Shown here: piece by piece, positions 1 to 64,000 of the stretch | Numbering within the stretch: the stretch's first letter is position 1 | Layout of the letters: each line of letters begins with the position of its first letter | Position numbers and translations under genes: made by a program | From: Candidatus Moraniibacteriota bacterium | Lineage (GTDB): Bacteria > Patescibacteriota > Minisyncoccia > Moranbacterales > GCA-2747515 | DNA length: 64,000 nt | Direction: 5' to 3' | Assembly (NCBI GenBank): GCA_016699795.1 | Contig: CP065011.1 | Coordinates: 418,474-482,473 of the forward strand | The notes under the pieces: generated by a model | Seen by the model: only the letters and a program-made list of their open reading frames with translations | The model's database searches: none | What the model was told of the DNA's origin: nothing

Positions 1-240
1 AGAATAAATAAAAGCTACAAGGTTATTATCTTTCATATTTCAATATTAACACACTATTTAATTATAATTTTGAGTGGATAGGGAGAATTTATCGCATCAC
101 TCGTTCGCCGTCATTCATTTACTCCTTACTCGCGGCAACGCCAAATGTTCATCCGCATTTATTGGCATTTGCTGTAAAAAATCTCTACTGAGCTTTTTCT
201 AGCTCACTGCCACCGAGTTCAATTCTCCCTACCACAAAAC

Positions 241-273
241 AAAAAACTCCCCTAATGAATGGGGAGCTTTTTG
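241..273. terminator. Bidirectional rho-independent terminator-like hairpin (ctcccc..ggggag) flanked by A-run and T-run
   Basis: Stem ctcccc 247-252 pairs with ggggag 261-266, followed by ttttt. A poly-A run precedes it, so it can act on either strand. It lies just downstream of the minus-strand HEPN-like gene. Confidence 0.55.
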
Positions 274-343
274 AAATTTTGAGCTGGCTTGTCCATGCGG
301 TTAGGACCGAATTCATGGAAGGAGTCTCCTGTAAATCCCCTGT

Positions 344-748
344 TTAGACCATTAGTTTGAGGATGATGTTGAGACATGGAGTACAGATGCTATTGAAAAT
401 TGCCTCGGCAGTCTCTTCGTCGTTAACCGGATACAACAAGCCATCTATTTCGAACTGGTTCTCGTGGAAATTTGAATGCATATACATGTTTCGATACTCT
501 CGAACCCTATGCAATGTTTCCGCTTCACTCTCAGCAATCAAACTGTCCTTTTTGGCCTTATTGATTATAACATTCAAGGTGTCTTCGTCTTTTGAATCTG
601 TAGCCCACCGCAAAACTTGTTCCAGAAGCATAAATAACGAAGCAATTGCCGGATACCATTTTTCTTCTTTGGCACAGCAATACATCTGAGAGACAATCCA
701 GCCTATGGCGCGATCTTTATTTGCTATATTGTTGATGATGTCATTCAT
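344..748 (-). CDS. Small hypothetical protein, candidate HEPN-domain RNase (R-N-x3-H motif)
   Basis: 134-aa ORF, predicted alpha-helical. 'RNMYMH' matches the HEPN R-[NHQ]-x3-H / Rx4-6H signature. It is the last gene of the co-directional island. Confidence 0.45.
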   Translation of the reverse strand: MNDIINNIANKDRAIGWIVSQMYCCAKEEKWYPAIASLFMLLEQVLRWATDSKDEDTLNVIINKAKKDSLIAESEAETLHRVREYRNMYMHSNFHENQFEIDGLLYPVNDEETAEAIFNSICTPCLNIILKLMV

Positions 749-769
749 TTTAGAAAAGATGCCGCCTTT

Positions 770-1744
770 TTAATTGGGCTTATAAATAAAATATTTCTCC
801 GCTATCTTGTTCCACTTTTTATCATTAAGGACATTCCTGTACGGGTTTTTGATGATTATCGGGTGGTAACCAGTCCGAGCCATTCCATTTCTGTCTACCA
901 AGTAGATAAAGTATTCTCCATTCTTCACTTTAGCAACATCAATTTCATTTCTTGTCCAAAAAAAAGTAGGTTCCCCTATATAGCTTTTAACTTCTATAAA
1001 TCTATCCGGAGTACTTGAAACTACCGATTCAAATGAAACTATGTCATATCCGGCAGAAACATCATAATCGGATATTTTTTCAATTTCTGGACTTTTCTGT
1101 TCGCCCAATCTCAACCTCTCGAACCCTAACACAAAATTTTCCGCCAACTCACCGTTAATCCTGTTTTCTTCAAGCTGTCGATATAAATCTTCTGCCGTCA
1201 ACTTTCTTCTTTTTAGGCTTGGTAGCACAGACGAATCGAAAATATCCCTATATTCACCATTAACAACCAACTTACTGGCATTGATGTCTAAACTAGGAAT
1301 CAAAAAATTGAAATCAATGAGCAATTGCTTGAATTTCGAATATTTCAAACGAAAGGCAGAATTCTTTATCTGTATATTTCTATGAACCACATCGTACGAA
1401 AAATTTTCAGGAATGAATATTTCTTTAAAAGCAGAGTCTTTTTCCAATTCGGAAAACGCTTTTTTCAATATTTTAATACGCAGATACTCTTCGCTTTTTA
1501 AATTTGCCAAAAAGGAATCGCCGATAATTATCGCCCCATTTTTTGCAATATTGATTATGTTGATTGCCTCAAGGAACGGGACACAACCGTCAAATACAGT
1601 CCGGCCATCAATCAGACGGTTACGTAAATATTCATCAATGCCAACAGTATTCCATCTTCCCTTGCGTGCATCAAATTGGTTGAATAATTCCCAAAATAAT
1701 TTCGGAGTACCGAGGTTTTCATATTTACTGAGTTCTTTTAGCAT
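770..1744 (-). CDS. DUF3883-like (restriction-endonuclease-fold, PD-(D/E)xK) domain protein
   Basis: The C-terminal 'DRFIEVKSY...FFWTRNEIDVAKVKNGEYFIYLVD' looks like DUF3883, a domain often fused C-terminally to SNF2 helicases. Its start overlaps the SNF2 gene by 20 nt. Confidence 0.55.
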   Translation of the reverse strand: MLKELSKYENLGTPKLFWELFNQFDARKGRWNTVGIDEYLRNRLIDGRTVFDGCVPFLEAINIINIAKNGAIIIGDSFLANLKSEEYLRIKILKKAFSELEKDSAFKEIFIPENFSYDVVHRNIQIKNSAFRLKYSKFKQLLIDFNFLIPSLDINASKLVVNGEYRDIFDSSVLPSLKRRKLTAEDLYRQLEENRINGELAENFVLGFERLRLGEQKSPEIEKISDYDVSAGYDIVSFESVVSSTPDRFIEVKSYIGEPTFFWTRNEIDVAKVKNGEYFIYLVDRNGMARTGYHPIIIKNPYRNVLNDKKWNKIAEKYFIYKPN

Positions 1745-3698
1745 AATTATCCAATAAAGCTTTGATTAAGTCCGTTTCATCCGAATCATCAATTCTGGAA
1801 AACAGAGGGATATCCTCGTCTATTATTTTTTCCATCCGTTCAACCTTAATGTGGAGTTGCCGATCAATAACCTCGTCAATCGAATCCTCGGATAATATGT
1901 AATAATAATTGGTTTCCTGGTCAGCAGGCAAGCCGACCCGATGTATCCTATCTTTGGACTGTAAGAAATTAGAGCAATTATAATCCCTTTCCATGTATAC
2001 GGCGTTATGACATCCTTTATGCAAAGAGATGGATTCAGCGACGGCGAAAGGATTGGCGATAACTACCCGAAACTCAGTATTGAGTGGGTCATTAAATTTT
2101 TTGATGATATTCTCACGCTCCACCTGCCCCGTCTCCCCGATAAGAAGCTCGGAATTTATTCCTTGTTTAGATAATAAATCCTTAAATTGCTTCGCGTTTT
2201 GCACAAATATGGTCCAAACCAAAATTTTCTCGTTTTGTTTAATCTTTTCCTTCAACAAATCCAATATGCTGGAAAATTTACTCGGTGTCTCCGATTTCAT
2301 ATACAGACTTATTTTTGATAGTATTTCAGAATCATCCTGAAACTCATCCGGCATTTTATTTCCAGAAAAAGTCCTACCGTCAAAATCATCGCTTTCCAGG
2401 GTTTCCTTAATTGGCTTCATGAGTAAAGAGGGGTTGGTCGAGGCTTGCCGCAACCTTATCAATTTAGCCTTATTCAAGATGTCCTTTATGGTTGCCGAGT
2501 TACTTTTTTGGAATGATTTGATGTACTTCGTTTCAATGAAATCATAAATTTTCCTTTGTTCTTTTCCCATTTCTACATGGATAATCGTTTCTTTTACCGG
2601 GGGGAGTTTCAGGTCAGACTTTTTTATTCTAATGAAGTATGGCGATATGTTAGCAGTGAATTTTTTTACTCGCTCGCTGTCAGGCTCGCTATTTTTAGTC
2701 ATATCAACCAGATTGCCATAATGAAATTTTAATATATCTTTGAACTTAAAGGGATATATAAACTGATACAAATTATACAGGTCTTCATATCCGTTTGGAA
2801 CGGGAGTACCCGTTAAAACTACCTTCGACTTTGCTTCTTTCGCGATGTTGATGACGCTCTTGCCCCACACGCCTTCAGGATTTTTTATCCTATGCGCTTC
2901 ATCTACGACCAACATAGTCTTGTGCTTCTTTAAGAAATCGACAATTTCATGCTGTAGGCCGTCAACGCCGCCATGAAATATAAGGGTTATTTCACAGGGA
3001 TTGCCCGAATACAGATGCTGCTCCTTATGGCTTCTTGATATACTGCTATCCCCAGAAAGTCTTTGCACTTGGGCTTTTTTGCCAAAACACTCTTCGTACT
3101 CATTTTCCCAAGGCGCAAAAGCAGACAGGGGGCTGATTACCATAAGCTTATCTACATGCTTAGGATCTTCTTTTGGTAAGTTTTTTAAATATGCGTAGGC
3201 TCCATATACAATTGAGGTTTTGCCGGCACCGGGAACTGCAAAGTTACAAGCATTTTGTGCAAAAGCCATGTGGTACGCCGATAACAATTGCAAGGGGTAT
3301 AGCTTTCTAGTTAATTCCCTTTTAACAACCGACTGAAAGTGATCAAAATCAGAAACAAGTTCCGGATTGTCTTTGAATTCATTGTTCCTTATCTTCCTAG
3401 CTTTTTGTGAAAATACATCGAAGTTCTTCTGCTCACGATGATAACTGTCTACTGATTTTTGAGTCTCATCGGACATGCTCTCCTTTATGCCGAATTTTTC
3501 AAAAAGTTCGTTTATTTCCCCCAACACATCTATTTTTCTCCCATCTTCAAAAGGTACGGACAACAAGTCTTCCTTCAATGCATAGTGCAGTCGCCTAAAA
3601 GAAAACAGAAGCCTCCTGTTGGTCAAGATGCTACTTATGTCACCGCTTATCACATACCTCAAATTTTCCTCATCCAAATGGATTTCGATATTACCCAT
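1725..3698 (-). CDS. SNF2-family (SWI2/SNF2) helicase/ATPase
   Basis: Walker A 'VPGAGKTS', 'VVDEAHRIKN' (DEAH box), 'VLTGTPVPNG' (motif III), C-terminal 'QSKDRIHRVG' (motif VI). The N-terminal ~130 aa have no recognised domain. Confidence 0.85.
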   Translation of the reverse strand: MGNIEIHLDEENLRYVISGDISSILTNRRLLFSFRRLHYALKEDLLSVPFEDGRKIDVLGEINELFEKFGIKESMSDETQKSVDSYHREQKNFDVFSQKARKIRNNEFKDNPELVSDFDHFQSVVKRELTRKLYPLQLLSAYHMAFAQNACNFAVPGAGKTSIVYGAYAYLKNLPKEDPKHVDKLMVISPLSAFAPWENEYEECFGKKAQVQRLSGDSSISRSHKEQHLYSGNPCEITLIFHGGVDGLQHEIVDFLKKHKTMLVVDEAHRIKNPEGVWGKSVINIAKEAKSKVVLTGTPVPNGYEDLYNLYQFIYPFKFKDILKFHYGNLVDMTKNSEPDSERVKKFTANISPYFIRIKKSDLKLPPVKETIIHVEMGKEQRKIYDFIETKYIKSFQKSNSATIKDILNKAKLIRLRQASTNPSLLMKPIKETLESDDFDGRTFSGNKMPDEFQDDSEILSKISLYMKSETPSKFSSILDLLKEKIKQNEKILVWTIFVQNAKQFKDLLSKQGINSELLIGETGQVERENIIKKFNDPLNTEFRVVIANPFAVAESISLHKGCHNAVYMERDYNCSNFLQSKDRIHRVGLPADQETNYYYILSEDSIDEVIDRQLHIKVERMEKIIDEDIPLFSRIDDSDETDLIKALLDNYAKRTQ

Positions 3699-3703
3699 AA
3701 ATA

Positions 3704-5080
3704 TTATCCGCCAAGTTCCTTCTTCATATCAAAAGTAGTTTTGTTTATAAGGGTTACCTTGTCGAGGAGCGATTTCTCCGGTTGCTTTCCCTTTTTATTT
3801 AAGTTTACTTTTGCAAGCAAATAAATGATGTGATCAAGCAAACTTTCAGGAGATGTCTTAATCAACATATCCGTCGTCATTTTGTTCAATTCCAGAACCT
3901 CATTCATGACTTCTGGTTCAGCAAAAGCTTTGTGTTTTTGGTCGATGGACTCAATCGCTCTCTTTGCGGAATTAATGAGCTTGGCCGGCTCATCGGCTGC
4001 TTGGCGATTACGGAGCCATTGGTAATGCGTATCTATGTTTTCATTAAGAAATTTGGCTGATTCTTTGGTAAACTTATCATCCCTTGCATCCAAATGTGCC
4101 TCAAGGTTTTCCGAATCATAATCAATTTTTTCTTCTTCGTCACTTATTGGATCCACATGTTCGAAATGGAAATCCCTGAAATCTTTCCATATCTTTTCAT
4201 CACCGAAAAAGTGACTTTCTTTTCGCCCGTAAGCTATATTCCTAAATTTTTTGCCTTCGTACCTTGCACGGATGTAATCAAAAGAAATCATTTTCAGATC
4301 ATCGACGTCACTGGATTTGTATCCATCAAAAGCGTCCGCACTCCCTCTTGAGACGTTTTCGAATTTTTTTATCCATTTTGTAAGATTTATGAATTGATCC
4401 TCTCTTCCGTCCAATTGGGTATATATTCCATCATATTGCAAGTATTGCAGGTAGTCATCCATTATTTTCATCACCTCCAAATATTCCTTTACAGTAGTTT
4501 CGCTTTCACCCATCCAATTGGCTATTTTGTCCACACTAACCTTCCTTTGATGGAGTCCTTTGGCTTTTAGATATTTTTCAACAGGATTATAACCCAGCTT
4601 TTCATCTTCGCCCATCTGGTACAATGTTTCGAGTTTTTCGATTTCCAAGGGGTCTTCTTCCAATGTGACGGGCAAAACCACTGCCTTAAAATAATCTTTT
4701 TTCAGCTTGTTCAAGAGCATGACTCTTCTGTTCCCATCTATAACTATTCCATCCCGTGTGATGATTCCAACTTTTTCTTGACCATATTTCTCTATACTTT
4801 CTTCAGTTTTCTTATTCCGGTCAGGCTTTGACTCCCAAAGTAATTTTTCGATACGGCGTCTGCCGTCTTCGCTTTCCACATCAATCTCATGCTTCTGGCT
4901 TTCAAGAGATTTTGTTCTGCTCAATATTCGCCCGTTATATTTATTGTAAACCAGGTATGCCAAGGGGATTTTAAACACTGGCATCAATTCCAGTTTCTCC
5001 TTCCAAGGGATTTCCTGCTTACTGAACGGTTCCAGTTTTGATACTTCACCTATCTTTTTAATGCGGTTTTCTTTTTCCAT
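3704..5080 (-). CDS. ParB/sulfiredoxin-like N-terminal domain protein (DGNRR motif) with probable HTH
   Basis: 'GIITRDGIVIDGNRRVMLL' resembles the ParB 'GERRxRA', DndB 'DGQHR' and DUF262 'DGQQR' nucleotide-binding motifs. The downstream 'VSVDKIANWMGESETTVKEYLEV' is HTH-like. The 250-aa C-terminus is unassigned. Confidence 0.55.
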   Translation of the reverse strand: MEKENRIKKIGEVSKLEPFSKQEIPWKEKLELMPVFKIPLAYLVYNKYNGRILSRTKSLESQKHEIDVESEDGRRRIEKLLWESKPDRNKKTEESIEKYGQEKVGIITRDGIVIDGNRRVMLLNKLKKDYFKAVVLPVTLEEDPLEIEKLETLYQMGEDEKLGYNPVEKYLKAKGLHQRKVSVDKIANWMGESETTVKEYLEVMKIMDDYLQYLQYDGIYTQLDGREDQFINLTKWIKKFENVSRGSADAFDGYKSSDVDDLKMISFDYIRARYEGKKFRNIAYGRKESHFFGDEKIWKDFRDFHFEHVDPISDEEEKIDYDSENLEAHLDARDDKFTKESAKFLNENIDTHYQWLRNRQAADEPAKLINSAKRAIESIDQKHKAFAEPEVMNEVLELNKMTTDMLIKTSPESLLDHIIYLLAKVNLNKKGKQPEKSLLDKVTLINKTTFDMKKELGG

Positions 5081-5090
5081 ATGCTTAATA

Positions 5091-6791
5091 TTAATAAACC
5101 AATTTTAATAAACCATACATAGCCATGATTTGGGCGAGAGGAACGGTTTCTTTTGGAAAAAAACCGTTGGTCTCAATGTACTTGAAATAGTTATCATATA
5201 AATTGATTGAGTCTGCCATCCCCTTGACTATCAATACTGGATTATTCTTATTGCTGAGGAATAAGTCATCCTCGTATGCCTTTTGCAAATCCTTTTTTGT
5301 GGCGATGTTTTTTATAGATTTTTTGTACTCATTGGAACAAGACAGATTTTCGTCAAGAATTTTTTCTATAATTGGCAAGCTCTTTTCATCCAATATCTTT
5401 ACCTTATGGTCATCTCCTGTACCGAAAAATACGCCCACATGCCACGATTTGGCGATGCTTTCATCTTTTCTGTCAGGATGATAGTTCATAAGATCAACTG
5501 TCATGTTTCCTAACTTCAATGGATGTCTACGGAAAAGAGCGTTTTTATTTCTTTTGCGCGGATTGTCAAACTTGTTTTCTGTAAATGTATTCAGATTGTT
5601 CACCTTCTTGTAATTTTCAGAAAGTTCCGAAAAATCGATTTTATCGTGACTGATCTCTCCCAATCCCATTTTTTTCCTGATAGTTTTGGCTAATGAATTC
5701 CCCATATGGGGGCAAACGGCGTTTCCTACTTGTTTCCACTTGATACCCTCGGAACCTACAAATTGGTACACATAAGGAAATCCCATAAGACAAGCGATTT
5801 CCCTTATAGTAGGCGCCCTGTATTCCCCGTCGCCCTTCCTGTTGTATTCCGACTTATAAATTAGAGCTTCCCGTGAACTTGCAGACTTTGTAGCTAGTAT
5901 GGTCCTGCTAGGCCTGTCTTCGTTCTCAGGGAATGACATCTTTCCCATAAAAGGATGATTCGTCTTTAAATATTCAGCTTTTTCCCATTCAAGTTTGTAA
6001 ATGCCAGAATCATAAAAGTGATCGGATATCTTTTCTGCCTCCAAAGTTATGCTAGGATAATTAGGATCCGTCCATTTGTTTTTTTTGTTTTTATCATTAG
6101 GCTTTGGTATGTTTTTCTTTATTTCTTGTAATTTGATATTGATCTTTTTCGCGCTTTCAGGTCTTAAGAATTCGTTTGTCTTAACCCATTCGCCTGCCAC
6201 AAACCTTTCCCTGCCTTGCGGAGCGCCAAAGTCCTTTGAGTTGAAAAATCCCCCATTCGTAGTCACCGCTATATCATCAGGTTTTTTACCGATTGTCAAC
6301 GACCATTTACCAAGGTTCAGATCTTTGAAACTGTATTTGATTTTCACGTGTGTTCGAGATTGTGGAACATTTTCCATATACCACGCCTTTAGCGTAGAGT
6401 CAGCCTCGTGTTTTTTCACGGCCACAACCCTCAAATATGCTTCAATCAACCTTATACCATGGGTTTTGTCAGCCTTGCCGGCCTTATTCGACATAGAAAA
6501 CGAAACACAGGACGGACTGCCAATCAATACTTCTGCCGGAGGCAACTTGTTGATTTCAGAAACATCCCCGGAAGATTTACCCCAAAAATCCAGGACGTTT
6601 TTTGTGGTATCTTTTAGGCCGTGATTTAGGTTATGCGTATCGATAGCAGGCTGCCAATTATCAACTCCCATTATCACATCAAATCCTTGCTGTCTGAATC
6701 CTTCGGAGAATCCGCCAGCACCGCAAAAGAAATCAATTACTCTAATCTTTTTGTTTTTCATAATGCAAGATGTATGATTAAATTTATCCAA
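5091..6791 (-). CDS. DNA (cytosine-5)-methyltransferase with ~190-aa C-terminal extension
   Basis: Motif I 'DFFCGAGGFSEGF', motif IV 'GSPSCVSFS' (catalytic Cys), motif VI 'YMENVPQ', motif X-like 'GNAVCPHMGNSLA'. The C-terminal ~190 aa are unassigned. The true start may be the internal Met of 'MKNKKIRVIDFF'. Confidence 0.85.
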   Translation of the reverse strand: MDKFNHTSCIMKNKKIRVIDFFCGAGGFSEGFRQQGFDVIMGVDNWQPAIDTHNLNHGLKDTTKNVLDFWGKSSGDVSEINKLPPAEVLIGSPSCVSFSMSNKAGKADKTHGIRLIEAYLRVVAVKKHEADSTLKAWYMENVPQSRTHVKIKYSFKDLNLGKWSLTIGKKPDDIAVTTNGGFFNSKDFGAPQGRERFVAGEWVKTNEFLRPESAKKINIKLQEIKKNIPKPNDKNKKNKWTDPNYPSITLEAEKISDHFYDSGIYKLEWEKAEYLKTNHPFMGKMSFPENEDRPSRTILATKSASSREALIYKSEYNRKGDGEYRAPTIREIACLMGFPYVYQFVGSEGIKWKQVGNAVCPHMGNSLAKTIRKKMGLGEISHDKIDFSELSENYKKVNNLNTFTENKFDNPRKRNKNALFRRHPLKLGNMTVDLMNYHPDRKDESIAKSWHVGVFFGTGDDHKVKILDEKSLPIIEKILDENLSCSNEYKKSIKNIATKKDLQKAYEDDLFLSNKNNPVLIVKGMADSINLYDNYFKYIETNGFFPKETVPLAQIMAMYGLLKLVY

Positions 6792-7305
6792 AATTAACTG
6801 CGACCTATTCCAATACCAGTCTAACAGTTATTTCATTTTGGATCAACTTTTAAACAACAGCATCGTTTTTTGTCTTTATTTCTTCCTTCATTCTATCGGC
6901 AAAGGACCATAAAGTAAAGGAAAACTGATGTTATAGGGGTCTTTTTGCTTAATAAACCCAACCCATCACAGAAATTGATTAAAAATCAAATAAATCAAAG
7001 TAGAACGAGTTCACAGGATTGGTTAAAAACCAAAAAAACCTTTGAGCAGGTAGCATTTTTTGCTTTACTTAAAACCTTCTTTGAACGGCAAGGTGCCGTA
7101 GAAGTGGTCGTTTAATCAATATTTATCAAATAACTCATACCAGAGATCTGAAAATGCCCTCTTTTCTGAGTTCATTGCTCATCCCTCGGACCCCGATTTC
7201 ATCCTGAGAGCATACTTTGTCATATCAGCCATATGCTTTTATGGCTTTTGCTTTTCCGTGCGACTCTGGATGTCTGGTGATTCGAGAAGCAAAAAACTGC
7301 ATAAT

Positions 7306-7716
7306 TTATCCGATGACGAATGGGCTTAGGATTTTTATGTGCTCCGATTGCAGATATCGGTAACTGTATCCGTTTTTCATTTTCCAAGATTTGCTATTTT
7401 TTATTGACCTGATAAATTTTTTCAGAATTTTGTCATGGTTGTATAGATACCACCCATCGTTCTTCTTGTCGTGAAAACAAATGAATATCTTTTTTCCCAG
7501 GTATTTCTTTTCAAAAGTTAGCCGTCCCTTAAGCTGAACCTTGAGATATTTTTCCCCGTCAAAGCTAATAGCAATAAAATCTGCACCCATCCAGTCGTCA
7601 GAAAGTTTAACGGTCGTATATCCATATTCGGCGAAGATGGCCGAGGCTTTTTGAAAGTTATATATTTCTTTCTGCCTAGCATTGAGATCGCTATATTTTA
7701 TTTTTTCCTTCAACAT
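7306..7716 (-). CDS. Hypothetical protein (possible nuclease-like fold, unassigned)
   Basis: 136-aa ORF. 'DFIAISFDGEKYLKVQLKGR' is weakly PD-(D/E)xK-like. No firm assignment. Confidence 0.35.
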   Translation of the reverse strand: MLKEKIKYSDLNARQKEIYNFQKASAIFAEYGYTTVKLSDDWMGADFIAISFDGEKYLKVQLKGRLTFEKKYLGKKIFICFHDKKNDGWYLYNHDKILKKFIRSIKNSKSWKMKNGYSYRYLQSEHIKILSPFVIG

Positions 7717-7963
7717 AAAAGCGACCTAAATCGATTAGATCGCCGAGAAGTTTCCGCTTGAGTGGACGACCCGGCGGAACTCACAGTCAAGAGAACACCA
7801 AGTGCCTCTATTGTGTGCACCGAATCGCCCGCTAAAAGGCGCAATAGAGACAAGCATGGCTTGTTTTCTTGATGTTTATTTGACTGTGAGTTCTATTATA
7901 AAATACACCCAAACAAAGCGTAATGCAACTTGCGAATTGTCCTGTTTATGAGAGAATGGGTGC

Positions 7964-8938
7964 ATGGAAAATCAATCGGTAAAAATCGTATTCAATGAAT
8001 TTCAAACTGATCTGCTGATAGGTTTTTTTAGCGACCTTGAAAAACTCAGATTTAAGAATCAGAACAATAGAACGGTTAGCATAAACCCAAATAAACACGA
8101 CGGCAGCTGGGTTTTTGACATGGATCCTTACGTACCCGCCATCAATGAGGCTTTCTCTCAAAATTTAGGAAAAATAAAGTATTTTGACCGACTAATTGAA
8201 GGGTTCAGCTCTTCCAATCTTTATCCGATTGTTAAAAGCAAAGACTCAATAACCGATTGCATAGAAAAACTTTCCCAAAAATACGGGCTGACAAAAATAC
8301 CCCTAATCTACACCACCGTTTTATTTCCATCCAAAGACAACCTTCCCGCCTTGGTCTGGGCTGAATTGTCTAGCATTGGATGTTTTGAAGAAAAATATTT
8401 TGGACATATCGATTTTATAAACGCCGTCTTGGAATTAAAAAAAGAAAAAAATATTGAAATAAAAGGTTTTGAAATAATGAATTTAGACGGGGCGGGTTTC
8501 ACATTTAAAATTATCTTGGCGCTAAAAAAAGAATTGGGAACCCACTCAGAAAATAAATTGTCTGACGCATATGAAATTTCGATCAAAGACAGGGAGATTT
8601 GGATTAATAACACATACCTTATCGGCAAACCTCACGGAGCTGGCAGCAACATGGAATTTTTCAGTTTTTTATTTGAACACCCAAATAAGTTTTTTAGAAA
8701 AAGTGAACTACCAGATGGAATTAAAAATGAAATAAAATCAAAAAAATTCTCAAAAATATTAAACAGTTTGGGTTTTAAAGGTGAAATATTAAAGGCATTC
8801 TTTCCGAAGAGAAGCACTAAGACGGGGTTATTGTTCAATAAAGTAATTTCCGATAAGGATATTGAAGAAAGAGGCATTAAAAAAGAAATATTTTTGAGGG
8901 AATTGGAGTTAGCTAACATAAGGAATAATCCAAAATAG
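7964..8938 (+). CDS. Hypothetical protein
   Basis: 324-aa ORF preceded by a structured intergenic region. No recognisable motifs. Confidence 0.5.
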   Translation: MENQSVKIVFNEFQTDLLIGFFSDLEKLRFKNQNNRTVSINPNKHDGSWVFDMDPYVPAINEAFSQNLGKIKYFDRLIEGFSSSNLYPIVKSKDSITDCIEKLSQKYGLTKIPLIYTTVLFPSKDNLPALVWAELSSIGCFEEKYFGHIDFINAVLELKKEKNIEIKGFEIMNLDGAGFTFKIILALKKELGTHSENKLSDAYEISIKDREIWINNTYLIGKPHGAGSNMEFFSFLFEHPNKFFRKSELPDGIKNEIKSKKFSKILNSLGFKGEILKAFFPKRSTKTGLLFNKVISDKDIEERGIKKEIFLRELELANIRNNPK

Positions 8939-8992
8939 TTCCATTTAGTTCCATATTCCATAAAAATTTTCGGAAAGAGTCATACTGCAAGT

Positions 8993-9565
8993 ATGATTTT
9001 TTTATTTTCAAAAAAATATTCCGACCAAGAACTTCTTGAAATTTTCCCTGAAGCCAAAACGATAATACCCGAAAAGATTTCAGAATGGCAGGAGGAGTAT
9101 GACAAATTGGCAAATGAGATTAAGGGATTTTTGACCGCCGTCTATGAGCGTTGCCCCGAAAAGGATGTGTGGTTCTGGGAAATAGTCGCGGAAAAACTGA
9201 TGATTCCCGACCTGCTGAAAATAGAGAATCACATCTTACGCCTAAAAAGGCAACAGATAATTGCAAAGGGCAAAAGCAACAGACGCCAAGAAAATTACGA
9301 AAAGTTCCAAGAGAAAATTATACTTGCTCGATCCTATCCAATCTACGAACTGGCGCGTGACAAACTCGATCTCAAACCGTCTGGGAAAAACTTTGTGGCG
9401 TTGTGTCCCTTCCACAATGAAAAAACTCCCAGCTGCTATTTCTACACAGAGACCAATACCTTTGTATGTTTCGGATGCGGAGAAAAGAGCGACATTATAA
9501 AATTTACAATGCATTTTTACGGAGTCGGATTCCGAGACGCCGTAGAGATGCTTCAAGCAAGATGA
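8993..9565 (+). CDS. CHC2 zinc-finger (DnaG-type primase Zn-binding domain) protein
   Basis: 'CPFHNEKTPSCYFYTETNTFVCFGCGEKSDIIKF' matches the C-x-H...C-x2-C primase zinc finger. Its stop TGA overlaps the next ATG (ATGA). Confidence 0.6.
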   Translation: MIFLFSKKYSDQELLEIFPEAKTIIPEKISEWQEEYDKLANEIKGFLTAVYERCPEKDVWFWEIVAEKLMIPDLLKIENHILRLKRQQIIAKGKSNRRQENYEKFQEKIILARSYPIYELARDKLDLKPSGKNFVALCPFHNEKTPSCYFYTETNTFVCFGCGEKSDIIKFTMHFYGVGFRDAVEMLQAR

Positions 9566-10917
9566 GTGGTAAAGCAAATAACAAATTAAACGAGATAAAA
9601 AACAATATGGAGAAAGAAAAAAATGTGTCGCACGACGCCAAGAAACAACAGTCTAGGGAGAATGAACGATTCGCAAAATTGATCCCAGAGGTACCGACTG
9701 ACATAGCACTCTGGCGAGAAGTTATCACGGAAAATTTTCCCGAATTGATACTTCCGGCCGAAGTAGGCTTAAGCATAATCGCCCAACTGCTGATAGGCGA
9801 TATCAAAAATCCGTTTGCCCTCGTCTATGTGGATGTTCCATCTTCTGGAAAAACCGTCGTTTTGAATTTCTTTTCCACCGCCAAAGAACTGGCATTTACG
9901 ACTGACAATTTCACCCCGGCGTCGTTTGTATCTCAAGCCGCAAAAAAGAAAAAGGAGGAACTGGCCGAAATCGACATGTTGCCACAGATCAGGTACAAGA
10001 CATTGATTATCCGGGATCTTGCCCCCGTATTTAGCAAGAAAGACGAAAATGTCCAAGAAATGCTCGGGATATTAATCAGAGTTCTGGACGGAGAAGGTCT
10101 GGAAACAAGCGGTGGCATACACGGCAAGCGCGGATATACCGGAGACTACCTGTTTATGTTGCTTTCTGCCTCTACCCCAATCCGCCCTAGGATATGGAAA
10201 GCTATGGGGAACCTGGGGTCGCGTTTGTTTTTCGTCAATATCGGAGGCGCCGAGAAAAGCGAAACCGCCCTAGCAAACCAGTTAAAGAAGCCTTGCCGGG
10301 AAAAAGAAATTTTATGCCGGGAAGTTACTGAAAACTTTGCAAAAACTTTGTGGAGCAAATATCCCGACGGAGTCCTTTGGGATATGGAAAAAGACGAGCA
10401 GAGCTTGTTGGAAATCATTGCTCGTCTTGCCAAAATACTGGCACGCCTCAGAAGTTCTATCAATGTTTGGAAAGACAGCAACGAATCCAAAAAGTATGAC
10501 CACACTCAACCGATTACAGAAATGCCAGACAGGCTGAATCAGCTCCTTTACAATTTGGCTAGAGGTCATGCCATTGTTTGTGGCCGAGAAAATATCACCA
10601 AGGAAGATCTTAGCATCGTAATGCGAGTTGCGCTTGATTCTGCTCCACCCAACCGAGCAAGAGTGTTTAAGAATCTCATAAAATCATCGGGTGTGCTTGC
10701 AACAAACCAAGTCATGGATATTCTCAAATGTTCCCGTCCAACAGCGCTGAAAGAAATGGAGCAACTTGTTATCCTGGGAATTGTCGAACCGTCTGAAGAT
10801 TTGGCTGAAGCAAGCAGTTTGCATTTCACAGGCAGACCGGAAAGCGAGATCGCGCTCAAAGAAGAATTCAAATGGTTTCTGACCAATGAATGCCATTTAT
10901 TGATACATAGGAGCTAA
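9562..10917 (+). CDS. P-loop NTPase, primase-associated/replicative helicase-like protein of a mobile element
   Basis: Walker A 'DVPSSGKTVV', Walker B-like 'LIIRDLAP', C-terminal winged-helix-like segment. Start moved to the ATG at 9562, which overlaps the upstream stop (translational coupling). The longer ORF from 9466 overlaps the previous gene. Confidence 0.5.
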   Translation: MSGKANNKLNEIKNNMEKEKNVSHDAKKQQSRENERFAKLIPEVPTDIALWREVITENFPELILPAEVGLSIIAQLLIGDIKNPFALVYVDVPSSGKTVVLNFFSTAKELAFTTDNFTPASFVSQAAKKKKEELAEIDMLPQIRYKTLIIRDLAPVFSKKDENVQEMLGILIRVLDGEGLETSGGIHGKRGYTGDYLFMLLSASTPIRPRIWKAMGNLGSRLFFVNIGGAEKSETALANQLKKPCREKEILCREVTENFAKTLWSKYPDGVLWDMEKDEQSLLEIIARLAKILARLRSSINVWKDSNESKKYDHTQPITEMPDRLNQLLYNLARGHAIVCGRENITKEDLSIVMRVALDSAPPNRARVFKNLIKSSGVLATNQVMDILKCSRPTALKEMEQLVILGIVEPSEDLAEASSLHFTGRPESEIALKEEFKWFLTNECHLLIHRS

Positions 10918-10966
10918 AAGGGTTTATAAACCAAATTTACCCCTATGTTATAAACCGATAATTACT

Positions 10967-11128
10967 ATGATTACCGAATCAGACGCTAAAAAATTTCAGG
11001 AACTATACGAAAAAGAAACCGGAAAGAAAATCTCTCTCAAGGAGGCTTTTGAACTGGCAGAAAATTTGGTGGACATGGTTCGGCTTATCTACAAGCCCAT
11101 TAAAAAGAAGGACCGCAAAGATTGTTAG
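10967..11128 (+). CDS. Small ORF (53 aa), hypothetical
   Basis: Read manually; 'MITESDAKKFQELYEKETGKKISLKEAFELAENLVDMVRLIYKPIKKKDRKDC'. It sits between the helicase-like gene and the recombinase. Below the 60-aa cut-off of the ORF track. Confidence 0.25.
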   Translation: MITESDAKKFQELYEKETGKKISLKEAFELAENLVDMVRLIYKPIKKKDRKDC

Positions 11129-11187
11129 AATTTTCAATGTCGCTATACAATCTGCATAGACAGTAACGTGCACAAATTGAAACCATT

Positions 11188-12795
11188 ATGGAGGCCAAAA
11201 TAAAGTATCTAATGTATCTTCGCAAAAGCACCGATAGCGAAGATCGCCAGATACAATCAATCGAAGATCAACGCAAGGAACTGGAACGCATCGCCAGACA
11301 TCTTAAACTTGAAATTAAGGGAGTTTACCATGAAAACAAATCCGCCAAGAAGCCTGGGCGGGAGGAATTTAACAAGATGCTTAAAGAGATAAGACGAGGC
11401 AAGGCCGGCGGAATTCTTTGTTGGAAAATTAACCGCCTAACCAGAAATCCGATAGACAGCGGCGAAATCCAATACATGCTGCAGCTTGGACTGATACAGT
11501 CGATCCAAACGCCGGGCAGAGAATACAAAACGACTGACAATGTATTGATGATGTCGGTCGAGACGGGAATGGCCAACCAGTACATCATTGACCTGGGCAG
11601 GGATGTTAAGCGCGGCATGGCTTCCAAAGCCGAGAAAGGTTGGCGGCCAGGACTCGTGCCGATTGGATACAAGAACGACAAGGCGGGAGAACAAGGAAGC
11701 AAAGTCATCCACGTCGATGAAGAACGCTTCCCGATTGTCCGCCAGATGTGGGATCTTATGTTGACTGGCGATTATTCGGTTTCCAAGATTGTTGACATTG
11801 CCAACAACGAGTGGGGTTTGAGAAAACCCACGCGCAATATAGACATGAAGCTCCACGAAAGCCACGGGTACAAAATTTTCACGAACCATTTTTATTACGG
11901 GGAATATGAGTGGGTCGGCAAGACATATCAAGGCAAGCACACGCCAATGATAACGCGAGCTGAATTTGATTATGTCCAGAAGCTCCTGGGGATCAAATGC
12001 AAATCACAGACACGCCACAAAAACCTTCCTTACCGTGGCACAATCCGCTGTGGCGAGTGCGGATGCTCTATCACGACCGAGCAGAAAATAAAAAGAATCA
12101 AATCCAAGAATATCATCAAGACTTTTGTTTACCACCACTGCACCAAAAAGAAATTGGACACCGATTGCCGACAGAAACCCGTATCTTTCGAAGAAATCAA
12201 CAGACAAGTCATGGAAGAGCTGGACAAAATAACCTTGCCCGAGAGTTTTCTGGCTTTTGCTTTGAAGATTTTGAACCGGGACAATGAACTTGAGGTCGAC
12301 AATCGCAACATCATGGTTAAAAACCAGCAGAAAGCCCTGAAAGACTGCCAGAACAAGATTGATAACCTGCTGAAAATCTATATTTCACTCAACAACTCCG
12401 ACAAGGATCTGATAAGCGACGAGGAATTCAAGGGCCAGAAGTCGTCCTTGCTTAAAGAGAAGGCCGGGATCGAACAGAATTTGAACAATCTACGCCAACG
12501 AGCAGACGAATGGTTAGAACTGACCGAAAAAACTTTCACATTCGCTGTCTACGCAAAACATAATTTCGCTGAGGGAGATTACGAAACCAAGACCAGGATA
12601 TTGCGTGCCTTAGGTTCGGACTGCGTCTTGAAAGACAGAAAGGTCCATATTACCTTGCGCAAACAATATCAGATCATCAAAGAAGGCACGGAAATGATAA
12701 AGGCTCAAAACCCAGGGTTAGAACTGAATGATTTTGCTTTATCTGAAACAAAAACAGCCCAATATGGGGCCGTTTCTGATGTCTTGAGCGGGTGA
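11188..12795 (+). CDS. Large serine recombinase (resolvase/invertase-type N-terminal catalytic domain, recombinase domain, zinc ribbon)
   Basis: 'YLRKSTDSEDRQ' is the Y-x-R-x-S-T...Q catalytic serine motif. 'CGECGCSIT' is a zinc ribbon. 535 aa. Its last 9 nt overlap the 3' end of tRNA-Gly. Confidence 0.85.
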   Translation: MEAKIKYLMYLRKSTDSEDRQIQSIEDQRKELERIARHLKLEIKGVYHENKSAKKPGREEFNKMLKEIRRGKAGGILCWKINRLTRNPIDSGEIQYMLQLGLIQSIQTPGREYKTTDNVLMMSVETGMANQYIIDLGRDVKRGMASKAEKGWRPGLVPIGYKNDKAGEQGSKVIHVDEERFPIVRQMWDLMLTGDYSVSKIVDIANNEWGLRKPTRNIDMKLHESHGYKIFTNHFYYGEYEWVGKTYQGKHTPMITRAEFDYVQKLLGIKCKSQTRHKNLPYRGTIRCGECGCSITTEQKIKRIKSKNIIKTFVYHHCTKKKLDTDCRQKPVSFEEINRQVMEELDKITLPESFLAFALKILNRDNELEVDNRNIMVKNQQKALKDCQNKIDNLLKIYISLNNSDKDLISDEEFKGQKSSLLKEKAGIEQNLNNLRQRADEWLELTEKTFTFAVYAKHNFAEGDYETKTRILRALGSDCVLKDRKVHITLRKQYQIIKEGTEMIKAQNPGLELNDFALSETKTAQYGAVSDVLSG

Positions 12796-12859
12796 GCGGA
12801 ATCGAACCGCCGTCCTTAGCTTGGAAGGCTAATATAATAAACCATTATACGACACCCGC
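12787..12859 (-). tRNA. tRNA-Gly (anticodon UCC), no encoded CCA
   Basis: Manual fold: acceptor GCGGGTG/CACCCGC, anticodon stem TTAGC/GCTAA with loop CTTCCAA, T-arm GGCGG-TTCGATT-CCGCT. The weak D-stem is AT-rich. Confidence 0.75.
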
Positions 12860-12910
12860 GGAGGTACTTTTTAAGGAAACATCTCCAGTGTATCAAATCG
12901 ACAAAAAAAA

Positions 12911-13645
12911 TCAACTCCGTGCTGATCCAAAATTATCAAAAAACATACGGTCCTTAGAAATTCCCATGTTTTCAAGATTATTTTTCATAACTTGTATAAA
13001 ATTTGCACCCGCAGCAATGAAGTATTGTGTTTCTGGTGTATCTTCTATAAATCCCCTAAGAAAATTTTCATCAATATATTCTCTTCTTCCATTCCAAAGA
13101 GAAGTCGAGTGCTCCATGTCTGTCATAGTATTGATTACTTTAATATGAGAATACTGTTGAGAGAGTGATTCTATCCATTGAAATTCAGGAGTTGCTTCAG
13201 GTGTGCGATTGGAATTTATAAGTAAGCAAGGAATAATTTCTTCTTTCTTGATAATATGTCGGAGTATACTTCTCATTGGAGAATATCCCACACCAGCACA
13301 AATAAAAACAAGATTTTGTACATTTTCCCCCATATTTGAAAGGGAACAATTTCCCATAGGATCAGAAATTTCCAAAGAATCCCCCAGGGACATTTTGTGA
13401 ATATTCTTTTTGAAACCACTTTCACTTTGGCGCATCAAAAAACTTAATTCCTCTTCATAAGGCGCACTCGCAAAAGAAAAAGTTCTTACATTTCCTCGTG
13501 CGTCTGGATATATATCCAATTCTTTGTTAAAACGCAAAACCGCATATTGTCCAGCCTCAAATGAATATTTCTCAGGTCGAGAAAAAGTGTAAATAAAAGT
13601 GTTTTCAGCAATTTCTTCTTTTTTTTGAAAATTAATACTTTGCAT
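12911..13645 (-). CDS. Ferredoxin-NADP reductase-like FAD/NAD(P)-binding oxidoreductase
   Basis: 'RTFSFAS' (RxYS FAD-binding) and 'VFICAGVGYSPMRS' (GxGxxP NAD-binding). 244 aa. Confidence 0.65.
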   Translation of the reverse strand: MQSINFQKKEEIAENTFIYTFSRPEKYSFEAGQYAVLRFNKELDIYPDARGNVRTFSFASAPYEEELSFLMRQSESGFKKNIHKMSLGDSLEISDPMGNCSLSNMGENVQNLVFICAGVGYSPMRSILRHIIKKEEIIPCLLINSNRTPEATPEFQWIESLSQQYSHIKVINTMTDMEHSTSLWNGRREYIDENFLRGFIEDTPETQYFIAAGANFIQVMKNNLENMGISKDRMFFDNFGSARS

Positions 13646-13658
13646 AATAAATTATTTT

Positions 13659-14906
13659 TTATTCCAAATATTTCATAGGATTAACATGAGCGCCTGTTGG
13701 AATTTTTTCTCCATTTACCGTAGAAATCTCAAATTGTGAAGCACTGTAAACTCCGAAATGTAAATGAGGCCCGGTAGAATAGCCCGTACTTCCAACAGAA
13801 CCAATCTGATCATTTTCTTTTAAGGAAGCCCCTTTTCCCACTCTCTTTTTACTTAAATGCCCATATATAGTAACTAATTTTTTACCATCAATTTCATGTT
13901 CAATAGCTATCCATTTTCCATAAGCAAAATTACCACTATCTCCATCAGCAATCACTTTTCCATCAGCCACTGAGTATACAGGAGTTCCTGTGGATGCTCC
14001 AAAATCTACACCATTATGAAATGTATACCATCTTGTAAAGGTTGTTTTTCCATAAGATTGAGTAATTCTGGGTGATTTCACAGGATAAGACAAAAGACCT
14101 TTCTTAGCAAACGGCATAGAAGAAAGATCAAGACCATTAATTTTTGCCGCTTCTATAGCAGCTATTTCTTGTTCAATTTCTTTAATTTTTTCTTCCACAT
14201 TATTAAGTCTCCACGCATATTTTCCCTTTTCTTGTTTCGTTTCTTGGAGAATTTTTTCTTTTTCTTGTGTTGCTCCCTCAAGATAGACACCTTGTTTTTC
14301 CAAACGAGTTACTACATTTTCCAAATCTATTTTTTTAGAATCTAATTCTTTTTTTTCTTCTTCCAAAGTCACTTTTGTCACTTTAATTTCTTCTAATATT
14401 TTTATCACTCTTTCTTGAAGTTGAGATGTTCGATCTTGAGAAGAAAATATAGATTCTCCCGAAGCATTCGCCAAAAGAGCTCCTGAAAATCCAGATTTTT
14501 TCTTATCATAGTAATCTCGCATGAGACTAGAAAGCGCAATTTTCTGAACAGTAATTAGCAATTCTTTTCTTTGTATATCTTGAATGAGTGATTCCGCTTC
14601 ACGTCCCAATCTATTTGCCGCTTCTTCATTTTCTTGAATATTTTTTTCCACGGTGTCCACTTGATTTTGAAGAGATTTTACTTGAGAAGAAACGATCTGT
14701 TCTTGTTTAATTTTCAAATTAAGTATTTTTGAATATGATTCTTTTTTTTCATTCAATCCTTTCAGTTCTTCATTGGCATCATCTAATTTTTCAGTAATGG
14801 TTTCTTCTGCCTGAACAAAAGAAATCATTCCCCCTTGAAAACATGCTAAAAATAAAACAAAAATAAATGTTTTATTAAAGAATTTTTGTGTATATTTTTT
14901 TCTCAT
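13659..14906 (-). CDS. M23 family metallopeptidase with N-terminal signal/TM and coiled-coil region (EnvC-like)
   Basis: C-terminal 'HNGVDFGASTGTPVYSVADGKV...GSTGYSTGPHLHFGVY' is LytM/M23. Start placed at the internal Met (MRKKYTQ...) to avoid overlap with the upstream gene. Confidence 0.8.
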   Translation of the reverse strand: MRKKYTQKFFNKTFIFVLFLACFQGGMISFVQAEETITEKLDDANEELKGLNEKKESYSKILNLKIKQEQIVSSQVKSLQNQVDTVEKNIQENEEAANRLGREAESLIQDIQRKELLITVQKIALSSLMRDYYDKKKSGFSGALLANASGESIFSSQDRTSQLQERVIKILEEIKVTKVTLEEEKKELDSKKIDLENVVTRLEKQGVYLEGATQEKEKILQETKQEKGKYAWRLNNVEEKIKEIEQEIAAIEAAKINGLDLSSMPFAKKGLLSYPVKSPRITQSYGKTTFTRWYTFHNGVDFGASTGTPVYSVADGKVIADGDSGNFAYGKWIAIEHEIDGKKLVTIYGHLSKKRVGKGASLKENDQIGSVGSTGYSTGPHLHFGVYSASQFEISTVNGEKIPTGAHVNPMKYLE

Positions 14907-14910
14907 ATGT

Positions 14911-15465
14911 TTATTCTCCAATAATAACAACGATCGCATGAGAAATCTCATCTCCTTTAGCTCCTTTTTGAACAGTTACTTCTCCATATCCGCCCAAAGA
15001 TTTAATTGTTCGAGACACCTCATCAGCAACTGTTTTTTCTTCTTTGTAGTAGACTGTCACACCCTTATACGCATACGAAGAAGCATTTGATGCTACTATT
15101 TTTTCAAATCCATTCTTTTTCAGACTTTCAGCAAGTTTACCAGCAACACCCTTCGCACCACCTCCATTAAGAACAGCTATATCAATTTTTTTTGTTACTA
15201 ATTCTTCAGAAGCTTCCCCTTCTTTTTCTTCTTCTTTTGCCTCTTCTTTTTCTGTTTCTGTGGCAAGTTTATCATTCATTTCCTTCATCAAAAGAGAATT
15301 ATCAAGTTTTTCTTTTGCGATCTGATCTATAGAAACACCATTTTCTTTAAAAATCTCTTTTCGATTATCGATAAACCAGGACGAGCCATAGCCGACAATA
15401 ACAATAAGGAAAATGAGTGAAATTATGGTGAAAAAAGATTGTATCATACGGTAATAGTATAACAC
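14911..15465 (-). CDS. LytR_C (cell-envelope-related transcriptional attenuator C-terminal) domain membrane protein
   Basis: N-terminal TM segment. 'IAVLNGGGAKGVAGKLAESLKKNGFEKIVASNAS' is LytR_C-like. Confidence 0.6.
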   Translation of the reverse strand: MLYYYRMIQSFFTIISLIFLIVIVGYGSSWFIDNRKEIFKENGVSIDQIAKEKLDNSLLMKEMNDKLATETEKEEAKEEEKEGEASEELVTKKIDIAVLNGGGAKGVAGKLAESLKKNGFEKIVASNASSYAYKGVTVYYKEEKTVADEVSRTIKSLGGYGEVTVQKGAKGDEISHAIVVIIGE

Positions 15466-15569
15466 AAAAAAAGAAAAATAAAAAATATTATATTTTCTCG
15501 CATTAAAATCAAAATAGACACTCTAGAAAAAATAAGGTAACCTAAAAATATAATTCTATTTTTAAATAT

Positions 15570-16070
15570 ATGGAAAAAACATTACAAAAGAAAGGAGAAA
15601 AAATTCTTATCATCACACTTTTTATTCTTTCTTTAGTCCAATTTGCAGAATCAGGAACGAATAGTATTCATCATATACTCGCTAAATTTCTTCGTGTTTC
15701 TATTGAAAATTTTACATTTCTTGATCCCATTATAAGTAGCATTTCAGCCCTGGGAAGTGCTTTTGTTCTCTTTGGATCAATACTTTGGTGGAAAAGTCGA
15801 CCTTCCTCAAAAATAACACTTCTCACTGGTTTTACATTTCTTATCTTTAAAAATATTTTTGATATTTTTAATCAGGTACTCCTCGTGCGAGAAAAATATT
15901 CTCTCATAACAGAAAAACATCTTTCCACACTTACTAACGATATCATGGCGAATCTTATCCAAATAATGCTTTGGGTAATTCTTTTTATTTATTTTATGAG
16001 AAAAAATCCAAGTATCCAAAAACAAACAAAAGAAATTGAAAAAAAAGAAACCCCTTCTACCACAGAATGA
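15570..16070 (+). CDS. Hypothetical integral membrane protein
   Basis: 166-aa ORF with about four hydrophobic segments. Confidence 0.5.
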   Translation: MEKTLQKKGEKILIITLFILSLVQFAESGTNSIHHILAKFLRVSIENFTFLDPIISSISALGSAFVLFGSILWWKSRPSSKITLLTGFTFLIFKNIFDIFNQVLLVREKYSLITEKHLSTLTNDIMANLIQIMLWVILFIYFMRKNPSIQKQTKEIEKKETPSTTE

Positions 16071-16620
16071 GTTGCTTTCGAATCTTTTTATGATCAGGGA
16101 ATGTAAGAGAAACGAGTTCCCAAAACTTTTCTGAATGGTTCATTTCTTTAATGTGGCACAATTCATGAACTATAATGTAATGCGCTAAATTAAGAGGAAG
16201 AAAAAGAATTTTATAATGGAAACTTAAAGTTCCTGAACTTGAACAACTACCCCAACGCGAGCGCTGATTCCGTATAGATATTTTCTCGTAAGAAAATCCA
16301 TAATAAGCATTACATTCCTTAATTTCTCTTATAACAAAAGCGTGCGCCTTCTTTTTTAAAGAAAGATATTCTTCCTGATCATAATAACTTGATACAATTT
16401 TTTTATTTTTTTCACTCTGGCGAAGTTTTTCTTTCACCCAATGAGAATGTTTCAAAAGAAATTGTTCCGCACTTGGTCGTCCAAAACCAAAGGGAACAGT
16501 GACAACACAATGATTGTCACTGTAAAAAATTATACGGAAACTTTTTGCTCGACGATCTTTTCGGAGAACATACCGAAAATCTATTTCTCCCAATCGAATA
16601 CAAAAAAACCGAGAATTCAT
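16057..16620 (-). CDS. YgjP-like metal-dependent hydrolase (DUF45/WLM-type HExxH)
   Basis: 'YIIVHELCHIKEMNHSEKFWELV' matches the HExxH..NH..FW signature of the YgjP/DUF45 family. Confidence 0.7.
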   Translation of the reverse strand: MNSRFFCIRLGEIDFRYVLRKDRRAKSFRIIFYSDNHCVVTVPFGFGRPSAEQFLLKHSHWVKEKLRQSEKNKKIVSSYYDQEEYLSLKKKAHAFVIREIKECNAYYGFSYEKISIRNQRSRWGSCSSSGTLSFHYKILFLPLNLAHYIIVHELCHIKEMNHSEKFWELVSLTFPDHKKIRKQLILW

Positions 16621-16763
16621 ACGGTTAAGATAACTCTATATATCACTTCTTAAAATCTATTTTCATTCTCGTGTCAAAATCTACATTCTTTATAATTTCT
16701 CACAACAAGATTGTATTTTTTACTTTGAAGAAAATGTAGCTGTATTCTTAAACTCAAACTCTA

Positions 16764-16837
16764 TGGTCGGAGCACCCGGAATCGAACCGGGACTACGTGT
16801 ACCCAAAACACGCGTACTACCACTATACTATGCTCCG
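16764..16837 (-). tRNA. tRNA-Pro (anticodon UGG), CCA encoded
   Basis: Reverse complement folds with acceptor CGGAGCA/TGCTCCG, anticodon stem CGTGT/ACACG with loop TTTGGGT, T-arm CCGG-TTCGATT-CCGG, 3' ACCA. Confidence 0.85.
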
Positions 16838-16935
16838 ATAAAGAAAGTATACCACAGTATATCCTCTCTTTTCAAACAACACAATCCCGAAATGTTTCGG
16901 GATTGTGTAGCTATCCTTTTTTATTTTGAAAGAAA

Positions 16936-16995
16936 AAGAGCTCGCCTCATAAAACCTTGACCTAAACTCGTCCAAAACTTATGAGGCGAGCTCTT
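16936..16995 (-). terminator. Long hairpin (17-bp stem) followed by U-run on minus strand, downstream of HU gene
   Basis: aagagctcgcctcataa ... ttatgaggcgagctctt. On the minus strand it is followed by tttctttc. Confidence 0.45.
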
Positions 16996-17005
16996 ATATA
17001 AAACT

Positions 17006-17287
17006 CTATTTCACTGCTTCTTTCAATGCTTTTCCAGAGGTAAATTTAGGAACTTTCATTGCTGGAATAGTGATTTTTGCCTTTGTTTGAGGGTTAATTC
17101 CTACTCGTGAAGCTCTTTGTGAAACACGAAATGTTCCGAAACCGGTAATGGTGACTTTATTTCCCAAACGAATTTGTTGAGTAATTTCATCAACTAAAGC
17201 ATCGATAACTGCTTCAACATTCTTCTTCGAGAGATCGGTCGTTACGGATACTGCACTTACGAGTCCGTCTTTGGTAACGCTTGTCAT
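17006..17287 (-). CDS. hup: HU family DNA-binding protein
   Basis: 'MTSVTKDGLVSAVSV...GFGTFRVSQRASRVGINPQTKAKITIPAMKVPKFTSGKALKEAV' is a canonical HU/IHF fold sequence. Start taken at the internal Met; the ORF track extends to 17326. Confidence 0.85.
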   Translation of the reverse strand: MTSVTKDGLVSAVSVTTDLSKKNVEAVIDALVDEITQQIRLGNKVTITGFGTFRVSQRASRVGINPQTKAKITIPAMKVPKFTSGKALKEAVK

Positions 17288-17448
17288 ATAATCCACCTCC
17301 TTTCTTTTTGTTACTGGTTTTTCCAAGCCTTTTTAGCTCGGGTAGCCCTATTGTATACCATTCTTCAAACCTGACAAGAGTCTTTCTAAAAAATCTCAGG
17401 AATTTTCTCAAAAATACTTGTTCTATTGCTTTAAATAGCAATAAATTA

Positions 17449-18981
17449 CTAACGTGCTATTTCAACAGCGCGAGTTTCACGCATAACATTGACTCGTATT
17501 TCTCCAGGATATTGAAGTTCACTTTGTATTCTATCTGCAATATCCTTTGCCAAAAGAGCCATTTTTGGATCATCAATTTTTTCAGGATTTACAAATACAC
17601 GGACTTCTCTTCCTGCTTGTATAGCATATGTTTTTTCAACACCTTCAAAGCTATTCACTAAGCCCTCTAACTCTTCAAGTCTCTTGATGTAGTTTTCTAC
17701 TGTATCACGTCTAGCCCCAGGACGGCTCGCAGAAATAGCATCTGCAGCAGTAACGATAAATGCTTCTGGAGTTGCATAGGGATATTCCTCATGATGAGAT
17801 CTCATAGCGTGAATAACTTCTTTTCCCATATTGAATTTCTCCAATATTTTTATTCCAATGTTTACATGAGTTCCTTCCACCTTATGATCAAGTGCTTTTC
17901 CTATGTCATGAAAAAGACCCGCTTTCTTCGCTACATTAACATCGTAACCAAGTTCAGCAGCAAGAGCTCCTGCAATAAATGCGACCTCTAAAGAATGCAG
18001 GAGGACATTTTGTTTGAAACTTGTTCTATATCGTAATGTTCCTAAAATATGAATAAGTTTAGGATGAATCCCCGCAATTCCAAGTTCATACACAGCAGAT
18101 TCTCCCGCTTCCTTAATATTTCTATTAATTTCTTTTTCTGCAAAAGAAACAGCTTCTTCAATTTTGGAAGGATTAATTCGCCCATCTTCCATAAGATGTT
18201 CGAGAGCAATTTTTGCTATCGCTCGACGAATCGGATCAAAAGAAGAAACAACTACCGTATCTGGGGAATCATCTATAATTACCTCCACTCCTGTAAGCTT
18301 TTCGATAACTCGAATATTACGACCTTCTTTTCCAATTATCTTTCCCTTCACATCTTCAGATGGTATGGAAACCGTTGAAGTCATAAATTCCGAAGCATGC
18401 GAACGAGCATATCGCTGAATCACTTGGATCATGATATTATTTGCTTTTTGCTCTAATTCTTCAACATTTTCTTTTTCCAATTTCACCACCTGTTGAGCAA
18501 GTCGCTCTTTAGATTCTTCTTGGGCTCGAGAAAATATTTCATCTTTTGCTTCTTCTAAAGTCATCCCTGAAATTTCTTCCATTTTTTGATCCTCCGCTCT
18601 TCTCATCTCATCTATTTGCTCACGAATTTTTTTTATTTCTTGAGCTTTTTCACGAAGCCTCTCTCCATTTTGTTCAATTTCTTCAGAACGATGTTCCAGA
18701 GATTCTTCTCTCTTTTCTAAACGCCTTTGTAGATGATTGATTTGTTCTTCTTGATTTTTTACCTTTTCTTCTACTTTATCAAGAATTTCAATGGCTTTAT
18801 TCTTCGCCTTTACAATTTCTTCTTTTGCTTTTTTCTCGGCCTCTACCATAATACCCACAGCCTTGCTTTCTGCTGTATTCACTTGACCCCTGGCTATAGT
18901 TTGTCTTGTATAATAGCCAGAAATAGCACCTACTATAAGAGAAAGAACTACTACCACAAGTAGCGTTAAACTTATCGTCAT
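17449..18981 (-). CDS. rny: Ribonuclease Y
   Basis: N-terminal TM, coiled coil, KH domain, HD domain ('LLHDIGKALDH'). Confidence 0.9.
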   Translation of the reverse strand: MTISLTLLVVVVLSLIVGAISGYYTRQTIARGQVNTAESKAVGIMVEAEKKAKEEIVKAKNKAIEILDKVEEKVKNQEEQINHLQRRLEKREESLEHRSEEIEQNGERLREKAQEIKKIREQIDEMRRAEDQKMEEISGMTLEEAKDEIFSRAQEESKERLAQQVVKLEKENVEELEQKANNIMIQVIQRYARSHASEFMTSTVSIPSEDVKGKIIGKEGRNIRVIEKLTGVEVIIDDSPDTVVVSSFDPIRRAIAKIALEHLMEDGRINPSKIEEAVSFAEKEINRNIKEAGESAVYELGIAGIHPKLIHILGTLRYRTSFKQNVLLHSLEVAFIAGALAAELGYDVNVAKKAGLFHDIGKALDHKVEGTHVNIGIKILEKFNMGKEVIHAMRSHHEEYPYATPEAFIVTAADAISASRPGARRDTVENYIKRLEELEGLVNSFEGVEKTYAIQAGREVRVFVNPEKIDDPKMALLAKDIADRIQSELQYPGEIRVNVMRETRAVEIAR

Positions 18982-19248
18982 ATCACTAAAATATAACGAA
19001 CCGCCATCAATGATAAAACATACTCACGTAAAAACGACCGATACTATTTAATCGGTCCGATATTTTTCATTCAATGATGCTAAATGAAAGAATTTCATAC
19101 TAAATAAAAACGTTTTCTGCAATAATCAGTGTTGCGCGATTCGAAATGTATTAAAATTACGCCTTATCAGTATAGTCCTTTCATTAAGTCTTTGTCAAAA
19201 TATTTCTTTCCTGGTATAGTTACTCAATAACGAACCCAAATAGAAACT

Positions 19249-20832
19249 ATGGAACCATATAAGCCGGTTGTTCTTATTGTTTTAGATGGATGGGGAGAAA
19301 GCCCTACCTTTCGAGGAAATCCTATAAGAAAAGCAAAGATCCTTACTATACAAAAACTTAATTCTTTTTATCCGCTGGCACTTCTCCAGGCATCGGGAAG
19401 TTCTGTTGGCCTTCCTTGGGGAGAGCCGGGAAATAGTGAGGTTGGTCACATAACCCTTGGAATGGGCCGTATTATTTATCAAAGCATGCCTCGAATTACC
19501 CTTGCCATACAAGATGGAACTTTTTATACAAACCCAGAATTTCTCAAAGGAATTACTTTTTCAAAAGAGAATAATGGAGCAATTCACATTATGGGCCTCG
19601 TTGGACAAGGATCAGTTCATTCCTATCTTGAACATCTTTATGCTCTCATGGAATTAGTTAAACGTGAGAAATGCTCAAAAGTCTTCTTTCACCTTTTTAC
19701 AGACGGAAGAGATTCTCCACCAACATCCGGGGTAGAAACAATAAGAACTATAGCTCTCCGCGCAAAAGAAATGGGTGTGGGAAATATAGTCTCTCTTTGT
19801 GGAAGAAACTGGGCTATGGATAGAAATAATAATTGGGATCGGATTGAAAAAGCATACCGAATGCTTGTCTATGGAGAGGGTACTTCTATACAAGACCCTA
19901 TTCAATATATGCAGGATTCGTATAAGAAAAAAATTACAGACGAATTCATAGAACCTGCGTTCCTTTCCGATGCATCAGGCAAGCCTATGGGTCGTATCCA
20001 AGATGGAGACGCTGTTTTCTTTTTTAATTTTAGAGAAGATCGTGCGCGTCAATTAACCAAAGCATTTGCACTTCCAGGCTTTAATAAAATAAAAAAGGAT
20101 AAAGATCTTGATATAGAATTTGTTACTCTCATTGAATATGAAAAAGATCTCCCTGTATCTGTCGCCTTTAAACCAGAAATAGCTGCTCATTCTTTAGGAG
20201 AAATACTTAGTAATGCAGGAAAACGTCAGCTTCGCATAAGTGAAACGGAAAAATATGCTCATGTTACCTATTTCTTTAATGGTGGTTTAGAAGCACCCTT
20301 TCCCAAAGAAGAACGCCTCCTCATTCCCTCTCCTATAGTTTCTAGTTTTGATAAGATACCTGAAATGAGTTCAGAAAAAATTACGGACACCGTCATTGAA
20401 CGTGTCACCACTGGGACGTATGATTTTATTTTAATAAACTACGCTAATCCTGATATGGTTGCTCATACAGGAAACGAAGAAGCAACTATTCAAGCTATTG
20501 AATTTGTTGATTATTGTCTCGAACGCCTCATCCCCGTCATTTTAAAAGCAAATGGTTGTATTCTTCTCACCTCGGATCATGGAAATGCTGAAGAGCTTAA
20601 AAATCTTCGAACGGGAGAAATCGACACAGAACACAGTATTAACCCTATACCTCTCTGGTATATAACATCTACCAATCATAGACAGAAAACGCCTGAGGCT
20701 ATCATACGACAACAAAGTGAGGTTATTGGACTTCTTAGTGATGTTGCTCCCACAATACTTGACATCTTTGGTTTGCCCAAACCTGAAGAAATGTTTGGAA
20801 GTAGCCTTCTTCCCCTTTTGAAAAATGAATAA
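19249..20832 (+). CDS. gpmI: 2,3-bisphosphoglycerate-independent phosphoglycerate mutase
   Basis: 'VVLIVLDGWGES...NSEVGHITLGMGRIIYQ' plus full-length iPGM architecture. Confidence 0.9.
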   Translation: MEPYKPVVLIVLDGWGESPTFRGNPIRKAKILTIQKLNSFYPLALLQASGSSVGLPWGEPGNSEVGHITLGMGRIIYQSMPRITLAIQDGTFYTNPEFLKGITFSKENNGAIHIMGLVGQGSVHSYLEHLYALMELVKREKCSKVFFHLFTDGRDSPPTSGVETIRTIALRAKEMGVGNIVSLCGRNWAMDRNNNWDRIEKAYRMLVYGEGTSIQDPIQYMQDSYKKKITDEFIEPAFLSDASGKPMGRIQDGDAVFFFNFREDRARQLTKAFALPGFNKIKKDKDLDIEFVTLIEYEKDLPVSVAFKPEIAAHSLGEILSNAGKRQLRISETEKYAHVTYFFNGGLEAPFPKEERLLIPSPIVSSFDKIPEMSSEKITDTVIERVTTGTYDFILINYANPDMVAHTGNEEATIQAIEFVDYCLERLIPVILKANGCILLTSDHGNAEELKNLRTGEIDTEHSINPIPLWYITSTNHRQKTPEAIIRQQSEVIGLLSDVAPTILDIFGLPKPEEMFGSSLLPLLKNE

Positions 20833-21016
20833 GGGGCGGAAAATTTCAATCATGTAAATATTTCGTTTGTTTTGTTTCATTTCTCTGTGGTCAATTCATT
20901 TTAATAAATGAAGATACAATTTTAAATTCTACCTTCATTTCTAAAACACACAAAGAAGCTCCAAGAGAATAGTTTCATTTCCATTATTTTTCTCTTATAA
21001 AAACACCTCATTAAAA

Positions 21017-21041
21017 AAAGACTTCGAGTGAAGTCTTTTTT
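21017..21041. terminator. Bidirectional terminator hairpin aagacttc-gagt-gaagtctt with flanking A/T runs
   Basis: Perfect 8-bp stem with a T7 run after it and an A7 run before it. It lies between the gpmI end and the minus-strand small ORF. Confidence 0.6.
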
Positions 21042-21065
21042 TAATATTACTCTATATTATTACTT

Positions 21066-21266
21066 TTAGAACAAACTCATTTGTCCAAAAAGGGTAAAAA
21101 CAAGAAGAGGAACCATTGCGAGTAAAACTGCTAATGAAGCATTTTCATATTCTTCAGTTACTCCTTCGTCGGTCATTTTAGGACCTATTTCACATTGAGC
21201 ACCAGAACATTCTTCTGCTTCTTGGTTCATGGATACTTCCATTACCTCGTCTATTTCATTTTTCAT
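21066..21266 (-). CDS. Small acidic protein with C-terminal hydrophobic anchor, hypothetical
   Basis: 66 aa. Acidic N-terminus with a CxxxxC pair, C-terminal 'LAVLLAMVPLLVFTLFG'. Confidence 0.35.
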   Translation of the reverse strand: MKNEIDEVMEVSMNQEAEECSGAQCEIGPKMTDEGVTEEYENASLAVLLAMVPLLVFTLFGQMSLF

Positions 21267-21419
21267 ATATTTGTGTTTTTGATATTTTTTTTATTTTATT
21301 TTTTCTAGAACTTTTTTTTAAAACCTTTTTATAAACAAAGAAAAACGGGATCGACCTCACCCGTTTTCTTACGTCTGAAACAATTATAGCACGTTTTACC
21401 CCTCAGGTCAACTTATCTA

Positions 21420-22004
21420 TTAAGACACAATTACTTTATCGATAATACCGTATTTCTTCGCCTCTTCAGAAGTCATAAAATAATCACGTTCCGTATCCTG
21501 CGAAACTTTTGCGAGCTTTTGTCCGGTATGTTTTGCCAAAATTTTATCCAATCGATCTCTTGTTCTCAAAATATGTCTTGCGTGAATTTCTACATCAGTC
21601 GCTTGACCTTGTGCACCTCCCATAACCTGGTGAATCATAACTTCCGCATTAGGAAGTGCCATTCTCTTTCCTTTAGTCCCTGCTGACAAAAGTATTGCAG
21701 CACCCGAAGCAGCTAATCCTACACAGATAGTTTGAACATCAGCACTTACATACTGCATAGTGTCATAAATCGCTAAAGCACTTGTTACGGAACCCCCGGG
21801 AGAATTTATATACATCTTTATATCTTCTTTGGGACTTTGTGATTCTAAGAAAAGTAATTGAGCGATAATAGCATTAGCCATTGTATCCTCAATAGGCGTT
21901 CCTACAAAAATAATCCTATCCTTTAAAAGACGCGAATAAATATCGTAAGCTCTTTCCCCATACGTTGTTTTTTCAATAACCGTTGGAATGAGATAATTTT
22001 CCAT
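21420..22004 (-). CDS. clpP: ATP-dependent Clp protease proteolytic subunit
   Basis: '[40 protein letters not shown]...[19 protein letters not shown]' is a canonical ClpP sequence. Confidence 0.9.
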
Positions 22005-22011
22005 ACAATAT

Positions 22012-23304
22012 TTATTTCTTTTCTAGAATTTCCCAAACCTTATTATTCATAAGCTCTCCTCGACTCAGAGCATAAAGACGATTCATGTCAATTTTTTTCT
22101 CAATATCTTTAACCCCTCCGTACTGCGCAAGTGTTGAATTCATATGTGTTTGTATCTCTTGAGAAGAAGGTTCTATTTTTTCTTCTTGAGCAATCTCAGA
22201 AAAAACAAGATTTCCCATAACACGTTTTTTTGCACTTTCTTTAAACATTTCTGAGATATCTTCTCGAGTCTTTTTTACCTGCTGTAAATATTGTTCGAAA
22301 GATATTCCTGAAGAAGTTACTCTGTATTCAAAGTCGTGAAGCATTGCATGAAGCTCTTCTTCAAGAAGAATTTCAGGAAGTTCCATTTCCACATTTTCTA
22401 AAAGAATATCCATAATATGAGAACGTTTCTCCTGCTCTTCTCTCTCATATTTTTCTTGAGTCATTCCCTTAGAAATGCTTAATTTCAAATCAGAAAGATC
22501 TTTAAATTTTCCTATTGAAATTGCAAAGGCGTCATTAATTTCAGGGAGTTCTCTTTGTTCAACGACATTGAGCTTTACTTCGAATGTCGCATTTTTCCCA
22601 GCGAGATGTTTTGCGTGATACGTTTCTGGGAAAGCGAGTTCGAAAGTTTTTTCTTCTCCAGATTTCATTCCTATAATTTTTTCTTCAAATCCTGGAATAA
22701 AAACTCCCGAGCCCAAAATAATAGCATGATCTTTTGACGTTCCTCCTTCAATAGGAACTTTGTCCACCAAAACCTGAAAATCAAGTTTCACATTATCACC
22801 TTCTTGAGCTTCCCGTTCAACAACGCTATGAAGAGCTCGACTTTGAGCCAATCGATTAATTTCTTTTGTTACTTCCGGGGAATCGATATCTATCTTCTCA
22901 CTTGATTTCTCTTTAGAAACAAAATCCTTCACCTTTTCTTTCCATATATCATTCATTTTCACTTCTGGCATAACATCAGTAACAATACGATATTCCAAAT
23001 CATTCCCTAGAGAAATAGCTTGTATATCTCCTCGAGGCCTTCCTATAACTTGTAATTTATTTTCACGAATTACAGATTCCCAATGTTTTTTCATAGCCAT
23101 TTCTCCTGCTTCATACAGTATGGCATCTTGTCCAACATTTTGTTCGATTACTTCCCGAGGAGCCTTACCTGGTCGAAAGCCCTCAATTTTCATTGATTGC
23201 GCAAATTTCTTTACAGCACTTTCGATATATTTTTCCCACTGAGAAAAAGGGATTTTAGAAATCACCTCTATTTTCGATTTTGGAAGATTCTTAATTTCAG
23301 TCAT
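22012..23304 (-). CDS. tig: Trigger factor
   Basis: N-terminal ribosome-binding domain '[14 protein letters not shown]', an FKBP-like middle domain, full length. Confidence 0.9.
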
Positions 23305-23347
23305 GATTCCTTTTTAAAATTATAAATAATTCAATCTTCTCATTCTC

Positions 23348-23887
23348 TTAAGATTGCTTTGGAAACTTCTTTGCGTACAATTTCATTCCTTCACAAATAA
23401 CTTCCATAGCCTCTTTTTTTCCCTCTACTTTTTTTATCTCAACTTTTTTCCCCTCTTCAATTGATTTGTAGGTTTCGAAAAAATGTGTAAATTCTTTTAT
23501 AGTATGAGGGTTGATATGAGAAAGGTTTTGCATTTTGTCAAAACGAGGATCCTCAAGAGGAACGGCTACTATTTTTTCATCACGTTCACCACAGTCAATC
23601 ATACGGAAAACAGCAACAGGTCTTACTTCAACAAGAACACCAGGGTGTAATGGGTATGTAGAAAGAACAACAACATCAAGAGGATCGTTATCATGCCAAT
23701 ATGTTTGTGGTATAAAACCATAATCAAAAGGAAAATCCTGCGAAGTTTTCATGGGTCTGTCTAATTTTATCAATCCTGTTTCTTTATCAATCTCATATTT
23801 ATTTTTATTTCCACGAGGATTTTCAATAATAACATTAAATGACTTGGGAACATTCTTTCCTATTGAAACTTCATGCCAAAGGTTCAT
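23348..23887 (-). CDS. ppa: Inorganic pyrophosphatase (family I)
   Basis: 'DNDPLDVVVLSTYPLHPGVLVEVRPVAVFRMIDCGERDEKIVAV'. Confidence 0.9.
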   Translation of the reverse strand: MNLWHEVSIGKNVPKSFNVIIENPRGNKNKYEIDKETGLIKLDRPMKTSQDFPFDYGFIPQTYWHDNDPLDVVVLSTYPLHPGVLVEVRPVAVFRMIDCGERDEKIVAVPLEDPRFDKMQNLSHINPHTIKEFTHFFETYKSIEEGKKVEIKKVEGKKEAMEVICEGMKLYAKKFPKQS

Positions 23888-23955
23888 ACACGTAATACTT
23901 AGTTTTTATACAAATACATTTTTAAATAATTTTCCCAAAGAAACAAGTGTTTATC

Positions 23956-25275
23956 TTATTTCTTTTCTTTTTTCTCTTTCTTCTCTTTTTTTTCTTCTAT
24001 CTTTTCTTCTATCTTTTCTTTAGGTTCTTCTTGACTATTCGGTTCTTCATCAAGGATGACTTCTTTTTCTGAAACAACATCAATTTGTCTTCCAACAAGT
24101 TTGGATGCCAAACGAACATTCTGACCTTGTCTACCAATAGCCAAAGAAAGTTGATCTTCGGGAACAACTACTTTTGCAAAATGCTCTTCTTCATTCAACT
24201 CTACACGGATAACTTTTGCAGGACTAATAGCTGCTCGAATAAACTTTTCTACGTCGCTATTCCATTCGATAATATCAATTTTTTCGCCTCCAAGTTCATC
24301 AATAACAGCCTGAACTCGAGTTCCTTTTTGCCCAACACAAGAGCCAATAGGATCAATTCCGCTTTCAGCTGCAAATACAGCCATCTTTGTACGAATTCCC
24401 GCTTCTCTTGCTATAGCTTTTATTTCCACTGTTCCTGTAAATATTTCTGGAACTTCAAGAGAAAATAATTTTCTTACAAGCTCACTCGCTGATCGAGAAA
24501 GAATAATTCCTGGTCCTCGAGGATCAAGATCTACTCGAGAAACGTATACCTTCATTCTTTGTCCAATTCTATATCGATCATTTGGGGATTGTTCTGCTGC
24601 AAAAAGAACTCCTGTTGATCGTCCTACCGTCACATAAACAACGCGACCCTCTATTCGTTCAACTGTTCCTCCAATAACTTCACCTTCTCTTTCTTTAAAT
24701 TCAGAAAACATAGCCTCTCGTTCAGCCTCTCGAATTTTTTGTAAAATTACTTGCTTTGCTGTTTGAGCGGCCACTCTACCAAAAGTATCAAATGATGGCA
24801 ATTCTTCTTCTACAATATCGCCAACCGATATGTTATTTTTTATTTTGAAAGCATCCTCAAGAAGAATATCCCGTTCAGGATTAAATCGAGATAATTTTCC
24901 ATCTTCGGAAAAAGTATTGCGTTCAATAATTCCGCGCTCTTCTTCCATTTCGAAATGCTTTTTCTTTCGAGAAGCATTTTCTTTTGCATCTTCTGTGGAT
25001 TCTTCTTCCACCTGAATAAAATCTCTTGTTGTTTCATCTACTACTTCTTTTATAAGGAAAAAACGAGCTGTTCCCATTTCATCATCAAACTGGGCTCGTA
25101 TATGCTGTCCACGCTTTCCATAATCTTTTTTGTAAGCAGCAGAAAGTGCGGCTTCTACTGTTTCGATAACACGCTCTCGCGTAATACCTTTTTCTTCAGC
25201 TATTTGTCCAAGAGCAATAGAAAATTCTTTAAGTTGAATTCCTCCTTGTTCTTCAGGTTGTACATTTTTTTTCAT
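23956..25275 (-). CDS. nusA: Transcription termination/antitermination factor NusA (Lys/Glu-rich C-terminal tail)
   Basis: N-terminal NusA domain, S1 domain, two KH domains ('IGRQGQNVRLASKL'). The C-terminal KEKIEEKIEEKKEKKEKKEKK tail is encoded by a simple repeat. Confidence 0.9.
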   Translation of the reverse strand: MKKNVQPEEQGGIQLKEFSIALGQIAEEKGITRERVIETVEAALSAAYKKDYGKRGQHIRAQFDDEMGTARFFLIKEVVDETTRDFIQVEEESTEDAKENASRKKKHFEMEEERGIIERNTFSEDGKLSRFNPERDILLEDAFKIKNNISVGDIVEEELPSFDTFGRVAAQTAKQVILQKIREAEREAMFSEFKEREGEVIGGTVERIEGRVVYVTVGRSTGVLFAAEQSPNDRYRIGQRMKVYVSRVDLDPRGPGIILSRSASELVRKLFSLEVPEIFTGTVEIKAIAREAGIRTKMAVFAAESGIDPIGSCVGQKGTRVQAVIDELGGEKIDIIEWNSDVEKFIRAAISPAKVIRVELNEEEHFAKVVVPEDQLSLAIGRQGQNVRLASKLVGRQIDVVSEKEVILDEEPNSQEEPKEKIEEKIEEKKEKKEKKEKK

Positions 25276-25445
25276 ACAAATTATTATAACTTATTCTTAT
25301 TCCTTGTTTATTCTAAACTTTTCTTCTTTTACCTTCTCATAATACCATGAGAATTTCAATCTTACGAAAAAAGTCCGCCAACACAGGCGAACTTTGCTTC
25401 CTTAAGAAAATAGAATATACCATATACTCTAAGTGCTTGTCAAAC

Positions 25446-25474
25446 TTGACTTTTTTATTAAAATGTGCTATTTT
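25446..25474 (+). promoter_or_regulatory. Candidate sigma70-type promoter (TTGACT - 17 nt - TGcTATTTT) upstream of band-7 gene
   Basis: -35 TTGACT at 25446-25451, 17-nt spacer, extended -10 TGnTATTTT at 25466-25474. About 90 nt upstream of the ATG at 25565. Confidence 0.3.
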
Positions 25475-25564
25475 AGAGGGTCATCTTTTCTGGTGGCAAA
25501 GAAAATTTTTCCTGACCTTTTCAGGTTAGGATTTGTACTTTAAAAAATTTGGAGTTGCAAGAAA

Positions 25565-26491
25565 ATGAAGAACTTCGTCATTAGAAACCTCAATGCCTTG
25601 GTTTTTAGCCTTGGATTGAGCGTGTTCTTTCTTCTCGGTTTTGGAATGGAAAGTATCTTCCCTTGGGGAATCCTCTTGGGAAGCGCTACTTGGACGCTGT
25701 TTTATGCGTCTATTGGCATTAAACTCGTTCCCCAAGGTACATGCTGGGCCATTGAAAGGCTCGGCCAGTATGTGGGGGTACGGAAAGCAGGACCTCAGGT
25801 TCTCTGCTTTCCAGGGTTTCTCGATAAACCCAGGGAGATCCCCTTAACCTATCAGCACGAGGATCTCTACGTCAATTCAGATGGAAGTGTGAACAAAAAC
25901 GCTTCTATTGATTTCGAGGACCTCAGTGCTCCTATAACGGCACAGGCCTGGTGGCAGATCGACGCTGAAAACAACGGGGGTTTAGAGGAAGCTATACGAA
26001 AGTTTCTCTACTCCGTAGGAGACGCTCGAAAATTCATAGGGGATGTTGTGGATGCATCATTACGTCATGATCTCTCCGAGATGAAGTTCGAAGAAGCGAG
26101 GAAAACAAAGGCTACTCGCATGGATACTCTGGCAAAGAAGGATACAGTCCTTGAAGCCCTAGCCCAGATAGGGGTAAAGCTTCGAGATCCCAAGGGGATT
26201 TTGATAACGGATATCATTCTCCCTCCGGAGCTTGAAGAGCTTCAATCTCTCGCGTTCAAAGGTGAGAGAGAGGCTAAAGAGTCTGCTAACAAGAGTATTG
26301 GCTATGCTCTTGCCATAAAGGAGATTATCCGGGCTGCCAAAGAAAATGATGGCCGAGTTCTCTCCTGGGAGGAAGCGCAAGACATCTACTTTCGAAACAA
26401 AGGTTTAGAAGCCTTTGCTTCTTCGGGAGCTCATTCCACCTTTATCGGTGGCAGTGTCGCCGATATGATTCAATCGCTGATTAAGCGATAA
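25565..26491 (+). CDS. SPFH/band-7 (stomatin/prohibitin-like) membrane protein
   Basis: 'LVPQGTCWAIERLGQYVGVRKAGPQVLCFPGFLDKPREI' matches the SPFH N-terminal signature. The gene is conspicuously GC-richer than its neighbours. Confidence 0.7.
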   Translation: MKNFVIRNLNALVFSLGLSVFFLLGFGMESIFPWGILLGSATWTLFYASIGIKLVPQGTCWAIERLGQYVGVRKAGPQVLCFPGFLDKPREIPLTYQHEDLYVNSDGSVNKNASIDFEDLSAPITAQAWWQIDAENNGGLEEAIRKFLYSVGDARKFIGDVVDASLRHDLSEMKFEEARKTKATRMDTLAKKDTVLEALAQIGVKLRDPKGILITDIILPPELEELQSLAFKGEREAKESANKSIGYALAIKEIIRAAKENDGRVLSWEEAQDIYFRNKGLEAFASSGAHSTFIGGSVADMIQSLIKR

Positions 26492-26504
26492 GGAGGAGGA
26501 AGAA

Positions 26505-27188
26505 ATGTTCGAACTTCTTATTGGAGGGATTTTTCTCTCCATGCTGATTTACGTTGGGTATAAGGTCTTCTTGGCTATTCCAAGAAAAGCGAGACCAACG
26601 ACAGTAACAACCTCAACACCAGCAACAACTTCCCTTTTTGCGAGTTTGAAAAAATTTGCAACGGGGTATGGGATGAGGAGATTTATTCTCTTTATCGTTG
26701 TCGGATCCCTTCTCTGGAATGAAACGAGAGAATCATTCTGGATGCAAGTAGTTCCTGACACGGTGAAAAAGCATGTCATTGGAGAAGTTCTCATCTCTTA
26801 CAAAATGAAAGATCTCAGAAAGGGAGAGACTCTAGATTGTCTCCCTCAAGGGATCTGGAAGTTTGTAAGAGTCCAGACACAAACCCCTCACTATCAGTAC
26901 ACCAAAGGAGATGGTTATTACACGGGGTTTTACGACAAAGAAGATCGCTCCTCGGTAGATCAAAAGACTGTTTCCAGACTTATCATCAAGGATGAAAAAA
27001 GATTTGGAAATCTATTGGTATCTTCGGATGTCAGTAGAAACAGACCCACCGGAGATGTAGTAGTAGTCAAAGGCGAGTGTCAAAAACTCACCGTTGAAAC
27101 TAATCTCCCACAGGAGTTCAAAGGCTACTCCCTTCTCGAGCTCGGGGGAAAAGGAAATCCCATCAAGCTCGCGTTTGAAAGGGAATGA
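26505..27188 (+). CDS. Hypothetical membrane protein, co-transcribed partner of band-7 gene
   Basis: 227 aa with two N-terminal TM segments. It starts 14 nt after the band-7 stop. Confidence 0.5.
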   Translation: MFELLIGGIFLSMLIYVGYKVFLAIPRKARPTTVTTSTPATTSLFASLKKFATGYGMRRFILFIVVGSLLWNETRESFWMQVVPDTVKKHVIGEVLISYKMKDLRKGETLDCLPQGIWKFVRVQTQTPHYQYTKGDGYYTGFYDKEDRSSVDQKTVSRLIIKDEKRFGNLLVSSDVSRNRPTGDVVVVKGECQKLTVETNLPQEFKGYSLLELGGKGNPIKLAFERE

Positions 27189-27196
27189 ATATTACA

Positions 27197-27227
27197 GGGT
27201 GATGCAAAATTTGCGTCACCCTTTTTT
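27197..27227 (+). terminator. Rho-independent terminator (gggtgatgc..gcgtcaccc + T6)
   Basis: 9-bp stem with one G-U pair, then tttttt. Directly after the 26505-27188 gene. Confidence 0.6.
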
Positions 27228-27287
27228 ATACGAAAAACTACTACTCTCAATAAGAAATAATAGGGATCATTAACCAATTCCCCCTTT

Positions 27288-27914
27288 CTATTCCATAAGT
27301 AATCCTATTTGACGCACAATGAGCAATGAAGCAAGTGCGATAGTAAGTCCCACAAGAGCATAAATAAATATTTTTTTACCCGTTTCAATTCTTTTTTCAC
27401 TTCCACCAGAAACAAGATACATAATACCTCCCACAACCATCATAATAAGAGAAATAACTCCCACGATAGCAAGGAGAAAATTCAAAACATTAAGAGCGAT
27501 ATCTATGAGTGGGGTGGCACTTTCTACCGGAGTTTTAACAACATTTGGTCCAGCTTCAAGAATCAGATAAATTTCTTTAAGAAACGTTGGTGCTACTATT
27601 CCTATAGCAAGTCCTATCATCGAAGCGAGAACTGCGCCCTTAGCAATTTTTATCGATCCTTCATTTCCCCCACTTGTGGTATAAATAACACCGCCAATAA
27701 CCAAAAAGACAACAGAGAGAAGTACGATAATTCCCTGAAGATATTCAAGAATAGAACCAAGAACGCCTTGTACCGTGTCATAATTAAGTGGATTTTGCCA
27801 ATAAATTCCAGATGCCCCAGATGATGCAAATGACTCCATGGGTACACAAAAAAAGAAAAAAAGAAAAATACTTATCCCCAAAAAACGATACTGTATTTTT
27901 TTCATATTTTTCAT
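27288..27914 (-). CDS. TrbC/VirB2-like (T4SS-type) pilin-family protein, two tandem pilin-like modules
   Basis: Signal peptide plus two copies of the hydrophobic-GG-(I/V)YxTSGG...KxxxxAxxIGLxIGI motif shared by the paralog cluster. Confidence 0.65.
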   Translation of the reverse strand: MKNMKKIQYRFLGISIFLFFFFCVPMESFASSGASGIYWQNPLNYDTVQGVLGSILEYLQGIIVLLSVVFLVIGGVIYTTSGGNEGSIKIAKGAVLASMIGLAIGIVAPTFLKEIYLILEAGPNVVKTPVESATPLIDIALNVLNFLLAIVGVISLIMMVVGGIMYLVSGGSEKRIETGKKIFIYALVGLTIALASLLIVRQIGLLME

Positions 27915-27930
27915 TAAAAACTATTTTTAA

Positions 27931-29160
27931 TTAACCAAAAAACATAGCTATTTGACGCACAACTATAAGAGAAATGAGTGCTACTACAAGTCCAATACCT
28001 GAGAATATAACTATTTTTTTACCCGCCTCAATTCTTGCTTCACTTCCCCCTGAGAAAAGATACATGATACCTCCCACAACCATCATAATAATAGAAAGGG
28101 TTCCTATGAGAGTAAGAAGAAGATTTAATGTATTCATGAGTATTGTATAAATAGATGTTGCTTCACTCACTTCCGTAGGAATTTCTGTATTTCCACCAAC
28201 AATCGTATAAATTTCATTTAAAAACGTTGGCGCCGCTATCCCTAGAGCAAGTCCTATCATAGAAGCCAGAATTGCTCCCTTGGCAAGCGTTAGCATCTTT
28301 TCATTCCCCGAACTCGTTATATAAAGAACTGCTCCGATTATAATAAACACCAATGATAAAACAACAATGACTCCCTGAAAGAAATTGAGCATCGCAGTAA
28401 TAACTTGCTGTAATGTATTATATTTAAAAGGATTTAAAAATTGGTAGTACGCCGAAGTCCCCCCTCCAGCACTTCCTCCTGGAGGAGGCGTGCTAACTTT
28501 ACAGCAAATTTTACCTGAATCACATGGTATGCTCAGTAATTTAGTTCCCGTACACTCCGCATCCGAAACACAAGATCCCCCAGCAGCTTGACATTTATCT
28601 TGTGTCGTGTTTTGTGTGCAACACTTAGGTGTTGTGGGTGTTGTTGGACATTCACCAGCAGAAGTCCAACCCGCTGAACAAGTTGCAAAACAAACACCAT
28701 TTCCACTAGAACAGCTTTGGGCGCTCGGGATACAACATTGCGGAGTAGCTCCCTTACAAGGAGAAGTAGAATCAGTGAAAGATTTCTCGTTTGCTCCACA
28801 ACTCGCTTTGCACGAACCTTGTCCCTGTGCACACTTAACTTCAGGAGTTGAGTCTTTGCAACAGACAGTATTGGGATCTCCATCACAATTCCCCTGACCA
28901 GGATCTTTTCCGGCAGGACAAATTCCCGCACCAGGAATACATTGTGCTGGGGCTTGACAAGTTGATATCTTTTCAGTACAAGGTTTTACAATATTTGGAT
29001 AAAAACTTTGTCTATTTTGACATTCTCCTATAGTAGAAAAACATTGCTCAATTTGAGATCCTGAAACATTAGCTATAAAACAATACTGAGCAGCCAAAGA
29101 ATCTTGAGCTGAGAAAAAAAATATTCCGAAGGCAAGAAATAAAACAAGGAAAAATCGCAT
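27931..29160 (-). CDS. Cys-rich extracellular domain fused to two TrbC/VirB2-like pilin modules
   Basis: Signal peptide, about 200 aa with more than 30 Cys in CxxC/KCC patterns, then two 'YITSSGN...AKG..LASMIGLALGI' pilin-like modules. Confidence 0.65.
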   Translation of the reverse strand: MRFFLVLFLAFGIFFFSAQDSLAAQYCFIANVSGSQIEQCFSTIGECQNRQSFYPNIVKPCTEKISTCQAPAQCIPGAGICPAGKDPGQGNCDGDPNTVCCKDSTPEVKCAQGQGSCKASCGANEKSFTDSTSPCKGATPQCCIPSAQSCSSGNGVCFATCSAGWTSAGECPTTPTTPKCCTQNTTQDKCQAAGGSCVSDAECTGTKLLSIPCDSGKICCKVSTPPPGGSAGGGTSAYYQFLNPFKYNTLQQVITAMLNFFQGVIVVLSLVFIIIGAVLYITSSGNEKMLTLAKGAILASMIGLALGIAAPTFLNEIYTIVGGNTEIPTEVSEATSIYTILMNTLNLLLTLIGTLSIIMMVVGGIMYLFSGGSEARIEAGKKIVIFSGIGLVVALISLIVVRQIAMFFG

Positions 29161-29192
29161 ACATTTTATACATCTTATTTATTCTACATTCA

Positions 29193-29603
29193 CTAAAATA
29201 ACGAATTTCCATTCAACCACGCATCTACGGCATAAATGATAATAAGTCCAGATAATGCAGTAATAACACCCACTATTGACCAAATCATATATCGTTTAGC
29301 ACTGTCGATTTGATTCTCATCCCCTCCTGAAGTGAGGTACATAATACCTGAAACCACAAAAGCAATAATAGCAATAATTCCGAAAATACTCAAAATCCAT
29401 TTAAGAAAAGTATCCAAAACCGACCAAATAGGATTAGCGGGATCAGCTCCCTCAGAAAGTCCTGTCTCCGTAGGAACGCAAACACCTGAAAGCACATCAA
29501 AACCATCAGGGCATTCAGTTACAGCCTGTGACGTTTGAGAAAAAATAAAAAATAAACTAAAAAAAAGAATCAGAGCGAATGAAGAAAAAAAAGTGTATTT
29601 CAT
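29193..29603 (-). CDS. TrbC/VirB2-like pilin-family protein
   Basis: Signal peptide plus 'IIAIIAFVVSGIMYLTSGGDENQIDSAKRYMIWSIVGVITALSGLIII'. Confidence 0.7.
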   Translation of the reverse strand: MKYTFFSSFALILFFSLFFIFSQTSQAVTECPDGFDVLSGVCVPTETGLSEGADPANPIWSVLDTFLKWILSIFGIIAIIAFVVSGIMYLTSGGDENQIDSAKRYMIWSIVGVITALSGLIIIYAVDAWLNGNSLF

Positions 29604-29636
29604 ATATTTTTTATTTTATTCTTTTTTATGTAAAAA

Positions 29637-30020
29637 TTAAAAAAGAGCATTTCCATCAAGCCAATTACTTACCGCTGTAAGAATAATAACTCCTGAAAGT
29701 GCTATTACCACACCTATGATAGATCCTATCATATAGCGTTTAGCTGACTCTGTTTGTTTTTCATCCCCTCCTGAAGTGAGATACATAATACCGGAAATCA
29801 CAAAGGCAATAATGGCAATCATTCCCAAAATATACAAAAGCCAAAGCATAAGATTTTGAATAGTCTCCGCAATAGTTTTACTAGAAAGTCCGTAACCCGT
29901 ATAATTCCCCTTATTCCATCCAGAAGTAAGTGCAAGAGCGTGAGAAGAAACAAATGTTATTCCCAAAAGAATTATTCCCGGGAGAAAGGTCATTAACGAT
30001 TTTTTTTGATTCTTTTCCAT
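29637..30020 (-). CDS. TrbC/VirB2-like pilin-family protein
   Basis: 'IAIIAFVISGIMYLTSGGDEKQTESAKRYMIGSIIGVVIALSGVIIL'. Confidence 0.7.
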   Translation of the reverse strand: MEKNQKKSLMTFLPGIILLGITFVSSHALALTSGWNKGNYTGYGLSSKTIAETIQNLMLWLLYILGMIAIIAFVISGIMYLTSGGDEKQTESAKRYMIGSIIGVVIALSGVIILTAVSNWLDGNALF

Positions 30021-30201
30021 ATTTTTATTTTTTCAATAAAACTTATACATGTAGAATACCACAGATTTCCTTCTACACAAAACGACGCTTTTTCGCGTCG
30101 TTTTATCCTTTTCTCTTAAAGAGTGTAAGTTTTTATTCAATATATCTTTTGAGCTTAATTCTCTGCTAAAACAAAAATCTTTCTGTATTATTTGGAAAAA
30201 A

Positions 30202-30558
30202 TTAAAAATCATTACTTCCAGCAAGCCAACTATTTACAGCTGTAAGAATAATGAGACCTAGCAGGGCTACTACTACTCCTATTATAGCATACACCATAGC
30301 ATTCTTTGCTGTAGAGGCTCTATCATCACTTCCACCAGAAGTAAGATAGATCAAACCGGAGATCACAAAAGCAATAATAGCAATCATTCCCAAAATATAA
30401 AGAAGCCATTGCATAAGCCTTTGGATAACTGACCAGATTGTAGATTGTGATAATCCTGAACCATAACCTCCGGTACTAAGTTGAGCACTTACCGCTGCAG
30501 GAACAGTAAGAACGCACAAACTCAAAACATAGAAAGCTTTTTTTATAGTATTGATCAT
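30202..30558 (-). CDS. TrbC/VirB2-like pilin-family protein (tandem paralog A)
   Basis: 'IAIIAFVISGLIYLTSGGSDDRASTAKNAMVYAIIGVVVALLGLIIL'. Near-identical to 30911-31273 outside a variable mature N-terminal region. Confidence 0.7.
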   Translation of the reverse strand: MINTIKKAFYVLSLCVLTVPAAVSAQLSTGGYGSGLSQSTIWSVIQRLMQWLLYILGMIAIIAFVISGLIYLTSGGSDDRASTAKNAMVYAIIGVVVALLGLIILTAVNSWLAGSNDF

Positions 30559-30638
30559 TTTTCTTCACCTCCTTTCATTGTATTTTCGTTCATTTTTTTA
30601 TTTCTTTTATCTTTGTACTGAAAGTATATCATTTTTTT

Positions 30639-30821
30639 CTACTCAAGCAAAATACTGAGGGTGTAGAAAATAATCATAATCATAAGAATTCCTAATAAAC
30701 CCACGAGAGCAAAAAAAGTTGATCTTTTGGCCCGTTCTATATTTTTCGCATCTCCTCTTGAAAAAAGATATAAAACTCCAGAAAAAACAAAAGTAAGAAG
30801 GAAGATAGTGCCTGAGATCAT
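30639..30821 (-). CDS. Mini pilin-like membrane protein (60 aa)
   Basis: 'VLYLFSRGDAKNIERAKRSTFFALVGLLGILMI' matches the same motif. Identical to the C-terminal 60 aa of 31354-31623. Confidence 0.4.
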   Translation of the reverse strand: MISGTIFLLTFVFSGVLYLFSRGDAKNIERAKRSTFFALVGLLGILMIMIIFYTLSILLE

Positions 30822-30910
30822 GAAAAGGCCCTTCTAAATAATGTAAAGTATTTTTCTCCAAATAAAAACAGTGCTCGAGTGCACTGTTTTTATTTGAGTT
30901 CTCAATAAAA

Positions 30911-31273
30911 TTAGAATTCATTAGAATTCAATAGCCATGCATTAGCTGCATTAAGAATAATGAGACCTAGCAGGGCTACTACTACTCCTATTATAGCATA
31001 TACCATGGCATTCTTTGCTGTAGAGGCTCTATCTTCGTTCCCACCAGAAGTAAGATAGATCAAACCGGAAATCACAAAAGCGATTACCGCAACAAATCCA
31101 AGAATATAAAGAAGCCATTGCATAAGTCTTTGGATAGTCTCCCAAATTGTAGATGTTGATAACTCAGAGTCGGTCTTATATTGAGCCATATCTAATTGAG
31201 CACTTACCGCTGCAGGAACAGTAAGAACGCACAAACTCAAAACATAGAAAGCTTTTTTTATAGTATTGATCAT
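30911..31273 (-). CDS. TrbC/VirB2-like pilin-family protein (tandem paralog B)
   Basis: Same signal peptide and C-terminal module as 30202-30558. The variable region reads 'DMAQYKTDSELSTSTIWETIQ'. Confidence 0.7.
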   Translation of the reverse strand: MINTIKKAFYVLSLCVLTVPAAVSAQLDMAQYKTDSELSTSTIWETIQRLMQWLLYILGFVAVIAFVISGLIYLTSGGNEDRASTAKNAMVYAIIGVVVALLGLIILNAANAWLLNSNEF

Positions 31274-31353
31274 TTTTCTTCACCTCCTTTCATTGTATTT
31301 TCGTTCATTTTTTTATTTCTTTTATCTTTGTACTGAAAGTATATCATTTTTTT

Positions 31354-31623
31354 CTACTCAAGCAAAATACTGAGGGTGTAGAAAATAATCATAATCATAA
31401 GAATTCCTAATAAACCCACGAGAGCAAAAAAAGTTGATCTTTTGGCCCGTTCTATATTTTTCGCATCTCCTCTTGAAAAAAGATATAAAACTCCAGAAAA
31501 AACAAAAGTAAGAAGGAAGATAGTGCCTGAGATCGTGAGAAGAAAAAAGAATATCTTACGAAGAACTTCTGCTACCTTGGGAGCATCATCAATAACTCCA
31601 GCTTGGGCTATTTCAAAAATCAT
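31354..31623 (-). CDS. Mini pilin-like membrane protein (89 aa; N-terminal extension relative to 30639-30821)
   Basis: The C-terminal 60 aa are identical to 30639-30821. Confidence 0.45.
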   Translation of the reverse strand: MIFEIAQAGVIDDAPKVAEVLRKIFFFLLTISGTIFLLTFVFSGVLYLFSRGDAKNIERAKRSTFFALVGLLGILMIMIIFYTLSILLE

Positions 31624-31636
31624 AGATATATTACTT

Positions 31637-33034
31637 TTATCGACGAGAAAGTGTTCGAATACGTTCCTCTAAAAGACGAACAGCTTCAAAAATAGTTGTT
31701 TTCGCCGAATGAACATCATCAATTATTTGAGCCATTGTTGTTTCTATAGCGTCAGCATCATATTGTCTCCATGATCTTGCGATGAGATTTCCTGTTACGA
31801 AAGGCCCGAGAATGGGATCAGTTTTCTGTTCTTCAATAAGATCTCTTCTTGCTGCGGGAGATTTTGTTTTTTCTACATACACCTTAGCAGGATTTATTCC
31901 TATAGAAATTTCTTTTTGATTCCCTGATATAATATTTGTGAATAATTGAGGTCCTCCTTTGTGTACTGTGAGATAACGAAGGTATTGCCAAGATTCAAAA
32001 ATTCTTACGTCATCTTTATAAGCAGGATCAATTTCTCCTTGCGCTTTTTTATTTTTTGCTACAACGAATACCCAATAATTGGGATAATTAATTTCTGAAG
32101 CAGATCCCGCAAATTGAGGAAGGGGTGCTACAGCAAAGTTTAAGCGAGGATTCTTTCGTTTTATCGTTTCGTACTGCCAAGAATAATTTAGCATCATTGC
32201 CAAATCACCTTCTTGAAAAGCGTCTATGGAATAATCTTCCCGAAGATTCCAGCTATAGTAGGGAGAATTGATATCAGCAAATTGCTCATAAAACTGCAAA
32301 GCCTCTTGGCCTTTTGATCCTAGTATAGAAGAGGGGGCAGTCTTTTCTCTTGTTGTAAATTCTAGATTTGTTCCGAACTGAAGAAATAACATATTCAAAA
32401 TATCTGTAGCTCTATTAATATTTTTTGCCGTTCCTAAGGAAGTACCACTTCTTGTAATAGATCCTAGATTATCTTTTCTCGTTAACTGATTCGTAAGGGC
32501 AAGAAATTGATCCCATGTTTTTGGAGGATTCGTTATTCCTTCTATGTTAAAAATATCTTTGTTATAGTAAAGAGCTAAAGAATCAACGGAAAGGGGTAAT
32601 CCGTAAATTTTATCATCCAAAATAACATCATTAGCAACGACATCTACAAACTCTCTTTGGACAGTATCTCTGTTTAAAATTGCTCCAGAAGGAACGGGTG
32701 CTATTTTATCTTGAAATTCAGGAATCCATGTATTTCGAATAAGAAAAACATCAGGACCCTCTCCCGAAGCTAGTGCGGAAAGAAGATCTCTTTTGTACTC
32801 ATCCACAAGAACCTTTTTGTGTGTAATAGAAGATATAAACGGACTAGCAGTTTCATAAGCATCATTAATTTCAGCATATGCATAACTATCTTCTGTTGGT
32901 CCCCAAACTTCTAATTCAAGCTGATATCCTTCAGGACCCGAAACGGTAACATAAATAAGAAAAAGAATAGCTATTATCAAAAGAACCAAACCAACAGCTG
33001 CTGCAATATATGCAGGAAATTTTGATTTCATCAT
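31637..33034 (-). CDS. Extracellular solute-binding protein (ABC transporter SBP family 1-like), membrane-anchored
   Basis: N-terminal TM anchor, about 430-aa periplasmic-binding-protein-like domain ('LEVWGPTEDSYAY...', 'NYPNYWVFVVAKN'). Confidence 0.7.
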   Translation of the reverse strand: MMKSKFPAYIAAAVGLVLLIIAILFLIYVTVSGPEGYQLELEVWGPTEDSYAYAEINDAYETASPFISSITHKKVLVDEYKRDLLSALASGEGPDVFLIRNTWIPEFQDKIAPVPSGAILNRDTVQREFVDVVANDVILDDKIYGLPLSVDSLALYYNKDIFNIEGITNPPKTWDQFLALTNQLTRKDNLGSITRSGTSLGTAKNINRATDILNMLFLQFGTNLEFTTREKTAPSSILGSKGQEALQFYEQFADINSPYYSWNLREDYSIDAFQEGDLAMMLNYSWQYETIKRKNPRLNFAVAPLPQFAGSASEINYPNYWVFVVAKNKKAQGEIDPAYKDDVRIFESWQYLRYLTVHKGGPQLFTNIISGNQKEISIGINPAKVYVEKTKSPAARRDLIEEQKTDPILGPFVTGNLIARSWRQYDADAIETTMAQIIDDVHSAKTTIFEAVRLLEERIRTLSRR

Positions 33035-33615
33035 ATCGCTTTTTCTTTTTTAATAAAAAGGAACCCGTAATGATAATCTCCTACAGAGACAACACGTTCA
33101 TCCCCAAGGCCAACTTCGTAAGCAAGTTTTAAAAGATCTTCTTTACGTAATCGTTTTTCAAGAGGTGGTCCTAAAACATTAGAAGGATCTGAATCCCATT
33201 CAGCTAGAAAAACCATTCCTCCAAGAGCAAGAACCCTCACAATTTCTTCCAAAATAACTTTCTTATCTTGGTTCATAAAAAGAATGTCTTTAGCAATGAC
33301 AAGATCAATACTCGCATCATCAAGTGTTGATCCTCCTAATTTTTCTAAATTTACTCTTCTTGTTTCGATACTATTTAAAGATTCCATCATCGCACGACTC
33401 TCTACAGACTCTAATGCTTGAGTCAAGATATCTAATGCATATACTTTTCCAGAAGGTGCTACGCGTCGTGCTGCCTCAATAGTAAAATGTCCAGCTCCTG
33501 TACCAAAATCAGCAACATGCATCCCTAAGCGAATAGGTATCTGATCAAAAATTTTATTTGGTTCAAGAAATGATTTTGTTTTTATAGTTTCATTTGGCGA
33601 AGTGTTCGGATCCAT
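33031..33615 (-). CDS. Class I SAM-dependent methyltransferase
   Basis: 'HVADFGTGAGHFTIEAARRV' (motif I GxGxG), 'VYALDI' (motif II), 'IDLVIAKDILF' (motif III). 4-nt overlap with the SBP gene. Confidence 0.75.
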   Translation of the reverse strand: MDPNTSPNETIKTKSFLEPNKIFDQIPIRLGMHVADFGTGAGHFTIEAARRVAPSGKVYALDILTQALESVESRAMMESLNSIETRRVNLEKLGGSTLDDASIDLVIAKDILFMNQDKKVILEEIVRVLALGGMVFLAEWDSDPSNVLGPPLEKRLRKEDLLKLAYEVGLGDERVVSVGDYHYGFLFIKKEKAI

Positions 33616-33853
33616 AATTTTAATTTTTATTCTCTTTTAGTAAGAAAGACATTAAGTATTATATCCTATATTCATCATCTTTACAAAAAAATATTTCCGA
33701 GACAAAAAAAGATGAAAAATAGAGAAAATAAAGTGCTTGCAAAAAGAAAAAAAATCATCTACAAAAAGAAGAGAATGTTTTTATTTTTCAAAAAACTTTA
33801 TAAAAAATAAAATGTTCTGAAATATTTTATTTATATTTTTAGAAAATATTCAA

Positions 33854-33943
33854 GGAGAGATGCTAGAGTGGTCGAATAGGACAGTCTCGAAAACTGTTGT
33901 ATCGGAAACGGTACCGTGGGTTCGAATCCCACTCTCTCCGCCA
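33854..33943 (+). tRNA. tRNA-Ser (anticodon CGA), long variable arm, CCA encoded
   Basis: Acceptor GGAGAGA/TCTCTCC+G+CCA, anticodon stem ACAGT/ACTGT with loop CTCGAAA, T-arm GTGGG-TTCGAAT-CCCAC. Confidence 0.85.
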
Positions 33944-35449
33944 AAATTGGAAATCGGAATCAGAAGCCGAAATGGGGTCGGCGCGAAGCGCCGACGCAAA
34001 CGCATTCCCGCCAAAAATTCCCGAATTCAAAAGGTTTTTCCACGCTCCGCGTGGCTCAAAAAAGACGGTTCGATCCTTAATTTGAAAGTTCGAACCGACT
34101 TTTTTAAACAAATGAAGAAATTCTTCATTTGTTTTCTCGTTAGCCAATTCCACCATATAAATATTGGCTTTTAGAAGATTTTCGGTAAGTTCGAACCGAT
34201 TATTGGATTTTTTCTCAAAAGCCGATAATTTCTCTTTTAAAAGTTGTTTTTGATTCACTAACTTATTTTTAGAATCACGATATTCTTCCAAAGACAGAAC
34301 ATTTTCTAAATATAAGTTCATCAACTTTTCAACTTTTGAATCCAAAAGAGAAATTTCATCTTTTGTTTTTTGAGAAAAAATCTCACTCGATTGATTTTCT
34401 GATTGTCGGTTTTTCTCATTTTCGACAATCATCCAATTTGCCCAATCGAGTGGCAAAGAAACTTTTTTGATACTTTCTGCAATTTGAGAAGTGATGAGTT
34501 CTTCGCGAACATATTTTTGCAAGCAAGGATTTTTCCGTTTGGTACATCGCAAATAATTATGACCTTTTTGGGTTTCAGTGGTAATGAAACAACCACATTC
34601 TCCACAACGGAAAAATCCTCTATACAAAAATGGTTTCAGTCCTTTGGAGTGAGGTTTAGATTTCCTCATCATCACTTCTTGAACGGAATCAAAAAGTTTC
34701 TTTGTGATAATCGGTTCGTGCTTACCCTCAAAAATCTCTCCGTTATACCTCATTAAACCCGTATAGATAGGATTTTTGAGGATTTGCTGATAGTTCGACA
34801 CCGCAAGTTCCTTTCCGCTTTTTCGCTTCAATCCAAGTCCGTTAAATTTGTCGCGGAGTTGTCGCAAAGTGAAAGACCCAGACGAATATGCCTCAAATGT
34901 CTTTTTAATCAGTTTAGCAATTTCAATATCGGGAATGATTCCAGCACCTTTCACATTTACATATCCGAGCGGAGACATTTGAGGCCATATTCCGTCTTTC
35001 ACTTTGTTGCGATGACCTCGTTTGATATTTTCTGACAAGTTATCTACATAATACTTGGATTGCGAAAAAGCGATTGAGAGCATGAACTTGCCTTGCGGTG
35101 TCGGATCACACCAGAAAGTTGGAAATTTTAGCTCGGCAATTTTGCCCGTATCGAGCAAGTAAATAACTTTTCCACCATCAACACTATTTCTCGCTAATCT
35201 GTCGGGATGCCACGCCAAAATTCCATTTGCTTCACCTTGCTCGATACGGAGAAGCATTTCATTAAATACTGGCCGACCCGGAGATTTTGCAGTTTGTTTT
35301 TCTACAAAAATATCAACGACATCAATATCCTCTTTTATCGCCAATAGTTTGAGTTCGGCCAGTTGATCCGAAATGCTTCTCACTTGCCGATCTTCGGTGT
35401 CGATTGATTTGCGAGTATAGATAAAAAACTTTCTGGTGTGATTATTCAT
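33863..35449 (-). CDS. Large serine recombinase (C-terminus uncertain: ORF reads through flanking repeat and tRNA-Ser)
   Basis: 'YTRKSIDTEDRQ' catalytic motif, 'CGECGCFIT' zinc ribbon. Paralogous to 11188-12795. The last ~60 codons are translated repeat/tRNA sequence ('EWDSNPRY'), so the true stop is probably lost or lies near 34100. Confidence 0.75.
   Translation of the reverse strand: MNNHTRKFFIYTRKSIDTEDRQVRSISDQLAELKLLAIKEDIDVVDIFVEKQTAKSPGRPVFNEMLLRIEQGEANGILAWHPDRLARNSVDGGKVIYLLDTGKIAELKFPTFWCDPTPQGKFMLSIAFSQSKYYVDNLSENIKRGHRNKVKDGIWPQMSPLGYVNVKGAGIIPDIEIAKLIKKTFEAYSSGSFTLRQLRDKFNGLGLKRKSGKELAVSNYQQILKNPIYTGLMRYNGEIFEGKHEPIITKKLFDSVQEVMMRKSKPHSKGLKPFLYRGFFRCGECGCFITTETQKGHNYLRCTKRKNPCLQKYVREELITSQIAESIKKVSLPLDWANWMIVENEKNRQSENQSSEIFSQKTKDEISLLDSKVEKLMNLYLENVLSLEEYRDSKNKLVNQKQLLKEKLSAFEKKSNNRFELTENLLKANIYMVELANEKTNEEFLHLFKKVGSNFQIKDRTVFFEPRGAWKNLLNSGIFGGNAFASALRADPISASDSDFQFWRREWDSNPRYRFRYNSFRDCPIRPL
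34057..34105. terminator. Long near-perfect palindrome (16-bp stem) with A6/T6 flanks; likely terminator/true 3' end of recombinase gene
   Basis: aaaaaagacggttcga ... tcgaaccgactttttt. Confidence 0.45.
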
Positions 35450-35586
35450 AAAATTGTATTGGCAAACGAGGAGCCACGCGGAGCGTGGCGAATCCTTGCA
35501 GAATCAGGATTTTGTGGGGGGAATGCAGAACAGACGGCGCTTCGCGCCGACCATATTTTTGGTTCTGAAACCCTTTTCGAAAAATT

Positions 35587-35945
35587 GCGGTATTCATTGT
35601 ACAAAATTCGAACCTTTTTTGAAACCAATCCCGATGAGGAATGAATCGCCCCGCCACCGCCTCGCAGAGCCTCGGCAACCCCGAAAGAAAAAACACTCCT
35701 TGCATTTCTGATTTGGCGGGGGTGAATTTTCTTTTGAAAAAGGAAAGGGTGTTTTTCTTTCGGGGTTCTGCCCTCCAAGTATTCGGGCAGTGTGGCGGGA
35801 CGAAATGCGGACTCGGTTTTGCCAAAACTATTTTCTGGGGGAAAGGATTTGGCAAAACCTCGACTGAATTTCCCGCCCGCAGGAGGGGTCTGGGGAGGAA
35901 TGCGGGCGGGTTTCGGACTGGGGGTTTTTGGAAATTCGGCGGCTA
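35587..35945. repeat. Left copy of perfect ~359-bp inverted repeat (GC-rich, multi-hairpin, apparently non-coding)
   Basis: It is the reverse-complement of 39017-39375. The 98-120-aa ORFs on both strands have identical translations at the two loci and are low-complexity. Internal hairpins include ccccgaaagaaaaaacac/gtgtttttctttcgggg, ggttttgccaa/ttggcaaaacc and cccgcccgca/tgcgggcggg. Confidence 0.85.
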
Positions 35946-36043
35946 CAAAATCAGAAAATTCAGATTGAATAAATCTATAATTTTTGCTATCATTGTTTTG
36001 TGAGCAAAGAAAGAATCTTCTCATAAGATAATACTATCAAAGT

Positions 36044-36250
36044 TTGGATACTATGGCAACTATATCAGAAAACATAAAACGAATACGAACAAAACAAGGA
36101 TTGACGCAAGACGACTTGGCGAAGAAAGCGGACATCAAATACTCTACCCTTACAAAAATTGAGGGTGGTGTTGTTACAAAACCAAGTGTTCAAACAATCC
36201 AAAAAATCGCCAAGTCGTTGGGCGTTCCTATGGAGGAAATTTTGAAATAA
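36044..36250 (+). CDS. XRE-family helix-turn-helix transcriptional regulator
   Basis: 'IKRIRTKQGLTQDDLAKKADIKYSTLTKIEGG' is a canonical HTH_XRE sequence. 68 aa. Confidence 0.8.
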   Translation: MDTMATISENIKRIRTKQGLTQDDLAKKADIKYSTLTKIEGGVVTKPSVQTIQKIAKSLGVPMEEILK

Positions 36251-36251
36251 T

Positions 36252-37097
36252 ATGGATAATCAAGAAGAACAAAATAATATAGAAGTGCAACCTGATTTGT
36301 ATCTTGAATCACCAAAGGCTTTTCATCTTGAAATGCCTCCTTACCACAATTTTGATTTGTCCACTAAAGCTATTTCAAGAGCCATATATGAAATTTTAAG
36401 TAACAGATCAACTATTGATGCTTATTGTATTTGGTGCGGAAAAGAAGGCGTGTTTAGGGCATACAACTATCTATCTGATAATGTTTCTGTTCCTCCCTGG
36501 ACAAAAAGAAATAATGGATTGATAGAAATAGAGTATCGTTGCACTCGTAACGAATCCCATGCTTACCACACTTATTATTTTAAGGCGGGTGATTTTTTTA
36601 CAAAAGTTGGACAGTTTCCATCTGTTGCTGATTTTCAAATACCTCAAGTTGAGTCGTATCGAAAAATTCTTGACGAAGAACAATATAAGGAATTTACACG
36701 CGGGATCGGTCTATCCGCTCATGGCGTAGGTATCGGTTCATTCGTGTATCTTCGCCGTGTTTTTGAAAATCTTATTGAAGAAGCTCATAATAAAGCAAAG
36801 GCGGAAGACGAATCGTTCTCGGACGAAGCATATATACGAGCAAGAATGGATGACAAAATTGAAATGGTAAAAGAATATTTACCAGAATTCCTTGTCGAAA
36901 ATCGCTCATTATATGCAATTTTGAGTAAAGGTATTCATGCCCTAGGCGAAGATGAGTGTTTGCAATATTTCGAAACAGTGAAAATCGGAATTGAGCAAAT
37001 TCTTGACGAAAAAATTATTGCTAAAGAAAAAGCAGAAAAAGCCGCTTCTGCTCGTGCCGCAATTCAGAAAACACATGGCAAAATAAATGGAGTATAA
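36252..37097 (+). CDS. Hypothetical protein paired with XRE regulator (possible Abi/HEPN-like effector, unassigned)
   Basis: 281 aa. It starts 2 nt after the XRE stop. A CxxC pair lies near the N-terminus. No confident domain assignment. Confidence 0.5.
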   Translation: MDNQEEQNNIEVQPDLYLESPKAFHLEMPPYHNFDLSTKAISRAIYEILSNRSTIDAYCIWCGKEGVFRAYNYLSDNVSVPPWTKRNNGLIEIEYRCTRNESHAYHTYYFKAGDFFTKVGQFPSVADFQIPQVESYRKILDEEQYKEFTRGIGLSAHGVGIGSFVYLRRVFENLIEEAHNKAKAEDESFSDEAYIRARMDDKIEMVKEYLPEFLVENRSLYAILSKGIHALGEDECLQYFETVKIGIEQILDEKIIAKEKAEKAASARAAIQKTHGKINGV

Positions 37098-37102
37098 AAC
37101 TT

Positions 37103-37690
37103 ATGGAAATAAACAGACCAAAATCTAAACAACCGATTCCCGATAACGCCAAAAAGGTTTTTGCTGGAGTGCTTTTTGATGTCTATCAATGGGAGCAAGA
37201 ACTTTTTGACGGAACAAAAACTCTTTTTGAAAAACTGAAACGCCCTGATACCGTTGTCGTTTTTCCAGTTTTAGATGACGGGAAAATTATACTTACAGAA
37301 CAAGAACAACCCGGCAAAGAACCTTTTATCGGGGCGACTGGCGGGAGAGTTGATAAGGGCGAAGATATTTTGGAAGCGGCGAAACGCGAACTTCTTGAAG
37401 AAAGTGGTTACGAAGCATCAGAGTTTGTCCTTTGGGACGCCCAACACCCGACATCAAAAATTGATTGGGTTGTTTATACTTTTATCGCCAAAGGGCTTAA
37501 AAAAGTTTCTGAAATGAATCTCGATGCTGGCGAAAAAATCACTCTAAAGTTAGTTGATCTCGATGAGTTTATTGAAATTGCATTAAATAAAAATTTTGTT
37601 GAAAAGGAAATAATTCCAAAACTTTACGAGGCGAAACTTTACCCAGAAAAGAATGAAGAACTTAAAAAGTTATTTAACCCAAAATTTTAA
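37103..37690 (+). CDS. NUDIX hydrolase
   Basis: Nudix box 'GGRVDKGEDILEAAKRELLEESGY' (GX5EX7REUXEEXGU). Confidence 0.8.
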   Translation: MEINRPKSKQPIPDNAKKVFAGVLFDVYQWEQELFDGTKTLFEKLKRPDTVVVFPVLDDGKIILTEQEQPGKEPFIGATGGRVDKGEDILEAAKRELLEESGYEASEFVLWDAQHPTSKIDWVVYTFIAKGLKKVSEMNLDAGEKITLKLVDLDEFIEIALNKNFVEKEIIPKLYEAKLYPEKNEELKKLFNPKF

Positions 37691-37693
37691 TTT

Positions 37694-38086
37694 ATGAAAA
37701 CAATTTTAGTTGATGCCGTAGATGCGTTTGTTGTAGAAACCGAAAATGGTTTCGAGATTTTTGAGCCAGTGCAAAAAATGCTCAACGAGTTTCCAAACAC
37801 CAAAATAATTCTTACTGGTGCGAATGATGAACAGTTTAAGAAATTTGGTCTGGATAAAATGCCATATGAAGTTTTTACACTAAAACACGACCCTGAAAAA
37901 ACCAACTCCGAGTATTACAAAAAAATGCTTGAGCATTTTAACTTTAAGCCGGAAGATGTTGTTTATTTTGAGCACAACCCTGAAGCAGTAAAAAGTGCTC
38001 AATCAGTCGGTATCAAAACTCATTTTTGGGACAACGAGAAAAGACCATTGAGAGAGTTGAGTATTTTCTTGGAAAACAGCATTTAA
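37694..38086 (+). CDS. Small HAD-like hydrolase (putative phosphatase/nucleotidase)
   Basis: 'MKTILVDAVDAFV' is motif-I-like; 'KIILTGAND' and 'VVYFEHNPEAV' are also HAD-like. The assignment is tentative. Confidence 0.45.
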   Translation: MKTILVDAVDAFVVETENGFEIFEPVQKMLNEFPNTKIILTGANDEQFKKFGLDKMPYEVFTLKHDPEKTNSEYYKKMLEHFNFKPEDVVYFEHNPEAVKSAQSVGIKTHFWDNEKRPLRELSIFLENSI

Positions 38087-38089
38087 TAT

Positions 38090-39019
38090 ATGAAACCAAT
38101 CCTCGTAACTTGTTATGTAAATCCCGACCTCGACGGCGTTGCTGGCGCAATCGCCTACGGCGAATTTTTACAGAAAACTGGCAAAAATACTGTCGTAGGG
38201 ATTATTGGCGAACCACACGACGAAGCGAAGTATATTTTAGATTGCTTTGGCTTTGAATATCCGCCAATGATAGAAAACGCGGATAATTTCGATGAAGTGA
38301 TACTCGTGGATGCAAGCGACCTCAATGGACTTGAGGGAAAAATATCTGCCGAAAAAGTCATCGAAATTATCGACCACAGAAAAGTCCATGAGGCGGATAA
38401 ATTTCCCAATGCCAAAGCGCAAATTGAGCTTGTTGGTGCGGCCGCTACTCTTGTCGCAGAAAAATTTATGCAAAACAAAGTTGATATATCGAAAGAATCA
38501 GCAACACTTGTTTACGGAGCAATAATTTCCAATACCCTCAATTTCAAGGGAAGCGTTACCACTGACCGCGACAAAGTAGCAGCCGAATGGCTCAATAAGG
38601 TTGCGAAATTGCCCGAAGATTTTTGGAAAGATTTGTTTATCGTAAAATCAGATTTATCAGGCAATAAACTTACAGAAAGAATAGAGGGCGATTTCGCATG
38701 GTTTGTTATGGGCGACAAAAAAGTTGGTATCGCCCAAGTTGAAATGATTGGTGCTAAAAAACTTGTAGACAAAAGAAGTAGCGAGATTGTTCAAGTGTTA
38801 GATAAAATCAAAAAAGAGATGGGCCTAGATTTTATCTTCCAAAATACAATCGAGCTTGAAGATACAAAAAACTTTTTTGTCGCTCAAGATTCCGAAACAC
38901 AAAAACTTTTGGAAAAAGTTTTGAAAGTTCAATTTGCTGGCGTAGTCGCGGAGCGACCAAATCTGATTATGCGCAAGCAAATTGTTCCTTTGTTGAAGGA
39001 TGAGTTAGAATTGAAATAG
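38090..39019 (+). CDS. DHH-family phosphoesterase (NrnA/PpaC-like)
   Basis: 'ILVTCYVNPDLDGVAGAIAYGEFL', 'VILVDASD', 'IIDHRKV' are DHH motifs I-III. Its stop TAG lies inside the right inverted repeat. Confidence 0.7.
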   Translation: MKPILVTCYVNPDLDGVAGAIAYGEFLQKTGKNTVVGIIGEPHDEAKYILDCFGFEYPPMIENADNFDEVILVDASDLNGLEGKISAEKVIEIIDHRKVHEADKFPNAKAQIELVGAAATLVAEKFMQNKVDISKESATLVYGAIISNTLNFKGSVTTDRDKVAAEWLNKVAKLPEDFWKDLFIVKSDLSGNKLTERIEGDFAWFVMGDKKVGIAQVEMIGAKKLVDKRSSEIVQVLDKIKKEMGLDFIFQNTIELEDTKNFFVAQDSETQKLLEKVLKVQFAGVVAERPNLIMRKQIVPLLKDELELK

Positions 39020-39375
39020 CCGCCGAATTTCCAAAAACCCCCAGTCCGAAACCCGCCCGCATTCCTCCCCAGACCCCTCCTGCGGGCGGGAAATTCAGTC
39101 GAGGTTTTGCCAAATCCTTTCCCCCAGAAAATAGTTTTGGCAAAACCGAGTCCGCATTTCGTCCCGCCACACTGCCCGAATACTTGGAGGGCAGAACCCC
39201 GAAAGAAAAACACCCTTTCCTTTTTCAAAAGAAAATTCACCCCCGCCAAATCAGAAATGCAAGGAGTGTTTTTTCTTTCGGGGTTGCCGAGGCTCTGCGA
39301 GGCGGTGGCGGGGCGATTCATTCCTCATCGGGATTGGTTTCAAAAAAGGTTCGAATTTTGTACAATGAATACCGC
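39017..39375. repeat. Right copy of perfect ~359-bp inverted repeat
   Basis: Reverse-complement identical to 35587-35945 over the whole length compared. Confidence 0.85.
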
Positions 39376-39399
39376 TATAGAGTTTTTTCCAATATGGGA

Positions 39400-39690
39400 T
39401 TAATTTCCCGTATTGGAGAAAATATTGTGAAAAATCAAAGGGATTCGAACGGGTAGGAGCGAGTCCTCGAGTATCGATGGATGCGAATAAATGAGCATTC
39501 AGCGCTACCCAGGACAACGAACTCCCATTTTGGGAGTGAGGCGAAAATCCCACTCTGGGCAGTGAACGAAGTGAATGAGGAAGAGAAAGAAAGCAAAGAG
39601 TTTTGCTTTCTTTGGAATGAGAAGGGACTTGCGAAGCGACAAAAGTCACCGAAAGTCCCCGGCCCGAAGGGGAATCTCTCTCTTACTTAA
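39400..39690. other. GC-rich structured non-coding arm of the tRNA-Ser element
   Basis: No credible ORF. Contains 'GGGATTCGAACGGG', reminiscent of the tmRNA tRNA-like domain, and a 'GAAAGTCCCCGGCCCGAAGGGG' hairpin. Related sequence recurs in the mini-element after tRNA-Pro(CGG). Confidence 0.35.
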
Positions 39691-39727
39691 AAAAAACTCT
39701 CATGCCCTAATTCATGAGAGTTTTTTA
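39689..39727. terminator. Bidirectional terminator (ctctcatg...catgagag with A8/T7 flanks)
   Basis: 8-bp stem with an A-run before and a T-run after. It lies downstream of the minus-strand gene 39755-41947 and at the right edge of the tRNA-Ser element. Confidence 0.6.
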
Positions 39728-39754
39728 TTTCCTATACTTTCGAAGTAGAATTAT

Positions 39755-41947
39755 CTACATCGATTCGCATGACATATATTTTTCTATAGAACCATCTGCA
39801 GCAAGAAGTGTTCCTATCATAAATCTTCGATATCCATTTGCACATTCTGCCACACCATTGTAATCGGGGCACGAAATTGGGAACTGTAAAGTCTCTCCTC
39901 TTGGCCCCGTGCATGAACGAATAGATCCGTTCGAATTTTGAACCACAACAGCATACCCATAAAGTCCGCCCTTACGAGGACTCGTAAAAGATCCTGATAT
40001 TGACTCGCATGAATAATATCTAGACGTAAAACTTTCTGTTATTGAACCTGTTCCAATGCGACGAAAACCACTCTCACAAATAGGTATATTATCCCCTCCA
40101 CAAGTCATTGGAGAAGATGCTCCGCAACCAACAGCATTGCCTTGTTGCATAGTAACTATACCAACGCCATATAATTTTCCTTTTTCTTTTATCGCTGGAT
40201 ATGAGTTTGTATTTGCTTTGCACGTATACACCGTGTACGCTCCCCCGGCATCGGGCACACTTCCGATTTTTGACAAATAGAAACCTCTTTCACAGACTGG
40301 CTGCTCCAAATTATTGCATGAAATGGGATCGATCGTTTCTCCATCCCAAATATCACCTGCAGGCTTAGGTCCTTTACAATAGTCATTTCTTACCATTACA
40401 GCACCGAAAAGTGATTCGGAATCATAGGGTCCTCTGTAAGAAGGTTGATCTTTTAAGATTTGAGCTATCTGAGCATTTGAAGAAGATTTATCTGAACCTT
40501 TATCTACCAACTTCACATACGTTCTTTTTCCATACGGATAGGAATTATTACCACTCTTCCATGTCCACGTTAGTAAATCTTTTTGTCTAATATCTTCATC
40601 AAGATATAATTGTCGCACTGCATAAAATTCACTTTGGTTATACGTGACTTGAAAAGAGTTCATTGAGAGACTGCCCTTATCTTGATAGATATCATTTCTC
40701 ATATCAACGACAGTTGAAAGTGCCCACACATCTTTTCCGTATTGAGCTGCAAGTTTTCTCACAACTTTATTAACAAGGCGGTGTTGTTCATGACCATATT
40801 CACCCCAATTATTATGCGTCACAATGCGCTTTGTGGTACTCGCACTCATAATTGGTTTTAATTTAGCTTCAAGAACACTAGCGGAAACAAGTGATTGTCG
40901 AGAGATTGGATTTGTTTTGTATTGAGCTATGTACGTTGAAACATCCGTTCTTCCATAAATCGTTTCCCATTTCTGGCTATAGTTATAAGGGGTTTTATTT
41001 ACAATATTTTCAAAAGGAGGTGTTGCTGGATATGCAGAAAGTACAAATTTTTGAGCTACCTTAAAAAATGGAAACATCCAGAGTAAATCATCATCTTGAT
41101 GGGCAAAAATAAGCACAGTGCCTCCATCTGAAAATTCTGCTGGCAAAGTAGGATCTCCTCCTCTCGAACCCTTAAACGTAGCTGTTACATTACGAGATTG
41201 TGTGAGAGATACAGAACACGTTTTACTTGTTCCTCTACAATCCCCTGTCCATCCTTCAAAAGTATTTCCACTTTGAGGTGAAGCTGTGAGTGTAACCTTT
41301 GTATTTTGAGGTAATGTTTTTGAACATGTTGTACCACAATTAATTCCAGAAGGATTTGATACTATTGTTCCTGCTCCAGTACCAGCTTTTGCTACAGTAA
41401 GAGTTTGTTGTCCTTGTTGTGTAGAACAGTTAATTTTCTTTGGTGAACCACTAATGACATTGTTTGGTCCTCCAGAAATATCAATAGCATGAATGTATAT
41501 ATTCTTTTCACCTTGATTACGGAATGAGGAAGGAAGTTTACAGTCAAAGCCATGAGTTCCACTAATACCATAACCTTTGTTTATATCAGGTCTGGAAACT
41601 TTTGTTTGACATCCTGCTATAAATTTTCCTCCTTTACCATAAGGAGCTCCTTCATAAAAATGAACCCAGATAGATGTTCTGGAGTTATCAGGATCATAGG
41701 CCCAACCTTTTACACTACAAGTATTGGAGTCAGGACCATCAAAAGCTCCTATAGCAGGTTTAGCACTTGCAGCATCTGAAAATGGTAAATCAAAAGAAAT
41801 TCCTGAGAAGATATCCCTTGTTGTTGCTTTTTGAATAAGAAGAATACTTCCAAGAAAAAAGCTTATGACAAGAAGAAGAGAAATGATTTGTATTTTAGAA
41901 TCTTTTTTTTGTTTTTTTTTGTTTTTTTTTGTTTTTTTTGAAAACAT
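39755..41947 (-). CDS. Secreted/membrane-anchored multi-domain protein: InlB B-repeat-like domain + LmbE/PIG-L-like deacetylase domain + Cys-rich C-terminal region
   Basis: N-terminal Lys-rich segment plus TM. 'LTVAKAGTGAGTIVSNPSGINCGTTCSKTL...GNTFEGWTGDCRG...CSVSLTQSRNVTATF' is a divergent InlB B-repeat. 'VLIFAHQDDDLLW' matches AHPDDE and 'HNNWGEYGHEQH' matches HxDH of LmbE/PIG-L. Confidence 0.65.
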   Translation of the reverse strand: MFSKKTKKNKKKQKKDSKIQIISLLLVISFFLGSILLIQKATTRDIFSGISFDLPFSDAASAKPAIGAFDGPDSNTCSVKGWAYDPDNSRTSIWVHFYEGAPYGKGGKFIAGCQTKVSRPDINKGYGISGTHGFDCKLPSSFRNQGEKNIYIHAIDISGGPNNVISGSPKKINCSTQQGQQTLTVAKAGTGAGTIVSNPSGINCGTTCSKTLPQNTKVTLTASPQSGNTFEGWTGDCRGTSKTCSVSLTQSRNVTATFKGSRGGDPTLPAEFSDGGTVLIFAHQDDDLLWMFPFFKVAQKFVLSAYPATPPFENIVNKTPYNYSQKWETIYGRTDVSTYIAQYKTNPISRQSLVSASVLEAKLKPIMSASTTKRIVTHNNWGEYGHEQHRLVNKVVRKLAAQYGKDVWALSTVVDMRNDIYQDKGSLSMNSFQVTYNQSEFYAVRQLYLDEDIRQKDLLTWTWKSGNNSYPYGKRTYVKLVDKGSDKSSSNAQIAQILKDQPSYRGPYDSESLFGAVMVRNDYCKGPKPAGDIWDGETIDPISCNNLEQPVCERGFYLSKIGSVPDAGGAYTVYTCKANTNSYPAIKEKGKLYGVGIVTMQQGNAVGCGASSPMTCGGDNIPICESGFRRIGTGSITESFTSRYYSCESISGSFTSPRKGGLYGYAVVVQNSNGSIRSCTGPRGETLQFPISCPDYNGVAECANGYRRFMIGTLLAADGSIEKYMSCESM
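41903..41939. repeat. Four homopolymeric T8-9 tracts separated by G (A8-9 on coding strand) within first 15 codons of 39755-41947
   Basis: tcttttttttgtttttttttgtttttttttgttttttttg encodes KKTKKNKKKQKK. Confidence 0.8.
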
Positions 41948-42397
41948 AGTTGTGTGTTTTAGGTTATAGTAGTAATGATACTCTTTTGTGGGAGATGTTC
42001 AAGACTTTATAATTTTTCTCTATTGTAAAGTAATTTTCCAACGATGCAGTGCTTGAGAATTTCTTTGTGAACTGCATATATTAGTAGCGCTTGTTTTAAA
42101 TTTCGCACAGTACACATAGAAAGATCCGTTTGCTATATGATTTGCGGAAGCATTATCACTAACTACCGTACAATATTGATATCCACCATCTAAGCCTTGT
42201 TGACTTGCTGGTTCTTCTACGATAGTTTTTGAGAATTCTCCCCTATTTATATATAAAAATTATTCAAAAAAGCATTCTATGTAATTCTTTTTCTACTACA
42301 GAGCTTTTTTAAAATTTTTACTTTCCAAAAAATGATTTTCTTTACTTATTGTAATTAAACACTTTTTCATTGAATAATTCTTATAGACAAAATAAAA

Positions 42398-42940
42398 ATG
42401 TTGTGCTACATTTTCCTCATGGATGCGCCTAGTGATTTTTGGTTATGGATTTGGATTCTTTCTGGAGGAATAATATTTCTTCTTCTTTTTCTTACCTTAC
42501 TTTGGATTTACGTTCGAAAAATTAATGAAACGTTAAAAATTTTTTTTTCTGGCACGCAAGAAGCTAAAGACTTTGAATCCGTTATTATAGAAAATATACG
42601 TCACACACAACAACTTGAAAAAGATGTAAAAGACCTCGCATCCTTCAGTAATAATGTTTATCGATTAGCCACAAAAAGTCCTTATAAAATGGGCCTTATA
42701 AGATTTAATCCTTTTAAAGATATTGGAGGAAATCAAAGTTTTGCCCTTTCTTTTTTGGATAAAGAAAAAACAGGTATGGTTATTTCATCTCTTTATACCC
42801 GAGAAGGAACGAGGATATACGCCAAACCTGTTTACAAAGGAGAGGCTCTGGATGGTTATGAATTTTCAAAAGAAGAAAAACAAGCTGTAATCCAAGCATC
42901 AATAAAAAAAATAAAAGGATTTCAAAAAAGTGAAAAGTAA
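42398..42940 (+). CDS. DUF4446-like membrane protein (hypothetical)
   Basis: N-terminal TM. 'RFNPFKDIGGNQSFALSFLDKEKTGMVISSLYTREGTRIYAKPV' resembles DUF4446. Family assignment from memory. Confidence 0.5.
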   Translation: MLCYIFLMDAPSDFWLWIWILSGGIIFLLLFLTLLWIYVRKINETLKIFFSGTQEAKDFESVIIENIRHTQQLEKDVKDLASFSNNVYRLATKSPYKMGLIRFNPFKDIGGNQSFALSFLDKEKTGMVISSLYTREGTRIYAKPVYKGEALDGYEFSKEEKQAVIQASIKKIKGFQKSEK

Positions 42941-42988
42941 TTTTTTATTATCATAACTCTCAATTAATCATCATAGAATCATTTTTAT

Positions 42989-44767
42989 ATGACAACAACT
43001 ACATCTCCTCAAAGTGAAGAAAAAATAATAAAAATCCCCGAAACAATAACTGTCCAAAGATTTTCTGAAATTCTTCAACTTTCTGTTTCTGCAGTTATAA
43101 TGGAATTGATGAAAAATAAAATCTTGGCCACTATAAATGATGAGATTGATTTTGAAACAGCCAGTATTATAGCGCAAGATCTTGGATTCACTACACAAAA
43201 AGACTTAGATGTTACTGCTGGGGAAAGCGTTACCTTAGAAAAACTTCTTGAAATTTGTCGTCAAGAAAAAGAGAAGGGTTTAAGACTTACTCCTCGTCCA
43301 CCAATAGTTACTATTCTCGGACACGTTGATCATGGAAAAACTACTCTACTTGATTATATTCGCAAAGCAAGCGTTGCTCAATCTGAAGTCGGAGGGATTA
43401 CTCAAGGCATCAGTGCTTATCAAACAAAAAAACAAGGTAAATATATAACATTTGTCGACACACCTGGTCATGAGGCCTTCGCATCTATGCGACAACGTGG
43501 TGTTTCCTTGGCAGATATAGCAATCCTTGTTGTTGCTGCTGATGACGGAGTAAAACCTCAAACAAAGGAAGTTATCGCGTATTTAAAGGAAAAGAAAATA
43601 CCTACCATCGTAGCTATAACGAAAATTGATAAACCGGAAGCTAAAACTGCTCGAGTAAAACAAGAGGTTTCTGAGCATGGCATTCTCTTGGAAGGTTGGG
43701 GAGGAGATGTTATGTGTGCTGAGGTAAGTGGTAAAAGTGGAAAAGGTGTCGATCAATTATTAGAAAGTATTCTCCTTCTTTCTGAAGTAGAAGACTTTTC
43801 AGCTGATAAAAAACGAGATGGTTTAGGTATTGTTCTTGAAGGAAATCTTGATGCGAAAAAAGGTCCTGTTGCGATCGTATTAGTAAAAACAGGAACATTC
43901 CGAGTAGGTCAGGATGTTGTAGCGGGAACAGTTTCTGGACGAATTCGAAGGATAGAAAACTGGAAGGGTGAATCCATACCTTTCGCAGAACCTTCTGTTC
44001 CAGCAACTATAATAGGACTTTCTGACGTACCTCAGTCAAACACTATTTTGCAAGTTATTGATGCAAAAAAAGAAAGACGCTTACGAGATACCATAAACTT
44101 CTCAAAGAAAAAAACAATCTCAGCTCAAAAAGATGATTCAAAAAAAGTAGTTTCCGTTATCCTTAAGGCAGATACACAAGGATCTCTCGAAGCAGTTCAA
44201 CAAATCCTTTCTACATTTACCAATGATGAAGTTTCTCTTGATTATATTGATGCTGGCATTGGGAGTATAACAGAATCCGATATTCGCTCAGCAAAAGCTG
44301 GTGAGGCTTCTATTTTTGGATTTAGCGTAGAAGCAACCCCTGTTGCTAAAAGAATGGCTCAAGCTGACTCTGTTGAAATAAAAACATATCGTATTATTTA
44401 TGAATTGGTTGATGATATAAAAACTCGAATGGAAAATCTCCTTGAACCAGAAGTGATCCGCACAGATCTTGGGAAAATGGGAGTGCTTGCAATTTTCAAA
44501 ACAACAAAGAAAGATATGATTTTGGGAGGAAAAGTCATAAAAGGAAAGATTGCCAAAGGAGCTAATATTGAAGTTATGCGCGAAGATCGTCTTATTGGAA
44601 TAGGAAAACTCGTCAACTTGCAACAGAATAAAGTCGATGTAAATGAGGTAAAACAAAATTACGAATGTGGAGTTACCTTTGAAGGTGAAACTCGCATTGT
44701 CGCTGGAGACATTCTCGTCTGTTCTTTTCAAGAAATACGAAAACGAACACTCTCAGCATCTCGATAA
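42989..44767 (+). CDS. infB: Translation initiation factor IF-2 (short N-terminus)
   Basis: G-domain 'GHVDHGKTTLLD', 'DTPGHEAF', 'NKIDK', plus the C-terminal IF2 beta-barrel domains. Confidence 0.9.
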   Translation: MTTTTSPQSEEKIIKIPETITVQRFSEILQLSVSAVIMELMKNKILATINDEIDFETASIIAQDLGFTTQKDLDVTAGESVTLEKLLEICRQEKEKGLRLTPRPPIVTILGHVDHGKTTLLDYIRKASVAQSEVGGITQGISAYQTKKQGKYITFVDTPGHEAFASMRQRGVSLADIAILVVAADDGVKPQTKEVIAYLKEKKIPTIVAITKIDKPEAKTARVKQEVSEHGILLEGWGGDVMCAEVSGKSGKGVDQLLESILLLSEVEDFSADKKRDGLGIVLEGNLDAKKGPVAIVLVKTGTFRVGQDVVAGTVSGRIRRIENWKGESIPFAEPSVPATIIGLSDVPQSNTILQVIDAKKERRLRDTINFSKKKTISAQKDDSKKVVSVILKADTQGSLEAVQQILSTFTNDEVSLDYIDAGIGSITESDIRSAKAGEASIFGFSVEATPVAKRMAQADSVEIKTYRIIYELVDDIKTRMENLLEPEVIRTDLGKMGVLAIFKTTKKDMILGGKVIKGKIAKGANIEVMREDRLIGIGKLVNLQQNKVDVNEVKQNYECGVTFEGETRIVAGDILVCSFQEIRKRTLSASR

Positions 44768-44861
44768 AAATACCCTTAAAAACAAAATATTCCATCGGAT
44801 ACTTCTTCTTACAGTATCCGATTTTTTGACCTTGTGAAGAAAAACCATTACAGTAGTCTTT

Positions 44862-46313
44862 ATGAAATATATAATTCCTCCATCAGTACTACACACTGGA
44901 AAAACTTTACTTGAAGCGGGTTTTGAGGTTTATCTCGTAGGAGGTTGCGTTCGGGATCTTCTTATGCAAAAAAAACCAAAAGATTGGGATTTTACGACAA
45001 ATGCACTCCCGGAACAAATACAAAAACTATTCCCTGATAGTTTTTATGAAAATACTTTTGGCACCGTTGGCATCAAAGTTCCTGAAGAAATTTCCATAGA
45101 TTCCAGTGATCGTATTATTGAAATCACTACGTATAGAACCGAATTGGGTTATTCAGATAATAGACGCCCTGATCACATACACTTTGCCAAAACTTTAAAG
45201 GAAGATCTCTTACGAAGAGATTTTACTATGAATGCTATTGCTCTATCCCCTCTTAAAAACGAGATTCAAGATTTCTATAATGGCGAGAAAGATATTGAAC
45301 AAAAAATTATTCGTGCCGTAGGAGACCCAAATGAACGTTTTTCTGAAGATGCTCTTCGCATGATGAGGGCTGTTCGATTTTCAAGTGAGCTCTGTTTTTC
45401 TATCGAAGAAAAAACTCTACAAGCCATACAAAAAAATGCTTCTCTTCTCAAAAATATTGCGAAAGAACGTATTCGTTTAGAATTGGAGCGCATTCTTCTT
45501 TCCCCACATCCTTCTGAGGGAATAGAAATGCTTGAAAAATCAGATCTTCTTCAATACATAATTCCCGAACTTCGTGAAGGAATTGGTGTTTCTCAAAATC
45601 TTCACCACACGTATACTGTATGGGAACATAACCTTTTAGCACTTAAAACTTGCCCATCGAAAAAACTTTCCGTTCGTCTCGCTGCACTTTTGCATGACGT
45701 AGGAAAACCCCGAACAAAAAAAGGTGATGGAAAATTCGCCACCTTCTATAATCATGATCATGTTGGTGCTCGTATAACACGAGAAATTCTCAAACGTCTC
45801 ACCTTTCCTCGTGAAATTGTAGAACACACAACCCTTCTCGTAGATCAACATCTCTTTTATTACAACGTGGAAGAAGTTACAGAGTCCGCCGTAAGACGAG
45901 TAATTGCGCGTGTTGGTCTTGAAAACATAAAAGATCTTATTGATGTTCGCATTGGGGATCGACTTGGAAGTGGTGTTCCTAAAGCTAAACCCTACCGACT
46001 TAGACATTTTGAATATATGGTAGAGAAAGTTTCTCATGATCCTATAAATGTTAAGGATCTCAAAATAAATGGAAATGATCTCACTCAAACTCTTACCCTT
46101 AAACCTGGACCAAAAATTGGCGCCATTCTTGACGTTCTTCTTGGAGAAGTTATTGAGGATTCTTCAAAAAATACTAAAGAGTTTCTTCTTGAGCGCGCTC
46201 GTAAACTTGAATCACAAGAAATTGAAACACTTCGCCATACAGCCAAATCTCGCATTGAAGAACAAAGAAAAAAAGATGAGGACTTTATGAAAAGTAAATA
46301 TTGGGTAAAATAA
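44862..46313 (+). CDS. cca: CCA-adding tRNA nucleotidyltransferase with HD domain
   Basis: 'GGCVRDLLMQKKPKDWDFTT' (PolB-like NTase head), 'RDFTMNA', HD motif 'LLHDVGKP'. Confidence 0.85.
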   Translation: MKYIIPPSVLHTGKTLLEAGFEVYLVGGCVRDLLMQKKPKDWDFTTNALPEQIQKLFPDSFYENTFGTVGIKVPEEISIDSSDRIIEITTYRTELGYSDNRRPDHIHFAKTLKEDLLRRDFTMNAIALSPLKNEIQDFYNGEKDIEQKIIRAVGDPNERFSEDALRMMRAVRFSSELCFSIEEKTLQAIQKNASLLKNIAKERIRLELERILLSPHPSEGIEMLEKSDLLQYIIPELREGIGVSQNLHHTYTVWEHNLLALKTCPSKKLSVRLAALLHDVGKPRTKKGDGKFATFYNHDHVGARITREILKRLTFPREIVEHTTLLVDQHLFYYNVEEVTESAVRRVIARVGLENIKDLIDVRIGDRLGSGVPKAKPYRLRHFEYMVEKVSHDPINVKDLKINGNDLTQTLTLKPGPKIGAILDVLLGEVIEDSSKNTKEFLLERARKLESQEIETLRHTAKSRIEEQRKKDEDFMKSKYWVK

Positions 46314-46521
46314 AAATCTTAAAAACTTAAAATCTTCTCAAGTTCATTACAAATTTACCCTATTTAAAGATATGTTTCTATTCTCTCTTACATTTTCCAT
46401 TAAAAATTTTACGCATAACTTTTCAAATTTCTGTACATTTTCGAAGGAAAAATCTATACTAAAGCCATAATTGTTATTCTATTTTTAATGTTCTCTAAAA
46501 TTTTAATGAGAATACAAAAGT

Positions 46522-47295
46522 ATGCTTAGTGAAAAAAATTTCTTCTCCATTCTCAACAACCAATCCAATCATTTTCCTGGTTATAATGAAAATCAATCTG
46601 AAGGAGACGGAAAAATTCTTGAACGAGCCCTCTTTGGTGGCCTAACCGGTTTCAATAAAGACTCTGACACACTCCTTGAGAATAGATTTGAATCCGTAAG
46701 TGGAGAACATGACAAAAATTATTATTCCAAGATATTTGAAATCGTACGCACACGCCAACCACACAATAACCCCAAAAATCCTCCTGGTCATTTCCCTCAA
46801 CAACTCCTCAAAGAAATTGTGCGAACTCTTGCGATAAAAACAAGGCGCATTCAACCCGGAGACTCAATCACCCTTCCGCATCCCTTTTTAGATGTTCGTT
46901 TGTATACAGCGGTTAATTCAATTCTCGATCGACGAGAAGGAGTGGATGCTTTCATTGATTTTGTACTCCCAAACAAAACTATTCGAACTGTGACTCTCGA
47001 TGCCACGCTTCAGGATATAAAAAATTCGTTCAAAGCAGATATTCTTTTCAGTCTTCCTCCAGAAATAAAGAGAAATTTTCGAAGGGATACCTTTATAGAA
47101 GATTTTGTTGATACTAAAAGATGTACGACATTCTTCTATGAACTCTCCGAAAAAATAGTCAATGTATTGACAAATCCCAAAAATATGGTAAATATAGAAG
47201 AACGTCTGGCACACCCGACAAAGCATGTCGTACCCCAGGATGTTCTTTATTGCACTGGAAACACCTATCGAAAAAACGATATGGAGGTAAAATAA
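46522..47295 (+). CDS. Hypothetical protein
   Basis: 257-aa ORF with no recognised motifs. Confidence 0.45.
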   Translation: MLSEKNFFSILNNQSNHFPGYNENQSEGDGKILERALFGGLTGFNKDSDTLLENRFESVSGEHDKNYYSKIFEIVRTRQPHNNPKNPPGHFPQQLLKEIVRTLAIKTRRIQPGDSITLPHPFLDVRLYTAVNSILDRREGVDAFIDFVLPNKTIRTVTLDATLQDIKNSFKADILFSLPPEIKRNFRRDTFIEDFVDTKRCTTFFYELSEKIVNVLTNPKNMVNIEERLAHPTKHVVPQDVLYCTGNTYRKNDMEVK

Positions 47296-47597
47296 GATTG
47301 AAGAAAAAATCTTTTGCAAACGTCCTTTTTGGAAGTGTCGTGAACGGGCCTCCTGATATCGAACATGAGCCAAATCTCGAGTATTTCACTCATGAATTTA
47401 CTTCGGGATGTGTCGCTCACGCTTTCTGTAGTGGATGTGGAAGGCACTTTCAAGTAACTACTAAGAGAGCAGAAGAGATTCTCCATTCACACACACTCCC
47501 TCACAATGACGAGTACATCCGACTTATAGAGTGCACGCTCTGCTGTCCCCAGGGTGCTCGGGGAGCTATTATAAAAAAAAGACCCAAGCTCTCCTAG
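47250..47597 (+). CDS. Hypothetical Cys-rich small protein (possible zinc-binding)
   Basis: 115 aa with 'CVAHAFCSGCGRHF' and 'CTLCCPQG'. The start is uncertain because it overlaps the previous gene by 46 nt. Confidence 0.3.
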   Translation: MHWKHLSKKRYGGKIRLKKKSFANVLFGSVVNGPPDIEHEPNLEYFTHEFTSGCVAHAFCSGCGRHFQVTTKRAEEILHSHTLPHNDEYIRLIECTLCCPQGARGAIIKKRPKLS

Positions 47598-47632
47598 CTT
47601 TTCAAGTGCTAAAAAATAAACCACATTTTCAA

Positions 47633-47667
47633 AACGGGATTGTCTTACTTTCCCGTTTTTTCTTTTT
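47633..47667 (+). terminator. Rho-independent terminator (aacggga...tcccgtt + T-run)
   Basis: aaaacgggattgtcttactttcccgttttttc. Confidence 0.6.
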
Positions 47668-48050
47668 ATATTAATCTCTTTTGCGAAGAATCCTCCACCC
47701 TTTAGTGTACGGTCTCGAAAATAACCTTCACACCCAAAGATAAATATGAAAATTACCCAAAATCGTAAAGTTATTATTTCATAATAGAAATTTCTCGCGT
47801 CTGTGCTTCTATATTTCGTATTTGAAAAAAATATTAAAATCCAAAATTTTAAACTATAAACAATATATTGTCGGAAAACTTTTTTACATTTTTCTTCACT
47901 CTTTCTTCTTTTTACTCACAAAGGATATCTCAAAACAAGCATCCTAACCTTTATTGGAGAATAAAATATTTAAAATAGACTCTTTATTTTTCTAATCTTC
48001 TACAATATAGACAAAAAAAAATTTTACAATTATAGTAAAAGATAACCTAG

Positions 48051-48121
48051 CGGGCTGTAGTATACCGGTAGTACGCACCCTTCGGGTGGGTGTAGACTGG
48101 GTTCAATTCCCGGCAGCCCGA
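48051..48121 (+). tRNA. tRNA-Pro (anticodon CGG), no CCA
   Basis: Acceptor CGGGCTG/CAGCCCG, anticodon stem CACCC/GGGTG with loop TTCGGGT, T-arm CTGGG-TTCAATT-CCCGG. The exact 5' end is +/-1 nt. Confidence 0.7.
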
Positions 48122-48245
48122 CAATAATGAATGGGCTGAAGTACACAAACTGCTTTGCGTGCGTCGGAAATTGAAGGGATGGGCGATGCGTTTCGCCGAC
48201 TATCCCTGGCCCGAAGGGAATTTCTAGCAGCCTGACGTGAATTAA
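48122..48245 (+). mobile_element. Miniature tRNA-3'-end-associated element (remnant/CIME-like) with degenerate tRNA-Pro 3'-end copy
   Basis: 'ccctggcccgaagggaatttctagcagcctgacgtgaatt' ends in a degenerate copy of 'ttcaattcccggcagcccgacaataat'. The internal 'gaaggga..gcga.gcg...ggcccgaaggg' parallels the arm at 39630-39675. Confidence 0.35.
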
Positions 48246-48266
48246 TTTATAAAAAGTATCATTTAT

Positions 48267-49025
48267 ATGGAAACATTTCTTTTGTATTTATTCTTTATAG
48301 GAATTGGGGTTATTCTTATTTCTATAAAACAAATCAATCAATACGAGCGTGGAGTAAAATTTACTTTTGGAAAATTTACCTCCATTATAGAACCTGGCTG
48401 GAGACTTATTTTTCCTATAATACAAGGATATCAAAAAGTAGACATGCGAACCCGAGCTGTAGACGTTCCTGATCAAGAAGCTATTACCAAGGATAATATT
48501 TCTGTTCGAGTTAATGCTGTTATTTATTATCGAGTAAATGACGCTCAAAAAGCAATATTGGAAGTAGAAAATTTTTATTTTGCTGTATCTCAACTTGCCC
48601 AAACTACAATGAGAAATATCGTAGGAGAGGTAGATCTCGATGAACTTCTTTCAAATAGAAACGCCATAGCAGAAAAAATACGTCTTATCATTGATAAATC
48701 ATCTGATTCTTGGGGAGTTCAAGTAGAATCTGTTGAACTTAAAGATGCTATTCTTCCTGAGGATATGAAAAGGACTATCGCCAAACAAGCTGAAGCTGAA
48801 AGAGAAAAACGAGCTGTCATTATCAAAGCTGAAGGAGAACTTATCTCAGCTGAAAATATGGCTAAAGCTGCCTCTATTCTCTCGGGAAGTAATGGCGCTC
48901 TCCATTTACGAACACTTCAAACACTCAATGATATTAGTAGCGATGAATCTAATACTATGATCTTTGTGACTCCTATAGAGCTTATACAAGCTATTGAAGG
49001 TTTTTCAAAGAAGATTTCTCGCTAA
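48267..49025 (+). CDS. SPFH/band-7 protein (stomatin/HflK-like)
   Basis: 'ERGVKFTFGKFTSIIEPGWRLIFPIIQGYQKVDMRTRAVDVPDQEAITKDNISVRVNAVIYYRV' plus the C-terminal 'AEAEREKRAVIIKAEGE' coiled coil. Confidence 0.85.
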   Translation: METFLLYLFFIGIGVILISIKQINQYERGVKFTFGKFTSIIEPGWRLIFPIIQGYQKVDMRTRAVDVPDQEAITKDNISVRVNAVIYYRVNDAQKAILEVENFYFAVSQLAQTTMRNIVGEVDLDELLSNRNAIAEKIRLIIDKSSDSWGVQVESVELKDAILPEDMKRTIAKQAEAEREKRAVIIKAEGELISAENMAKAASILSGSNGALHLRTLQTLNDISSDESNTMIFVTPIELIQAIEGFSKKISR

Positions 49026-49060
49026 AAATTACTGAAAATACAAATTTTTTGTATTAGTGT

Positions 49061-49360
49061 ATGCAAATATATGTAAAAGATTTTAATGGAACCGCCGTTT
49101 CTCTTATGCGAAAAATCGGTTATGTTTTCCAAAAACAAGAAAATTCCCATGAATTAGCTTTTGTTCGAACACTAGCACAATCAGGTTTTCCTCGATTTCA
49201 CATCTATGTAAAAAAGAAGGATAAAGAACTTCTTCTTACGATTCATCTTGACCAACACAAAGAAACCTATGGACAAGAAACCCTCCATCATGGAGAATAT
49301 GCTTGTGATGGTGCCCTTGGAGAAGAAATGAAAAGAATTCAACATATTCTCCAAAAATAA
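49061..49360 (+). CDS. Hypothetical protein
   Basis: 99-aa ORF ending 2 nt before tRNA-Leu. Confidence 0.45.
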   Translation: MQIYVKDFNGTAVSLMRKIGYVFQKQENSHELAFVRTLAQSGFPRFHIYVKKKDKELLLTIHLDQHKETYGQETLHHGEYACDGALGEEMKRIQHILQK

Positions 49361-49362
49361 AA

Positions 49363-49445
49363 GCCGAGGTGGCGAAATGGTAGACGCATCAGCCTTAGGA
49401 GCTGACGGAATAATATCCATGGAGGTTCGAGTCCTCTCCTCGGCA
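49363..49445 (+). tRNA. tRNA-Leu (anticodon UAG), long variable arm
   Basis: Acceptor GCCGAGG/CCTCGGC, anticodon stem TCAGC/GCTGA with loop CTTAGGA, T-arm GGAGG-TTCGAGT-CCTCT. Confidence 0.85.
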
Positions 49446-49531
49446 CTACATCTACTCTTGATTTTTTTCTCAAAATAAACTATTACATACCCACAGCCCT
49501 TCAAAAATCCTTCGTACAAGAGAGTTTTTCT

Positions 49532-49852
49532 GTGCAAGTTTTTTTAAGGATTGATCCTTCAGTTTGTAACGAGGCAAAGAAGAAAATGCATTTTGTCATT
49601 AAAGGTCTTTCCATAAATGAAAGAGAAGGTTTTATATATGGAGAAAAAGCCTTCGATCCCTCTACTCAAACAACGAGTATTAAGACTCAGTTCTTTGAAG
49701 GTATTTTTTCGGGTTTTTATCCCCTAGAACAGAGAGAATCCTCTATTCCCATTCAGTATGATAAAATTTTTACCTCTCTCTTGGTGATAAATATCACTCA
49801 GAAAGATTGGGAGAAAAAACTCTCAGAATATCTTCAAATAATCCTTAACTAA
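49532..49852 (+). CDS. Hypothetical protein
   Basis: 106-aa ORF. Confidence 0.4.
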   Translation: MQVFLRIDPSVCNEAKKKMHFVIKGLSINEREGFIYGEKAFDPSTQTTSIKTQFFEGIFSGFYPLEQRESSIPIQYDKIFTSLLVINITQKDWEKKLSEYLQIILN

Positions 49853-49914
49853 GGATTATTAAAAAAGCATCTGCCAAACAAGGTATGATGCTTTTTTCTT
49901 AAATTCCACCTTTT

Positions 49915-50958
49915 TTAGAAATCCCAACTTCCCTTAAGCGAACTTGACTGAGTGTAATTTACAACCGTTGTTTCAAAAAAATTTCCTTTGTCCCCATTAG
50001 TATCTTGTAAACGATCAAGATGTTTATAGGGGTTTGCTATAGCATCAGGATATAAAGGATTAATACTAAGTGTTGCTAGGCGTTTATTGGCAAGCCATCG
50101 AGTATATTCTCTTGTTGTTACCGCATTTATTCCAGGAATTTTATTTCCTAAAATATGCGTCCCCCATTCTATTTCTTGATCAACAGCTGACTTCATCATT
50201 TCAACAATAAGTTTTTCGTTATAAATAGAGGGAAATTCTTTTCGTATTTCACGAATAATATTCGCAAATATCGAGACATGAGTAAGTTCATCCCTTCGAA
50301 TATAAGCAATCATCCTTCCTGTCGCTTGCATTTTCCCACGATCTGTTAAGGTATCAAAGAAAGCAAATCCATTATAGAAATACAGTGACTCCAAAAGGAA
50401 ATTAGCTACAATTCCACGGAAGAAGTTTTCATCGCTTGGGGTATCTATAAAATCTTGGTACATTTGACCTATATACGTATTTCTTTTGAGAAGAATTTTA
50501 TTTTTTCTCCAAAAATAATAAATCTCAGTACGCTCATCACTATCCACGACAGATTCAAGGATAGTTGCATATGACTGTGAATGAATTGCCTCTTGATATG
50601 CCTGAATAGACAAGATGAGATTTACTTCTGGACTCGTAATATACTCAGAAAAATTCGGCAAATTAACCGTCTGTATAGAATCCAAAAAAATAAGAAAAGA
50701 AAGTATACCCTTATAGGCTCGCTGTTCTTCCGCACTCATTTCTGAATGAAACATGCGAGCATCATCTTTAAGTCCCATTACCTTTTCAGGAACCCAAAAA
50801 TTACCAATCATAACTTGATACAAAGATTTTGCCCAAGAATATTTTGTAGCATTTAAATTGAATAATCCTGTTGTATTTCCCTTTATAATAGCCCTATCTG
50901 AAACGTCATCGTTCCCTAAAGGATTAAATATGGGATTTTTTTGCATTTTTTTCACCAT
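49915..50958 (-). CDS. nrdB: Class I ribonucleotide reductase beta (R2) subunit
   Basis: Di-iron ligand motifs ('YQEAIHSQSYATI', 'ANFLLESLYFYNGFAFF', 'ELTHVSIFANII') of the ferritin-like R2 fold. Confidence 0.85.
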   Translation of the reverse strand: MVKKMQKNPIFNPLGNDDVSDRAIIKGNTTGLFNLNATKYSWAKSLYQVMIGNFWVPEKVMGLKDDARMFHSEMSAEEQRAYKGILSFLIFLDSIQTVNLPNFSEYITSPEVNLILSIQAYQEAIHSQSYATILESVVDSDERTEIYYFWRKNKILLKRNTYIGQMYQDFIDTPSDENFFRGIVANFLLESLYFYNGFAFFDTLTDRGKMQATGRMIAYIRRDELTHVSIFANIIREIRKEFPSIYNEKLIVEMMKSAVDQEIEWGTHILGNKIPGINAVTTREYTRWLANKRLATLSINPLYPDAIANPYKHLDRLQDTNGDKGNFFETTVVNYTQSSSLKGSWDF

Positions 50959-50978
50959 AGAAGTTACGTTTAAATAAT

Positions 50979-53597
50979 TTATCCGCTACACGAAACACAA
51001 TCGTCTTTTATTTCACCTGATAAGCTTCGTACATAATATACCGTTTTAATACCATCTTCCCACGCTTTCATATAATAACCAAAGAGTTGTGCAGGACTTG
51101 TCCGCGCAGGATCAATCATCCACTCAAAACTTATTGATTGGTCAATCCATTTATACACAATCGCTATCATATCAATGACATCTGCCATATCCATAGTAAT
51201 ATATTCCCTATAATACCAAAAATTTTCTTTATTAAGTTTTGGAGCTACTCTTATTGTGGAAGAGCTGAGATTTGTTTCAATAAAATATTTTTTATATATA
51301 GGAAGAAGTGCTGCTGTTGTACCAACCACACCCGCTGTGGATGTATTTGGGGCTGGAGCTGTATGATAACCAAATCGTACTCCATATTCTTTCATATCTA
51401 AGAAGATGCGTTTCCATTGTTCTGCATATTTAGTATTTTCTTCAAACCATGAACTTTTATGTCCAAGAAGTATTCCTTTACTATATTCACTTCCTTTATA
51501 TAATTCATATGAGCCTCGCTCTTTCGCTAAATTTATCGATGAGCGATATGTATAATACGCATATCGTTCAAAAAGTTGATCAACTTGTACTCTTGCTTCC
51601 AAACTTTCATATGCCAACTTTCTCGTTGCTAAATATTCTGCCAAACCTAAATATCCTATTCCTATACTGCGATATCTAAGGGCTGTTCTCTCAGCTTCTT
51701 TGATAGGATAATAATTAAGTGTTATCACATTATCCAAGACACGTAGAAGAATGGGAAATGTTTTTTTCATCACTGATTCCGTATAGACTTTAGCAACATT
51801 TACAGAAGCAAGATTACAAACAACAAGATCTCCAGGTTGATAGCGAATAATAATTTCTCCACTTTCTTCCAAAACTTCTTTTTTAAATACTGTAGGTGAT
51901 GTATTTTGACAAATTTCTGTACAAAGCTGAGTAGAATAAATATTTCCAGCGTGTTTATTTGGATTTAATCTATTTACAGTATCCCTATAAAACACATAGG
52001 GCATACCTGTTTCAACTGTTGCTTTGAGAAATTTTTTAAATAAATCCTTTGCAAGAACTGTTTTCTTTAATTTCAAACGATTATCAGCTTCAAGTTCTTT
52101 ATAAAATTTTTCAAATTCTTTTCCAAAATGATCTTCTAATTTTTTCCCCCAAACACTACCCACTTCATGGGGATCAAAAAGTGTCCATTCCCCCTCATCC
52201 TTCAATCTTTTCATAAAAATATCAGGAATAGAAACGGCTGGAAATATATCAAATGCTTTAGAACGAATATCTCCTGTTTCTGTTTGAAGATCAAGGAAAT
52301 CATAAATATCTGCATGCCAAATATCAAGCGTAACAGAAATTGCTCCAGCACGAGCCCCGAGCTGATTAACTGCATTAGCCGTATCATTTATAACTTTTAT
52401 CCAAGGATTAACTCCGCCAGAGGTACCCTCTACTTTACGAATCATCGCCCCTCGTGAGCGAATATGACCGAGATACACACCAATACCCCCTCCAAATTTA
52501 GAAATCTGCGCCATATTCTCAATACCATGATAAATGGCTCTTAAATCATCATCTATATTTATTTTAAAACAGCTAGAAAGTTGATGGTAATTCGTTCTTG
52601 CATTAAGGAGTGTCGGAGTTGGTAATGATATTCTTTGCTCAGAACATTCTTCGTAAAGACGTAAAGCAAATTTAAGACGGTTCTCTTTTTTCTCAGGAAT
52701 AGCCAAAAATAAAGCAACTGACATATACATCTCCTGAGGAAGTTCCTTAACAATCTTATTAGGATTTAAAAGATATCTATTTGCAAGAGATAATATAGTT
52801 GTATATTCATAATTTTCATCCGTATTTTTATTTAAATAACGGCCTGCTTCCAGAATATCTTCTTTAGAATAATATTGATAAAAATCCTTATAATAGAGAC
52901 CCTGTTGAATATAATCATCAAATAAAGATTTGTAAGACTGTGCTGAATATAATTTCTCCATTGAAAGTTTTCGGTTAGAAAGTGCCTGTTTGTACAAATT
53001 CCCCAAAAAAATTCTTGCTCCTACATATTGCCAAGCAATATTTTCCACACTCACCAAATCAATACAAGTCTTTACTAAAAGTTTATTTATATCAGATGTT
53101 TTAATATCCTCTACAATGTTATTTTTAAAAGCCTCAACTAATTCTTTAAAAAGACATTGTTTTTCATAGCCCTTTGAAGCCCTATCAAAGACTTTTTTTA
53201 TCTTTTTTATATCAAAAAGTTCTTTAGATTTATTATTTTTTATCACTTTAAGTGATTTTTTCTCAAACTGTGAAATGAGATATTCTTTTCGCTCTTCGCG
53301 TTCTCGTCGATGTTCCTCACGATAAAGAATATATGCCTTTGCTACCTCAAAATATTCAACTCGCATCAAAGCTCGCTCAACAGCATCTTGTATCTTTTCA
53401 ACAACAGGGATTGATGAATGAATTTCATTTTCACAATGACGTTCCAATTCTTCAACAATCTCATCAACAAGAAATGGAATAAACTCCTGATCTTTTTCTC
53501 CTATAGCATCACATGCTTTTTGGATAGCTTCTTCGATTCTTGCTCGATCAAAGTCCTCTATTTCACCGTCACGTTTTTGAATATGTGTGATAGTCAT
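50979..53597 (-). CDS. nrdA: Class I ribonucleotide reductase alpha (R1) subunit with ATP-cone
   Basis: N-terminal ATP-cone ('HIQKRDGEIEDFDRARIEEAI'), catalytic-core 'CNLASVNV' and C-terminal Cys pair 'CVSCSG'. 872 aa. Confidence 0.9.
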   Translation of the reverse strand: MTITHIQKRDGEIEDFDRARIEEAIQKACDAIGEKDQEFIPFLVDEIVEELERHCENEIHSSIPVVEKIQDAVERALMRVEYFEVAKAYILYREEHRREREERKEYLISQFEKKSLKVIKNNKSKELFDIKKIKKVFDRASKGYEKQCLFKELVEAFKNNIVEDIKTSDINKLLVKTCIDLVSVENIAWQYVGARIFLGNLYKQALSNRKLSMEKLYSAQSYKSLFDDYIQQGLYYKDFYQYYSKEDILEAGRYLNKNTDENYEYTTILSLANRYLLNPNKIVKELPQEMYMSVALFLAIPEKKENRLKFALRLYEECSEQRISLPTPTLLNARTNYHQLSSCFKINIDDDLRAIYHGIENMAQISKFGGGIGVYLGHIRSRGAMIRKVEGTSGGVNPWIKVINDTANAVNQLGARAGAISVTLDIWHADIYDFLDLQTETGDIRSKAFDIFPAVSIPDIFMKRLKDEGEWTLFDPHEVGSVWGKKLEDHFGKEFEKFYKELEADNRLKLKKTVLAKDLFKKFLKATVETGMPYVFYRDTVNRLNPNKHAGNIYSTQLCTEICQNTSPTVFKKEVLEESGEIIIRYQPGDLVVCNLASVNVAKVYTESVMKKTFPILLRVLDNVITLNYYPIKEAERTALRYRSIGIGYLGLAEYLATRKLAYESLEARVQVDQLFERYAYYTYRSSINLAKERGSYELYKGSEYSKGILLGHKSSWFEENTKYAEQWKRIFLDMKEYGVRFGYHTAPAPNTSTAGVVGTTAALLPIYKKYFIETNLSSSTIRVAPKLNKENFWYYREYITMDMADVIDMIAIVYKWIDQSISFEWMIDPARTSPAQLFGYYMKAWEDGIKTVYYVRSLSGEIKDDCVSCSG

Positions 53598-53750
53598 ATA
53601 TTTTCATTATATTTTTTATTTCGATTCATTTTTAACTAAAAACTGGAGAATTTCTTTTATATGCAATTTTTATTCAAAAACTTACATTTTAGAGAAGGAA
53701 AAGGAGTGGCAAAAAACCACCCCCTCATTCTTTCTACAAAGAAAAATGAA

Positions 53751-54329
53751 CTATTTTACAAACCGAGATTCAACAACACGCCAATCAATAGCTTTCATAA
53801 AAATTTCAATATAATCCACTCGCTTCAAACCATAGTCAATCATATATGCGTGTTCGAATACATCCATCACAAGAAGTGGGATCGAGCCAGAAAGATGTCC
53901 TCCGTCATGCTCATTAATCCATACATTAAAAAATTGATCTTCTTGGGGATCATAGTAGAGCACAATCCAACCAATTCCTCTCATTACAGCCATAGATCGA
54001 AAATCTTTTTCCCACACCTCCAAACTTCCCCATTCTTTCTTGAAAGCCTCTTTCAATTTTCCTTCCAAAAGAAAAGATTTTTCTTTTGTAAGATTTCCAA
54101 AATACAATTCATGAAGTCGCATACCATTCCATTCCCATCCAAATCGTCGATTCATTTCCGCATATTCTGGCACGATAAACTTCTCATTTCTCCTTAATTC
54201 TATCAAAGAATCTTGTAATTTATTAACATTGGCAACATATCCTTCATAAAGGGTAAAATGATTCCTTAATAAATCTTCACTCATTCCTGAGATTCCCAAA
54301 AGATGTTCAAATTTCTTCGGATGATACAT
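53751..54329 (-). CDS. Fe/Mn superoxide dismutase
   Basis: 'FEHLLGISGMSEDLLRNHFTLYEGYVANVN' and 'DVFEHAYMIDYG' (SOD Fe/Mn signature D-x-W-E-H-[STA]-[FY]2). Confidence 0.9.
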   Translation of the reverse strand: MYHPKKFEHLLGISGMSEDLLRNHFTLYEGYVANVNKLQDSLIELRRNEKFIVPEYAEMNRRFGWEWNGMRLHELYFGNLTKEKSFLLEGKLKEAFKKEWGSLEVWEKDFRSMAVMRGIGWIVLYYDPQEDQFFNVWINEHDGGHLSGSIPLLVMDVFEHAYMIDYGLKRVDYIEIFMKAIDWRVVESRFVK

Positions 54330-54373
54330 AAATAATACTTTATTTTATATTTTATCGCTATTGAAAAATATTT

Positions 54374-54961
54374 TTAAATCTTTCCTACCAAGTCTACTCC
54401 TGGCTTTAATGTTTTCTTCCCTGGAGTCCATCGAGCAGGACAAACCTCTCCCTTATGCTTTGATACATAAATAGACGCTCTCAATTTTCGAAGTAATTCT
54501 TCAGCATTTCGTCCAATAGAATTATCATTCACTTCGTAGGCCTTAAGCACTCCCTTTGGATCGATAATGAATGTTCCTCGAAGAGCAAGTCCTTCCTCTG
54601 GAATATAAATTCCGAAATACTTTGCTATTTGTGCAGTAGGGTCAGCTCCCATTGGATAAGTAATCTTTTTTATAGAAGGTGAATTATCATGCCAAGCCTT
54701 ATGAACAAATGCCGTATCTGTACTAAAACTAACAATTTCAGCACCTTCTTTAACAAAATCTTTATAATTCTCTGCGAGATCTTCAAGCTCCGTAGGGCAA
54801 ATAAAAGTAAAATCTGCTGGATAAAAAAAGATAATTAACCACTTATCTTTAAAATCAGATATTTTTTTCTTCGAAATTCTATTATTTTGAAATACTTCAA
54901 ACGAAAGATCTTCGATTTTTTCCCCTATTACAGGATGTCGATTATTATTTATTTGTTCCAT
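54374..54961 (-). CDS. Peroxiredoxin (AhpC/TSA, typical 2-Cys)
   Basis: 'FYPADFTFICPTEL' peroxidatic Cys motif, resolving 'GEVCPARW'. Confidence 0.9.
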   Translation of the reverse strand: MEQINNNRHPVIGEKIEDLSFEVFQNNRISKKKISDFKDKWLIIFFYPADFTFICPTELEDLAENYKDFVKEGAEIVSFSTDTAFVHKAWHDNSPSIKKITYPMGADPTAQIAKYFGIYIPEEGLALRGTFIIDPKGVLKAYEVNDNSIGRNAEELLRKLRASIYVSKHKGEVCPARWTPGKKTLKPGVDLVGKI

Positions 54962-55256
54962 ACTTTTATAAGAATTGATATATTATTTTTACATTTTATA
55001 CAAAAACTTCTCTTTAGCTTGAAATTATATAAAACTACTCCTTAGTGTATTCCAACAAAAATATCTTGTCAAACCAAAAGAAACCAATTATACAAAAAAA
55101 CACAACATATTGTGCTTTTTCAATAAAAAAAACACAATCAATGTATTTCATACAATAAAAATACTCTCCAAAAAACCTTCGAATTTTTCTTATTATAAAG
55201 ATTAGGAAGGCTTCTTCACTAAAAATTTTAGAAAAAATACAATTAAGATACATACA

Positions 55257-57542
55257 TTATTGAATTTCATAAATTTCATATTCCTCCCCATATGATTTTA
55301 TAAAGACAATATCCTGATTTTCTTCCAAAAAAGATTTAAAATTTTTAGATGCAATACATATTTTATTCTCTTCCATATTCTCTTTATGTAAACATGTATT
55401 AGCTCGGAAACGATAAAAAAGGATATATTTAACATTAAATTTCTTTAAAACCTCTTTAGGATTTTCTTCTTTTGAAAAACACAAGAATAACTCACCAAAA
55501 AAATCAGGAATAAAATTTTTATATGAATCTTGAAGAAAATATCCTTGAGGCTCAAAAAGGCCATAAATTTTTACATCTTCTTTTAAAAGCCTTATGCGAT
55601 TATTAAGAAATTGTGATGCCTGAAAAAGGAAATAATTACCAGAATCACATCTTTTATCAACTTTATCACAAGATATCTGTTCAAAACCCTCACTCAAATC
55701 AATTTCATTTCGAAAGTATTCAAGCTTTGTTGGTATATTTGAAATAAGGGAAAAAATAAAAATTAAGAAAGTAGAAATAAAGAAAATAGATATTTTAACA
55801 GCATTTTGTATTACGATTGTTTTCCTTGAAATTTGAATAAAAGCTATGTATAACCATAAAAAAAACGATGGCCCTAAATACCAGATTTGTCCACTTAAGA
55901 AAAATGCCCAAAAAAAGAAATACATCCAGGAAAAAATAAAAATAATTCCATCAAATAAAGAAAATTTTCTCCATTGAAAAAATAATATTACTGGCAAAAA
56001 AAGGAAAAAATAAATTCCTGGGTTATTCAACAAAAAACTATTATTTCCCAATAAAAAATGGGAAATAAAAAATATTTTTACATTATTAATAAAACTCACA
56101 GCCTCTCTTTTTATATCAAATTTCCAACTATAAATGAAAATAACATCTTCTCGAATCTGCTGAGTAAATTCTTTATGACAAGAATCTCCATTCTGAGAGG
56201 AATAAATGTTTTTTCCATCCATTAAGGGATAAAAGGGTGAGCTGTAAAAAGAAAGATCTTTTACCATCCATGGAAACATAGCTATAAACATAAACAATGT
56301 AACAATAAGAATATGTTGAATTCGAATCTTTTTTAAAATCCAGAAAACAAAAAAGATACTTAAGAAAAAGATAATAAAGAAGACTGCTGTATATTTTATG
56401 GACATAAGGAATCCCAATAAAATACCAAAAATTGAGTATGTACCAAGAGATTTTTTTAAGGAAATTTTTTCAATAATATCCCTAAAAACAAGAAGTGTGA
56501 CAAGAAAGAAGAAATAAAGAAAAAGATCTATTTTTAAATGAAAAAAACTCATGTTAAGCAAAAAAGGAAACGTCGAAAAAACAAGAACAAACCATATCTT
56601 CAATGACCCTTTTCCCCCCTTCACAGATAATAAGTCAAAAAAAGCAAGCGCGGAAAATACATATAATAACCAGTGCAAAACAAAAGGACCCAGTAATCCT
56701 AAAGAAAAATAACCAGCCATAAACAAAATTTCTCCCAGTTGAGGAAATCCCCAATGAGGATGAAATGCAAAAGGAATAATATGTCCTAAACGAGCATATG
56801 TTTCAGGAAAAGTAAGATACTGATGAAAAGTATCCCATCCCCCACTTAGTAATGAACCTAGAGAAGAAAGAAAACTTGAAAGAAAAATAAGAATTAAAAT
56901 AATCCAAGGAATAACTTCTATTCCGAAATGAGATGCTATTCGAAAAGAAAACGCCACAGAAAAAAAATCACGCAAAAAATGAAATATTTTTTTATAAAAA
57001 ATAAAGCTTAAAAACAAAACAATCCCTAAAAAAGAAAAATTATTTATTCCAAAAAATAGCGTGAAAAGATATAAGCTATATCCAAAACATCCCATTCCCA
57101 TAGCAAATGAGACGAGAAAATAGCTCATTTTTCTTTTTGTGTAATATCCAAAAAATTTCAAAATGCTCTCTCCTATACTTATTGAAAGAAGCACAAGCAT
57201 TCCTAAAAAAAAGAAAATAAAAAAAATATCTAAAAAACCAAAAAATAATTTGCCCCACAGTTCCATTTTTAAAGCATATTCCTGAAAAACTAAAGAAAAT
57301 ATAAGGATGAAAATGAAAAAAATTAAAATCCAAACAGGTATTTTAGACTCCAAAATAAACTCTTTTAAGATTTTTCTCAAAAAGAACAAACTAAAGAAAA
57401 GAAAAGAAAAGAAAACAATCAGGAGAAGTCCAAAAAGAAGAAGAAAATCTCTCACAGTATCCAAAGGAAGTAATGTTGCAACATAGGGAATACTTGACAT
57501 TCCAATAAGCCAAAAAATATATAAAATCTCTTTTTTAATCAT
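55257..57542 (-). CDS. Large polytopic membrane protein (>15 TM; possibly ArnT/PMT-family glycosyltransferase or O-antigen/pilin glycosylation-type)
   Basis: 761 aa, almost entirely hydrophobic helices, with a soluble ~150-aa C-terminal domain. Family unassigned. Confidence 0.55.
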   Translation of the reverse strand: MIKKEILYIFWLIGMSSIPYVATLLPLDTVRDFLLLFGLLLIVFFSFLFFSLFFLRKILKEFILESKIPVWILIFFIFILIFSLVFQEYALKMELWGKLFFGFLDIFFIFFFLGMLVLLSISIGESILKFFGYYTKRKMSYFLVSFAMGMGCFGYSLYLFTLFFGINNFSFLGIVLFLSFIFYKKIFHFLRDFFSVAFSFRIASHFGIEVIPWIILILIFLSSFLSSLGSLLSGGWDTFHQYLTFPETYARLGHIIPFAFHPHWGFPQLGEILFMAGYFSLGLLGPFVLHWLLYVFSALAFFDLLSVKGGKGSLKIWFVLVFSTFPFLLNMSFFHLKIDLFLYFFFLVTLLVFRDIIEKISLKKSLGTYSIFGILLGFLMSIKYTAVFFIIFFLSIFFVFWILKKIRIQHILIVTLFMFIAMFPWMVKDLSFYSSPFYPLMDGKNIYSSQNGDSCHKEFTQQIREDVIFIYSWKFDIKREAVSFINNVKIFFISHFLLGNNSFLLNNPGIYFFLFLPVILFFQWRKFSLFDGIIFIFSWMYFFFWAFFLSGQIWYLGPSFFLWLYIAFIQISRKTIVIQNAVKISIFFISTFLIFIFSLISNIPTKLEYFRNEIDLSEGFEQISCDKVDKRCDSGNYFLFQASQFLNNRIRLLKEDVKIYGLFEPQGYFLQDSYKNFIPDFFGELFLCFSKEENPKEVLKKFNVKYILFYRFRANTCLHKENMEENKICIASKNFKSFLEENQDIVFIKSYGEEYEIYEIQ

Positions 57543-57662
57543 AAAAACTTTATAGCATACTTTTCATTTTCTTGACTCGATAAAGAATACTAGAGTATAC
57601 GTTAAACTATAAAGAAAGCCCCGATATAAGAATGTCTATGATAGAGCTTAAATTAAACTAAA

Positions 57663-59213
57663 ATGAAAAAAAGTCAAAAAACAGCCCTCATTATAGGTGC
57701 TGGTCCTGCAGGTCTTACAGCAGCGCTTGAAATACTGAGAAAAAGTAATCTCCAAGTTATTATTATAGAAAAAGACTCTGTTGTTGGAGGAATTTCTAAA
57801 ACAATTCCCTTTAAAGGAAATCGTATTGACATAGGAGGTCATCGTTTTTTTTCAAAATCAGATGAGGTAATGCTTTGGTGGAATGAAATACTTCCCATAC
57901 TCGACAAAAACAATGATCATTTCTTACCCAAAGAGAGTTTTCACTTTATTTCTCAAAAAGAGTATAAAAAGAATCTCCCTAAAAATATAATGTTTATTCG
58001 AAAAAGAATCTCAAGAATATTCTATGCCAATACATTCTTTACGTATCCCATAACATTTACTTTAGAGACCCTTAAGAATCTCGGTTTTTTTTCTTCCCTT
58101 ACTATAGCCTTTTCCTATATTTTTCATAAACTCTTTCCAAGGAAACCAGAAAACACTTTAGAAGATTTTTTTATCAACAAATTTGGAAAAAAACTTTATT
58201 CTTTATTCTTTAAAGAATATACCGAAAAGGTATGGGGGACTTCCTGTAAAAACATACAAGCTACGTGGGGAGCACAAAGAATAAAAGGACTTTCTTTGAG
58301 AAAGGTTATTTCTCATTCATTACATACCTGTTTTTCAAAAAAAACTCTGTCTTCCAAAAAAATTGAAACCAGTCTTATTGAAAGATTTCTTTATCCAAAA
58401 TATGGACCAGGACAAATGTGGGAACTCGTAGCAAAACACATACTAAAAAGAAAAGGAAAGATTCTTTTTCATCATGAGATAGAAAATATATATATTTCAA
58501 AAAATACAGTTACTTCTCTAGAAATAAAAAACAAAGAAACTCAAGAAAAATTCACCATAAACACCGACTTTGTTTTTTCAAGTATGCCCATTTCTGAGCT
58601 CATTCACACCATGAAAGATCAGCCACCTCAAGAAGTTCAAGCTATTTCTAAAGAACTTACCTACCGTGATTTCATAACAGTCGGAATACTTTGTTCTTCT
58701 TTTTTACCCTCAACAAAAATCAAAGATAATTGGATATACATACAAGAACCAGGATTACAAGTAGGAAGAATTCAGATATATAACAACTGGAGTCCTTTTA
58801 TGGTGAAAAATCCAAAAGAAACAATATGGATTGGATTGGAATATTTTACGAATAAACATGATGCTTTTTGGAGTATGAACGATGAAGAAATTCTTTCTTT
58901 AGCAAAAAAAGAATTAGTTCAAATGAAAATGACTTCATTAGAAAATATTCTGGATGGTATTGTTATTAGAGTTGAAAAAGCCTATCCTTCTTACATAGGA
59001 AGTGGCTATAAACAATTCTCTATAATAAAGGAATATCTTCTTTCTTTAGAGAATCTTTATCCTATAGGAAGAAATGGAACACATACCTACAACAATCAAG
59101 ATCATTCCATGCTTTCAGCGATTCGATCTGTTGAGCATATGCTTACGAATTCTCCAAGTAAAGAATCTCTATGGCGGATTAATTCTGAAAAAGAATATCA
59201 TGAGAAAAGGTGA
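57663..59213 (+). CDS. FAD/NAD(P)-binding oxidoreductase (amine-oxidase / UDP-galactopyranose-mutase-like)
   Basis: '[18 protein letters not shown]' (GxGxxG Rossmann motif) and 'IDIGGHRFF'. Confidence 0.65.
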
Positions 59214-59319
59214 GGTATGCCCTTTCGCAAAACGCTTGACGTTTCTCTTATTCTCCCTTATTATAGGGAAGTTAAAAAAATAACTGCTCGATATTTTCGT
59301 ATCGTCTTATCTCAAATAT

Positions 59320-59781
59320 ATGCACTCTGACGTTATTGCCTTTAATCTTGCTCAAAGAACTCATGTTGTTCCAGATCTTAAAACTGGTGATATTGTTCGT
59401 GTTTATAGGAAAATTAAAGAAGGCGATAAAGAGCGTATTCAAATCTTTGAAGGTCTTATTATACGTATTCAGGCCAAACAAAGCTCCTCTCCTATTATAA
59501 CCGTTCGAAAAACCTCTTTCGGAATCGGTGTTGAAATCATGTTCCCTATTCATTCTCCTTCAGTAGATAAAATTGAAATAGTCAAAAAAGCGAAGATTCG
59601 TCGCGCAAGACTTTACTTCGTTCGAGAGAAAACAGACAGAGAATTAAGAAAGAAACTTCGAGCAGTTACTGTGGCAACAAAAAAAGTATCTCCTAAAAAA
59701 GATGATAAAGTTTCAAAAGTTCCTTCTCAAGAAGTAAAGGCTAAAAAGGAAACGGTTATTTCAGAAGCTCAGGAAAAATAA
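59320..59781 (+). CDS. rplS: 50S ribosomal protein L19 with Lys-rich C-terminal extension
   Basis: 'FNLAQRTHVVPDLKTGDIVRVYRKIKEGDKERIQIFEGLIIRIQ'. Confidence 0.9.
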   Translation: MHSDVIAFNLAQRTHVVPDLKTGDIVRVYRKIKEGDKERIQIFEGLIIRIQAKQSSSPIITVRKTSFGIGVEIMFPIHSPSVDKIEIVKKAKIRRARLYFVREKTDRELRKKLRAVTVATKKVSPKKDDKVSKVPSQEVKAKKETVISEAQEK

Positions 59782-59789
59782 AACATCAT

Positions 59790-59874
59790 GCCCAGGTGGC
59801 GGAACCCGGTATACGCGCTAGCTTGAGGTGCTAGTTCTCGCAAGGGATTGGAGGTTCAAATCCTCTCCTGGGCA
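59790..59874 (+). tRNA. tRNA-Leu (anticodon GAG), long variable arm
   Basis: Acceptor GCCCAGG/CCTGGGC, anticodon stem CTAGC/GCTAG with loop TTGAGGT, T-arm GGAGG-TTCAAAT-CCTCT. Confidence 0.75.
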
Positions 59875-60033
59875 CACCAAGGAAGTACGTCAACTACTTG
59901 ACGTATGTGAGGATTTGAAAGCCGGAGCGATGTGCGAAGCACCGCGAGGCGGGGTCGAAAGATTTTCTTTGAAAAAAGAAAATACTTGTGACCAAATCCT
60001 CTCCTGGGCACACCAAGGAAGTATGTAAGGAGA
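59875..60033 (+). mobile_element. Miniature element inserted at tRNA-Leu(GAG) 3' end: 115-nt insert bounded by perfect 31-nt direct repeat
   Basis: 'caaatcctctcctgggcacaccaaggaagta' at 59857-59887 recurs at 60003-60033. The intervening 'gaaagccggagcgatgtgcgaagcaccgcgaggcggggtcgaaagatttt...gaaaatacttgtgac' is shared with the element after tRNA-Val. Confidence 0.5.
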
Positions 60034-60113
60034 GATTGAAAGTCAAAGCGTTGTGTGCAAAAGATATAAAGGTTGATCCGGAAGAGAAAAGGAGTATACT
60101 ATAAAATATATAT

Positions 60114-60187
60114 GCGTGCTTAGCTCAGTTGGCTAGAGCATCTCGTTTACACCGAGAGGGTCAGGGGTTCGAGTCCCTTAGCACGCA
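60114..60187 (+). tRNA. tRNA-Val (anticodon UAC)
   Basis: Acceptor GCGTGCT/AGCACGC, D-arm GCTC/GAGC, anticodon stem TCTCG/CGAGA with loop TTTACAC, T-arm AGGGG-TTCGAGT-CCCTT. Confidence 0.85.
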
Positions 60188-60376
60188 CAACAAACATCGT
60201 GAGTTTTGTGTGTTATGTACGCCAACTGCTTGGCGTACATAGGGACGAGAAAGCCGGAGTAAAGTGTGAGTTTTCCCTGAATCTTCGAAGGGAAAGGCAA
60301 ACACCACGAGGCGGGGTCGAAAGATTTTTCCGTCAGGAAAAATACTTGTGACCGAGTCTCTCGATAAGTACACAAT
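60188..60376 (+). mobile_element. Miniature tRNA-Val 3'-end-associated element with degenerate tRNA 3'-end copy
   Basis: The internal 'gaaagccggagtaaagtgtga...accacgaggcggggtcgaaagatttttcc...gaaaaatacttgtgacc' is homologous to the tRNA-Leu mini-element. The terminal 'gagtctctcgataagtacacaat' resembles the tRNA-Val 3' end 'gagtcccttagcacgcacaac'. Confidence 0.35.
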
Positions 60377-60566
60377 TTTTATCAATCATAAAAAATCGCC
60401 TTAAAGCGGTTTTTATTTTTGACCATTAAAAAATAAACAGGAGATTCTCCCCTTCTATCGCTTCGCACGTGCCTTTGACACAGACTACGCATCTCCTCCA
60501 GAGCCGGGGTTTTCAAAACGTGAAGCAGTTCACGTTTTGAAATACCCTTCGATTCCCCTCGTTTTT

Positions 60567-60608
60567 ACACCTACCTAAATACAAAAGACCCCATATGGGG
60601 TCTTTTGT
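60567..60608. terminator. Perfect 20-bp palindrome (cctaaatacaaaagacccca/tggggtcttttgtatttagg), bidirectional terminator candidate
   Basis: It lies immediately 3' of the minus-strand tRNA-Gly(GCC). Confidence 0.45.
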
Positions 60609-60680
60609 ATTTAGGTGAGCGAGAGACGGGAATCGAACCCGCGACCTATTCCTTGGCAAGGAATCGTTCTACCATTGAAC
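60609..60680 (-). tRNA. tRNA-Gly (anticodon GCC)
   Basis: Reverse-complement GCGAGAG...anticodon stem ATTCC/GGAAT with loop TTGCCAA...T-arm GCGGG-TTCGATT-CCCGT...CTCTCGC. Confidence 0.85.
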
Positions 60681-60750
60681 CACTCTCGCATCTTTATTTA
60701 TTTTTTGAAAAATACCCTCAGACAGCATATCCCGAAAATTTCCTCTTCAG

Positions 60751-60823
<73 letters not shown>

Positions 60824-60850
60824 TTCTTTTTTATTATTTTCGCTCTAACG

Positions 60851-60922
60851 TGCCTGGGGTGAGAATCGGACTCACGACACAAGGATTTTCAGTCCTTTGC
60901 TCTACCACTGAGCTACCCAGGC
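60851..60922 (-). tRNA. tRNA-Phe (anticodon GAA)
   Basis: Reverse-complement GCCTGGG, D-arm GCTC/GAGC, anticodon stem AAGGA/TCCTT with loop CTGAAAA, T-arm GTGAG-TCCGATT-CTCAC, acceptor CCCAGGC. Confidence 0.85.
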
Positions 60923-61085
60923 ATAACACAACATTCTCCTCTTCCAGTATAAGAAAAAAAAAGAAAAAAGCAAGCTCTCTTTTTAGAGAAAAAGTATACA
61001 TCTCTATAAAGATATTTTTATTTGACATAATTAAGCTTTTTCATTATTATTTATTTTTAAGATTTCGCTAAAAATACCTTTTTCT

Positions 61086-61688
61086 ATGCACAACTTAATA
61101 CAAAATCTTTTTATTATTTCTGGCCCCTCTGGTGTTGGTGAAGACTCTGTTATAGAAGGTCTACGAGAAAGAATTCCTATTGAACGAGTTATCACATCCA
61201 CAACGCGTCAACCTCGAGAAGGAGAATCTCAAGGAGTTCCTTATTACTTTCTCTCTAAGGAAGATTTTAAAAAGGGAATAGAAAAAGAAATATTCATAGA
61301 ATATGCAAAAGAGTATAATGATGAATATTATGGCGTAACCAAAGAAGAAATTGAAAGAGTTATACAATCAGGAAAAATTGGTATTTGGAAAATAGAATGG
61401 AAAGGTGTTATTACTGCAAAAAAACTTTTTCCTTCTATACAATCTATACTCTTAACTGTGAGTGATCTCTCTATTTTAGAAAAACGTATTCAAAAACGAG
61501 GATCTGTTTCCAAAGAATACATTACAGAGAGAATGCTCTATACCATCGAATGGCTTTCTCACAAAGATATTTATGATTACATCGTCTACAATGAAGAAGG
61601 AAAACTTACACAAACAATTCAAGAAGTCCAAACAATTATTGAAAATAACAGCCTCCTTTACAAAAAAGATTCAGACAACCGCGCATAG
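61086..61688 (+). CDS. gmk: Guanylate kinase
   Basis: P-loop 'ISGPSGVGEDSV', 'TTRQPREGESQGVPYYFLSKEDF'. Confidence 0.85.
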   Translation: MHNLIQNLFIISGPSGVGEDSVIEGLRERIPIERVITSTTRQPREGESQGVPYYFLSKEDFKKGIEKEIFIEYAKEYNDEYYGVTKEEIERVIQSGKIGIWKIEWKGVITAKKLFPSIQSILLTVSDLSILEKRIQKRGSVSKEYITERMLYTIEWLSHKDIYDYIVYNEEGKLTQTIQEVQTIIENNSLLYKKDSDNRA

Positions 61689-62652
61689 ATACCATCTTTG
61701 GGATAAGGGACATCGTATTGTTATTGGTGTTTCTGGAGGACCAGACAGCATGGCTCTTCTTTACTTTTTCCTGCATCTAAGAGGGAAATACGATCTTACT
61801 CTTTTTGTTGCCCATGTAAATTACCGGTTGCGTGGAACGGAGAGCAATGCCGATCAAAATCTCGTTCAATTCTTTTGTGAAAAAAATAACATTCCCTATT
61901 TCAATTATAAACCAAGAAATTTTGAAATAAATGAGGATTCTTTACGAAAAAAAAGATTTCTTTTTTTTAAGAAAATAAAAAGATTAACGAAGTCCCACGT
62001 AGTAGCCCTTGCTCATCATAAAAATGATCAAGCGGAAACAGTATTTTTTCGCCTTCTTCGCGGGAGTGGAAGAAAAGGATTATCAGGAATGTCTATCAAA
62101 ACGAAAACGATTATTCGTCCTTTTCTTTTCACATCAAAGGAAGATATTATTTCTTATACGAAAGAGAATGACATTCCCTATCGTACAGACAAGACAAATC
62201 TCGAATCAAACTTTACAAGAAATCGTATTCGAAATATTCTATTCCCCCTTCTAAAAGAACAACTTCATCCAAATATTATCACTGTTTTAGCTCAAACAGG
62301 CCATATACTCTCTGATGAAGATATCTATTTAAATTCCTTACTCCAAGAAAATTTTCATCCCCTTATAGAAAAAAAGAATTTGAGTATTTCATTTTCTCTC
62401 ACGGAATGGAGAGACCTTCCTATTCCCCTCCGAAGAAGAGCTCTTATTTTTTGCATAGACACTATTCCGAAACATTCTTCTACCCTAACAAATATACATT
62501 TTTCTCTCATAGAAGAGCTTAAAAATATGCTAGAAAAATCAAAATCTAAACATCAAGAAAAAAGATTTCTAGGATTGCTTTTAGAGAAAAAAGGTGATAG
62601 AGTAACCTTGTTTTACACAAAAAATCCATTGTCCGATAATTCTAATACCTAA
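61573..62652 (+). CDS. tilS: tRNA(Ile)-lysidine synthetase (start uncertain; ORF overlaps gmk by ~116 nt)
   Basis: PP-loop '[18 protein letters not shown]'. The true start is probably downstream of 61573 or uses a non-ATG start. Confidence 0.75.
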
Positions 62653-62668
62653 GATATTTCACACATTT

Positions 62669-64000
62669 ATGAATAAAAATATTAAAAACATTGCAACAGC
62701 TGTTCTTCTCGCGATCTTATTTATGGGACTTTTATCCCTTTATACAAACCCCTCAGAAAAACCAGAGGAAATCACACTCAGTACTCTTTCGCAAGAAATA
62801 AATGATAATAAAATTAAATCAATTGAAATCGATGAGAGTAAAGTGAATGTCACATTATCTGATGGAAAAAAACAACTCACCACAAAAGAGGCTGAAAGTT
62901 CTCTTTCTGAAACACTTGTTAACTTCGGAGTATCCACAGAAAAGCTTAATTCTATAGATATTTCCATAAAAAAAGAATCAGCTTCTTCCTTTTGGCTAAG
63001 AACTTTTCTTCCTTTTTTCCTCCCCTTTATTCTTATTGGACTTTTTCTTTGGTTTATGTTTCGTCAAGCGCAAAAGGGAAGTTCCCAAGCACTTACTTTT
63101 GGTTTAAGTAGAGCTCGAATAGTCGATCCTAATGACAAAAAAAGAAGGATTACTTTCAAGGATGTCGCGGGAGAAACGGAAGCAAAAGAAGAACTTTTTG
63201 AAATCGTAGAATTTCTTAAAGAACCAAAGAAGTTTTTGGCTATGGGTGCTAAAATTCCCAAAGGAGTTCTTCTTATGGGCCCTCCGGGAACAGGAAAAAC
63301 ACTCCTCGCAAAGGCAGTTGCTGGTGAAGCGGGCGTTCCTTTCTTTAATATAAGCGGATCCGAATTTGTAGAAATGTTCGTAGGAGTAGGTGCAAGTCGC
63401 GTAAGAGATCTCTTTAAACAGGCTAAGAAACAAGCTCCTGCAATTGTTTTTATTGATGAAATCGATGCTGTGGGACGACATAGAGGAGCTGGCTTAGGAG
63501 GTGGCCATGACGAAAGAGAGCAGACTCTTAATCAAATTCTTGTGGAAATGGATGGTTTTGAAACAGATGCTGGTGTCATTGTTATAGCGGCTACCAACCG
63601 ACCTGACGTACTTGATCCAGCACTCCTTCGCCCTGGACGATTTGACCGTAGAGTTATTCTCGGTTTCCCCGATATGAGAGAAAGAGAGGCTATCCTTACT
63701 TTGCACATAAAGAATAAACCTATACATTCTAATGTAGATAAAAAAGTTATTGCCCAAAGAACTCCAGGATTCTCAGGAGCTGATCTAGCCAATCTTCTTA
63801 ATGAAGCAGCTCTTCTTGCAGCAAGACGTAATAGAAAAACTATCAGGATGCAAGAAATAACAGAATCCATTGAAAAGGTTCTTCTTGGGCCAGCAAGAAA
63901 GAGTCGAATTATAAATGAAGAAGAAAAGAAGACAATAGCATATCACGAAGCGGGTCATGCTCTTGTTGCGGATACCCTTCCAAATGCTGATCCTGTACAA
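62669..64000 (+). CDS. ftsH: ATP-dependent zinc metalloprotease FtsH (3'-truncated by window edge)
   Basis: Read manually; not in the ORF track because no stop lies in the window. TM, '[23 protein letters not shown]' (Walker A), '[11 protein letters not shown]' (Walker B), '[19 protein letters not shown]' (SRH), and 'HEAGHA' starting as the window ends. Confidence 0.9.

Follow-up and report, generated by a model that had tools for sequence, protein, structure and literature searches.

The tRNA-Ser locus and its repeats

Here we examine a locus within a stretch of 64,000 nucleotides from a Candidatus Moraniibacteriota genome (the window), in which a convergent large serine recombinase (LSR) gene, a set of cargo genes and two inverted repeats, named A (arms a and a') and B (arms b and b'), lie downstream of a tRNA-Ser gene. 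The features, by position in the window, are the following:

33854..33943, + strand: host tRNA-Ser(CGA) (ARAGORN, Rfam); its 3' end, from T-loop to acceptor end, is the putative B half-site of attB
33863..35449, - strand: large serine recombinase/integrase ORF, 528 aa (Pfam Resolvase, Recombinase and Zn_ribbon_recom)
33938..33941, + strand: attL crossover region, CCGC at the tRNA 3' end; conservation between loci begins directly after it, the element starting at ~33942
33942..34057, + strand: arm a of repeat A, with P' half-site (~33942-33976), hairpin 1 (33977-33995), hairpin 2 (34040-34054) and the last conserved LSR codons
35471..35586, + strand: arm a' of repeat A, 74% complementary to arm a, with a different P' sequence class
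35560..35612, - strand: intact attP-like junction inside the element (P, CCGC, P'), in the opposite orientation to attL and attR; core GCGG at 35587-35590
35587..35945, + strand: arm b of repeat B, with the P half-site at its outer end; the reverse complement of 39017-39375 matches it at 100%
35623 to 35596, - strand: promoter-like site in arm b (promoter scan), directed at the recombinase gene
35946..39016, + strand: cargo module (ORFs, Pfam)
36053-36250: XRE-type HTH gene, in the cargo module
36252-37097: ORF of unknown function, 281 aa, in the cargo module
37103-37690: NUDIX gene, in the cargo module
37694-38086: HAD-like gene, in the cargo module
38090-39019: DHH/DHHA2 gene, in the cargo module
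39017..39375, + strand: arm b' of repeat B, with the P half-site and the CCGC of the attR crossover (39372-39375) at its end
39339-39366, + strand: twin promoter-like site in arm b', directed out of the element
39376..39690, no strand: host-side flank (B' and beyond), 315 nt, GC-richer and highly structured
39691..39726, no strand: bidirectional terminator-like hairpin, common to a convergent 730-aa host gene (39755..41947, - strand)

An earlier note on this DNA had described a convergent large serine recombinase after the tRNA-Ser gene and a paralog of it at 11188, and both descriptions hold. All three LSR domains are present in the ORF, in which the conserved protein extends to about residue 471 (34037-35449) and the remainder crosses arm a and then runs antisense into the tRNA. 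Its residues 207-445 align distantly with the C-terminal domain of the A118/LI integrase, and a distant match to the SPbeta integrase was also found. The recombinase and its counterpart at 11188..12795 are distant paralogs, given their 30% identity over 492 aa (E = 2e-71), with the alignment stopping at residue 471. Homologs number more than 7000, the best 120 being 78-92% identical and 482-625 aa long. A one-genome-per-species collection yielded 290 stretches that encode a relative (the best 80 are 81-91% identical, under record titles spanning many CPR classes), and at least 510 metagenome stretches encode one.

The cassette bracketed by perfect inverted repeats that the note had reported is also present, repeat B being 359 nt long, 100% identical between its arms and placed around a 3071-nt cassette; repeat-finding tools gave 362 nt with one mismatch, and because this mismatch sits at 35586/39376 we trimmed the repeat to 359 nt. 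A further inverted repeat, absent from the note, flanks the recombinase gene (33947-34057 and 35471-35581, 74% complementary). The jump in GC content said to follow the CCA of the tRNA is seen in the repeat modules only (53% in arms a and a', 51.5% in b and b'), the recombinase gene and the cargo each having 37%, the flank 39376-39690 45% and the window 36%.

Junctions and half-sites across related loci

Comparison of about 165 related loci revealed a conserved layout, tRNA-Ser / a-LSR-a' / b-cargo-b' / host, the slashes marking junctions. The general claim of a site-specifically integrated element beside tRNA-Ser, with a large serine recombinase and cargo, is thereby upheld, in that the distance from recombinase to tRNA-Ser is constant in dozens of loci while cargo and far flanks differ. 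ARAGORN detected a convergent tRNA-Ser gene in 63 of the first 84 loci, 97 or 99 nt past codon 470 with two exceptions (80 and 241 nt), the anticodons being gga, tga, cga, gct and act; a sequence pattern placed a tRNA-type junction downstream in 119 loci of the full set, and one related unit lies at tRNA-Asp. In about 97% of loci it is the 3' end of the recombinase gene that lies next to the tRNA. The XRE gene is the only cargo gene common to the family, cargo ranging from 1.5 to 6.4 kb with a content that varies by locus and elsewhere includes HpaII and HaeIII restriction enzymes, C5 and N6 methylases, OLD-like AAA ATPases and HerA.

The positions of the junctions are established by this comparison. 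Across the host tRNAs of 63 related loci the two strands of the acceptor stem, 3' and 5', co-vary in every case, so that the whole tRNA is host DNA, and CCGC is the only sequence that attL, attR and the internal junction have in common. In all of 33 loci the right junction coincides with the outer end of repeat b (..ACCGC/); the flanks beyond it are unrelated between loci, and the B' positions have no information content. In the window attR thus lies at 39372-39375, the outer end of repeat B, and not at 39686/39727. The half-sites P, P' and B could be placed by comparing loci, and attR lies 296 nt before the attR-like string that the note had proposed. Nor does its signature of integration, a tRNA 3' end plus a partial tRNA repeat, apply to this locus: with the tRNA wholly host DNA and the crossover in CCGC, a duplication is neither needed nor made. 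Such split-and-restore tRNA logic belongs to tyrosine-integrase islands and not to the element at 33942-39375.

The end of arm b mimics the T-loop and acceptor end of tRNA-Ser. Counted outward from the GC of CCGC, TTCGAA occupies positions 14-19 in B and 19-24 in P, and since it stands 5 bp farther out than in the tRNA, the b end is a half-site of the P type rather than an interchangeable target of the B type. For the LI integrase, the motif of the zinc-ribbon domain lies at 16-24 in attP and 11-19 in attB (PMC3783163). Because b ends in this P-type tRNA mimic, the joint of a' and b reads as an intact second attP in inverted orientation; on the - strand its sequence is GGTTCGAATTTTGTACAATGAATACCGC/AATTTTTCGAAAAGGGTTTCAGAACC, and junctions of this type recur upstream of the recombinase in about 90 loci. 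The P' half-site falls into about five sequence classes and mirrors P poorly, a feature that tells against our main reading. Arm a is found family-wide at +1380..+1500 from the recombinase start, three co-varying pairs marking its hairpin 1, and in most loci arms a and a' are 97-100% alike. The window copy, whose two a arms are only 74% alike, is hence a mosaic, which also weighs against the main reading; its 35471-35560 is 100% identical to the downstream arm of another locus (L004). Repeat B was present in 57 of the 89 loci with sufficient flank, with arms of 89-423 nt (median 204 nt) that are 99.5% identical.

Several loci depart from the common order. The LSR module is flipped in L009 and L021 (tRNA-Ser / a'-LSR-a / b), and in L057 tRNA-Ser is joined to a', the downstream junction lying past the contig end; L017 has two convergent tRNA-Ser genes with the recombinase between them; L050 and L102 (2 of 37 loci) carry flipped cargo; and L119, L048 and L070 are alternating arrays. 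These rare isomers suggest, as far as genome comparison can, that the second attP copy is used.

A probable integrated element and the alternatives

We interpret ~33942-39375 (~5.43 kb) as an integrated, putatively mobile, non-viral element whose family has spread through Patescibacteria (CPR), and we assign a probability of roughly 0.8 to this reading as a whole, that is, to LSR-driven integration at tRNA-Ser 3' ends by an element of two modules with two inverted attP sites. The LSR would act on the element's attP and on an attB formed by the 3' end of a tRNA-Ser gene, whatever the anticodon of that gene. The crossover would fall within CCGC, which covers the acceptor end, the discriminator base and the initial C of CCA; because this is the extreme 3' end, the tRNA would be left intact and nothing duplicated. 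The B half-site would be the T-loop and acceptor sequence (TTCGAA ... CCGC), which the P half-site copies with TTCGAA 5 bp outward, in keeping with the spacing rule by which serine integrases tell attP from attB. Inverted P' arms (repeat a, ~120 nt) bound the recombinase module, and inverted P arms (repeat b, in this case 359 nt) the cargo module, in which the XRE regulator gene comes first. A predicted excised circle would carry two inverted attP sites, one per joint of a and b, and integration via one of them would produce attL (tRNA/a) and attR (b'/host), the other attP staying intact between the recombinase gene and the cargo. If this is true, either module could flip with the junction types unchanged, and the spare attP could engage a second tRNA-Ser gene. 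Searches for an excised circle, a circular contig or an empty tRNA-Ser site in a close relative, the evidence that the earlier note had pointed to, found none; isomers and variable flanks were seen across loci.

Some observations run against this reading. Equivalent attP copies predict that both orientations should be common, yet nearly all loci are oriented one way, and a genome with further tRNA-Ser genes should be at risk from an attP and a neighbouring integrase gene that are both intact. No recombination directionality factor was identified. Repeats of 120-420 nt, near-identical within elements, far exceed the need of a ~50-bp site. Were the G of CCGC part of the central dinucleotide (CG or GC), that dinucleotide would be a palindrome, and with a palindrome orientation control is usually lost.

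The model of the earlier note, in which the element runs from the tRNA to ~39690, includes 39376-39690 and has a degenerate direct repeat of the tRNA 3' end as its boundary, seems to us improbable, although parts of its description are correct. The flank 39376-39690 is indeed GC-richer and structured (folding z = -7.1 for the + and -5.8 for the - strand), a terminator-like hairpin does follow it, and the promoter-like site in b' reads into it. Moreover, in 7-8 of 35 related loci (~20%) the host DNA beyond attR contains clear copies of the tRNA-Ser 3' end of that host; direct copies lie 134-189 nt past attR in 7 of the 35, measuring 16-19 nt in six and 11 nt in the window, where an exact 11-mer of the tRNA 3' end stands at 39546-39556 (+167) and an inverted exact 11-mer of the T-loop at 39440-39450, both at offsets matching the tRNA-copy module of other loci. 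The note was therefore near a genuine pattern, but not at the string it named: ggaatctctctcttac (39671-39686, +296) does match the tRNA-Ser 3' end at 10 of 12 positions, but its local score is 14, a value that 3.1% of genomic 31-nt windows and 3.4% of shuffles also attain (p ~0.03), and it lies outside the element. Family conservation ends at 39375, and 39376-39690, which matched no Rfam family, has no homolog among the ~160 related loci and is on that ground placed outside the conserved element. Plain host genes directly follow attR in ~75-80% of complete loci, and with the tRNA wholly host DNA there is no displaced fragment to be explained. Serine integrases exchange strands at a 2-bp core without long direct repeats (PMC3783163), which likewise counts against this model.

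A similarly low probability attaches to the locus being two separate units, an IS-like a-LSR-a' that inserts between ..CCGCCA ends and a cargo cassette whose tRNA-like repeats b offer such an end. The a and b arms do assort in mosaic fashion, and in L017 a-LSR-a' stands between two tRNA-Ser genes with no adjacent b arm. Some large serine recombinases, such as TnpX and TndX, work as transposases. Against this stand the P-type character of the b end, its TTCGAA lying 5 bp farther out than in the tRNA, and the joint of a and b, which is fixed in sequence in ~90 loci, as expected of one attP. In addition, no cargo unit was found beside tRNA-Ser without an intervening recombinase unit, in a data set gathered via the recombinase.

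Still less probable, and in our view very unlikely, is a fixed, phase-variable invertible segment in which the recombinase acts as an invertase only, as Cin of P1 or Gin of Mu, and nothing is mobile. Such a segment would account for a recombinase gene adjoining 3 kb of DNA in long inverted repeats with crossover sites at the outer ends, for the opposite orientation of the cargo in 2 of 37 loci and for the flipped recombinase module in 3-4 loci. The cargo is, however, completely different between loci whose recombinases are 80-90% identical, the unit occurs at tRNA-Ser of five anticodons and once at tRNA-Asp, in many CPR classes and amid unrelated far flanks, and the protein belongs with the large serine integrases, zinc ribbon included, rather than with the small invertases that have a C-terminal HTH. 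The recombinase may invert DNA as well, though not as its sole activity. That the inverted repeats are assembly artefacts can be practically dismissed: mis-assembly can create perfect long inverted repeats, and many related contigs stop 40-500 nt upstream of the recombinase, but the two-repeat architecture recurs across 57 assemblies made independently, in different projects and with different assemblers, the arm sequence being particular to each, and the independent Logan assembly of run SRR11674012 breaks exactly 30 nt (k-1) inside both b arms, as a true repeat gives, its contig L001 corresponding to window 35916-39046.

Relation to known systems

Returning to the integrated two-module element, its enzyme shares the resolvase catalytic, recombinase and zinc ribbon domains of phage-type LSRs (A118/LI, phiC31, Bxb1, SPbeta SprA), with a distant sequence match to the A118 and SPbeta structures, and its sites share their very short core and a distal half-site motif shifted by 5 bp between attP and attB (PMC3783163). 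It differs from them in having no phage genes, no close relative in the viral collection and a size of only 4-9 kb, in targeting a tRNA gene at its extreme 3' end, with a B' arm that is not conserved, and in carrying two inverted attP in 120-420-nt repeats with no recognisable recombination directionality factor.

Cassette chromosomes of the SCCmec type are non-viral islands inserted by the large serine recombinases CcrAB at the 3' end of rlmH/orfX. The element resembles them in 3'-end insertion that spares a housekeeping gene, in variable accessory cargo and in tandem or composite arrays, and differs in having one recombinase gene instead of a ccrA/ccrB pair, a tRNA target and hosts of a different phylum. 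We know of no internal second attP or long module-flanking inverted repeats in SCC elements. The build of the element is unusual, with a second intact attP inside long inverted repeats, and might find use as a genetic tool for the hard-to-engineer CPR/Patescibacteria.

With the C segment of P1 (Cin, ~0.6-kb inverted repeats) and the G segment of Mu (Gin) the element shares a recombinase gene beside a ~3-kb inverted-repeat segment, crossovers at the outer ends and the occurrence of both orientations (2 of 37 flipped). The P1 and Mu enzymes belong to the small serine invertases, which depend on an enhancer and on Fis, and their repeats encode alternative tail-fibre ends; the present element instead has a large serine integrase, repeats of non-coding structured DNA and module sites that differ in their outer halves (P/P' versus P/B'). 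The yeast 2-micron circle (FLP/FRT in 599-bp inverted repeats) is like the circle that we infer in having two unique segments, one with the recombinase, separated by two long inverted repeat copies containing the recombinase target; FLP, however, is a tyrosine recombinase, and 2-micron replicates and flips for copy-number amplification, whereas the element has no replication gene. Classical tRNA islands and tycheposons, with their tyrosine integrases, are alike in being small cargo or defence islands with a tRNA-proximal integrase gene. In those islands, as described in PMC4383910, the tRNA gene is split and restored by an island-borne copy, the displaced fragment forming a direct repeat, whereas the element leaves the tRNA as untouched host DNA and its enzyme is a serine recombinase.

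Junctions and attachment sites

We place the element next to tRNA-Ser(CGA) at about 33942-39375 (5.43 kb) because the CCGC of attR sits at 39372-39375, and we give this model of an integrated element with these boundaries a probability of about 0.8. Its features are listed here, where a and a' denote the arms of the inverted repeat around the large serine recombinase (LSR) gene (IR-A, P' half-sites) and b and b' those of the inverted repeat around the cargo (IR-B, P half-sites).

Features of the element (window coordinates)
33854-33943, + strand: tRNA-Ser(CGA) gene (ARAGORN, Rfam)
33863..35449, - strand: LSR open reading frame of 528 aa, convergent with tRNA-Ser(CGA); Pfam Resolvase, Recombinase and Zn_ribbon_recom
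33938-33941, + strand: CCGC of attL (tRNA-Ser joined to a), by conservation between loci
33947-34057 and 35471-35581: arms of IR-A around the LSR gene, 74% complementary
35587-35945 and 39017-39375: arms of IR-B around a 3071-nt cassette, 359 nt, 100% identical
39372-39375, + strand: CCGC of attR (b' joined to host DNA), outer end of IR-B, by comparison with 33 loci

On the side of the tRNA, 63 of the first 84 related loci carry a convergent tRNA-Ser gene after LSR codon 470, at a distance of 97 or 99 nt with exceptions of 80 and 241 nt (ARAGORN), and the anticodons used in these 63 loci are gga, tga, cga, gct and act. The sequence pattern of a tRNA-type junction downstream of the LSR was found in 119 loci of the full set. 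Alignment of the 63 loci showed that the 3' strand of the acceptor stem co-varies with its 5' strand from host to host (GGAGAGA...TCTCTCC, GGAGGGG...CCCCTCC) and that conservation between loci begins directly after ...CCGC, which points to a tRNA made wholly of host DNA with the crossover at its extreme 3' end. At the opposite end, the far IR-B arm terminates, read in the tRNA direction, in ...GGTTCGAA(N15)CCGC in the 33 loci with enough flank; beyond this point the flanks are unrelated between loci (host genes, intergenic DNA and, once, tRNA-Val) and the position-specific information of the B' side is about zero. In the interior, the inner IR-B arm abuts the upstream IR-A arm, giving on the - strand a joint of GGTTCGAATTTTGTACAATGAATACCGC with AATTTTTCGAAAAGGG..., and the same joint of a' with b lies upstream of the LSR in about 90 loci. 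This joint brings together a P arm and a P' arm as recombination of attL with attR would restore them, and is thus predicted to be an intact inverted attP. attL, attR and the internal attP share just CCGC (CCGCCA in some loci). Serine integrases exchange DNA at a 2-bp central dinucleotide and need no long identity of attP with attB; here that dinucleotide would lie within CCGC.

The strongest single argument for taking the joint of b and a as attP and the tRNA end as attB comes from the spacing of one motif. Counting outward from the GC of CCGC, the consensus B half-site (tRNA) is GGAGaGGG.GaGATTCGAAC and the consensus P half-site is GGTGTgTATTGGACAAAGTTCGAA, so that TTCGAA occupies positions 14-19 in 64 distinct B arms versus 19-24 in 40 + 18 distinct P arms. 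In LI integrase the motif of the zinc ribbon domain lies at 16-24 in attP and at 11-19 in attB, and this 5-bp shift underlies site discrimination (Rutherford et al., PMC3783163). Because the shift of TTCGAA equals the published 5 bp, the P arm can be read as imitating, in shifted position, the T-loop and acceptor end of tRNA-Ser, of which it would have evolved as a shifted copy, and the element would be a natural and unusually clear case of the attP/attB spacing rule. The empty attB would then consist of tRNA ...CTCTCCGC joined to TATAGAGTTTTTTCC.

A few loci have other targets or unusual tRNA genes. One LSR of the same family (L129, 4220-4411) sits at tRNA-Asp(gtc), off the family target, where the tRNA 3' end is also CTCCGCCA / ...CGCTCCGCCA. 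Downstream of the LSR in L026, L073 and L155, arm a instead abuts a sequence that is no tRNA and whose end reads ...CCCGAGTACACCGC or nearly so. It is similar in all three loci and so may be a common pseudo-attB or another structured host element. Genes for tRNA-Ser with anticodon ACT, which is unusual for bacteria, were called by ARAGORN in L013, L027, L056, L057, L058 and L070, where they also serve as attachment sites; they often stand beside tRNA-Ser(GCT), as a divergent pair in L056, L057, L058 and L070.

The earlier note had let the element end in a degenerate, attR-like copy of the tRNA 3' end at 39671-39686. That string matches the tRNA at 10 of 12 positions, a score equalled by about 3% of genomic windows or shuffles (p ~0.03), and lies 296 nt outside the element's end at 39375. 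The segment in between and around it (39376-39690) is strongly structured, with no Rfam family and no similar sequence in related loci. A tRNA-like or intron-containing tRNA gene in this segment was unsupported by ARAGORN and Rfam, its T-arm-like motif having no pairing partner; a known RNA family for this segment or for the GC-rich arms was likewise rejected, as Rfam returned tRNAs only, whether for the window (gathering threshold), for 33700-39900 (E up to 5) or for six related loci, and ARAGORN excluded a tmRNA in the window.

True tRNA copies past attR do occur elsewhere in the family. Of 35 complete loci, 7-8 repeat the 3' end of their own host's tRNA-Ser past attR, inverted at 41-79 nt and direct at 134-189 nt; in six loci the direct copy measures 16-19 nt. 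Direct copies between 11 and 19 nt were found in 7/35 loci against 2.8% (at least 11 nt) and 1.4% (at least 14 nt) in controls of mismatched tRNA/flank pairs, in which matches of the tRNA-copy type occur in 1.4-7.4%. In the window, two exact 11-mers stand at corresponding offsets, an inverted one at +61 (39440-39450) and a direct one at +167 (39546-39556); one such match is present in only 1.2% of random 352-nt segments. This tRNA-copy module was seen in 39376-39690 and in the far flanks of L035, L050, L058, L070, L078 and L081; its inverted copy (+41..79) is often followed by a terminator, its two ends can pair in a stem of about 20 bp, and the recurrent module has no Rfam match. In L070 the direct copy serves as the attachment site of a second element. 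Candidate origins of the copies are the remnant of an older island targeting the T-loop, the repair scar of an aborted recombination, or a secondary landing pad.

The recombinase and comparison with known systems

Pfam searches assigned LSR residues 9-154 to PF00239 (E = 1.6e-17), 178-260 to PF07508 and 275-327 to PF13408, and the serine nucleophile motif YTRKS..DRQ is read straight from the translation. Residues 207-445 align weakly with the C-terminal domain of the A118/LI integrase (4kis/6dnw). A long heptad-like stretch, visible in the translation at about residues 340-440, aligns with the second LSR of the window (11188..12795). The zinc ribbon domain of LSRs contains an inserted coiled-coil motif, which controls directionality. 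The two window proteins share 30% identity (E = 2e-71), which together with the Pfam domains bears out the earlier reading of a serine recombinase convergent with tRNA-Ser and paralogous to the copy at 11188. Because they align no further than residue 471, the final ~57 codons of the LSR, lying in GC-rich DNA and then antisense to the tRNA, probably form a tail that arose by chance. Exact-sequence look-up of the LSR and of a 730-aa flank protein gave no record.

In its protein domains and in the spacing of its half-sites the element conforms to what defines LSRs and serine integrases. Excision by serine integrases needs a recombination directionality factor, and such factors have no common signature; none was recognisable in the element, where a 65-aa XRE HTH protein is the sole gene besides the LSR conserved across related loci.

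Taken together, the element works like a serine-integrase island and falls outside both tyrosine-type tRNA islands and small invertase systems. The earlier note had seen in it the classic signature of site-specific integration, and a serine-integrase element integrated at tRNA-Ser is supported. The Islander definition of such islands needs a tyrosine integrase, whereas the only recombinase here is of the serine type; an Islander island splits the tRNA and restores its 3' part, whereas the co-variation in 63 loci and the onset of conservation after CCGC speak for an unsplit gene; and it leaves the displaced tRNA fragment as a direct repeat at its far end, of which there is none at 39375 itself, though the direct copies described above lie beyond that point in 7 of 35 loci. 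Small invertase systems (Gin/Cin/Hin/Pin) resemble the element in having a segment flanked by inverted repeats beside the recombinase gene and found in both orientations across loci (cargo reversed in 2/37), but their enzymes have about 190 aa with a C-terminal HTH and work with an enhancer and Fis, whereas the LSR is 528 aa long and carries recombinase and zinc ribbon domains. Plasmids of the 2-micron type replicate themselves, and neither the window cargo nor the recurrent cargo families hold a replication gene, nor was a circular contig found.

The proposed serine-integrase island is set apart by its attB, the tRNA-Ser 3' end, whose recognition would go through a shifted imitation of the tRNA in attP, by keeping a second attP, by modules set within long inverted repeats, and by a spread throughout the CPR at 80% protein identity or above. 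As far as we found in the searchable literature, a second attP kept inside long inverted repeats is undescribed for serine-integrase elements. Full-text literature search returned no published description of this element family or of these traits, an absence that is not proof of novelty.

Repeat arms, modules and rearranged forms

The cassette flanked by a perfect inverted repeat that had been noticed earlier is confirmed, since both IR-B arms are identical over 359 nt; repeat-finding tools gave 362 nt with one mismatch, which falls at the outermost bases. A contig of 3131 nt in the independent Logan assembly of sequencing run SRR11674012 equals window 35916-39046, that is, the cassette with 30 nt extra on each side, which is exactly what a k=31 graph yields from a real inverted repeat. 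By exact look-up the methyltransferase and DHH proteins were matched only in short Logan contigs of the same run, and the exact look-ups led to neither another strain nor an unoccupied site. The cassette encodes XRE HTH, unknown 281-aa, NUDIX, HAD-like and DHH/DHHA2 proteins (ORFs, Pfam). A jump in GC after the tRNA, also claimed earlier, survives for the repeat arms only (51-53%), the LSR gene and the cargo being at the level of the window (36-37%).

Across the family, 57 of the 89 loci that extend 1.2 kb or more upstream showed IR-B, with arms of 89-423 nt (median 204 nt, 99.5% identity) and cargo of 1.5-6.4 kb. The window arms exceed the median through an extra hairpin module of about 150 nt (35648-35800 and 39162-39314) shared with L012, L024 and L070, and IR-B arms thus look like modular mosaics. 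IR-A arms are usually 97-100% alike in related loci and those of the window fall in different sequence classes, so that the window element is itself a mosaic. In hairpin 1, within arm a (33977-33995), double changes (GC<->CG, GC<->AU) at three pairs preserve the stem, which is broken in one of 126 cells; the hairpin could be an LSR-gene terminator shielding the tRNA or a palindromic protein site. By consensus match only, promoter-like sites lie in the P arm aimed at the LSR gene (35623->35596), as its twin in b' aimed out of the element (39339-39366), and upstream of the XRE gene (35965-35993).

The conserved build is tRNA-Ser, a, LSR, a', b, XRE with cargo, b' and host, from which the excised circle would comprise two unique segments parted by two inverted a+b repeats with an attP in each. 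Departures from this order are few, about 97% of loci having one orientation. The LSR module is reversed in L009 and L021 (tRNA-Ser joined to a', then LSR, then a joined to b), and in L057 the tRNA-Ser is also joined to a', the downstream junction lying past the contig end. In L017 (9770-11600) a lone a'-LSR-a stands between two convergent tRNA-Ser genes (gga, gct), a layout expected from two attP x attB events or from inversion of the chromosome between tRNA-Ser genes. The cargo is reversed in L050 and L102. Reversed LSR modules, an LSR between two tRNA-Ser genes and reversed cargo are all consistent with a usable second attP or with module flipping. Alternating arrays of LSR and cargo modules joined through a and b occur in L119 (1-7200, with a decayed second LSR copy), L048 (3500-11600) and L070 (3000-14400). 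A host gene that in L007 and L020 flanks tRNA-Ser(gga) on its 5' side is found inverted beyond attR in L015 (68-70% nucleotide identity), which could be a chance change of synteny or an inversion with its end-point at the element. No clean cargo-only unit was found, the apparent cases being tandem arrays or misses of the search pattern.

A natural two-attP cassette system, in which the LSR and cargo modules are each bracketed by inverted half-sites, is a reading that we put forward only tentatively and consider rather unlikely, and the one-orientation bias is not what two equivalent copies of attP predict. Under it, one serine integrase could insert the complete element at any tRNA-Ser gene, turn either module round, set a lone module between the 3' ends of two tRNA-Ser genes (the arrangement of L017), and invert or reshuffle chromosome segments between tRNA-Ser genes; the host-specific tRNA 3'-end copies that about 20% of loci have past attR would then be landing pads, or scars that such reactions left. 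Engineered dual-att cassette exchange has the same design. The second attP in long inverted repeats raises testable questions of module flipping, cassette exchange and genome rearrangement.

Neither an empty tRNA-Ser site nor a circular form was recovered from the related loci: the flanks of 34 complete elements, blasted against all loci, found only orthologous occupied sites (e.g. L020/L089), and no contig among the loci has terminal overlaps indicating an excised circle.

Family spread, cargo and other tRNA-associated loci

Homologs of the LSR number more than 7000, the best 120 at 78-92% identity. In a collection with one genome per species, 290 stretches carry a relative, the best 80 of which (81-91% identity) come, by record titles, from Paceibacterota, Nomurabacteria, Saccharibacteria, Levyibacteriota, Uhrbacteria, Moraniibacteriota, Kaiserbacteria, Zambryskibacteria, Peribacteria and others; a few bins among the relatives bear non-CPR labels, as recorded. 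At least 510 metagenome stretches hold a relative as well. Identity of at least 80% over many CPR classes suggests that the enzyme spread horizontally, recently and broadly, and hence that its host range is wide. A viral origin of the LSR was dismissed, the best match in the viral collection being 25-26% identical.

Cargo in the family is mostly of defence type (HpaII and HaeIII restriction enzymes, C5/N6 methylases, OLD-like AAA ATPases, HerA) with the XRE regulator as the one common gene, and these elements are probably a main vehicle by which defence systems move among CPR bacteria. For the window cargo PADLOC returned the XRE protein and a weak NUDIX match; neither Pfam nor PADLOC matched the 281-aa ORF.

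Patescibacteria (CPR) are a large share of bacterial diversity. To our knowledge few of their mobile elements have been characterised and genetic tools for them are almost absent. The LSR may be a direct candidate for a CPR integration vector, because it is compact (about 470 functional residues), its putative attP is readable from the sequence (about 55-60 bp at the joint of b and a), its attB, being a tRNA-Ser 3' end, would be present in several copies per CPR genome, and its host range appears wide.

The window holds a second island (8993-12859; GC 42-46% against ~36% for the window), whose LSR (11188..12795) is convergent with tRNA-Gly(tcc) (12786-12859), its stop codon falling inside the tRNA 3' end with no spacer; upstream lie a CHC2 primase-type zinc-finger protein (8993..9565) and an unknown 483-aa ORF. 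Long inverted repeats are absent from this element, which makes the two-repeat build a peculiarity of the LSR family studied here. Because L003 carries on the same contig another LSR of 568 aa (1551-3257), overlapping the 3' end of tRNA-Leu(gag), targeting of tRNA 3' ends by serine recombinases seems common in CPR genomes. Five tRNA genes (Leu-gag, Val-tac, Gly-gcc, Met-cat and Phe-gaa) lie on both strands within 1.2 kb at 59790-60922 of the window.

Follow-up and report, generated by a model that had tools for sequence, protein, structure and literature searches.

Gene content and inverted repeat of a tRNA-Ser island

The 64-kb window (64,000 nt) analyzed here is part of a 1.19-Mb contig from a MAG assigned to Candidatus Moraniibacteriota. 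It contains a tRNA-Ser(cga) gene, a gene for a large serine recombinase whose final codons run antisense through the tRNA gene, and a cassette in which a small gene for an XRE-family regulator leads the cargo genes. The cassette is bracketed by the two arms of a long inverted repeat, module Y below, and the recombinase gene by a second, shorter pair, X and X' (Table 1). The two Y copies belong to an island of 5.5 kb that adjoins the 3' end of the tRNA gene and spans approximately 33944-39378 or up to approximately 39540.

Table 1. Features of the island and its borders, with positions in the window
Feature	Position	Strand	Description
tRNA-Ser(cga), integration target	33854-33943	+	ARAGORN, Rfam; 3' end (...CTCCGCCA) abuts island
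Large serine recombinase, 528-aa ORF	33863-35449	-	Pfam Resolvase, Recombinase, Zn_ribbon_recom
X, 120-nt arm at recombinase 3' end	33938-34057		GC hairpins 33977-33995 and 34040-54; inverted partner of X'
X', leader between Y and recombinase start	35471-35590		Hairpins 35474-35488 and 35535-35549; inverted copy of X
Left (near) arm, module Y	35587-35945	- (sense)	Matches covariance models R1 (192 bits) and R2 (114 bits)
Parts of left-arm Y	35644-35910		Pa 35872-35910; Pb 35815-35859; core junction (Pc/H1/H2/H3) 35644-35804
Promoter-like site, near arm, outward	35596-35623	-	TTCAAA-16-TACAAT, then terminal ...ATACCGC
Divergent control region, Y to XRE gene	35946-36052		Promoter-like sites 35965-35993 (+) and 36059-36031 (-)
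XRE-family HTH regulator	36053-36250	+	Pfam HTH_3; PADLOC HTH_VI and R-M control protein
Cargo: 281-aa protein of unknown family	36252-37097	+	
Cargo: NUDIX hydrolase	37103-37690	+	
Cargo: HAD-like	37694-38086	+	
Cargo: DHH/DHHA2 phosphoesterase	38090-39019	+	
Right (far) arm, module Y	39017-39375	+ (sense)	Same direction as cargo operon; repeat comparison and covariance models
Parts of right-arm Y	39052-39366		Pa 39052-39090; Pb 39103-39147; core 39158-39318; promoter-like site 39339-39366
Spacer beyond far arm, 164 nt	39376-39539		Inverted T-arm-like motif 39440-39453
Decayed tRNA-Ser 3'-end copy (GGCGAAAATCCCACTCTGGGCAG)	39540-39562	+	Direct to tRNA; alignment with L090/L092 tRNA-Ser 3' end and trailer

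The two Y copies, the only ones in the window, are perfect reverse complements over 359 nt. A reading made from the sequence alone (the sequence-only reading) had reported this repeat, and its coordinates proved exact. A repeat search gave slightly longer arms (35584-35945 and 39017-39378), of which blastn matched 361 of 362 positions, and direct reading of the sequence places the single mismatch at 35586/39376. The other descriptive points of that reading also held. The repeat is GC-rich (approximately 0.47 to 0.53, versus 0.30 to 0.40 in its surroundings) and contains all four hairpins that had been named, the gene for the large serine recombinase is 135 nt away from its left arm, and the right arm opens with the stop codon of the DHH gene (TAG, 39017-39019). 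To account for the identity of the arms, recent duplication or gene conversion had been put forward, and this is reasonable given that arms are 98 to 100% identical within most genomes and differ between genomes. In short-read assemblies, part of such near-perfect identity may stem from the assembly itself.

Assemblies typically break at inverted repeats, and Y contains the start or end of many related contigs, so that the second arm or the join might be mis-assembled single-copy sequence, as the sequence-only reading had cautioned. Several observations argue against this. Besides the length of the source contig, an independent de Bruijn assembly (Logan, SRR11674012) contains a 3131-nt contig (window 35916-39046) composed of the cassette flanked on either side by exactly 30 nt of the arm, which is where a k=31 graph should break at a true inverted repeat; both cassette ends thus run into the same repeat. 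The paired architecture recurs at 18 other loci in unrelated assemblies from different projects and assemblers, and the arms at some loci are only 87 to 96% identical, a divergence that collapse cannot produce. A mis-join is therefore very unlikely, and we give practically no weight to an assembly artifact.

A conserved, folded, non-coding module

Judged by sequence comparison, each arm is a copy of a discrete module of approximately 360 nt that is conserved, folded, and non-coding. The Rfam scan and the search of other genomes and metagenomes that had been suggested for the repeat showed Y to be a previously undescribed, CPR-wide family. It occurs in more than 100 Patescibacteria (CPR) genomes and in many metagenome contigs, with 157 stretches in the GTDB species genomes, almost all from Patescibacteria, and at least 120 in the metagenome contigs. 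A core of approximately 150 nt is nearly invariant. No Rfam 15 family matched Y at its gathering threshold, the best hit having an E-value of 0.09, far below any gathering score.

Nineteen of the 21 loci with two copies of Y carry outward-facing inverted pairs, and the other two carry direct pairs. The 19 inverted pairs enclose an XRE-led cassette, their arms usually being 98 to 100% identical within a genome. In every genome, the arms begin and end at homologous points, on the inner as well as the outer side. Some loci have one arm only. At locus L028, additional copies of Y are inserted side by side.

In the NCBI annotation, the left arm is part of a 192-aa hypothetical protein, and the ORF is intact, overlaps the start of the recombinase gene by 4 nt (ATGA), and has hundreds of similar ORFs in the databases with the same gene order. 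However, the 961 database "homologues" of the ORF across the arm are all unnamed, and they use different reading frames relative to one another over the same nucleotides (LPEYLEGRTPKEK / PNTWRAE / ARILGGQN), with ragged alignment ends. There is no Pfam family for this ORF, and the far arm has the same sequence without the 192-aa ORF. Since homologues shift frame and nucleotide conservation tracks helices rather than codons, the repeat lacks credible coding capacity, as originally read, and a real protein at this place is extremely improbable.

Four helices of Y displayed strong compensatory covariation. A model of the core (R1) found 82 sense matches at 77 to 197 bits. In alignments fitted to the models, which biases the counts toward structure, paired cells amounted to 97.2% for R1, compared with 90.2% in shuffles (none of 500 as high), covariation was 0.211 versus 0.088 in shuffles and at most 0.049 in slid controls, and the closing helix showed double changes in 11 of 12 pairs; the corresponding figures for a model of the 5' domain (R2) were 93.1% versus 80.9% (none of 500) and double changes in 16 of 23 pairs. 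Independent anchor-based tables agree. Stems occur in four to six versions that are wholly different yet complementary. On the strand reading outward from the cassette, which carries the G.U pairs, G.U cells outnumber A.C cells by 181 to 37. Compensatory changes beyond the controls and a strand-specific G.U excess characterize structured non-coding RNA, and they fit what had been offered as an alternative for the repeat, namely a structured RNA element present twice. In the longest hairpin, near-invariance of stem and loop takes the place of covariation, and that part could be a DNA or protein-binding site instead of an RNA helix. Four or five chimeric copies of Y have a broken closing helix.

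Orientation of the cassette and of the recombinase segment

The cargo is unrelated between genomes and differs in every one of them. The XRE gene is the only gene constantly linked to Y, and in many loci it adjoins Y and is divergent from it; homologues of the near arm continue into the divergent control region. Of the XRE-proximal arms, 12 have flanks long enough to judge, and a recombinase gene adjoins 7 of them. As the other five and most copies of Y overall have none nearby, Y does not strictly depend on a recombinase in cis. Recombinase homologues with 25 to 92% identity adjoin Y at other loci. A need for hundreds of bases of flanking structure is not known for large serine recombinases. 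X and X' are 73% complementary in the window and 98 to 100% identical at L002. The contrast in the window between 73% for X/X' and 100% for the arms of Y is not predicted by a simple common origin in one circular repeat.

The sequence-only reading had proposed a flip-flop cassette. In a switch of this kind, the recombinase or homologous recombination would invert 35946-39016 and thereby change expression. The segment is indeed flanked by inverted repeats with a recombinase gene alongside, as in an inversion switch, the perfect repeat adjoins a serine recombinase, and a flip could re-target the outward promoter-like sites at both arm ends. Moreover, the recombinase gene is found in both orientations among relatives, so inversion does occur in the system. 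Relatives comprise an unoccupied site (L073), the recombinase in sense orientation (L067), and the flipped orientation (L077); only the recombinase segment, between its own shorter inverted repeats, is reversed in L077 relative to L067. We found no sign of inversion of the cassette itself, either among the seven distinct loci in which an XRE gene and an adjacent recombinase occur together, where the XRE end always faces the recombinase-proximal arm, or in three samples of one related population (L002-L004), which have a single cassette orientation. The cassette also has its own regulator and putative promoter, and no alternative partner genes for a switch lie outside it. In addition, cargo that is unrelated from genome to genome fits a mobile cassette better than a conserved switch, and single-arm loci exist. 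Together these observations make an invertible cargo switch quite improbable.

Island borders, a model for mobility, and related systems

The site has a counterpart in relatives. Loci L090 and L092 have tRNA-Ser(cga) at the same syntenic position, and L090-92 show a methyltransferase gene, tRNA-Ser(cga), a trailer of approximately 180 nt, and DUF4446 without the 8.5 kb present here, these being from a distant relative with 62% identity in the flanking protein. The recombinase by the tRNA 3' end and the absence of the island from the syntenic L090, L091, and L092 identify a tRNA-gene island. Recombinases also lie at one end by the tRNA 3' end at L002, L006, L007, L012, L054, and L067. On the right, the arm terminus itself has only ...ACCGC, and a decayed tRNA 3' end lies 164 nt past the far arm, followed by the ancestral tRNA trailer (39614-39676). 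Because of this decayed copy, the true right boundary of the island could be at 39540-39562 instead of the arm end, and the 164-nt spacer may belong to the island or be left over from an earlier insertion. At L002, the far arm stops 18 nt short of the next tRNA gene.

The outer end of Y consists of a promoter-like motif and a heptamer copying the 3' end of the neighboring tRNA (...CCGC-CA). Its terminus is ...ACCGC(CA) beside tRNA-Ser at 6 loci and ...ACCACCA beside tRNA-Ala/Leu at 5. Subfamilies of Y that differ in sequence share a TGn-TA[CT]AAT motif and a -35-like hexamer. With such a motif and heptamer at the terminus, the outer end is probably a recombination joint. Complementarity between Y and its flanks did not go beyond chance, with longest matches of 6 to 9 nt compared with a shuffle mean of approximately 6.7 and maxima of 10 to 12, and the outer flanks of both arms share no direct repeat, and hence no target-site duplication, at 8 loci.

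We favor, with moderate confidence, a model in which the two copies of Y bound the cargo section in a small integrative island at the tRNA-Ser(cga) 3' end, with the terminus of Y serving as the crossover region of the recombinase. Each Y would be read outward from the cassette. The near arm, between the XRE-controlled divergent promoter region and the recombinase gene, would form a long structured leader, and the far arm, after the last cargo gene, the structured 3' end of the cargo transcript. Excision would yield a putative circle that reconnects the far-arm Y with X, so that two inverted Y-core-X modules enclose the recombinase gene. If one such module then served for integration, Y would be left at one end of the island and X beside the tRNA, while recent duplication or gene conversion would maintain the identity of the arms. 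Such a circle and crossover would explain why repeat identity stops exactly at ...ACCGC, why a second inverted repeat surrounds the recombinase, why that gene occurs in either orientation in relatives, and why the element sits on tRNA genes.

Alternatively, Y might act at the level of DNA. It could form the long TIRs of a non-autonomous transposon-like cassette moved in trans, or it could fold as single-stranded DNA, in the manner of an attC-like site or of an origin of replication or transfer. Constant ends on the inner and outer sides, arranged around variable cargo in TIR geometry, the extra adjacent copies at L028, the invariant long hairpin, and the lack of a recombinase near most copies of Y would all suit this proposal, and folded single-stranded DNA tolerates G.T pairs too. 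Nevertheless, no transposase lies in or near the cassettes, target-site duplications are absent at the 8 loci, and the location at tRNA 3' ends is site-specific. Typical RNA traits are present, namely helices with multiple compensatory changes around conserved loops and G.U pairs that exceed A.C by 5:1 on one strand, and the attC sites of integrons all point in one direction whereas the copies of Y are inverted. We thus regard a DNA-level element as unlikely, though deserving of some weight.

Within the favored island model, our best guess is that the fold would act in cis, controlling either recombinase expression or read-out from the island ends. Rather improbable, in our estimation, is that Y represents a new functional RNA class, be it a ribozyme, a fold that senses a ligand, or an RNA that works with the machinery of recombination or replication, and the defining part of a CPR-wide exchange of cassettes at tRNA genes. 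If that were the case, RNA rather than protein would be the conserved determinant of mobility or maintenance, and the serine recombinases would be interchangeable accessories.

The Hin, Gin, and Cin systems use small invertases, sites of approximately 26 bp, and an enhancer to switch a promoter or alternative gene ends. They resemble the present locus in having inverted repeats by a serine recombinase and, among relatives, a recombinase-bearing segment in both orientations, but here the arms are folded and 359 nt long, the recombinase is of the large type, and the cargo has one orientation in all seven loci. Like the bridge RNA of IS110 and the omega RNA of IS200/IS605, Y is a structured non-coding sequence at the extremity of a mobile element, oriented toward the boundary and placed beside the recombinase or upstream of it. 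A guide-RNA mobile element was rejected, as we found no DEDD, TnpB, or IscB protein in the island or in the cassettes examined and flank matches are at chance level; Y also differs in its two inverted copies, often without any recombinase. An integron cassette array was discarded in view of the serine-type recombinase and the inverted repeats in 19 of 21 two-copy loci. An IS, a composite transposon, and a MITE were likewise set aside for want of target-site duplications and of a transposase, domains of which were absent from the island and from 30 cargo proteins; the repeat is not the terminal region of an IS, a match that the sequence-only reading had named as a refutation. Comparison with phage and plasmid collections revealed no similarity.

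The yeast 2-micron plasmid, a eukaryotic plasmid, has 599-bp inverted repeats and the tyrosine recombinase FLP. If the island circularizes as proposed, it would similarly have long inverted repeats that divide recombinase and cargo segments and contain the targets, but with a serine recombinase and in a putative circle. GOLLD and ROOL are large ornate bacterial RNAs represented in Rfam, often found near tRNAs or in mobile DNA. As a candidate RNA, Y shares with them its GC-richness, multiple helices, tRNA neighborhoods, and mobile DNA; it is smaller, with approximately 300 nt of fold, forms inverted pairs, and has no Rfam 15 match.

The tycheposons of Prochlorococcus are cargo-carrying islands at tRNA genes (Hackl et al., bioRxiv 10.1101/2020.12.28.424599). 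According to the parts of that preprint considered here, they usually carry replication genes and a tyrosine integrase, and 27 of 937 elements have a large serine recombinase. The present islands are like them in their small size, streamlined host genomes, site-specific recombinase at one end, insertion in tRNA genes, where they also form tandem arrays, and modular, highly variable cargo. Tycheposons have partial tRNA copies at the far end, to which the decayed copy past the far arm may correspond. Unlike tycheposons as described in those parts, they have a conserved structured non-coding module and a long inverted repeat around the cargo, and their constant parts are Y, the small XRE gene, and, at about half of the near arms, the serine recombinase.

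The inverted repeat and its homologues

In a repeat search of the window one inverted repeat stood out, pairing 35584-35945 with 39017-39378. The arms agreed by blastn at 361 of 362 positions, and direct reading of the bases placed the lone mismatch at 35586/39376; the limits that the sequence-only reading had assigned to the perfect 359-nt repeat were exact. Only two copies occur in the 64-kb window. The same reading had described GC-rich arms with four hairpins, the stop codon of the DHH gene in the right copy and a serine recombinase nearby. The arms are indeed GC-rich relative to the surrounding sequence and contain all four hairpins, the right one has the TAG of the DHH gene as its first bases, and the adjacent gene encodes a 528-aa large serine recombinase (LSR) with Resolvase, Recombinase and Zn_ribbon_recom domains. 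Using nhmmer, we found that the widely conserved part of the region coincides with the repeat (~360 nt); this module is called Y.

Features of the island and its surroundings in the window
Feature	Coordinates	Strand	Remarks
tRNA-Ser(cga)	33854-33943		island lies at its 3' end
LSR gene	33863-35449	minus	adjacent to left arm
X	33938-34057		inverted repeat with X' around the LSR gene
X'	35471-35590		inverted repeat with X around the LSR gene
192-aa ORF	36024 to 35446	minus	contains left arm; fills the gap between the divergent XRE gene and the LSR gene
Left arm, perfect repeat	35587-35945		copy of Y
Promoter-like site TTCAAA-16-TACAAT, left arm	35623-35596	minus	end of Y
Right arm, perfect repeat	39017-39375		copy of Y
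Promoter-like site TTCAAA-16-TACAAT, right arm	39339-39366	plus	end of Y
Decayed tRNA-Ser 3'-end copy	39540-39562		direct orientation; ancestral trailer next to it

A mis-join had been considered possible. The Logan assembly of SRR11674012 contains a 3131-nt contig made of the cassette between the arms and exactly 30 nt of each arm, as expected of a k=31 graph at a true inverted repeat. This independent contig, the 1.19-Mb source contig of the Candidatus Moraniibacteriota MAG and the recurrence of the same architecture in many unrelated assemblies indicate that the repeat is genuine and not an assembly artefact. The region is nevertheless assembly-fragile, as had been anticipated: many contigs start or end inside Y, making the Y pair a frequent cause of assembly breaks, recurrent in CPR assemblies.

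The public record annotates the 192-aa hypothetical protein IPN70_02240 over the left arm (window 35446-36024), and this ORF overlaps the LSR start by ATGA. Comparison with 5.8 billion proteins gave 961 matches, none of them named, from Moraniibacteriota, Pacebacteria, Vogelbacteria and others, which aligned over ragged sub-ranges. In a multiple alignment the matches read the same nucleotides in differing frames (e.g., LPEYLEGRTPKEK..., PNTWRAE... and ARILGGQN...), which shows that it is the nucleotide sequence that is conserved and that the ORFs are not genuine. These frame shifts rule out a protein-coding reading of the repeat, in line with the earlier view that it has no credible coding capacity. 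The ~960 similar database entries are translations of non-coding Y, and the module accounts for hundreds of false 'hypothetical proteins' in public databases.

A wider search for the repeat, proposed from the sequence alone, proved productive. Pattern scanning of GTDB, with each species represented by one genome, yielded 157 stretches in 78 loci, in almost all cases from Patescibacteria-labelled lineages, including Saccharibacteria, Uhr-, Moran-, Nealson-, Magasanik-, Berkel-, Peregrini-, Levy- and Gottesmanbacteria, and an exact core 23-mer was found in at least 120 metagenome stretches. Three Y-bearing contigs (L015, L048 and L066) come from MAGs that carry the labels Alphaproteobacteria, Gammaproteobacteria and Pseudomonadota; since Y is otherwise exclusive to Patescibacteria, they are probably mis-binned. 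The core 23-mer had 0 exact matches in IMG/VR viral contigs, and Y is therefore not evidently phage-borne. No similar DNA was found by blastn in phage and plasmid collections, and an exact-sequence search of public assemblies for the recombinase and a 730-aa neighbour returned nothing. The Rfam scan suggested earlier was run with Rfam 15 on the whole window, 6.5 kb and 431 nt, at gathering and permissive thresholds, and gave no family for the repeat; ARAGORN identified neither a tmRNA nor a tRNA in it, and a literature search found no description of the element. Variant copies were also seen: a third, diverged copy head-to-head with an arm (L028:10420-10681), a direct partial copy 5.5 kb away (L006:2194-2453), and copies without the invariant core (L007:6476-6625 and 7984-8454).

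Fold and covariation of Y

An alignment of 75 Y copies showed a nearly invariant core of ~150 nt flanked by hairpins whose stems are wholly different between subfamilies and still complementary. Read outward from the cassette, the module comprises Pa, a stem of 9-11 bp whose C-rich loop of 20 nt is conserved; Pb, a hairpin of 12-15 bp; Pc, a 12-bp long-range helix that closes a junction of H1 (6 bp), H2 (a 29-bp hairpin) and H3; and a variable segment downstream of the junction. As whole-module MAFFT/RNAalifold analysis missed the peripheral helices because of length variation, we used anchor-based tables and two covariance models instead, R1 for the core junction and R2 for the 5' domain (Pa and Pb). 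The tables revealed four unrelated complementary versions of the Pa stem, at least six of Pb and four of Pc.

R1 had 82 sense matches at 77-197 bits, with 192 bits for each window arm. Its cells were paired in 97.2% of cases against 90.2% after shuffling (0/500), and its covariation was 0.211 against 0.088 in shuffled and at most 0.049 in slid controls; 11 of the 12 Pc pairs showed double changes. For R2 (52 sense matches), 93.1% of cells were paired against 80.9% in shuffles (0/500), covariation was 0.279 against 0.105, and double changes affected 16 of 23 pairs; in both models the alignments were fitted to the models, and these counts lean toward structure. H2 and its loop are near-invariant and do not covary, and Pc is broken in four or five chimeric copies. 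The covariance analysis envisaged in the sequence-only reading thus gave covariation above shuffles in both models, which supports its alternative of a structured RNA, as modelled, and Y is a well-supported candidate for a large RNA family missing from Rfam. The outward strand carried 181 G.U cells versus 37 A.C cells, an excess indicating that it is the folded strand, minus in the left arm and plus in the right. The fold may alternatively be that of single-stranded DNA.

The Y core is much better conserved than the recombinases associated with it: it is nearly invariant where these are only 25-45% identical, which implies that some strong selection is at work. We also considered a guide-RNA function; Y showed no complementarity to its flanks beyond chance and the Pc sequence does not track the type of target tRNA, and the idea was rejected.

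Paired arms, the XRE regulator and variable cargo

How the tiny genomes of CPR/Patescibacteria gain and swap genes is little known. Y belongs to a recurrent cassette platform present in more than 100 species, in which a small XRE regulator accompanies the folded module, often as an inverted pair. Outward-facing inverted pairs lay on one contig at 19 loci, with copies 1.4-7 kb apart: the window, L002, L007, L013, L015, L026, L027, L028, L030, L031, L033, L054, L064, L067, L109, L138, L151, L156 and L161. Direct copies were limited to two loci (L006 and L076), and several loci had a single copy despite full flanks. Within genomes, arm identity was 100% in L028, L161, L156, L109 and L026, 99.5-99.7% in L002, L031, L033 and L054, 98-98.5% in L030 and L151, and 87-96% in L013, L067, L064, L138 and L027. 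The arm ends were homologous in every genome, the inner one being the Y start and the outer one lying 9-12 nt past a -10-like hexamer.

The genes between the arms are unrelated among genomes. They include TaqI or AlwI restriction-modification systems, an HNH nuclease with a methylase, Mrr, ABC transporter parts, LysE, glutamate dehydrogenase, a NUDIX-glycosyltransferase and an 1802-aa fn3 protein; the platform, sited at tRNA genes, carries restriction-modification systems, transporters, nucleotide-metabolism enzymes and seryl-tRNA synthetase. One Y-bounded cassette (L031:3301-4587) contains seryl-tRNA synthetase and SAM synthetase genes, indicating that housekeeping-type genes also travel as cargo. 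The sole constant gene is that of the XRE regulator, divergent from one arm (the near arm, which is the left one in the window) and similar to restriction-modification control proteins, and it alone was recognised by the PADLOC defence-system models. In L007 this regulator is 92% identical to that of the window, yet the following gene is unrelated.

The perfect identity of the window arms had raised the possibility that the cargo cassette flips between them. This is unlikely: the XRE end faces the LSR-proximal arm in 7/7 distinct loci, three samples of one population share one orientation, and nothing outside the cassette would be switched.

An island at tRNA-Ser

On the strand opposite to tRNA-Ser, the LSR ORF reads across the entire 3' part of the tRNA and ends in ~25 codons that are its reverse complement; gene end and tRNA therefore overlap. 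In island-free syntenic relatives (L090-L092), whose flanking solute-binding protein is 62% identical to that of the window, the order is pilins, binding protein, methyltransferase, tRNA-Ser(cga), a ~180-nt trailer, DUF4446, IF-2 and CCA-adding enzyme. The distance from tRNA to DUF4446 is 8.5 kb in the window, filled by the island, the decayed tRNA copy, the ancestral trailer and the 730-aa gene. The layout cargo, XRE, Y, LSR, tRNA-Ser (various anticodons) recurs in L002, L006, L007 and L012, and with tRNA-Ala or tRNA-Leu in L054, L067 and L031. In L002, two adjacent tRNA-Ser genes each have one such island, and the far arm of one stops 18 nt short of the next tRNA, which puts the end of the island at the outer limit of Y.

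The -35/TGn/-10 pattern at the Y end is kept across subfamilies that differ in sequence there. The heptamer after it matches the 3' end of the neighbouring tRNA (...ACCGC(CA) beside tRNA-Ser at six loci, ...ACCACCA beside tRNA-Ala/Leu at five), and the perfect repeat of the window ends exactly after ...ATACCGC. A 'pseudo-tRNA half' at the outer arm end was rejected, the alignment to the tRNA-Ser 3' half being weak (~60%) and a conserved -35/-10 promoter describing the same bases better; among the tRNA-like matches, the terminal heptamer alone was kept as meaningful. If it reflects site choice by the recombinases, enzymes and sites could constitute a tRNA-end-specific integrase set.

X and X', each with two GC hairpins, are 73% identical in the window, 98-100% in L002 and 79% in L006/L007. 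Among XRE-proximal arms with enough flank, seven had an LSR and five had none; L055 and L073 show LSR-free sites with Y, a palindrome and then the tRNA. The same flanking repeats enclose oppositely oriented LSR ORFs in two species (L067:10397-12160 and L077:547-2310), and in a third the site of these repeats lacks the gene (L073:10310-10430), so that the recombinase gene itself behaves as an invertible or bi-orientable unit.

We interpret the locus as an integrative island of the LSR type in which two inverted Y copies delimit the cargo section, and we infer the following steps. Recombination between the tRNA 3' end and the Y terminus would excise a circle with two inverted Y-core-X modules around the LSR gene; if the circle integrated through one of these modules, Y would remain at one island end and X beside the tRNA. 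Such a cycle would explain why the repeat stops exactly where it does, why there is an X/X' pair, why the LSR occurs in both orientations and why the element lies at a tRNA. Two observations fit less well and may reflect successive events: the contrast between X/X' (73%) and the Y arms (100%), and the 164-nt distance that separates the far arm from the decayed tRNA copy. From its position, the near arm would be an extended leader separating the LSR from the XRE-controlled region, whereas the far arm would form the cargo transcript's 3' end and read outward from the island. For this reason we prefer a role in cis, acting on recombinase expression or on read-out; Y may instead be a ribozyme, a sensor or a DNA-level element.

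Inversion systems, IS termini, integron attC sites, guide-RNA elements and Rfam families each failed at least one defining test at this locus, which also speaks against the known IS terminal region mentioned earlier. Among published concepts the tycheposon comes closest; it carries cargo, targets tRNA genes of another streamlined genome and in a minority of cases uses an LSR (bioRxiv 10.1101/2020.12.28.424599). Unlike the window island, tycheposons are not described with a structured inverted module in the part of that preprint cited here. We assign the locus to the tRNA-island kind; the structured RNA family that it carries appears to be new.

The 164-nt spacer past the far arm contains the inverted T-arm-like motif GGGATTCGAACGGG together with GTCCTCGAG (39440-39453 and 39463-39471); as GTCCTCGAG also directly follows tRNA-Ser in an island-free relative, the spacer suggests remnants of an earlier insertion. 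In L090, which is island-free, the 3' end of tRNA-Ser is repeated perfectly and in direct orientation over 21 nt, ~125 nt downstream of the gene (9067-9089 versus 9192-9215); this looks like a footprint of past integration and excision at the same site. A conserved sequence of ~53 nt follows three tRNA genes of the window (Pro, Leu and Val; 48141-48193, 59885-59937 and 60217-60269), which may share it as a trailer or processing element, and 39546-39681, beyond the far arm, weakly resembles the sequence after tRNA-Pro. Small pilin-like membrane protein genes form a tandem array that contains a 300-nt perfect direct repeat, with additional copies 67-86% similar (30481-30780 and 31196-31495; 29619-31273); T4SS_pilin family matches occupy the same position in relatives. 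Finally, the 730-aa gene, which lies on the minus strand, has at its 5' end a long T-rich tract of TTTTTTTTG repeats (41901-41943) that encodes a lysine-rich N terminus and is possibly prone to slippage.

Follow-up and report, generated by a model that had tools for sequence, protein, structure and literature searches.

What are the short segments that follow several tRNA genes of a Candidatus Moraniibacteriota genome, an ultra-small bacterium (Patescibacteria), each of which terminates in a copy of the 3' end of its own tRNA? The window (the whole stretch of 64,000 nt analyzed here) contained all of the features described in the initial annotation at their annotated positions, and the view of the segments as tRNA-linked insertions that end in a tRNA 3'-end copy was borne out by an exact repeat at the tRNA-Leu site and by empty sites in relatives. 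At about an even chance, the segments are small (~105-190 nt) non-coding insertion cassettes that are nested in Patescibacteria tRNA genes, fold as a pseudo-tRNA and spread without an enzyme of their own. The tRNA genes and the repeat are located as follows:

48051-48122, + strand: tRNA-Pro(CGG) (ARAGORN, Rfam)
59790-59875, + strand: tRNA-Leu(GAG), intact (ARAGORN, Rfam) and identical in the relative L045
60114-60188, + strand: tRNA-Val(UAC) (ARAGORN, Rfam)
59857-59887, + strand: first copy of the repeat, which begins at T-loop C56 and reaches 12-13 nt past the tRNA-Leu 3' end
59993-60023, + strand: second copy of the repeat, formed by the displaced tRNA-Leu 3' end, which pairs with the insert 5' strands P1 and P0

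The repeat at the Leu site (caaatcctctcctgggcacaccaaggaagta) had been described as a perfect 31-nt direct repeat, and the two copies are indeed identical at 31 out of 31 nucleotides with a spacing of 136 nt (34 nt if one mismatch is allowed). It begins at T-loop position 56, directly 3' of GGTT, and the last 19 nt of tRNA-Leu(GAG) belong to its first copy. The tRNA 3'-end copies at the Val and Pro sites are degenerate, as previously claimed, and are visible by eye alone because they carry more than five substitutions over 22 nt.

The Leu and Val inserts share a core that is referred to as type 1:

59886-59905, + strand: hairpin 1 of the Leu insert, tacgtcaa-CTAC-ttgacgta (sequence and fold)
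59907-60006, + strand: type-1 core of the Leu insert (covariance model R1, 82.8 bits; minimum-free-energy fold)
60024-60113, + strand: decayed older copy of the Leu insert (alignment of unit 1 with unit 2)
60189-60376, + strand: Val insert, type 1 (R1, 75.4 bits; folds, repeats)
60207-60214, + strand: P0 5' strand of the Val insert, tgtgtgtt (fold)
60214-60241, + strand: hairpin 1 of the Val insert (fold)
60239-60366, + strand: core of the Val insert with a long P2 (R1, fold)
60353-60376, + strand: degenerate tRNA-Val 3'-end copy (repeat comparison)

The Leu core is arranged in the order P1 5' strand (gaggatttg), GAAA, P2 (GCC-GGA-stem-GA-GGC), GG, P3 and P1 3' strand, the last of which is the beginning of the displaced tRNA-Leu 3' end. 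The minimum-free-energy fold of this copy yields P0, hairpin 1, P1, P2 and P3 (z = -5.25). Counterparts of hairpin 1 with other stems and a CTGC loop are present in the Val and Pro inserts. The sequence similarity between the Leu and Val inserts that had been noticed earlier comprises three blocks of 53, 30 and 20 nt (74%, 93% and 90% identical, respectively) and a 22-mer (CGAGGCGGGGTCGAAAGATTTT) that occurs exactly twice in the window and in none of 100 shuffles. The decayed copy lacks hairpin 1 and the distal P3 and contains a promoter-like site (60073-60100, promoter scan) upstream of tRNA-Val; the two neighboring insert bodies at the Leu site are strongly diverged (roughly 60% identical where alignable) and the repeat is still exact. 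Both the Leu and the Val insert lie within the tRNA transcription unit, downstream of the rplS promoter and upstream of the operon terminator at 60391-60414.

The conserved type-1 fold consists of a variable hairpin followed by a three-way junction of P1, P2 (with a GGA/GA internal loop) and P3. In the alignment of 17 copies, 89% of the cells are paired versus 41-47% with the partners slid, compensatory (both-side) changes are found in 18 out of 30 base pairs and in all four helices, and none of 500 shuffles matched any of five fold measures. P1 pairs strands that are 70-110 nt apart and varies with the tRNA (GAGGAUUUG/CAAAUCCUC, GUGGGAAUCG/CGAGUCCCAC and GGGAGAC/GUCUCCC), and P2a changes from GCC/GGC to GGU/GCC in L033 and to GAC/GUC in L061. 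The tRNA-sense strand contains 40 G.U versus 13 A.C pairs, and one G.U pair is retained in 16 of the 17 copies. The P0 and P1 stems are present and covary (10 out of 10 pairs in L039), and the core takes the place of the T-loop, so that the cassette mimics only part of a tRNA. In the older Val and Pro copies the sequence has diverged from that of the tRNA and the pairing is kept. The conservation of P3 is inflated since the type-1 copies were collected by an exact 18-20-mer within it, and the P3 palindrome (~39 bp) is of the size of a serine-recombinase site, where symmetric half-site changes could mimic the covariation of P3 but not that of the long-range P1. In a scan of the window with Rfam 15 only tRNAs reached the threshold, permissive Rfam scans of the inserts and of L024, L028, L041 and L043 returned nothing over the elements, and neither the Rfam tRNA model nor ARAGORN reported a tRNA in the pseudo-tRNA region.

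A total of 17 type-1 copies was identified in 14 sources (the window, five GTDB genome contigs and eight metagenome contigs); phage and plasmid collections held no copies of the Leu/Val-type insert. The family is previously undescribed and is also present in other Patescibacteria. At least 12 of the 17 copies have a tRNA on their own strand no more than ~130 nt away, and this strand is constant. Seven tRNA species act as hosts (Leu-GAG, Leu-TAA, Val-TAC, Ala-TGC, Arg-TCT, Ile-GAT and Ser-GGA), the tRNAs are intact, and exact 19-20-nt tRNA 3'-end copies that begin at C56 are found in L028, L041 and L033. The left end of the cassette is variable and the right end conserved (...CTTGTGAC). A variant that lacks P1 occurs at three loci (L021, L034 and L038), and in two of them (L021 and L034) it precedes a tRNA and itself follows a copy of the 5' part of that tRNA. 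A junction between positions 55 and 56 is therefore not universal. The tRNA and the cassette are separated by a hairpin that resembles a terminator, T-run included, in L026, L039 and L033, which argues against simple co-transcription at these loci.

Insertion polymorphism is directly visible when filled and empty tRNA sites are compared among relatives. The closest relative found (L045, L19 protein 79% identical) carries an identical tRNA-Leu, a ~24-nt spacer and tRNA-Val, compared with 238 nt between the two genes in the window, and eight more Moranbacteria loci have spacers of 55-130 nt and no type-1 copy. The cassette is thus missing from the matching site in nine related loci. Similarly, the 14-nt Val-Arg spacer of L033 is empty at the site where L028 contains an insert and a 20-nt copy.

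Taken as a whole, the cassette is probably a non-autonomous, tRNA-nested element that putatively acts as an RNA; the inserts are non-coding and hence not able to move by themselves. On this reading, a cassette on the strand of the tRNA would enter the T-loop of the gene, between positions 55 and 56, and bring a substitute for the 3' part of the tRNA, so that the tRNA stays whole and the original 3' part ends up on the far side. Pairing of the inner strands of the cassette with the displaced 3' part would then give a pseudo-tRNA in which P0 resembles the acceptor stem, P1 resembles the T-stem and the conserved core stands in for the T-loop. This fold might act as an RNA that is produced along with the tRNA operon, and a folded single-stranded DNA form may take the place of the RNA. 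The stems could allow excision by tRNA-processing enzymes and could keep the real 3' end free of competition from the spare one. Spread would occur by recombination across the stretch that is identical to the tRNA: DNA that has been taken up may recombine homologously through the tRNA and the displaced end, which would serve as homology arms, or a site-specific recombinase may act in trans. Mobilization by serine recombinases is possible, and the best candidate would be a prolific large serine recombinase that adjoins tRNA 3' ends and is flanked by a similar-looking module.

The Pro insert and a second mini-insert represent a different core (type 2), and the recombinase and its flanking modules (type 3) are found next to tRNA-Ser:

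48123-48236, + strand: Pro insert, type 2 (sequence, fold, motif search)
48141-48162, + strand: hairpin 1 of the Pro insert, CTGC loop (fold)
48166-48172 with 48219-48225, + strand: P1 of the Pro insert, ggaaatt with aatttct (fold)
48219-48236, + strand: degenerate tRNA-Pro 3'-end copy (sequence)
39585-39690, + strand: second type-2 mini-insert (sequence, motif search, fold)
33944-34057, + strand: type-3 module, first arm, directly 3' of the CCA of tRNA-Ser(CGA)
35471-35590, - strand: type-3 module, inverted second arm, upstream of the recombinase gene
33863-35449, - strand: large serine recombinase gene (Pfam Resolvase, Recombinase and Zn_ribbon_recom)

The core of the Pro insert (GAAGGGAT..ATCCCTGGCCCGAAGGG) has no Rfam match. 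The mini-insert at 39585-39690 contains its own hairpin 1, a core (GAAGGGAC..GTCCCCGGCCCGAAGGGG) and a degenerate tRNA-Ser 3'-end copy, and is preceded by a further partial tRNA-Ser 3'-end copy at 39542-39556. The two type-2 copies differ by a compensatory change (GGGAT/ATCCC in the Pro copy versus GGGAC/GTCCC in the mini-insert). The motif that the Pro insert was said to share with the right arm of a tRNA-Ser element (GGCCCGAAGGG(R)AAT) is real, with matches in the window only at 48208 and 39661 and no pair of matches in any of 100 shuffles, but the second site is an independent mini-insert outside the recombinase unit. Nor is there a single 5.7-kb tRNA-Ser element as had been proposed: the region is a mosaic of a ~1.7-kb unit made up of the recombinase gene with inverted ~120-nt modules on either side of it, a segment between perfect 362-nt inverted repeats, and the separate mini-insert. 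The two type-3 arms form the inverted repeat I2 (120 nt at 73%) on both sides of the recombinase gene, which makes this sister module the ends of the unit that adjoins tRNA-Ser, and the first arm is 98% identical to L059 3859-3979. The recombinase has more than 7000 homologues, of which the top 120 are 81-95% identical. Its reading frame continues across the type-3 module into the tRNA, with protein-level conservation stopping near residue 471.

These observations bear on a fairly unlikely alternative, in which the segments are att remnants or attP-only mini-elements that are read as double-stranded DNA and mobilized in trans by large serine recombinases, the hairpins and palindromes being sites for the recombinase or accessory proteins rather than RNA. 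Consistent with it, the window contains two genes for large serine recombinases, both of which converge on the 3' end of a tRNA, the inverted ~120-nt modules around the tRNA-Ser recombinase recur in L058, L059 and L060, and most of its 120 closest homologues adjoin a tRNA 3' end and are read through the module into the antisense strand of that end. Solo type-3 modules with no recombinase nearby follow tRNA-Ile in L021 and tRNA-Leu in L028, the words GGAATC(R)(R)AAGCCG and GGGGTCG are common to the type-3 module and some type-1 copies, and imperfect palindromes of recombinase-site size are seen both in P3 and in the type-3 hairpin region (~55 bp). The attachment site of a large serine recombinase is an imperfect palindrome of ~40-50 bp around a central dinucleotide and adjoins the recombinase gene in the element; here, a recombinase gene adjoins type 3 only. 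However, the proposal of the initial annotation that attL/attR remnants were left after cargo loss is at odds with a complete architecture that recurs in 17 copies with compensatory changes, which independent deletions would not recreate. A dimer-binding site does not explain distant P1 strands that vary with the tRNA or the pairing that persists in the drifted Val and Pro copies, a double-stranded circle of 136 bp would hardly serve as a substrate for recombination, and no terminal sequence is conserved at the left end of the insert. Furthermore, the analyzed flanks of 12 other type-1 loci contain no recombinase gene, a collection of 5.8 billion proteins contains no large protein that reads through the type-1 module (two of the three antisense frames, those without a stop), the type-1 profile does not detect the type-3 module, and the motif common to Pro and Ser lies outside the recombinase unit.

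Alternatively, the segments might be host genes for small structured RNAs that originated by duplication of tRNA genes (pseudo-tRNAs in which the T-loop is expanded), inherited vertically, often lost and immobile, with the repeat kept by gene conversion with the neighboring tRNA. The compensatory changes together with conserved junction nucleotides, the location in tRNA operons and the resemblance of the acceptor-like and T-stem-like strands to the 5' strands of the neighbor (GGACCAG for GGGCCAG in L039, ACCAAGG for GCCCAGG in the window) would fit such an origin. It is nevertheless decidedly unlikely, given the sporadic occurrence with nine empty matching sites, one core at seven tRNA species, core stretches that are near-identical across genomes labelled Saccharibacteria, Moraniibacteriota and other Patescibacteria with a GC content of 29-53%, a fresh copy beside a decayed one at a single tRNA, tandem copies in L005 and L034 and tandem arrays in L046.

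Miniature IS200/IS605-type elements (single-strand transposition, subterminal hairpins), or orphan TnpB/IscB guide scaffolds with the displaced tRNA 3' end as guide, are very improbable. They share the hairpin-rich non-coding format of 100-200 nt, the conserved structured 3' part stops exactly at the target-derived junction, GGTT stands directly ahead of the junction in all tRNAs, and a Y1 transposase gene is located ~230 nt from the tRNA cluster of L050. This candidate was rejected on account of the 19-31 nt duplicated here, as IS200/IS605-type elements make no long target duplication, and of the absence of TnpA, TnpB or IscB among the 19 ORFs of the window that were scanned with Pfam (the other loci were scanned for the two recombinases only) and of any Rfam match to known guide scaffolds. 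In addition, motif and target would both be present again in the restored tRNA, which would expose the tRNA gene of the host to cleavage by a guided nuclease. That the segments are ordinary tRNA trailers or terminators with repeats from local tandem duplication, the reading on which the initial annotation would have fallen, is scarcely credible despite the 136-nt spacing with a homologous second unit at the Leu site and the terminator-like hairpins of some copies, since relatives such as L045 have the same tRNA operon without segments, one core recurs at unrelated tRNAs of distant genomes, hairpin 1 is not followed by a T-run in the window, and a 31/31 repeat between heavily different unit bodies indicates that the duplication was not recent and uniform.

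The cassettes share features with several known systems. T-loop-class integration sites are known for elements that integrate in tRNA genes. The cassettes, too, insert into the part from T-loop to 3' end and restore the tRNA with their own copy, the displaced 3' end forms a direct repeat, tandem accretion occurs at one tRNA, genes of their own are absent, and both filled and empty sites exist, as expected for tRNA-targeting elements and their gene-less derivatives (cis-mobilizable elements, CIMEs; reviewed in PMC5704250). In contrast to CIMEs, the cassettes measure only 105-190 nt, use the displaced tRNA end as a strand of a covarying fold, and are found at two loci as the variant behind a tRNA 5'-part copy; a search of type-1 flanks and read-through proteins found no autonomous, integrase-bearing relative of types 1 and 2 with the same att arms. 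Miniature inverted-repeat elements (MITEs) or solo IS ends are likewise short, non-coding, multi-copy and sporadic, and the same genome contains the look-alike ~120-nt inverted ends of a recombinase-only unit, but that unit encodes a large serine recombinase and not a DDE transposase, and the cassettes have neither terminal inverted repeats nor a short target duplication and target a defined tRNA position. The MITE assignment was rejected based on the variable left end, the conserved right end and the 19-31-nt tRNA duplication.

The integron attC and the CTX-phage attP (XerCD) are folded single-strand recombination sites in which, as in the cassettes, two inverted strands flank a variable or branched middle part and together form a duplex with the sequence of the target, and stem structure is kept over sequence. 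In the cassettes, however, the middle (P2 and P3) is the most conserved part and the target is a tRNA gene, and no link to an integron integrase or Xer was found. The bridge RNA of the IS110 family is a structured non-coding RNA of a mobile element with target-complementary stretches; the putative cassette RNA shares the structure, the tie to mobile elements and the short complementary stretches, but these pair in cis and a DEDD recombinase is lacking here. No serine recombinase is known to use RNA. As in tRNA-like RNAs (the tRNA-like domain of tmRNA, viral tRNA-like structures, mascRNA and pseudo-tRNAs), acceptor-like and T-stem-like stems would stack as a minihelix at the place of tRNA processing, with the difference that the T-loop of the cassette is a 70-110-nt three-way junction and one hairpin replaces the D and anticodon arms. 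[quoted passage not shown] Such introns, which interrupt the anticodon loop and have a core of ~200 nt or more, were rejected because the tRNAs are uninterrupted, the 105-190-nt inserts lie downstream of a complete tRNA and Intron_gpI gave no match.

A further related insert was identified on the opposite strand:

60439-60616, - strand: type-4 insert downstream of tRNA-Gly(GCC) (sequence, terminator scan)

With this insert, at least five tRNA genes are affected in the window, which extends the earlier count of at least four; the attribution of all of them to one family does not hold, as at least three to four core types are present and the type-1 profile misses the module at the recombinase ends. 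In the Gly insert, a hairpin that resembles a terminator is accompanied by the T-arm antisense sequence GAGGGGAATCGAAGGG, by a long CTGC-loop hairpin and by a GCGAAGC mini-hairpin, and the insert terminates in a terminator-like site (60453-60439). At the same tRNA, L046 carries a tandem array of a different-looking insert, in which three ~181-nt units are complete and a fourth begins.

The window is AT-rich (GC ~36%) and carries ten tRNA genes, and the subject of the finding is a set of GC-rich stretches that lie 3′ of tRNA-Pro(CGG), tRNA-Leu(GAG), and tRNA-Val(UAC). The initial annotation had described these stretches as att-bounded remnants or miniature elements that are related to a 5.7-kb element at tRNA-Ser, and all of the features that it described are present in the window. 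The direct repeat at tRNA-Leu (caaatcctctcctgggcacaccaaggaagta) is exact, begins at T-loop position 56 directly after GGTT, and reaches 12-13 nt beyond the tRNA. The Leu and Val inserts have three blocks in common and share a 22-mer that is absent elsewhere in the window and was found in 0 out of 100 shuffles. A type-1 insert displays ...CTTGTGAC at one side and a hairpin (hairpin 1) toward the other. The copies of the tRNA end at Val and Pro are degenerate, as had been noted; they lie beyond a mismatch search and are readable in the sequence. Four types of core or module were distinguished: type 1 (Leu and Val inserts), type 2 (Pro insert and a second copy), type 3 (a module at the ends of a recombinase unit), and type 4 (insert after tRNA-Gly(GCC)). 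The mini-hairpin GCGAAGC occurs in three of the four (types 1, 3, and 4).

Features of the inserts in the window
59857-59887 and 59993-60023: exact direct repeat at tRNA-Leu(GAG)
60024-60113: stretch after the second repeat copy at the Leu site
39585-39690: type-2 mini-insert, the second copy besides the Pro insert
60439-60616, minus strand: type-4 insert after tRNA-Gly(GCC)

Relatives were reached through a homologue search with ribosomal protein L19, and the comparison bears out the claim that the segments are insertions. In the closest relative recovered (locus L045; L19 79% identical, tRNA-Leu(GAG) identical to that of the window) the Leu-Val spacer measures ~24 nt versus 238 nt in the window, and eight further Moranbacteria loci contain a compact Leu-Val-Phe-Met-Gly operon with spacers of 55-130 nt and no copy. 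The gap between tRNA-Val and tRNA-Arg is 14 nt in locus L033 and holds an insert and an exact 20-nt copy of the tRNA-Val end in locus L028. At the Leu site, the stretch 60024-60113 aligns lengthwise with the insert (roughly 60% identical where aligned) and lacks hairpin 1. A recent simple tandem duplication is unlikely at this site because the repeat is identical at 31 out of 31 positions and the neighboring stretch is heavily diverged; as read from the sequence, the site holds a fresh copy of the insert beside an old copy. The decayed second copy contains a sigma-70-like promoter (60073-60100; TTGATC, 16 nt, TATACT) just upstream of tRNA-Val, and a promoter may have been recruited from the old insert.

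Two differences in the tRNA operon were noted between loci. The Phe-Met-Gly(GCC) block (60617-60922 in the window, also in loci L046 and L047) is inverted relative to the Leu-Val-Phe-Met-Gly operon of other Moranbacteria (loci L050, L052, and L056), and the breakpoint of the inversion coincides with the insert location. In locus L054 (5195-5361), compared with L052 (10661-10880), which has an identical L19, tRNA-Val is reduced to its T-arm and 3′ end, the 54 nt at the 5′ side being absent; this reflects either a genuine deletion or an error of assembly.

Type-1 copies share an arrangement in which an acceptor-like stem (P0) and a T-stem-like stem (P1) are combined with two further arms (P2 and P3) of a three-way junction.

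Elements of type 1, 5′ to 3′
Order: tRNA / spacer / hairpin 1 / P1 5′ strand / GAAA / P2 / GG / P3 / copy of the tRNA 3′ end
P2: GCC, GGA, stem of variable length, GA, GGC
P3: GGUCGAAAGAUUUUU...AAAAAUACUUGUGACC

The stem sequence of hairpin 1 varies among copies and its apex is often CAAA-NNNN-UUUG. The 3′ strand of P1 is formed by the first 8-10 nt of the tRNA 3′ end copy, that is, of the displaced end (the original 3′ part of the tRNA, left as a direct repeat on the far side of the insert), and P1 tracks the tRNA: GAGGAUUUG pairs with CAAAUCCUC at Leu in the window, AGGGAC with GUCUCU at Val, GUGGGAAUCG with CGAGUCCCAC in locus L041, and GGGAGAC with GUCUCCC in L033. P0 arises by pairing of the stretch that precedes hairpin 1 with the copied acceptor 3′ strand (10/10 pairs in locus L039, 8/8 at Val, 5/6 at Leu). 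Given the pairing of P0 and P1, the insert together with the displaced end resembles a tRNA in which one hairpin stands for the D and anticodon arms and the P2-P3 core for the T-loop. The thermodynamic fold of the Leu copy is exactly this structure of P0, hairpin 1, P1, P2, and P3 (-51.8 kcal/mol, z = -5.25).

Across 17 copies, in an alignment that was fitted to the model, 89% of the cells hold standard pairs compared with 41-47% when the partners are slid by 1-3 columns, and 18 out of 30 pairs, spread over all four helices, are changed on both sides; none of 500 shuffles reached any of the five fold measures. Copies found by a covariance model also carry compensatory changes in parts that were fixed in the seed: P2a GCC/GGC is replaced by GGU/GCC in L033 and by GAC/GUC in locus L061, and P3 AAG/CUU by GAA/UUC in L033. 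In locus L034, the second unit carries a different distal P3 stem. A variant in loci L021, L034, and L038 lacks P1, and in L021 and L034 it lies behind a copy of the tRNA 5′ part.

The similarity between the reverse complement of the core and a tRNA 3′ end raised the possibility that the opposite strand is the functional one; this was rejected on the basis of the wobble pairs: the tRNA-sense strand carries 40 G.U against 13 A.C, and one G.U in P3 is kept in 16 out of 17 copies. This excess favors a single-stranded form of the tRNA-sense strand. P3 taken alone is palindromic and matches a serine-recombinase site in size, and its symmetric changes could reflect a DNA site bound by a dimer; such a site cannot explain P1, the strands of which lie 70-110 nt apart. 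The elements are inserted at a fixed position of the tRNA, the tRNA is restored, and the conserved single-strand fold makes use of the displaced end.

Copies of type 1 outside this genome were collected in three ways. A scan with an 18-mer over one genome per species returned 32 loci, of which 27 were discarded on inspection as chance matches in high-GC genomes and five are real; a metagenome scan with a 20-mer returned 11 loci (several are duplicates of each other); and a covariance model built from 13 copies found further ones. Together, 17 distinct copies from 14 sources were obtained, and the GC content of the source stretches ranges from 29 to 53%. The named hosts are Patescibacteria, Saccharibacteria, and one bin labeled Bdellovibrionales, which was probably mis-binned. 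At least 12 of the 17 copies are located within ~130 nt of a tRNA gene, always on the same strand, and the adjoining genes are Leu-GAG, Leu-TAA, Val-TAC, Ala-TGC, Arg-TCT, Ile-GAT, and Ser-GGA. Searches of viral contigs with a 22-mer and a 17-mer found no copy (the viral-contig match L044 is a chance match), and blastn against phage and plasmid collections gave no match.

The other cores follow a related plan. The two type-2 copies each contain a hairpin 1, a P1 formed with the T-loop/T-stem part of the tRNA end copy, and a core of their own (GAAGGGAY..RUCCCYGGCCCGAAGGG) that differs from type 1; one stem change between them is compensatory. In the Pro copy, the inner strand and the tRNA end copy have both departed from the tRNA sequence, with A-U in place of G-C, which indicates that the end copy is kept as a pairing partner and is not decaying freely. 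Besides the type-4 insert of the window, inserts at tRNA-Gly(GCC) are found in L047 (2230-2450) and in L046 (4780-5340), where three complete, near-identical tandem units of ~181 nt precede the start of a fourth and each complete unit is followed by a copy of the tRNA end plus a terminator.

Known classes of elements were compared with the inserts. Hammerhead, twister, hairpin, and hatchet ribozymes were set aside since the junctions misfit their cores by eye and no Rfam ribozyme matched; Rfam searches with the window inserts and four other loci at gathering and permissive thresholds returned tRNAs only, plus sub-threshold matches that do not cover the elements. [quoted passage not shown] In L050 (10920-11300) a tRNA-Phe(GAA) without an ARAGORN call is split in the anticodon loop by ~260 nt, probably a group I intron of that kind. 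The inserts are likewise neither MITEs nor IS200/IS605 miniatures nor members of any Rfam family, and the literature searched contained no description of such elements. Integrative elements of tRNA genes come closest: the inserts look as if such an element had been reduced to its ends only, but no parent element with the same arms was found, and a covarying fold is not known for the ends of these elements whereas the inserts have one. The inserts represent an undescribed variant of the non-autonomous element nested in tRNA genes, and their structured core mimics a tRNA.

The Leu and Val inserts lie between a promoter-like site before rplS and a terminator (60391-60414) and, judged by this position, should be co-transcribed with the tRNAs. 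Three other loci carry a terminator-like hairpin between tRNA and insert, indicating that co-transcription is not universal. The fold would act as an RNA in which the pseudo-tRNA stems supply processing sites and sequester the spare 3′ end, and the cassette would spread through its tRNA-identical stretch. Spread could proceed by homologous recombination of DNA that has been taken up, the tRNA and the displaced end serving as homology arms, which fits the repeat length of 19 to 31 nt and the repeat that runs into the shared flank at the Leu site, or by a recombinase acting in trans. If this is correct, the tRNA genes of Patescibacteria harbor a class of tiny cassettes, so far undescribed, each of which restores the gene that it interrupts and reuses the displaced tRNA end in a folded tRNA-like molecule. 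An element with no genes of its own would then have a novel means of residing in an essential gene without harm; the cassettes would add a novel family of structured RNA to organisms in which non-coding RNA is little known, and they would mark DNA exchange that took place recently between distant lineages whose genomes measure ~1 Mb.

The annotated 5.7-kb tRNA-Ser element did not hold up as a single element; the region is a mosaic of a recombinase unit, 362-nt inverted repeats, and a type-2 mini-insert.

Features of the tRNA-Ser region and the second recombinase
33863-35449: large serine recombinase ORF
33938-34057 and 35471-35590: inverted type-3 modules of ~120 nt, 73% complementary
33944-35622 (perhaps to 35945): ~1.7-kb unit, also in loci L058 (3828-5503), L059 (3837-5526), and L060 (173-1897)
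35584-35945 and 39017-39378: inverted repeats of 362 nt (perfect) on either side of a ~3-kb segment that contains NUDIX, HAD, and DHH/DHHA2 genes
39542-39556: partial copy of the tRNA-Ser end, followed by the type-2 mini-insert as the last part of the mosaic
11188-12795: second large serine recombinase, 30% identical to the first

The Pro insert does share GGCCCGAAGGG and its surroundings with 39621-39675, described as the right arm of the Ser element, but this motif belongs to the separate mini-insert and lies outside the recombinase unit; of the earlier interpretation, the insertion at tRNA genes stands and the kinship through this arm does not. The large serine recombinase is the sole gene of the ~1.7-kb unit, which usually sits directly after a tRNA 3′ end. 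Homology to the three other loci is limited to the unit, with the recombinase gene between inverted modules in all three and a module abutting tRNA-Ser in two. More than 7000 homologues of the recombinase were found, spread over many Patescibacteria; the best 120 are 81-95% identical, and most of these have C-terminal tails that read the module and then a tRNA end in antisense. The unit looks like a very successful minimal serine-recombinase insertion element. At the outer end of the distal module (35591-35622, minus strand) a degenerate stretch, GGTTCGAAT...ACCGCA, resembles a tRNA 3′ part, so that both ends of the unit look like a tRNA end plus module, in inverted orientation. Solo type-3 modules without a recombinase follow tRNA-Ile in L021 and tRNA-Leu in L028. 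Parts of the 362-nt repeat recur near the recombinase in L058 and L060, and the arrangement that it bounds may represent a segment able to invert, an inverted duplication of recent origin, or an artefact of assembly.

A link between recombinase and inserts is suggestive only. Type 3 and some type-1 copies have the words GGAATC(R)(R)AAGCCG and GGGGTCG in common; the type-1 profile did not match the type-3 modules (nhmmer), and a consensus fold of type 3 supports the central hairpin only. Both recombinases gave no tblastn match in the available flanks of 17 loci (12 with a type-1 copy), and when the type-1 core was translated in antisense (two frames without stop) and the peptides were searched, no large protein that reads through and only three ORFs of 42-69 amino acids were found. 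By analogy with the bridge RNA of IS110, the cassette RNA might be a targeting RNA in a serine-recombinase counterpart, a recombinase being directed to one tRNA gene by inner strands that complement the T-arm and acceptor end of that gene, a reading that we consider highly improbable. Its natural candidate enzyme would be the prolific large serine recombinase, whose gene adjoins tRNA 3′ ends and has a module of similar appearance at its flanks. Were it true, altered inner strands would retarget the element and the same core at seven tRNA species would be explained. With thousands of near-identical copies located at tRNA 3′ ends, the recombinase-only unit is in its own right a candidate for a minimal system of site-specific insertion, and a functional connection between its enzyme and the folded modules, if there is one, would interest genome engineers.

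In L050, ORFs of an IS200-type Y1 transposase (11801-12200) follow the tRNA cluster after ~230 nt. The reading frame of the second recombinase ends inside the 3′ end of tRNA-Gly(UCC) in a stretch of higher GC (region 8990-12795), where no GC-rich module and no clear tRNA end copy were seen; an adjacent ORF (8993-9565) encodes a primase-type zinc ribbon, and the region is probably a small integrated replicon. CCA is not encoded in eight of the ten tRNA genes of the window (tRNA-Ser and tRNA-Pro(UGG) encode it), and a gene for the CCA-adding enzyme (44862-46313) is located 1.7 kb upstream of tRNA-Pro(CGG).
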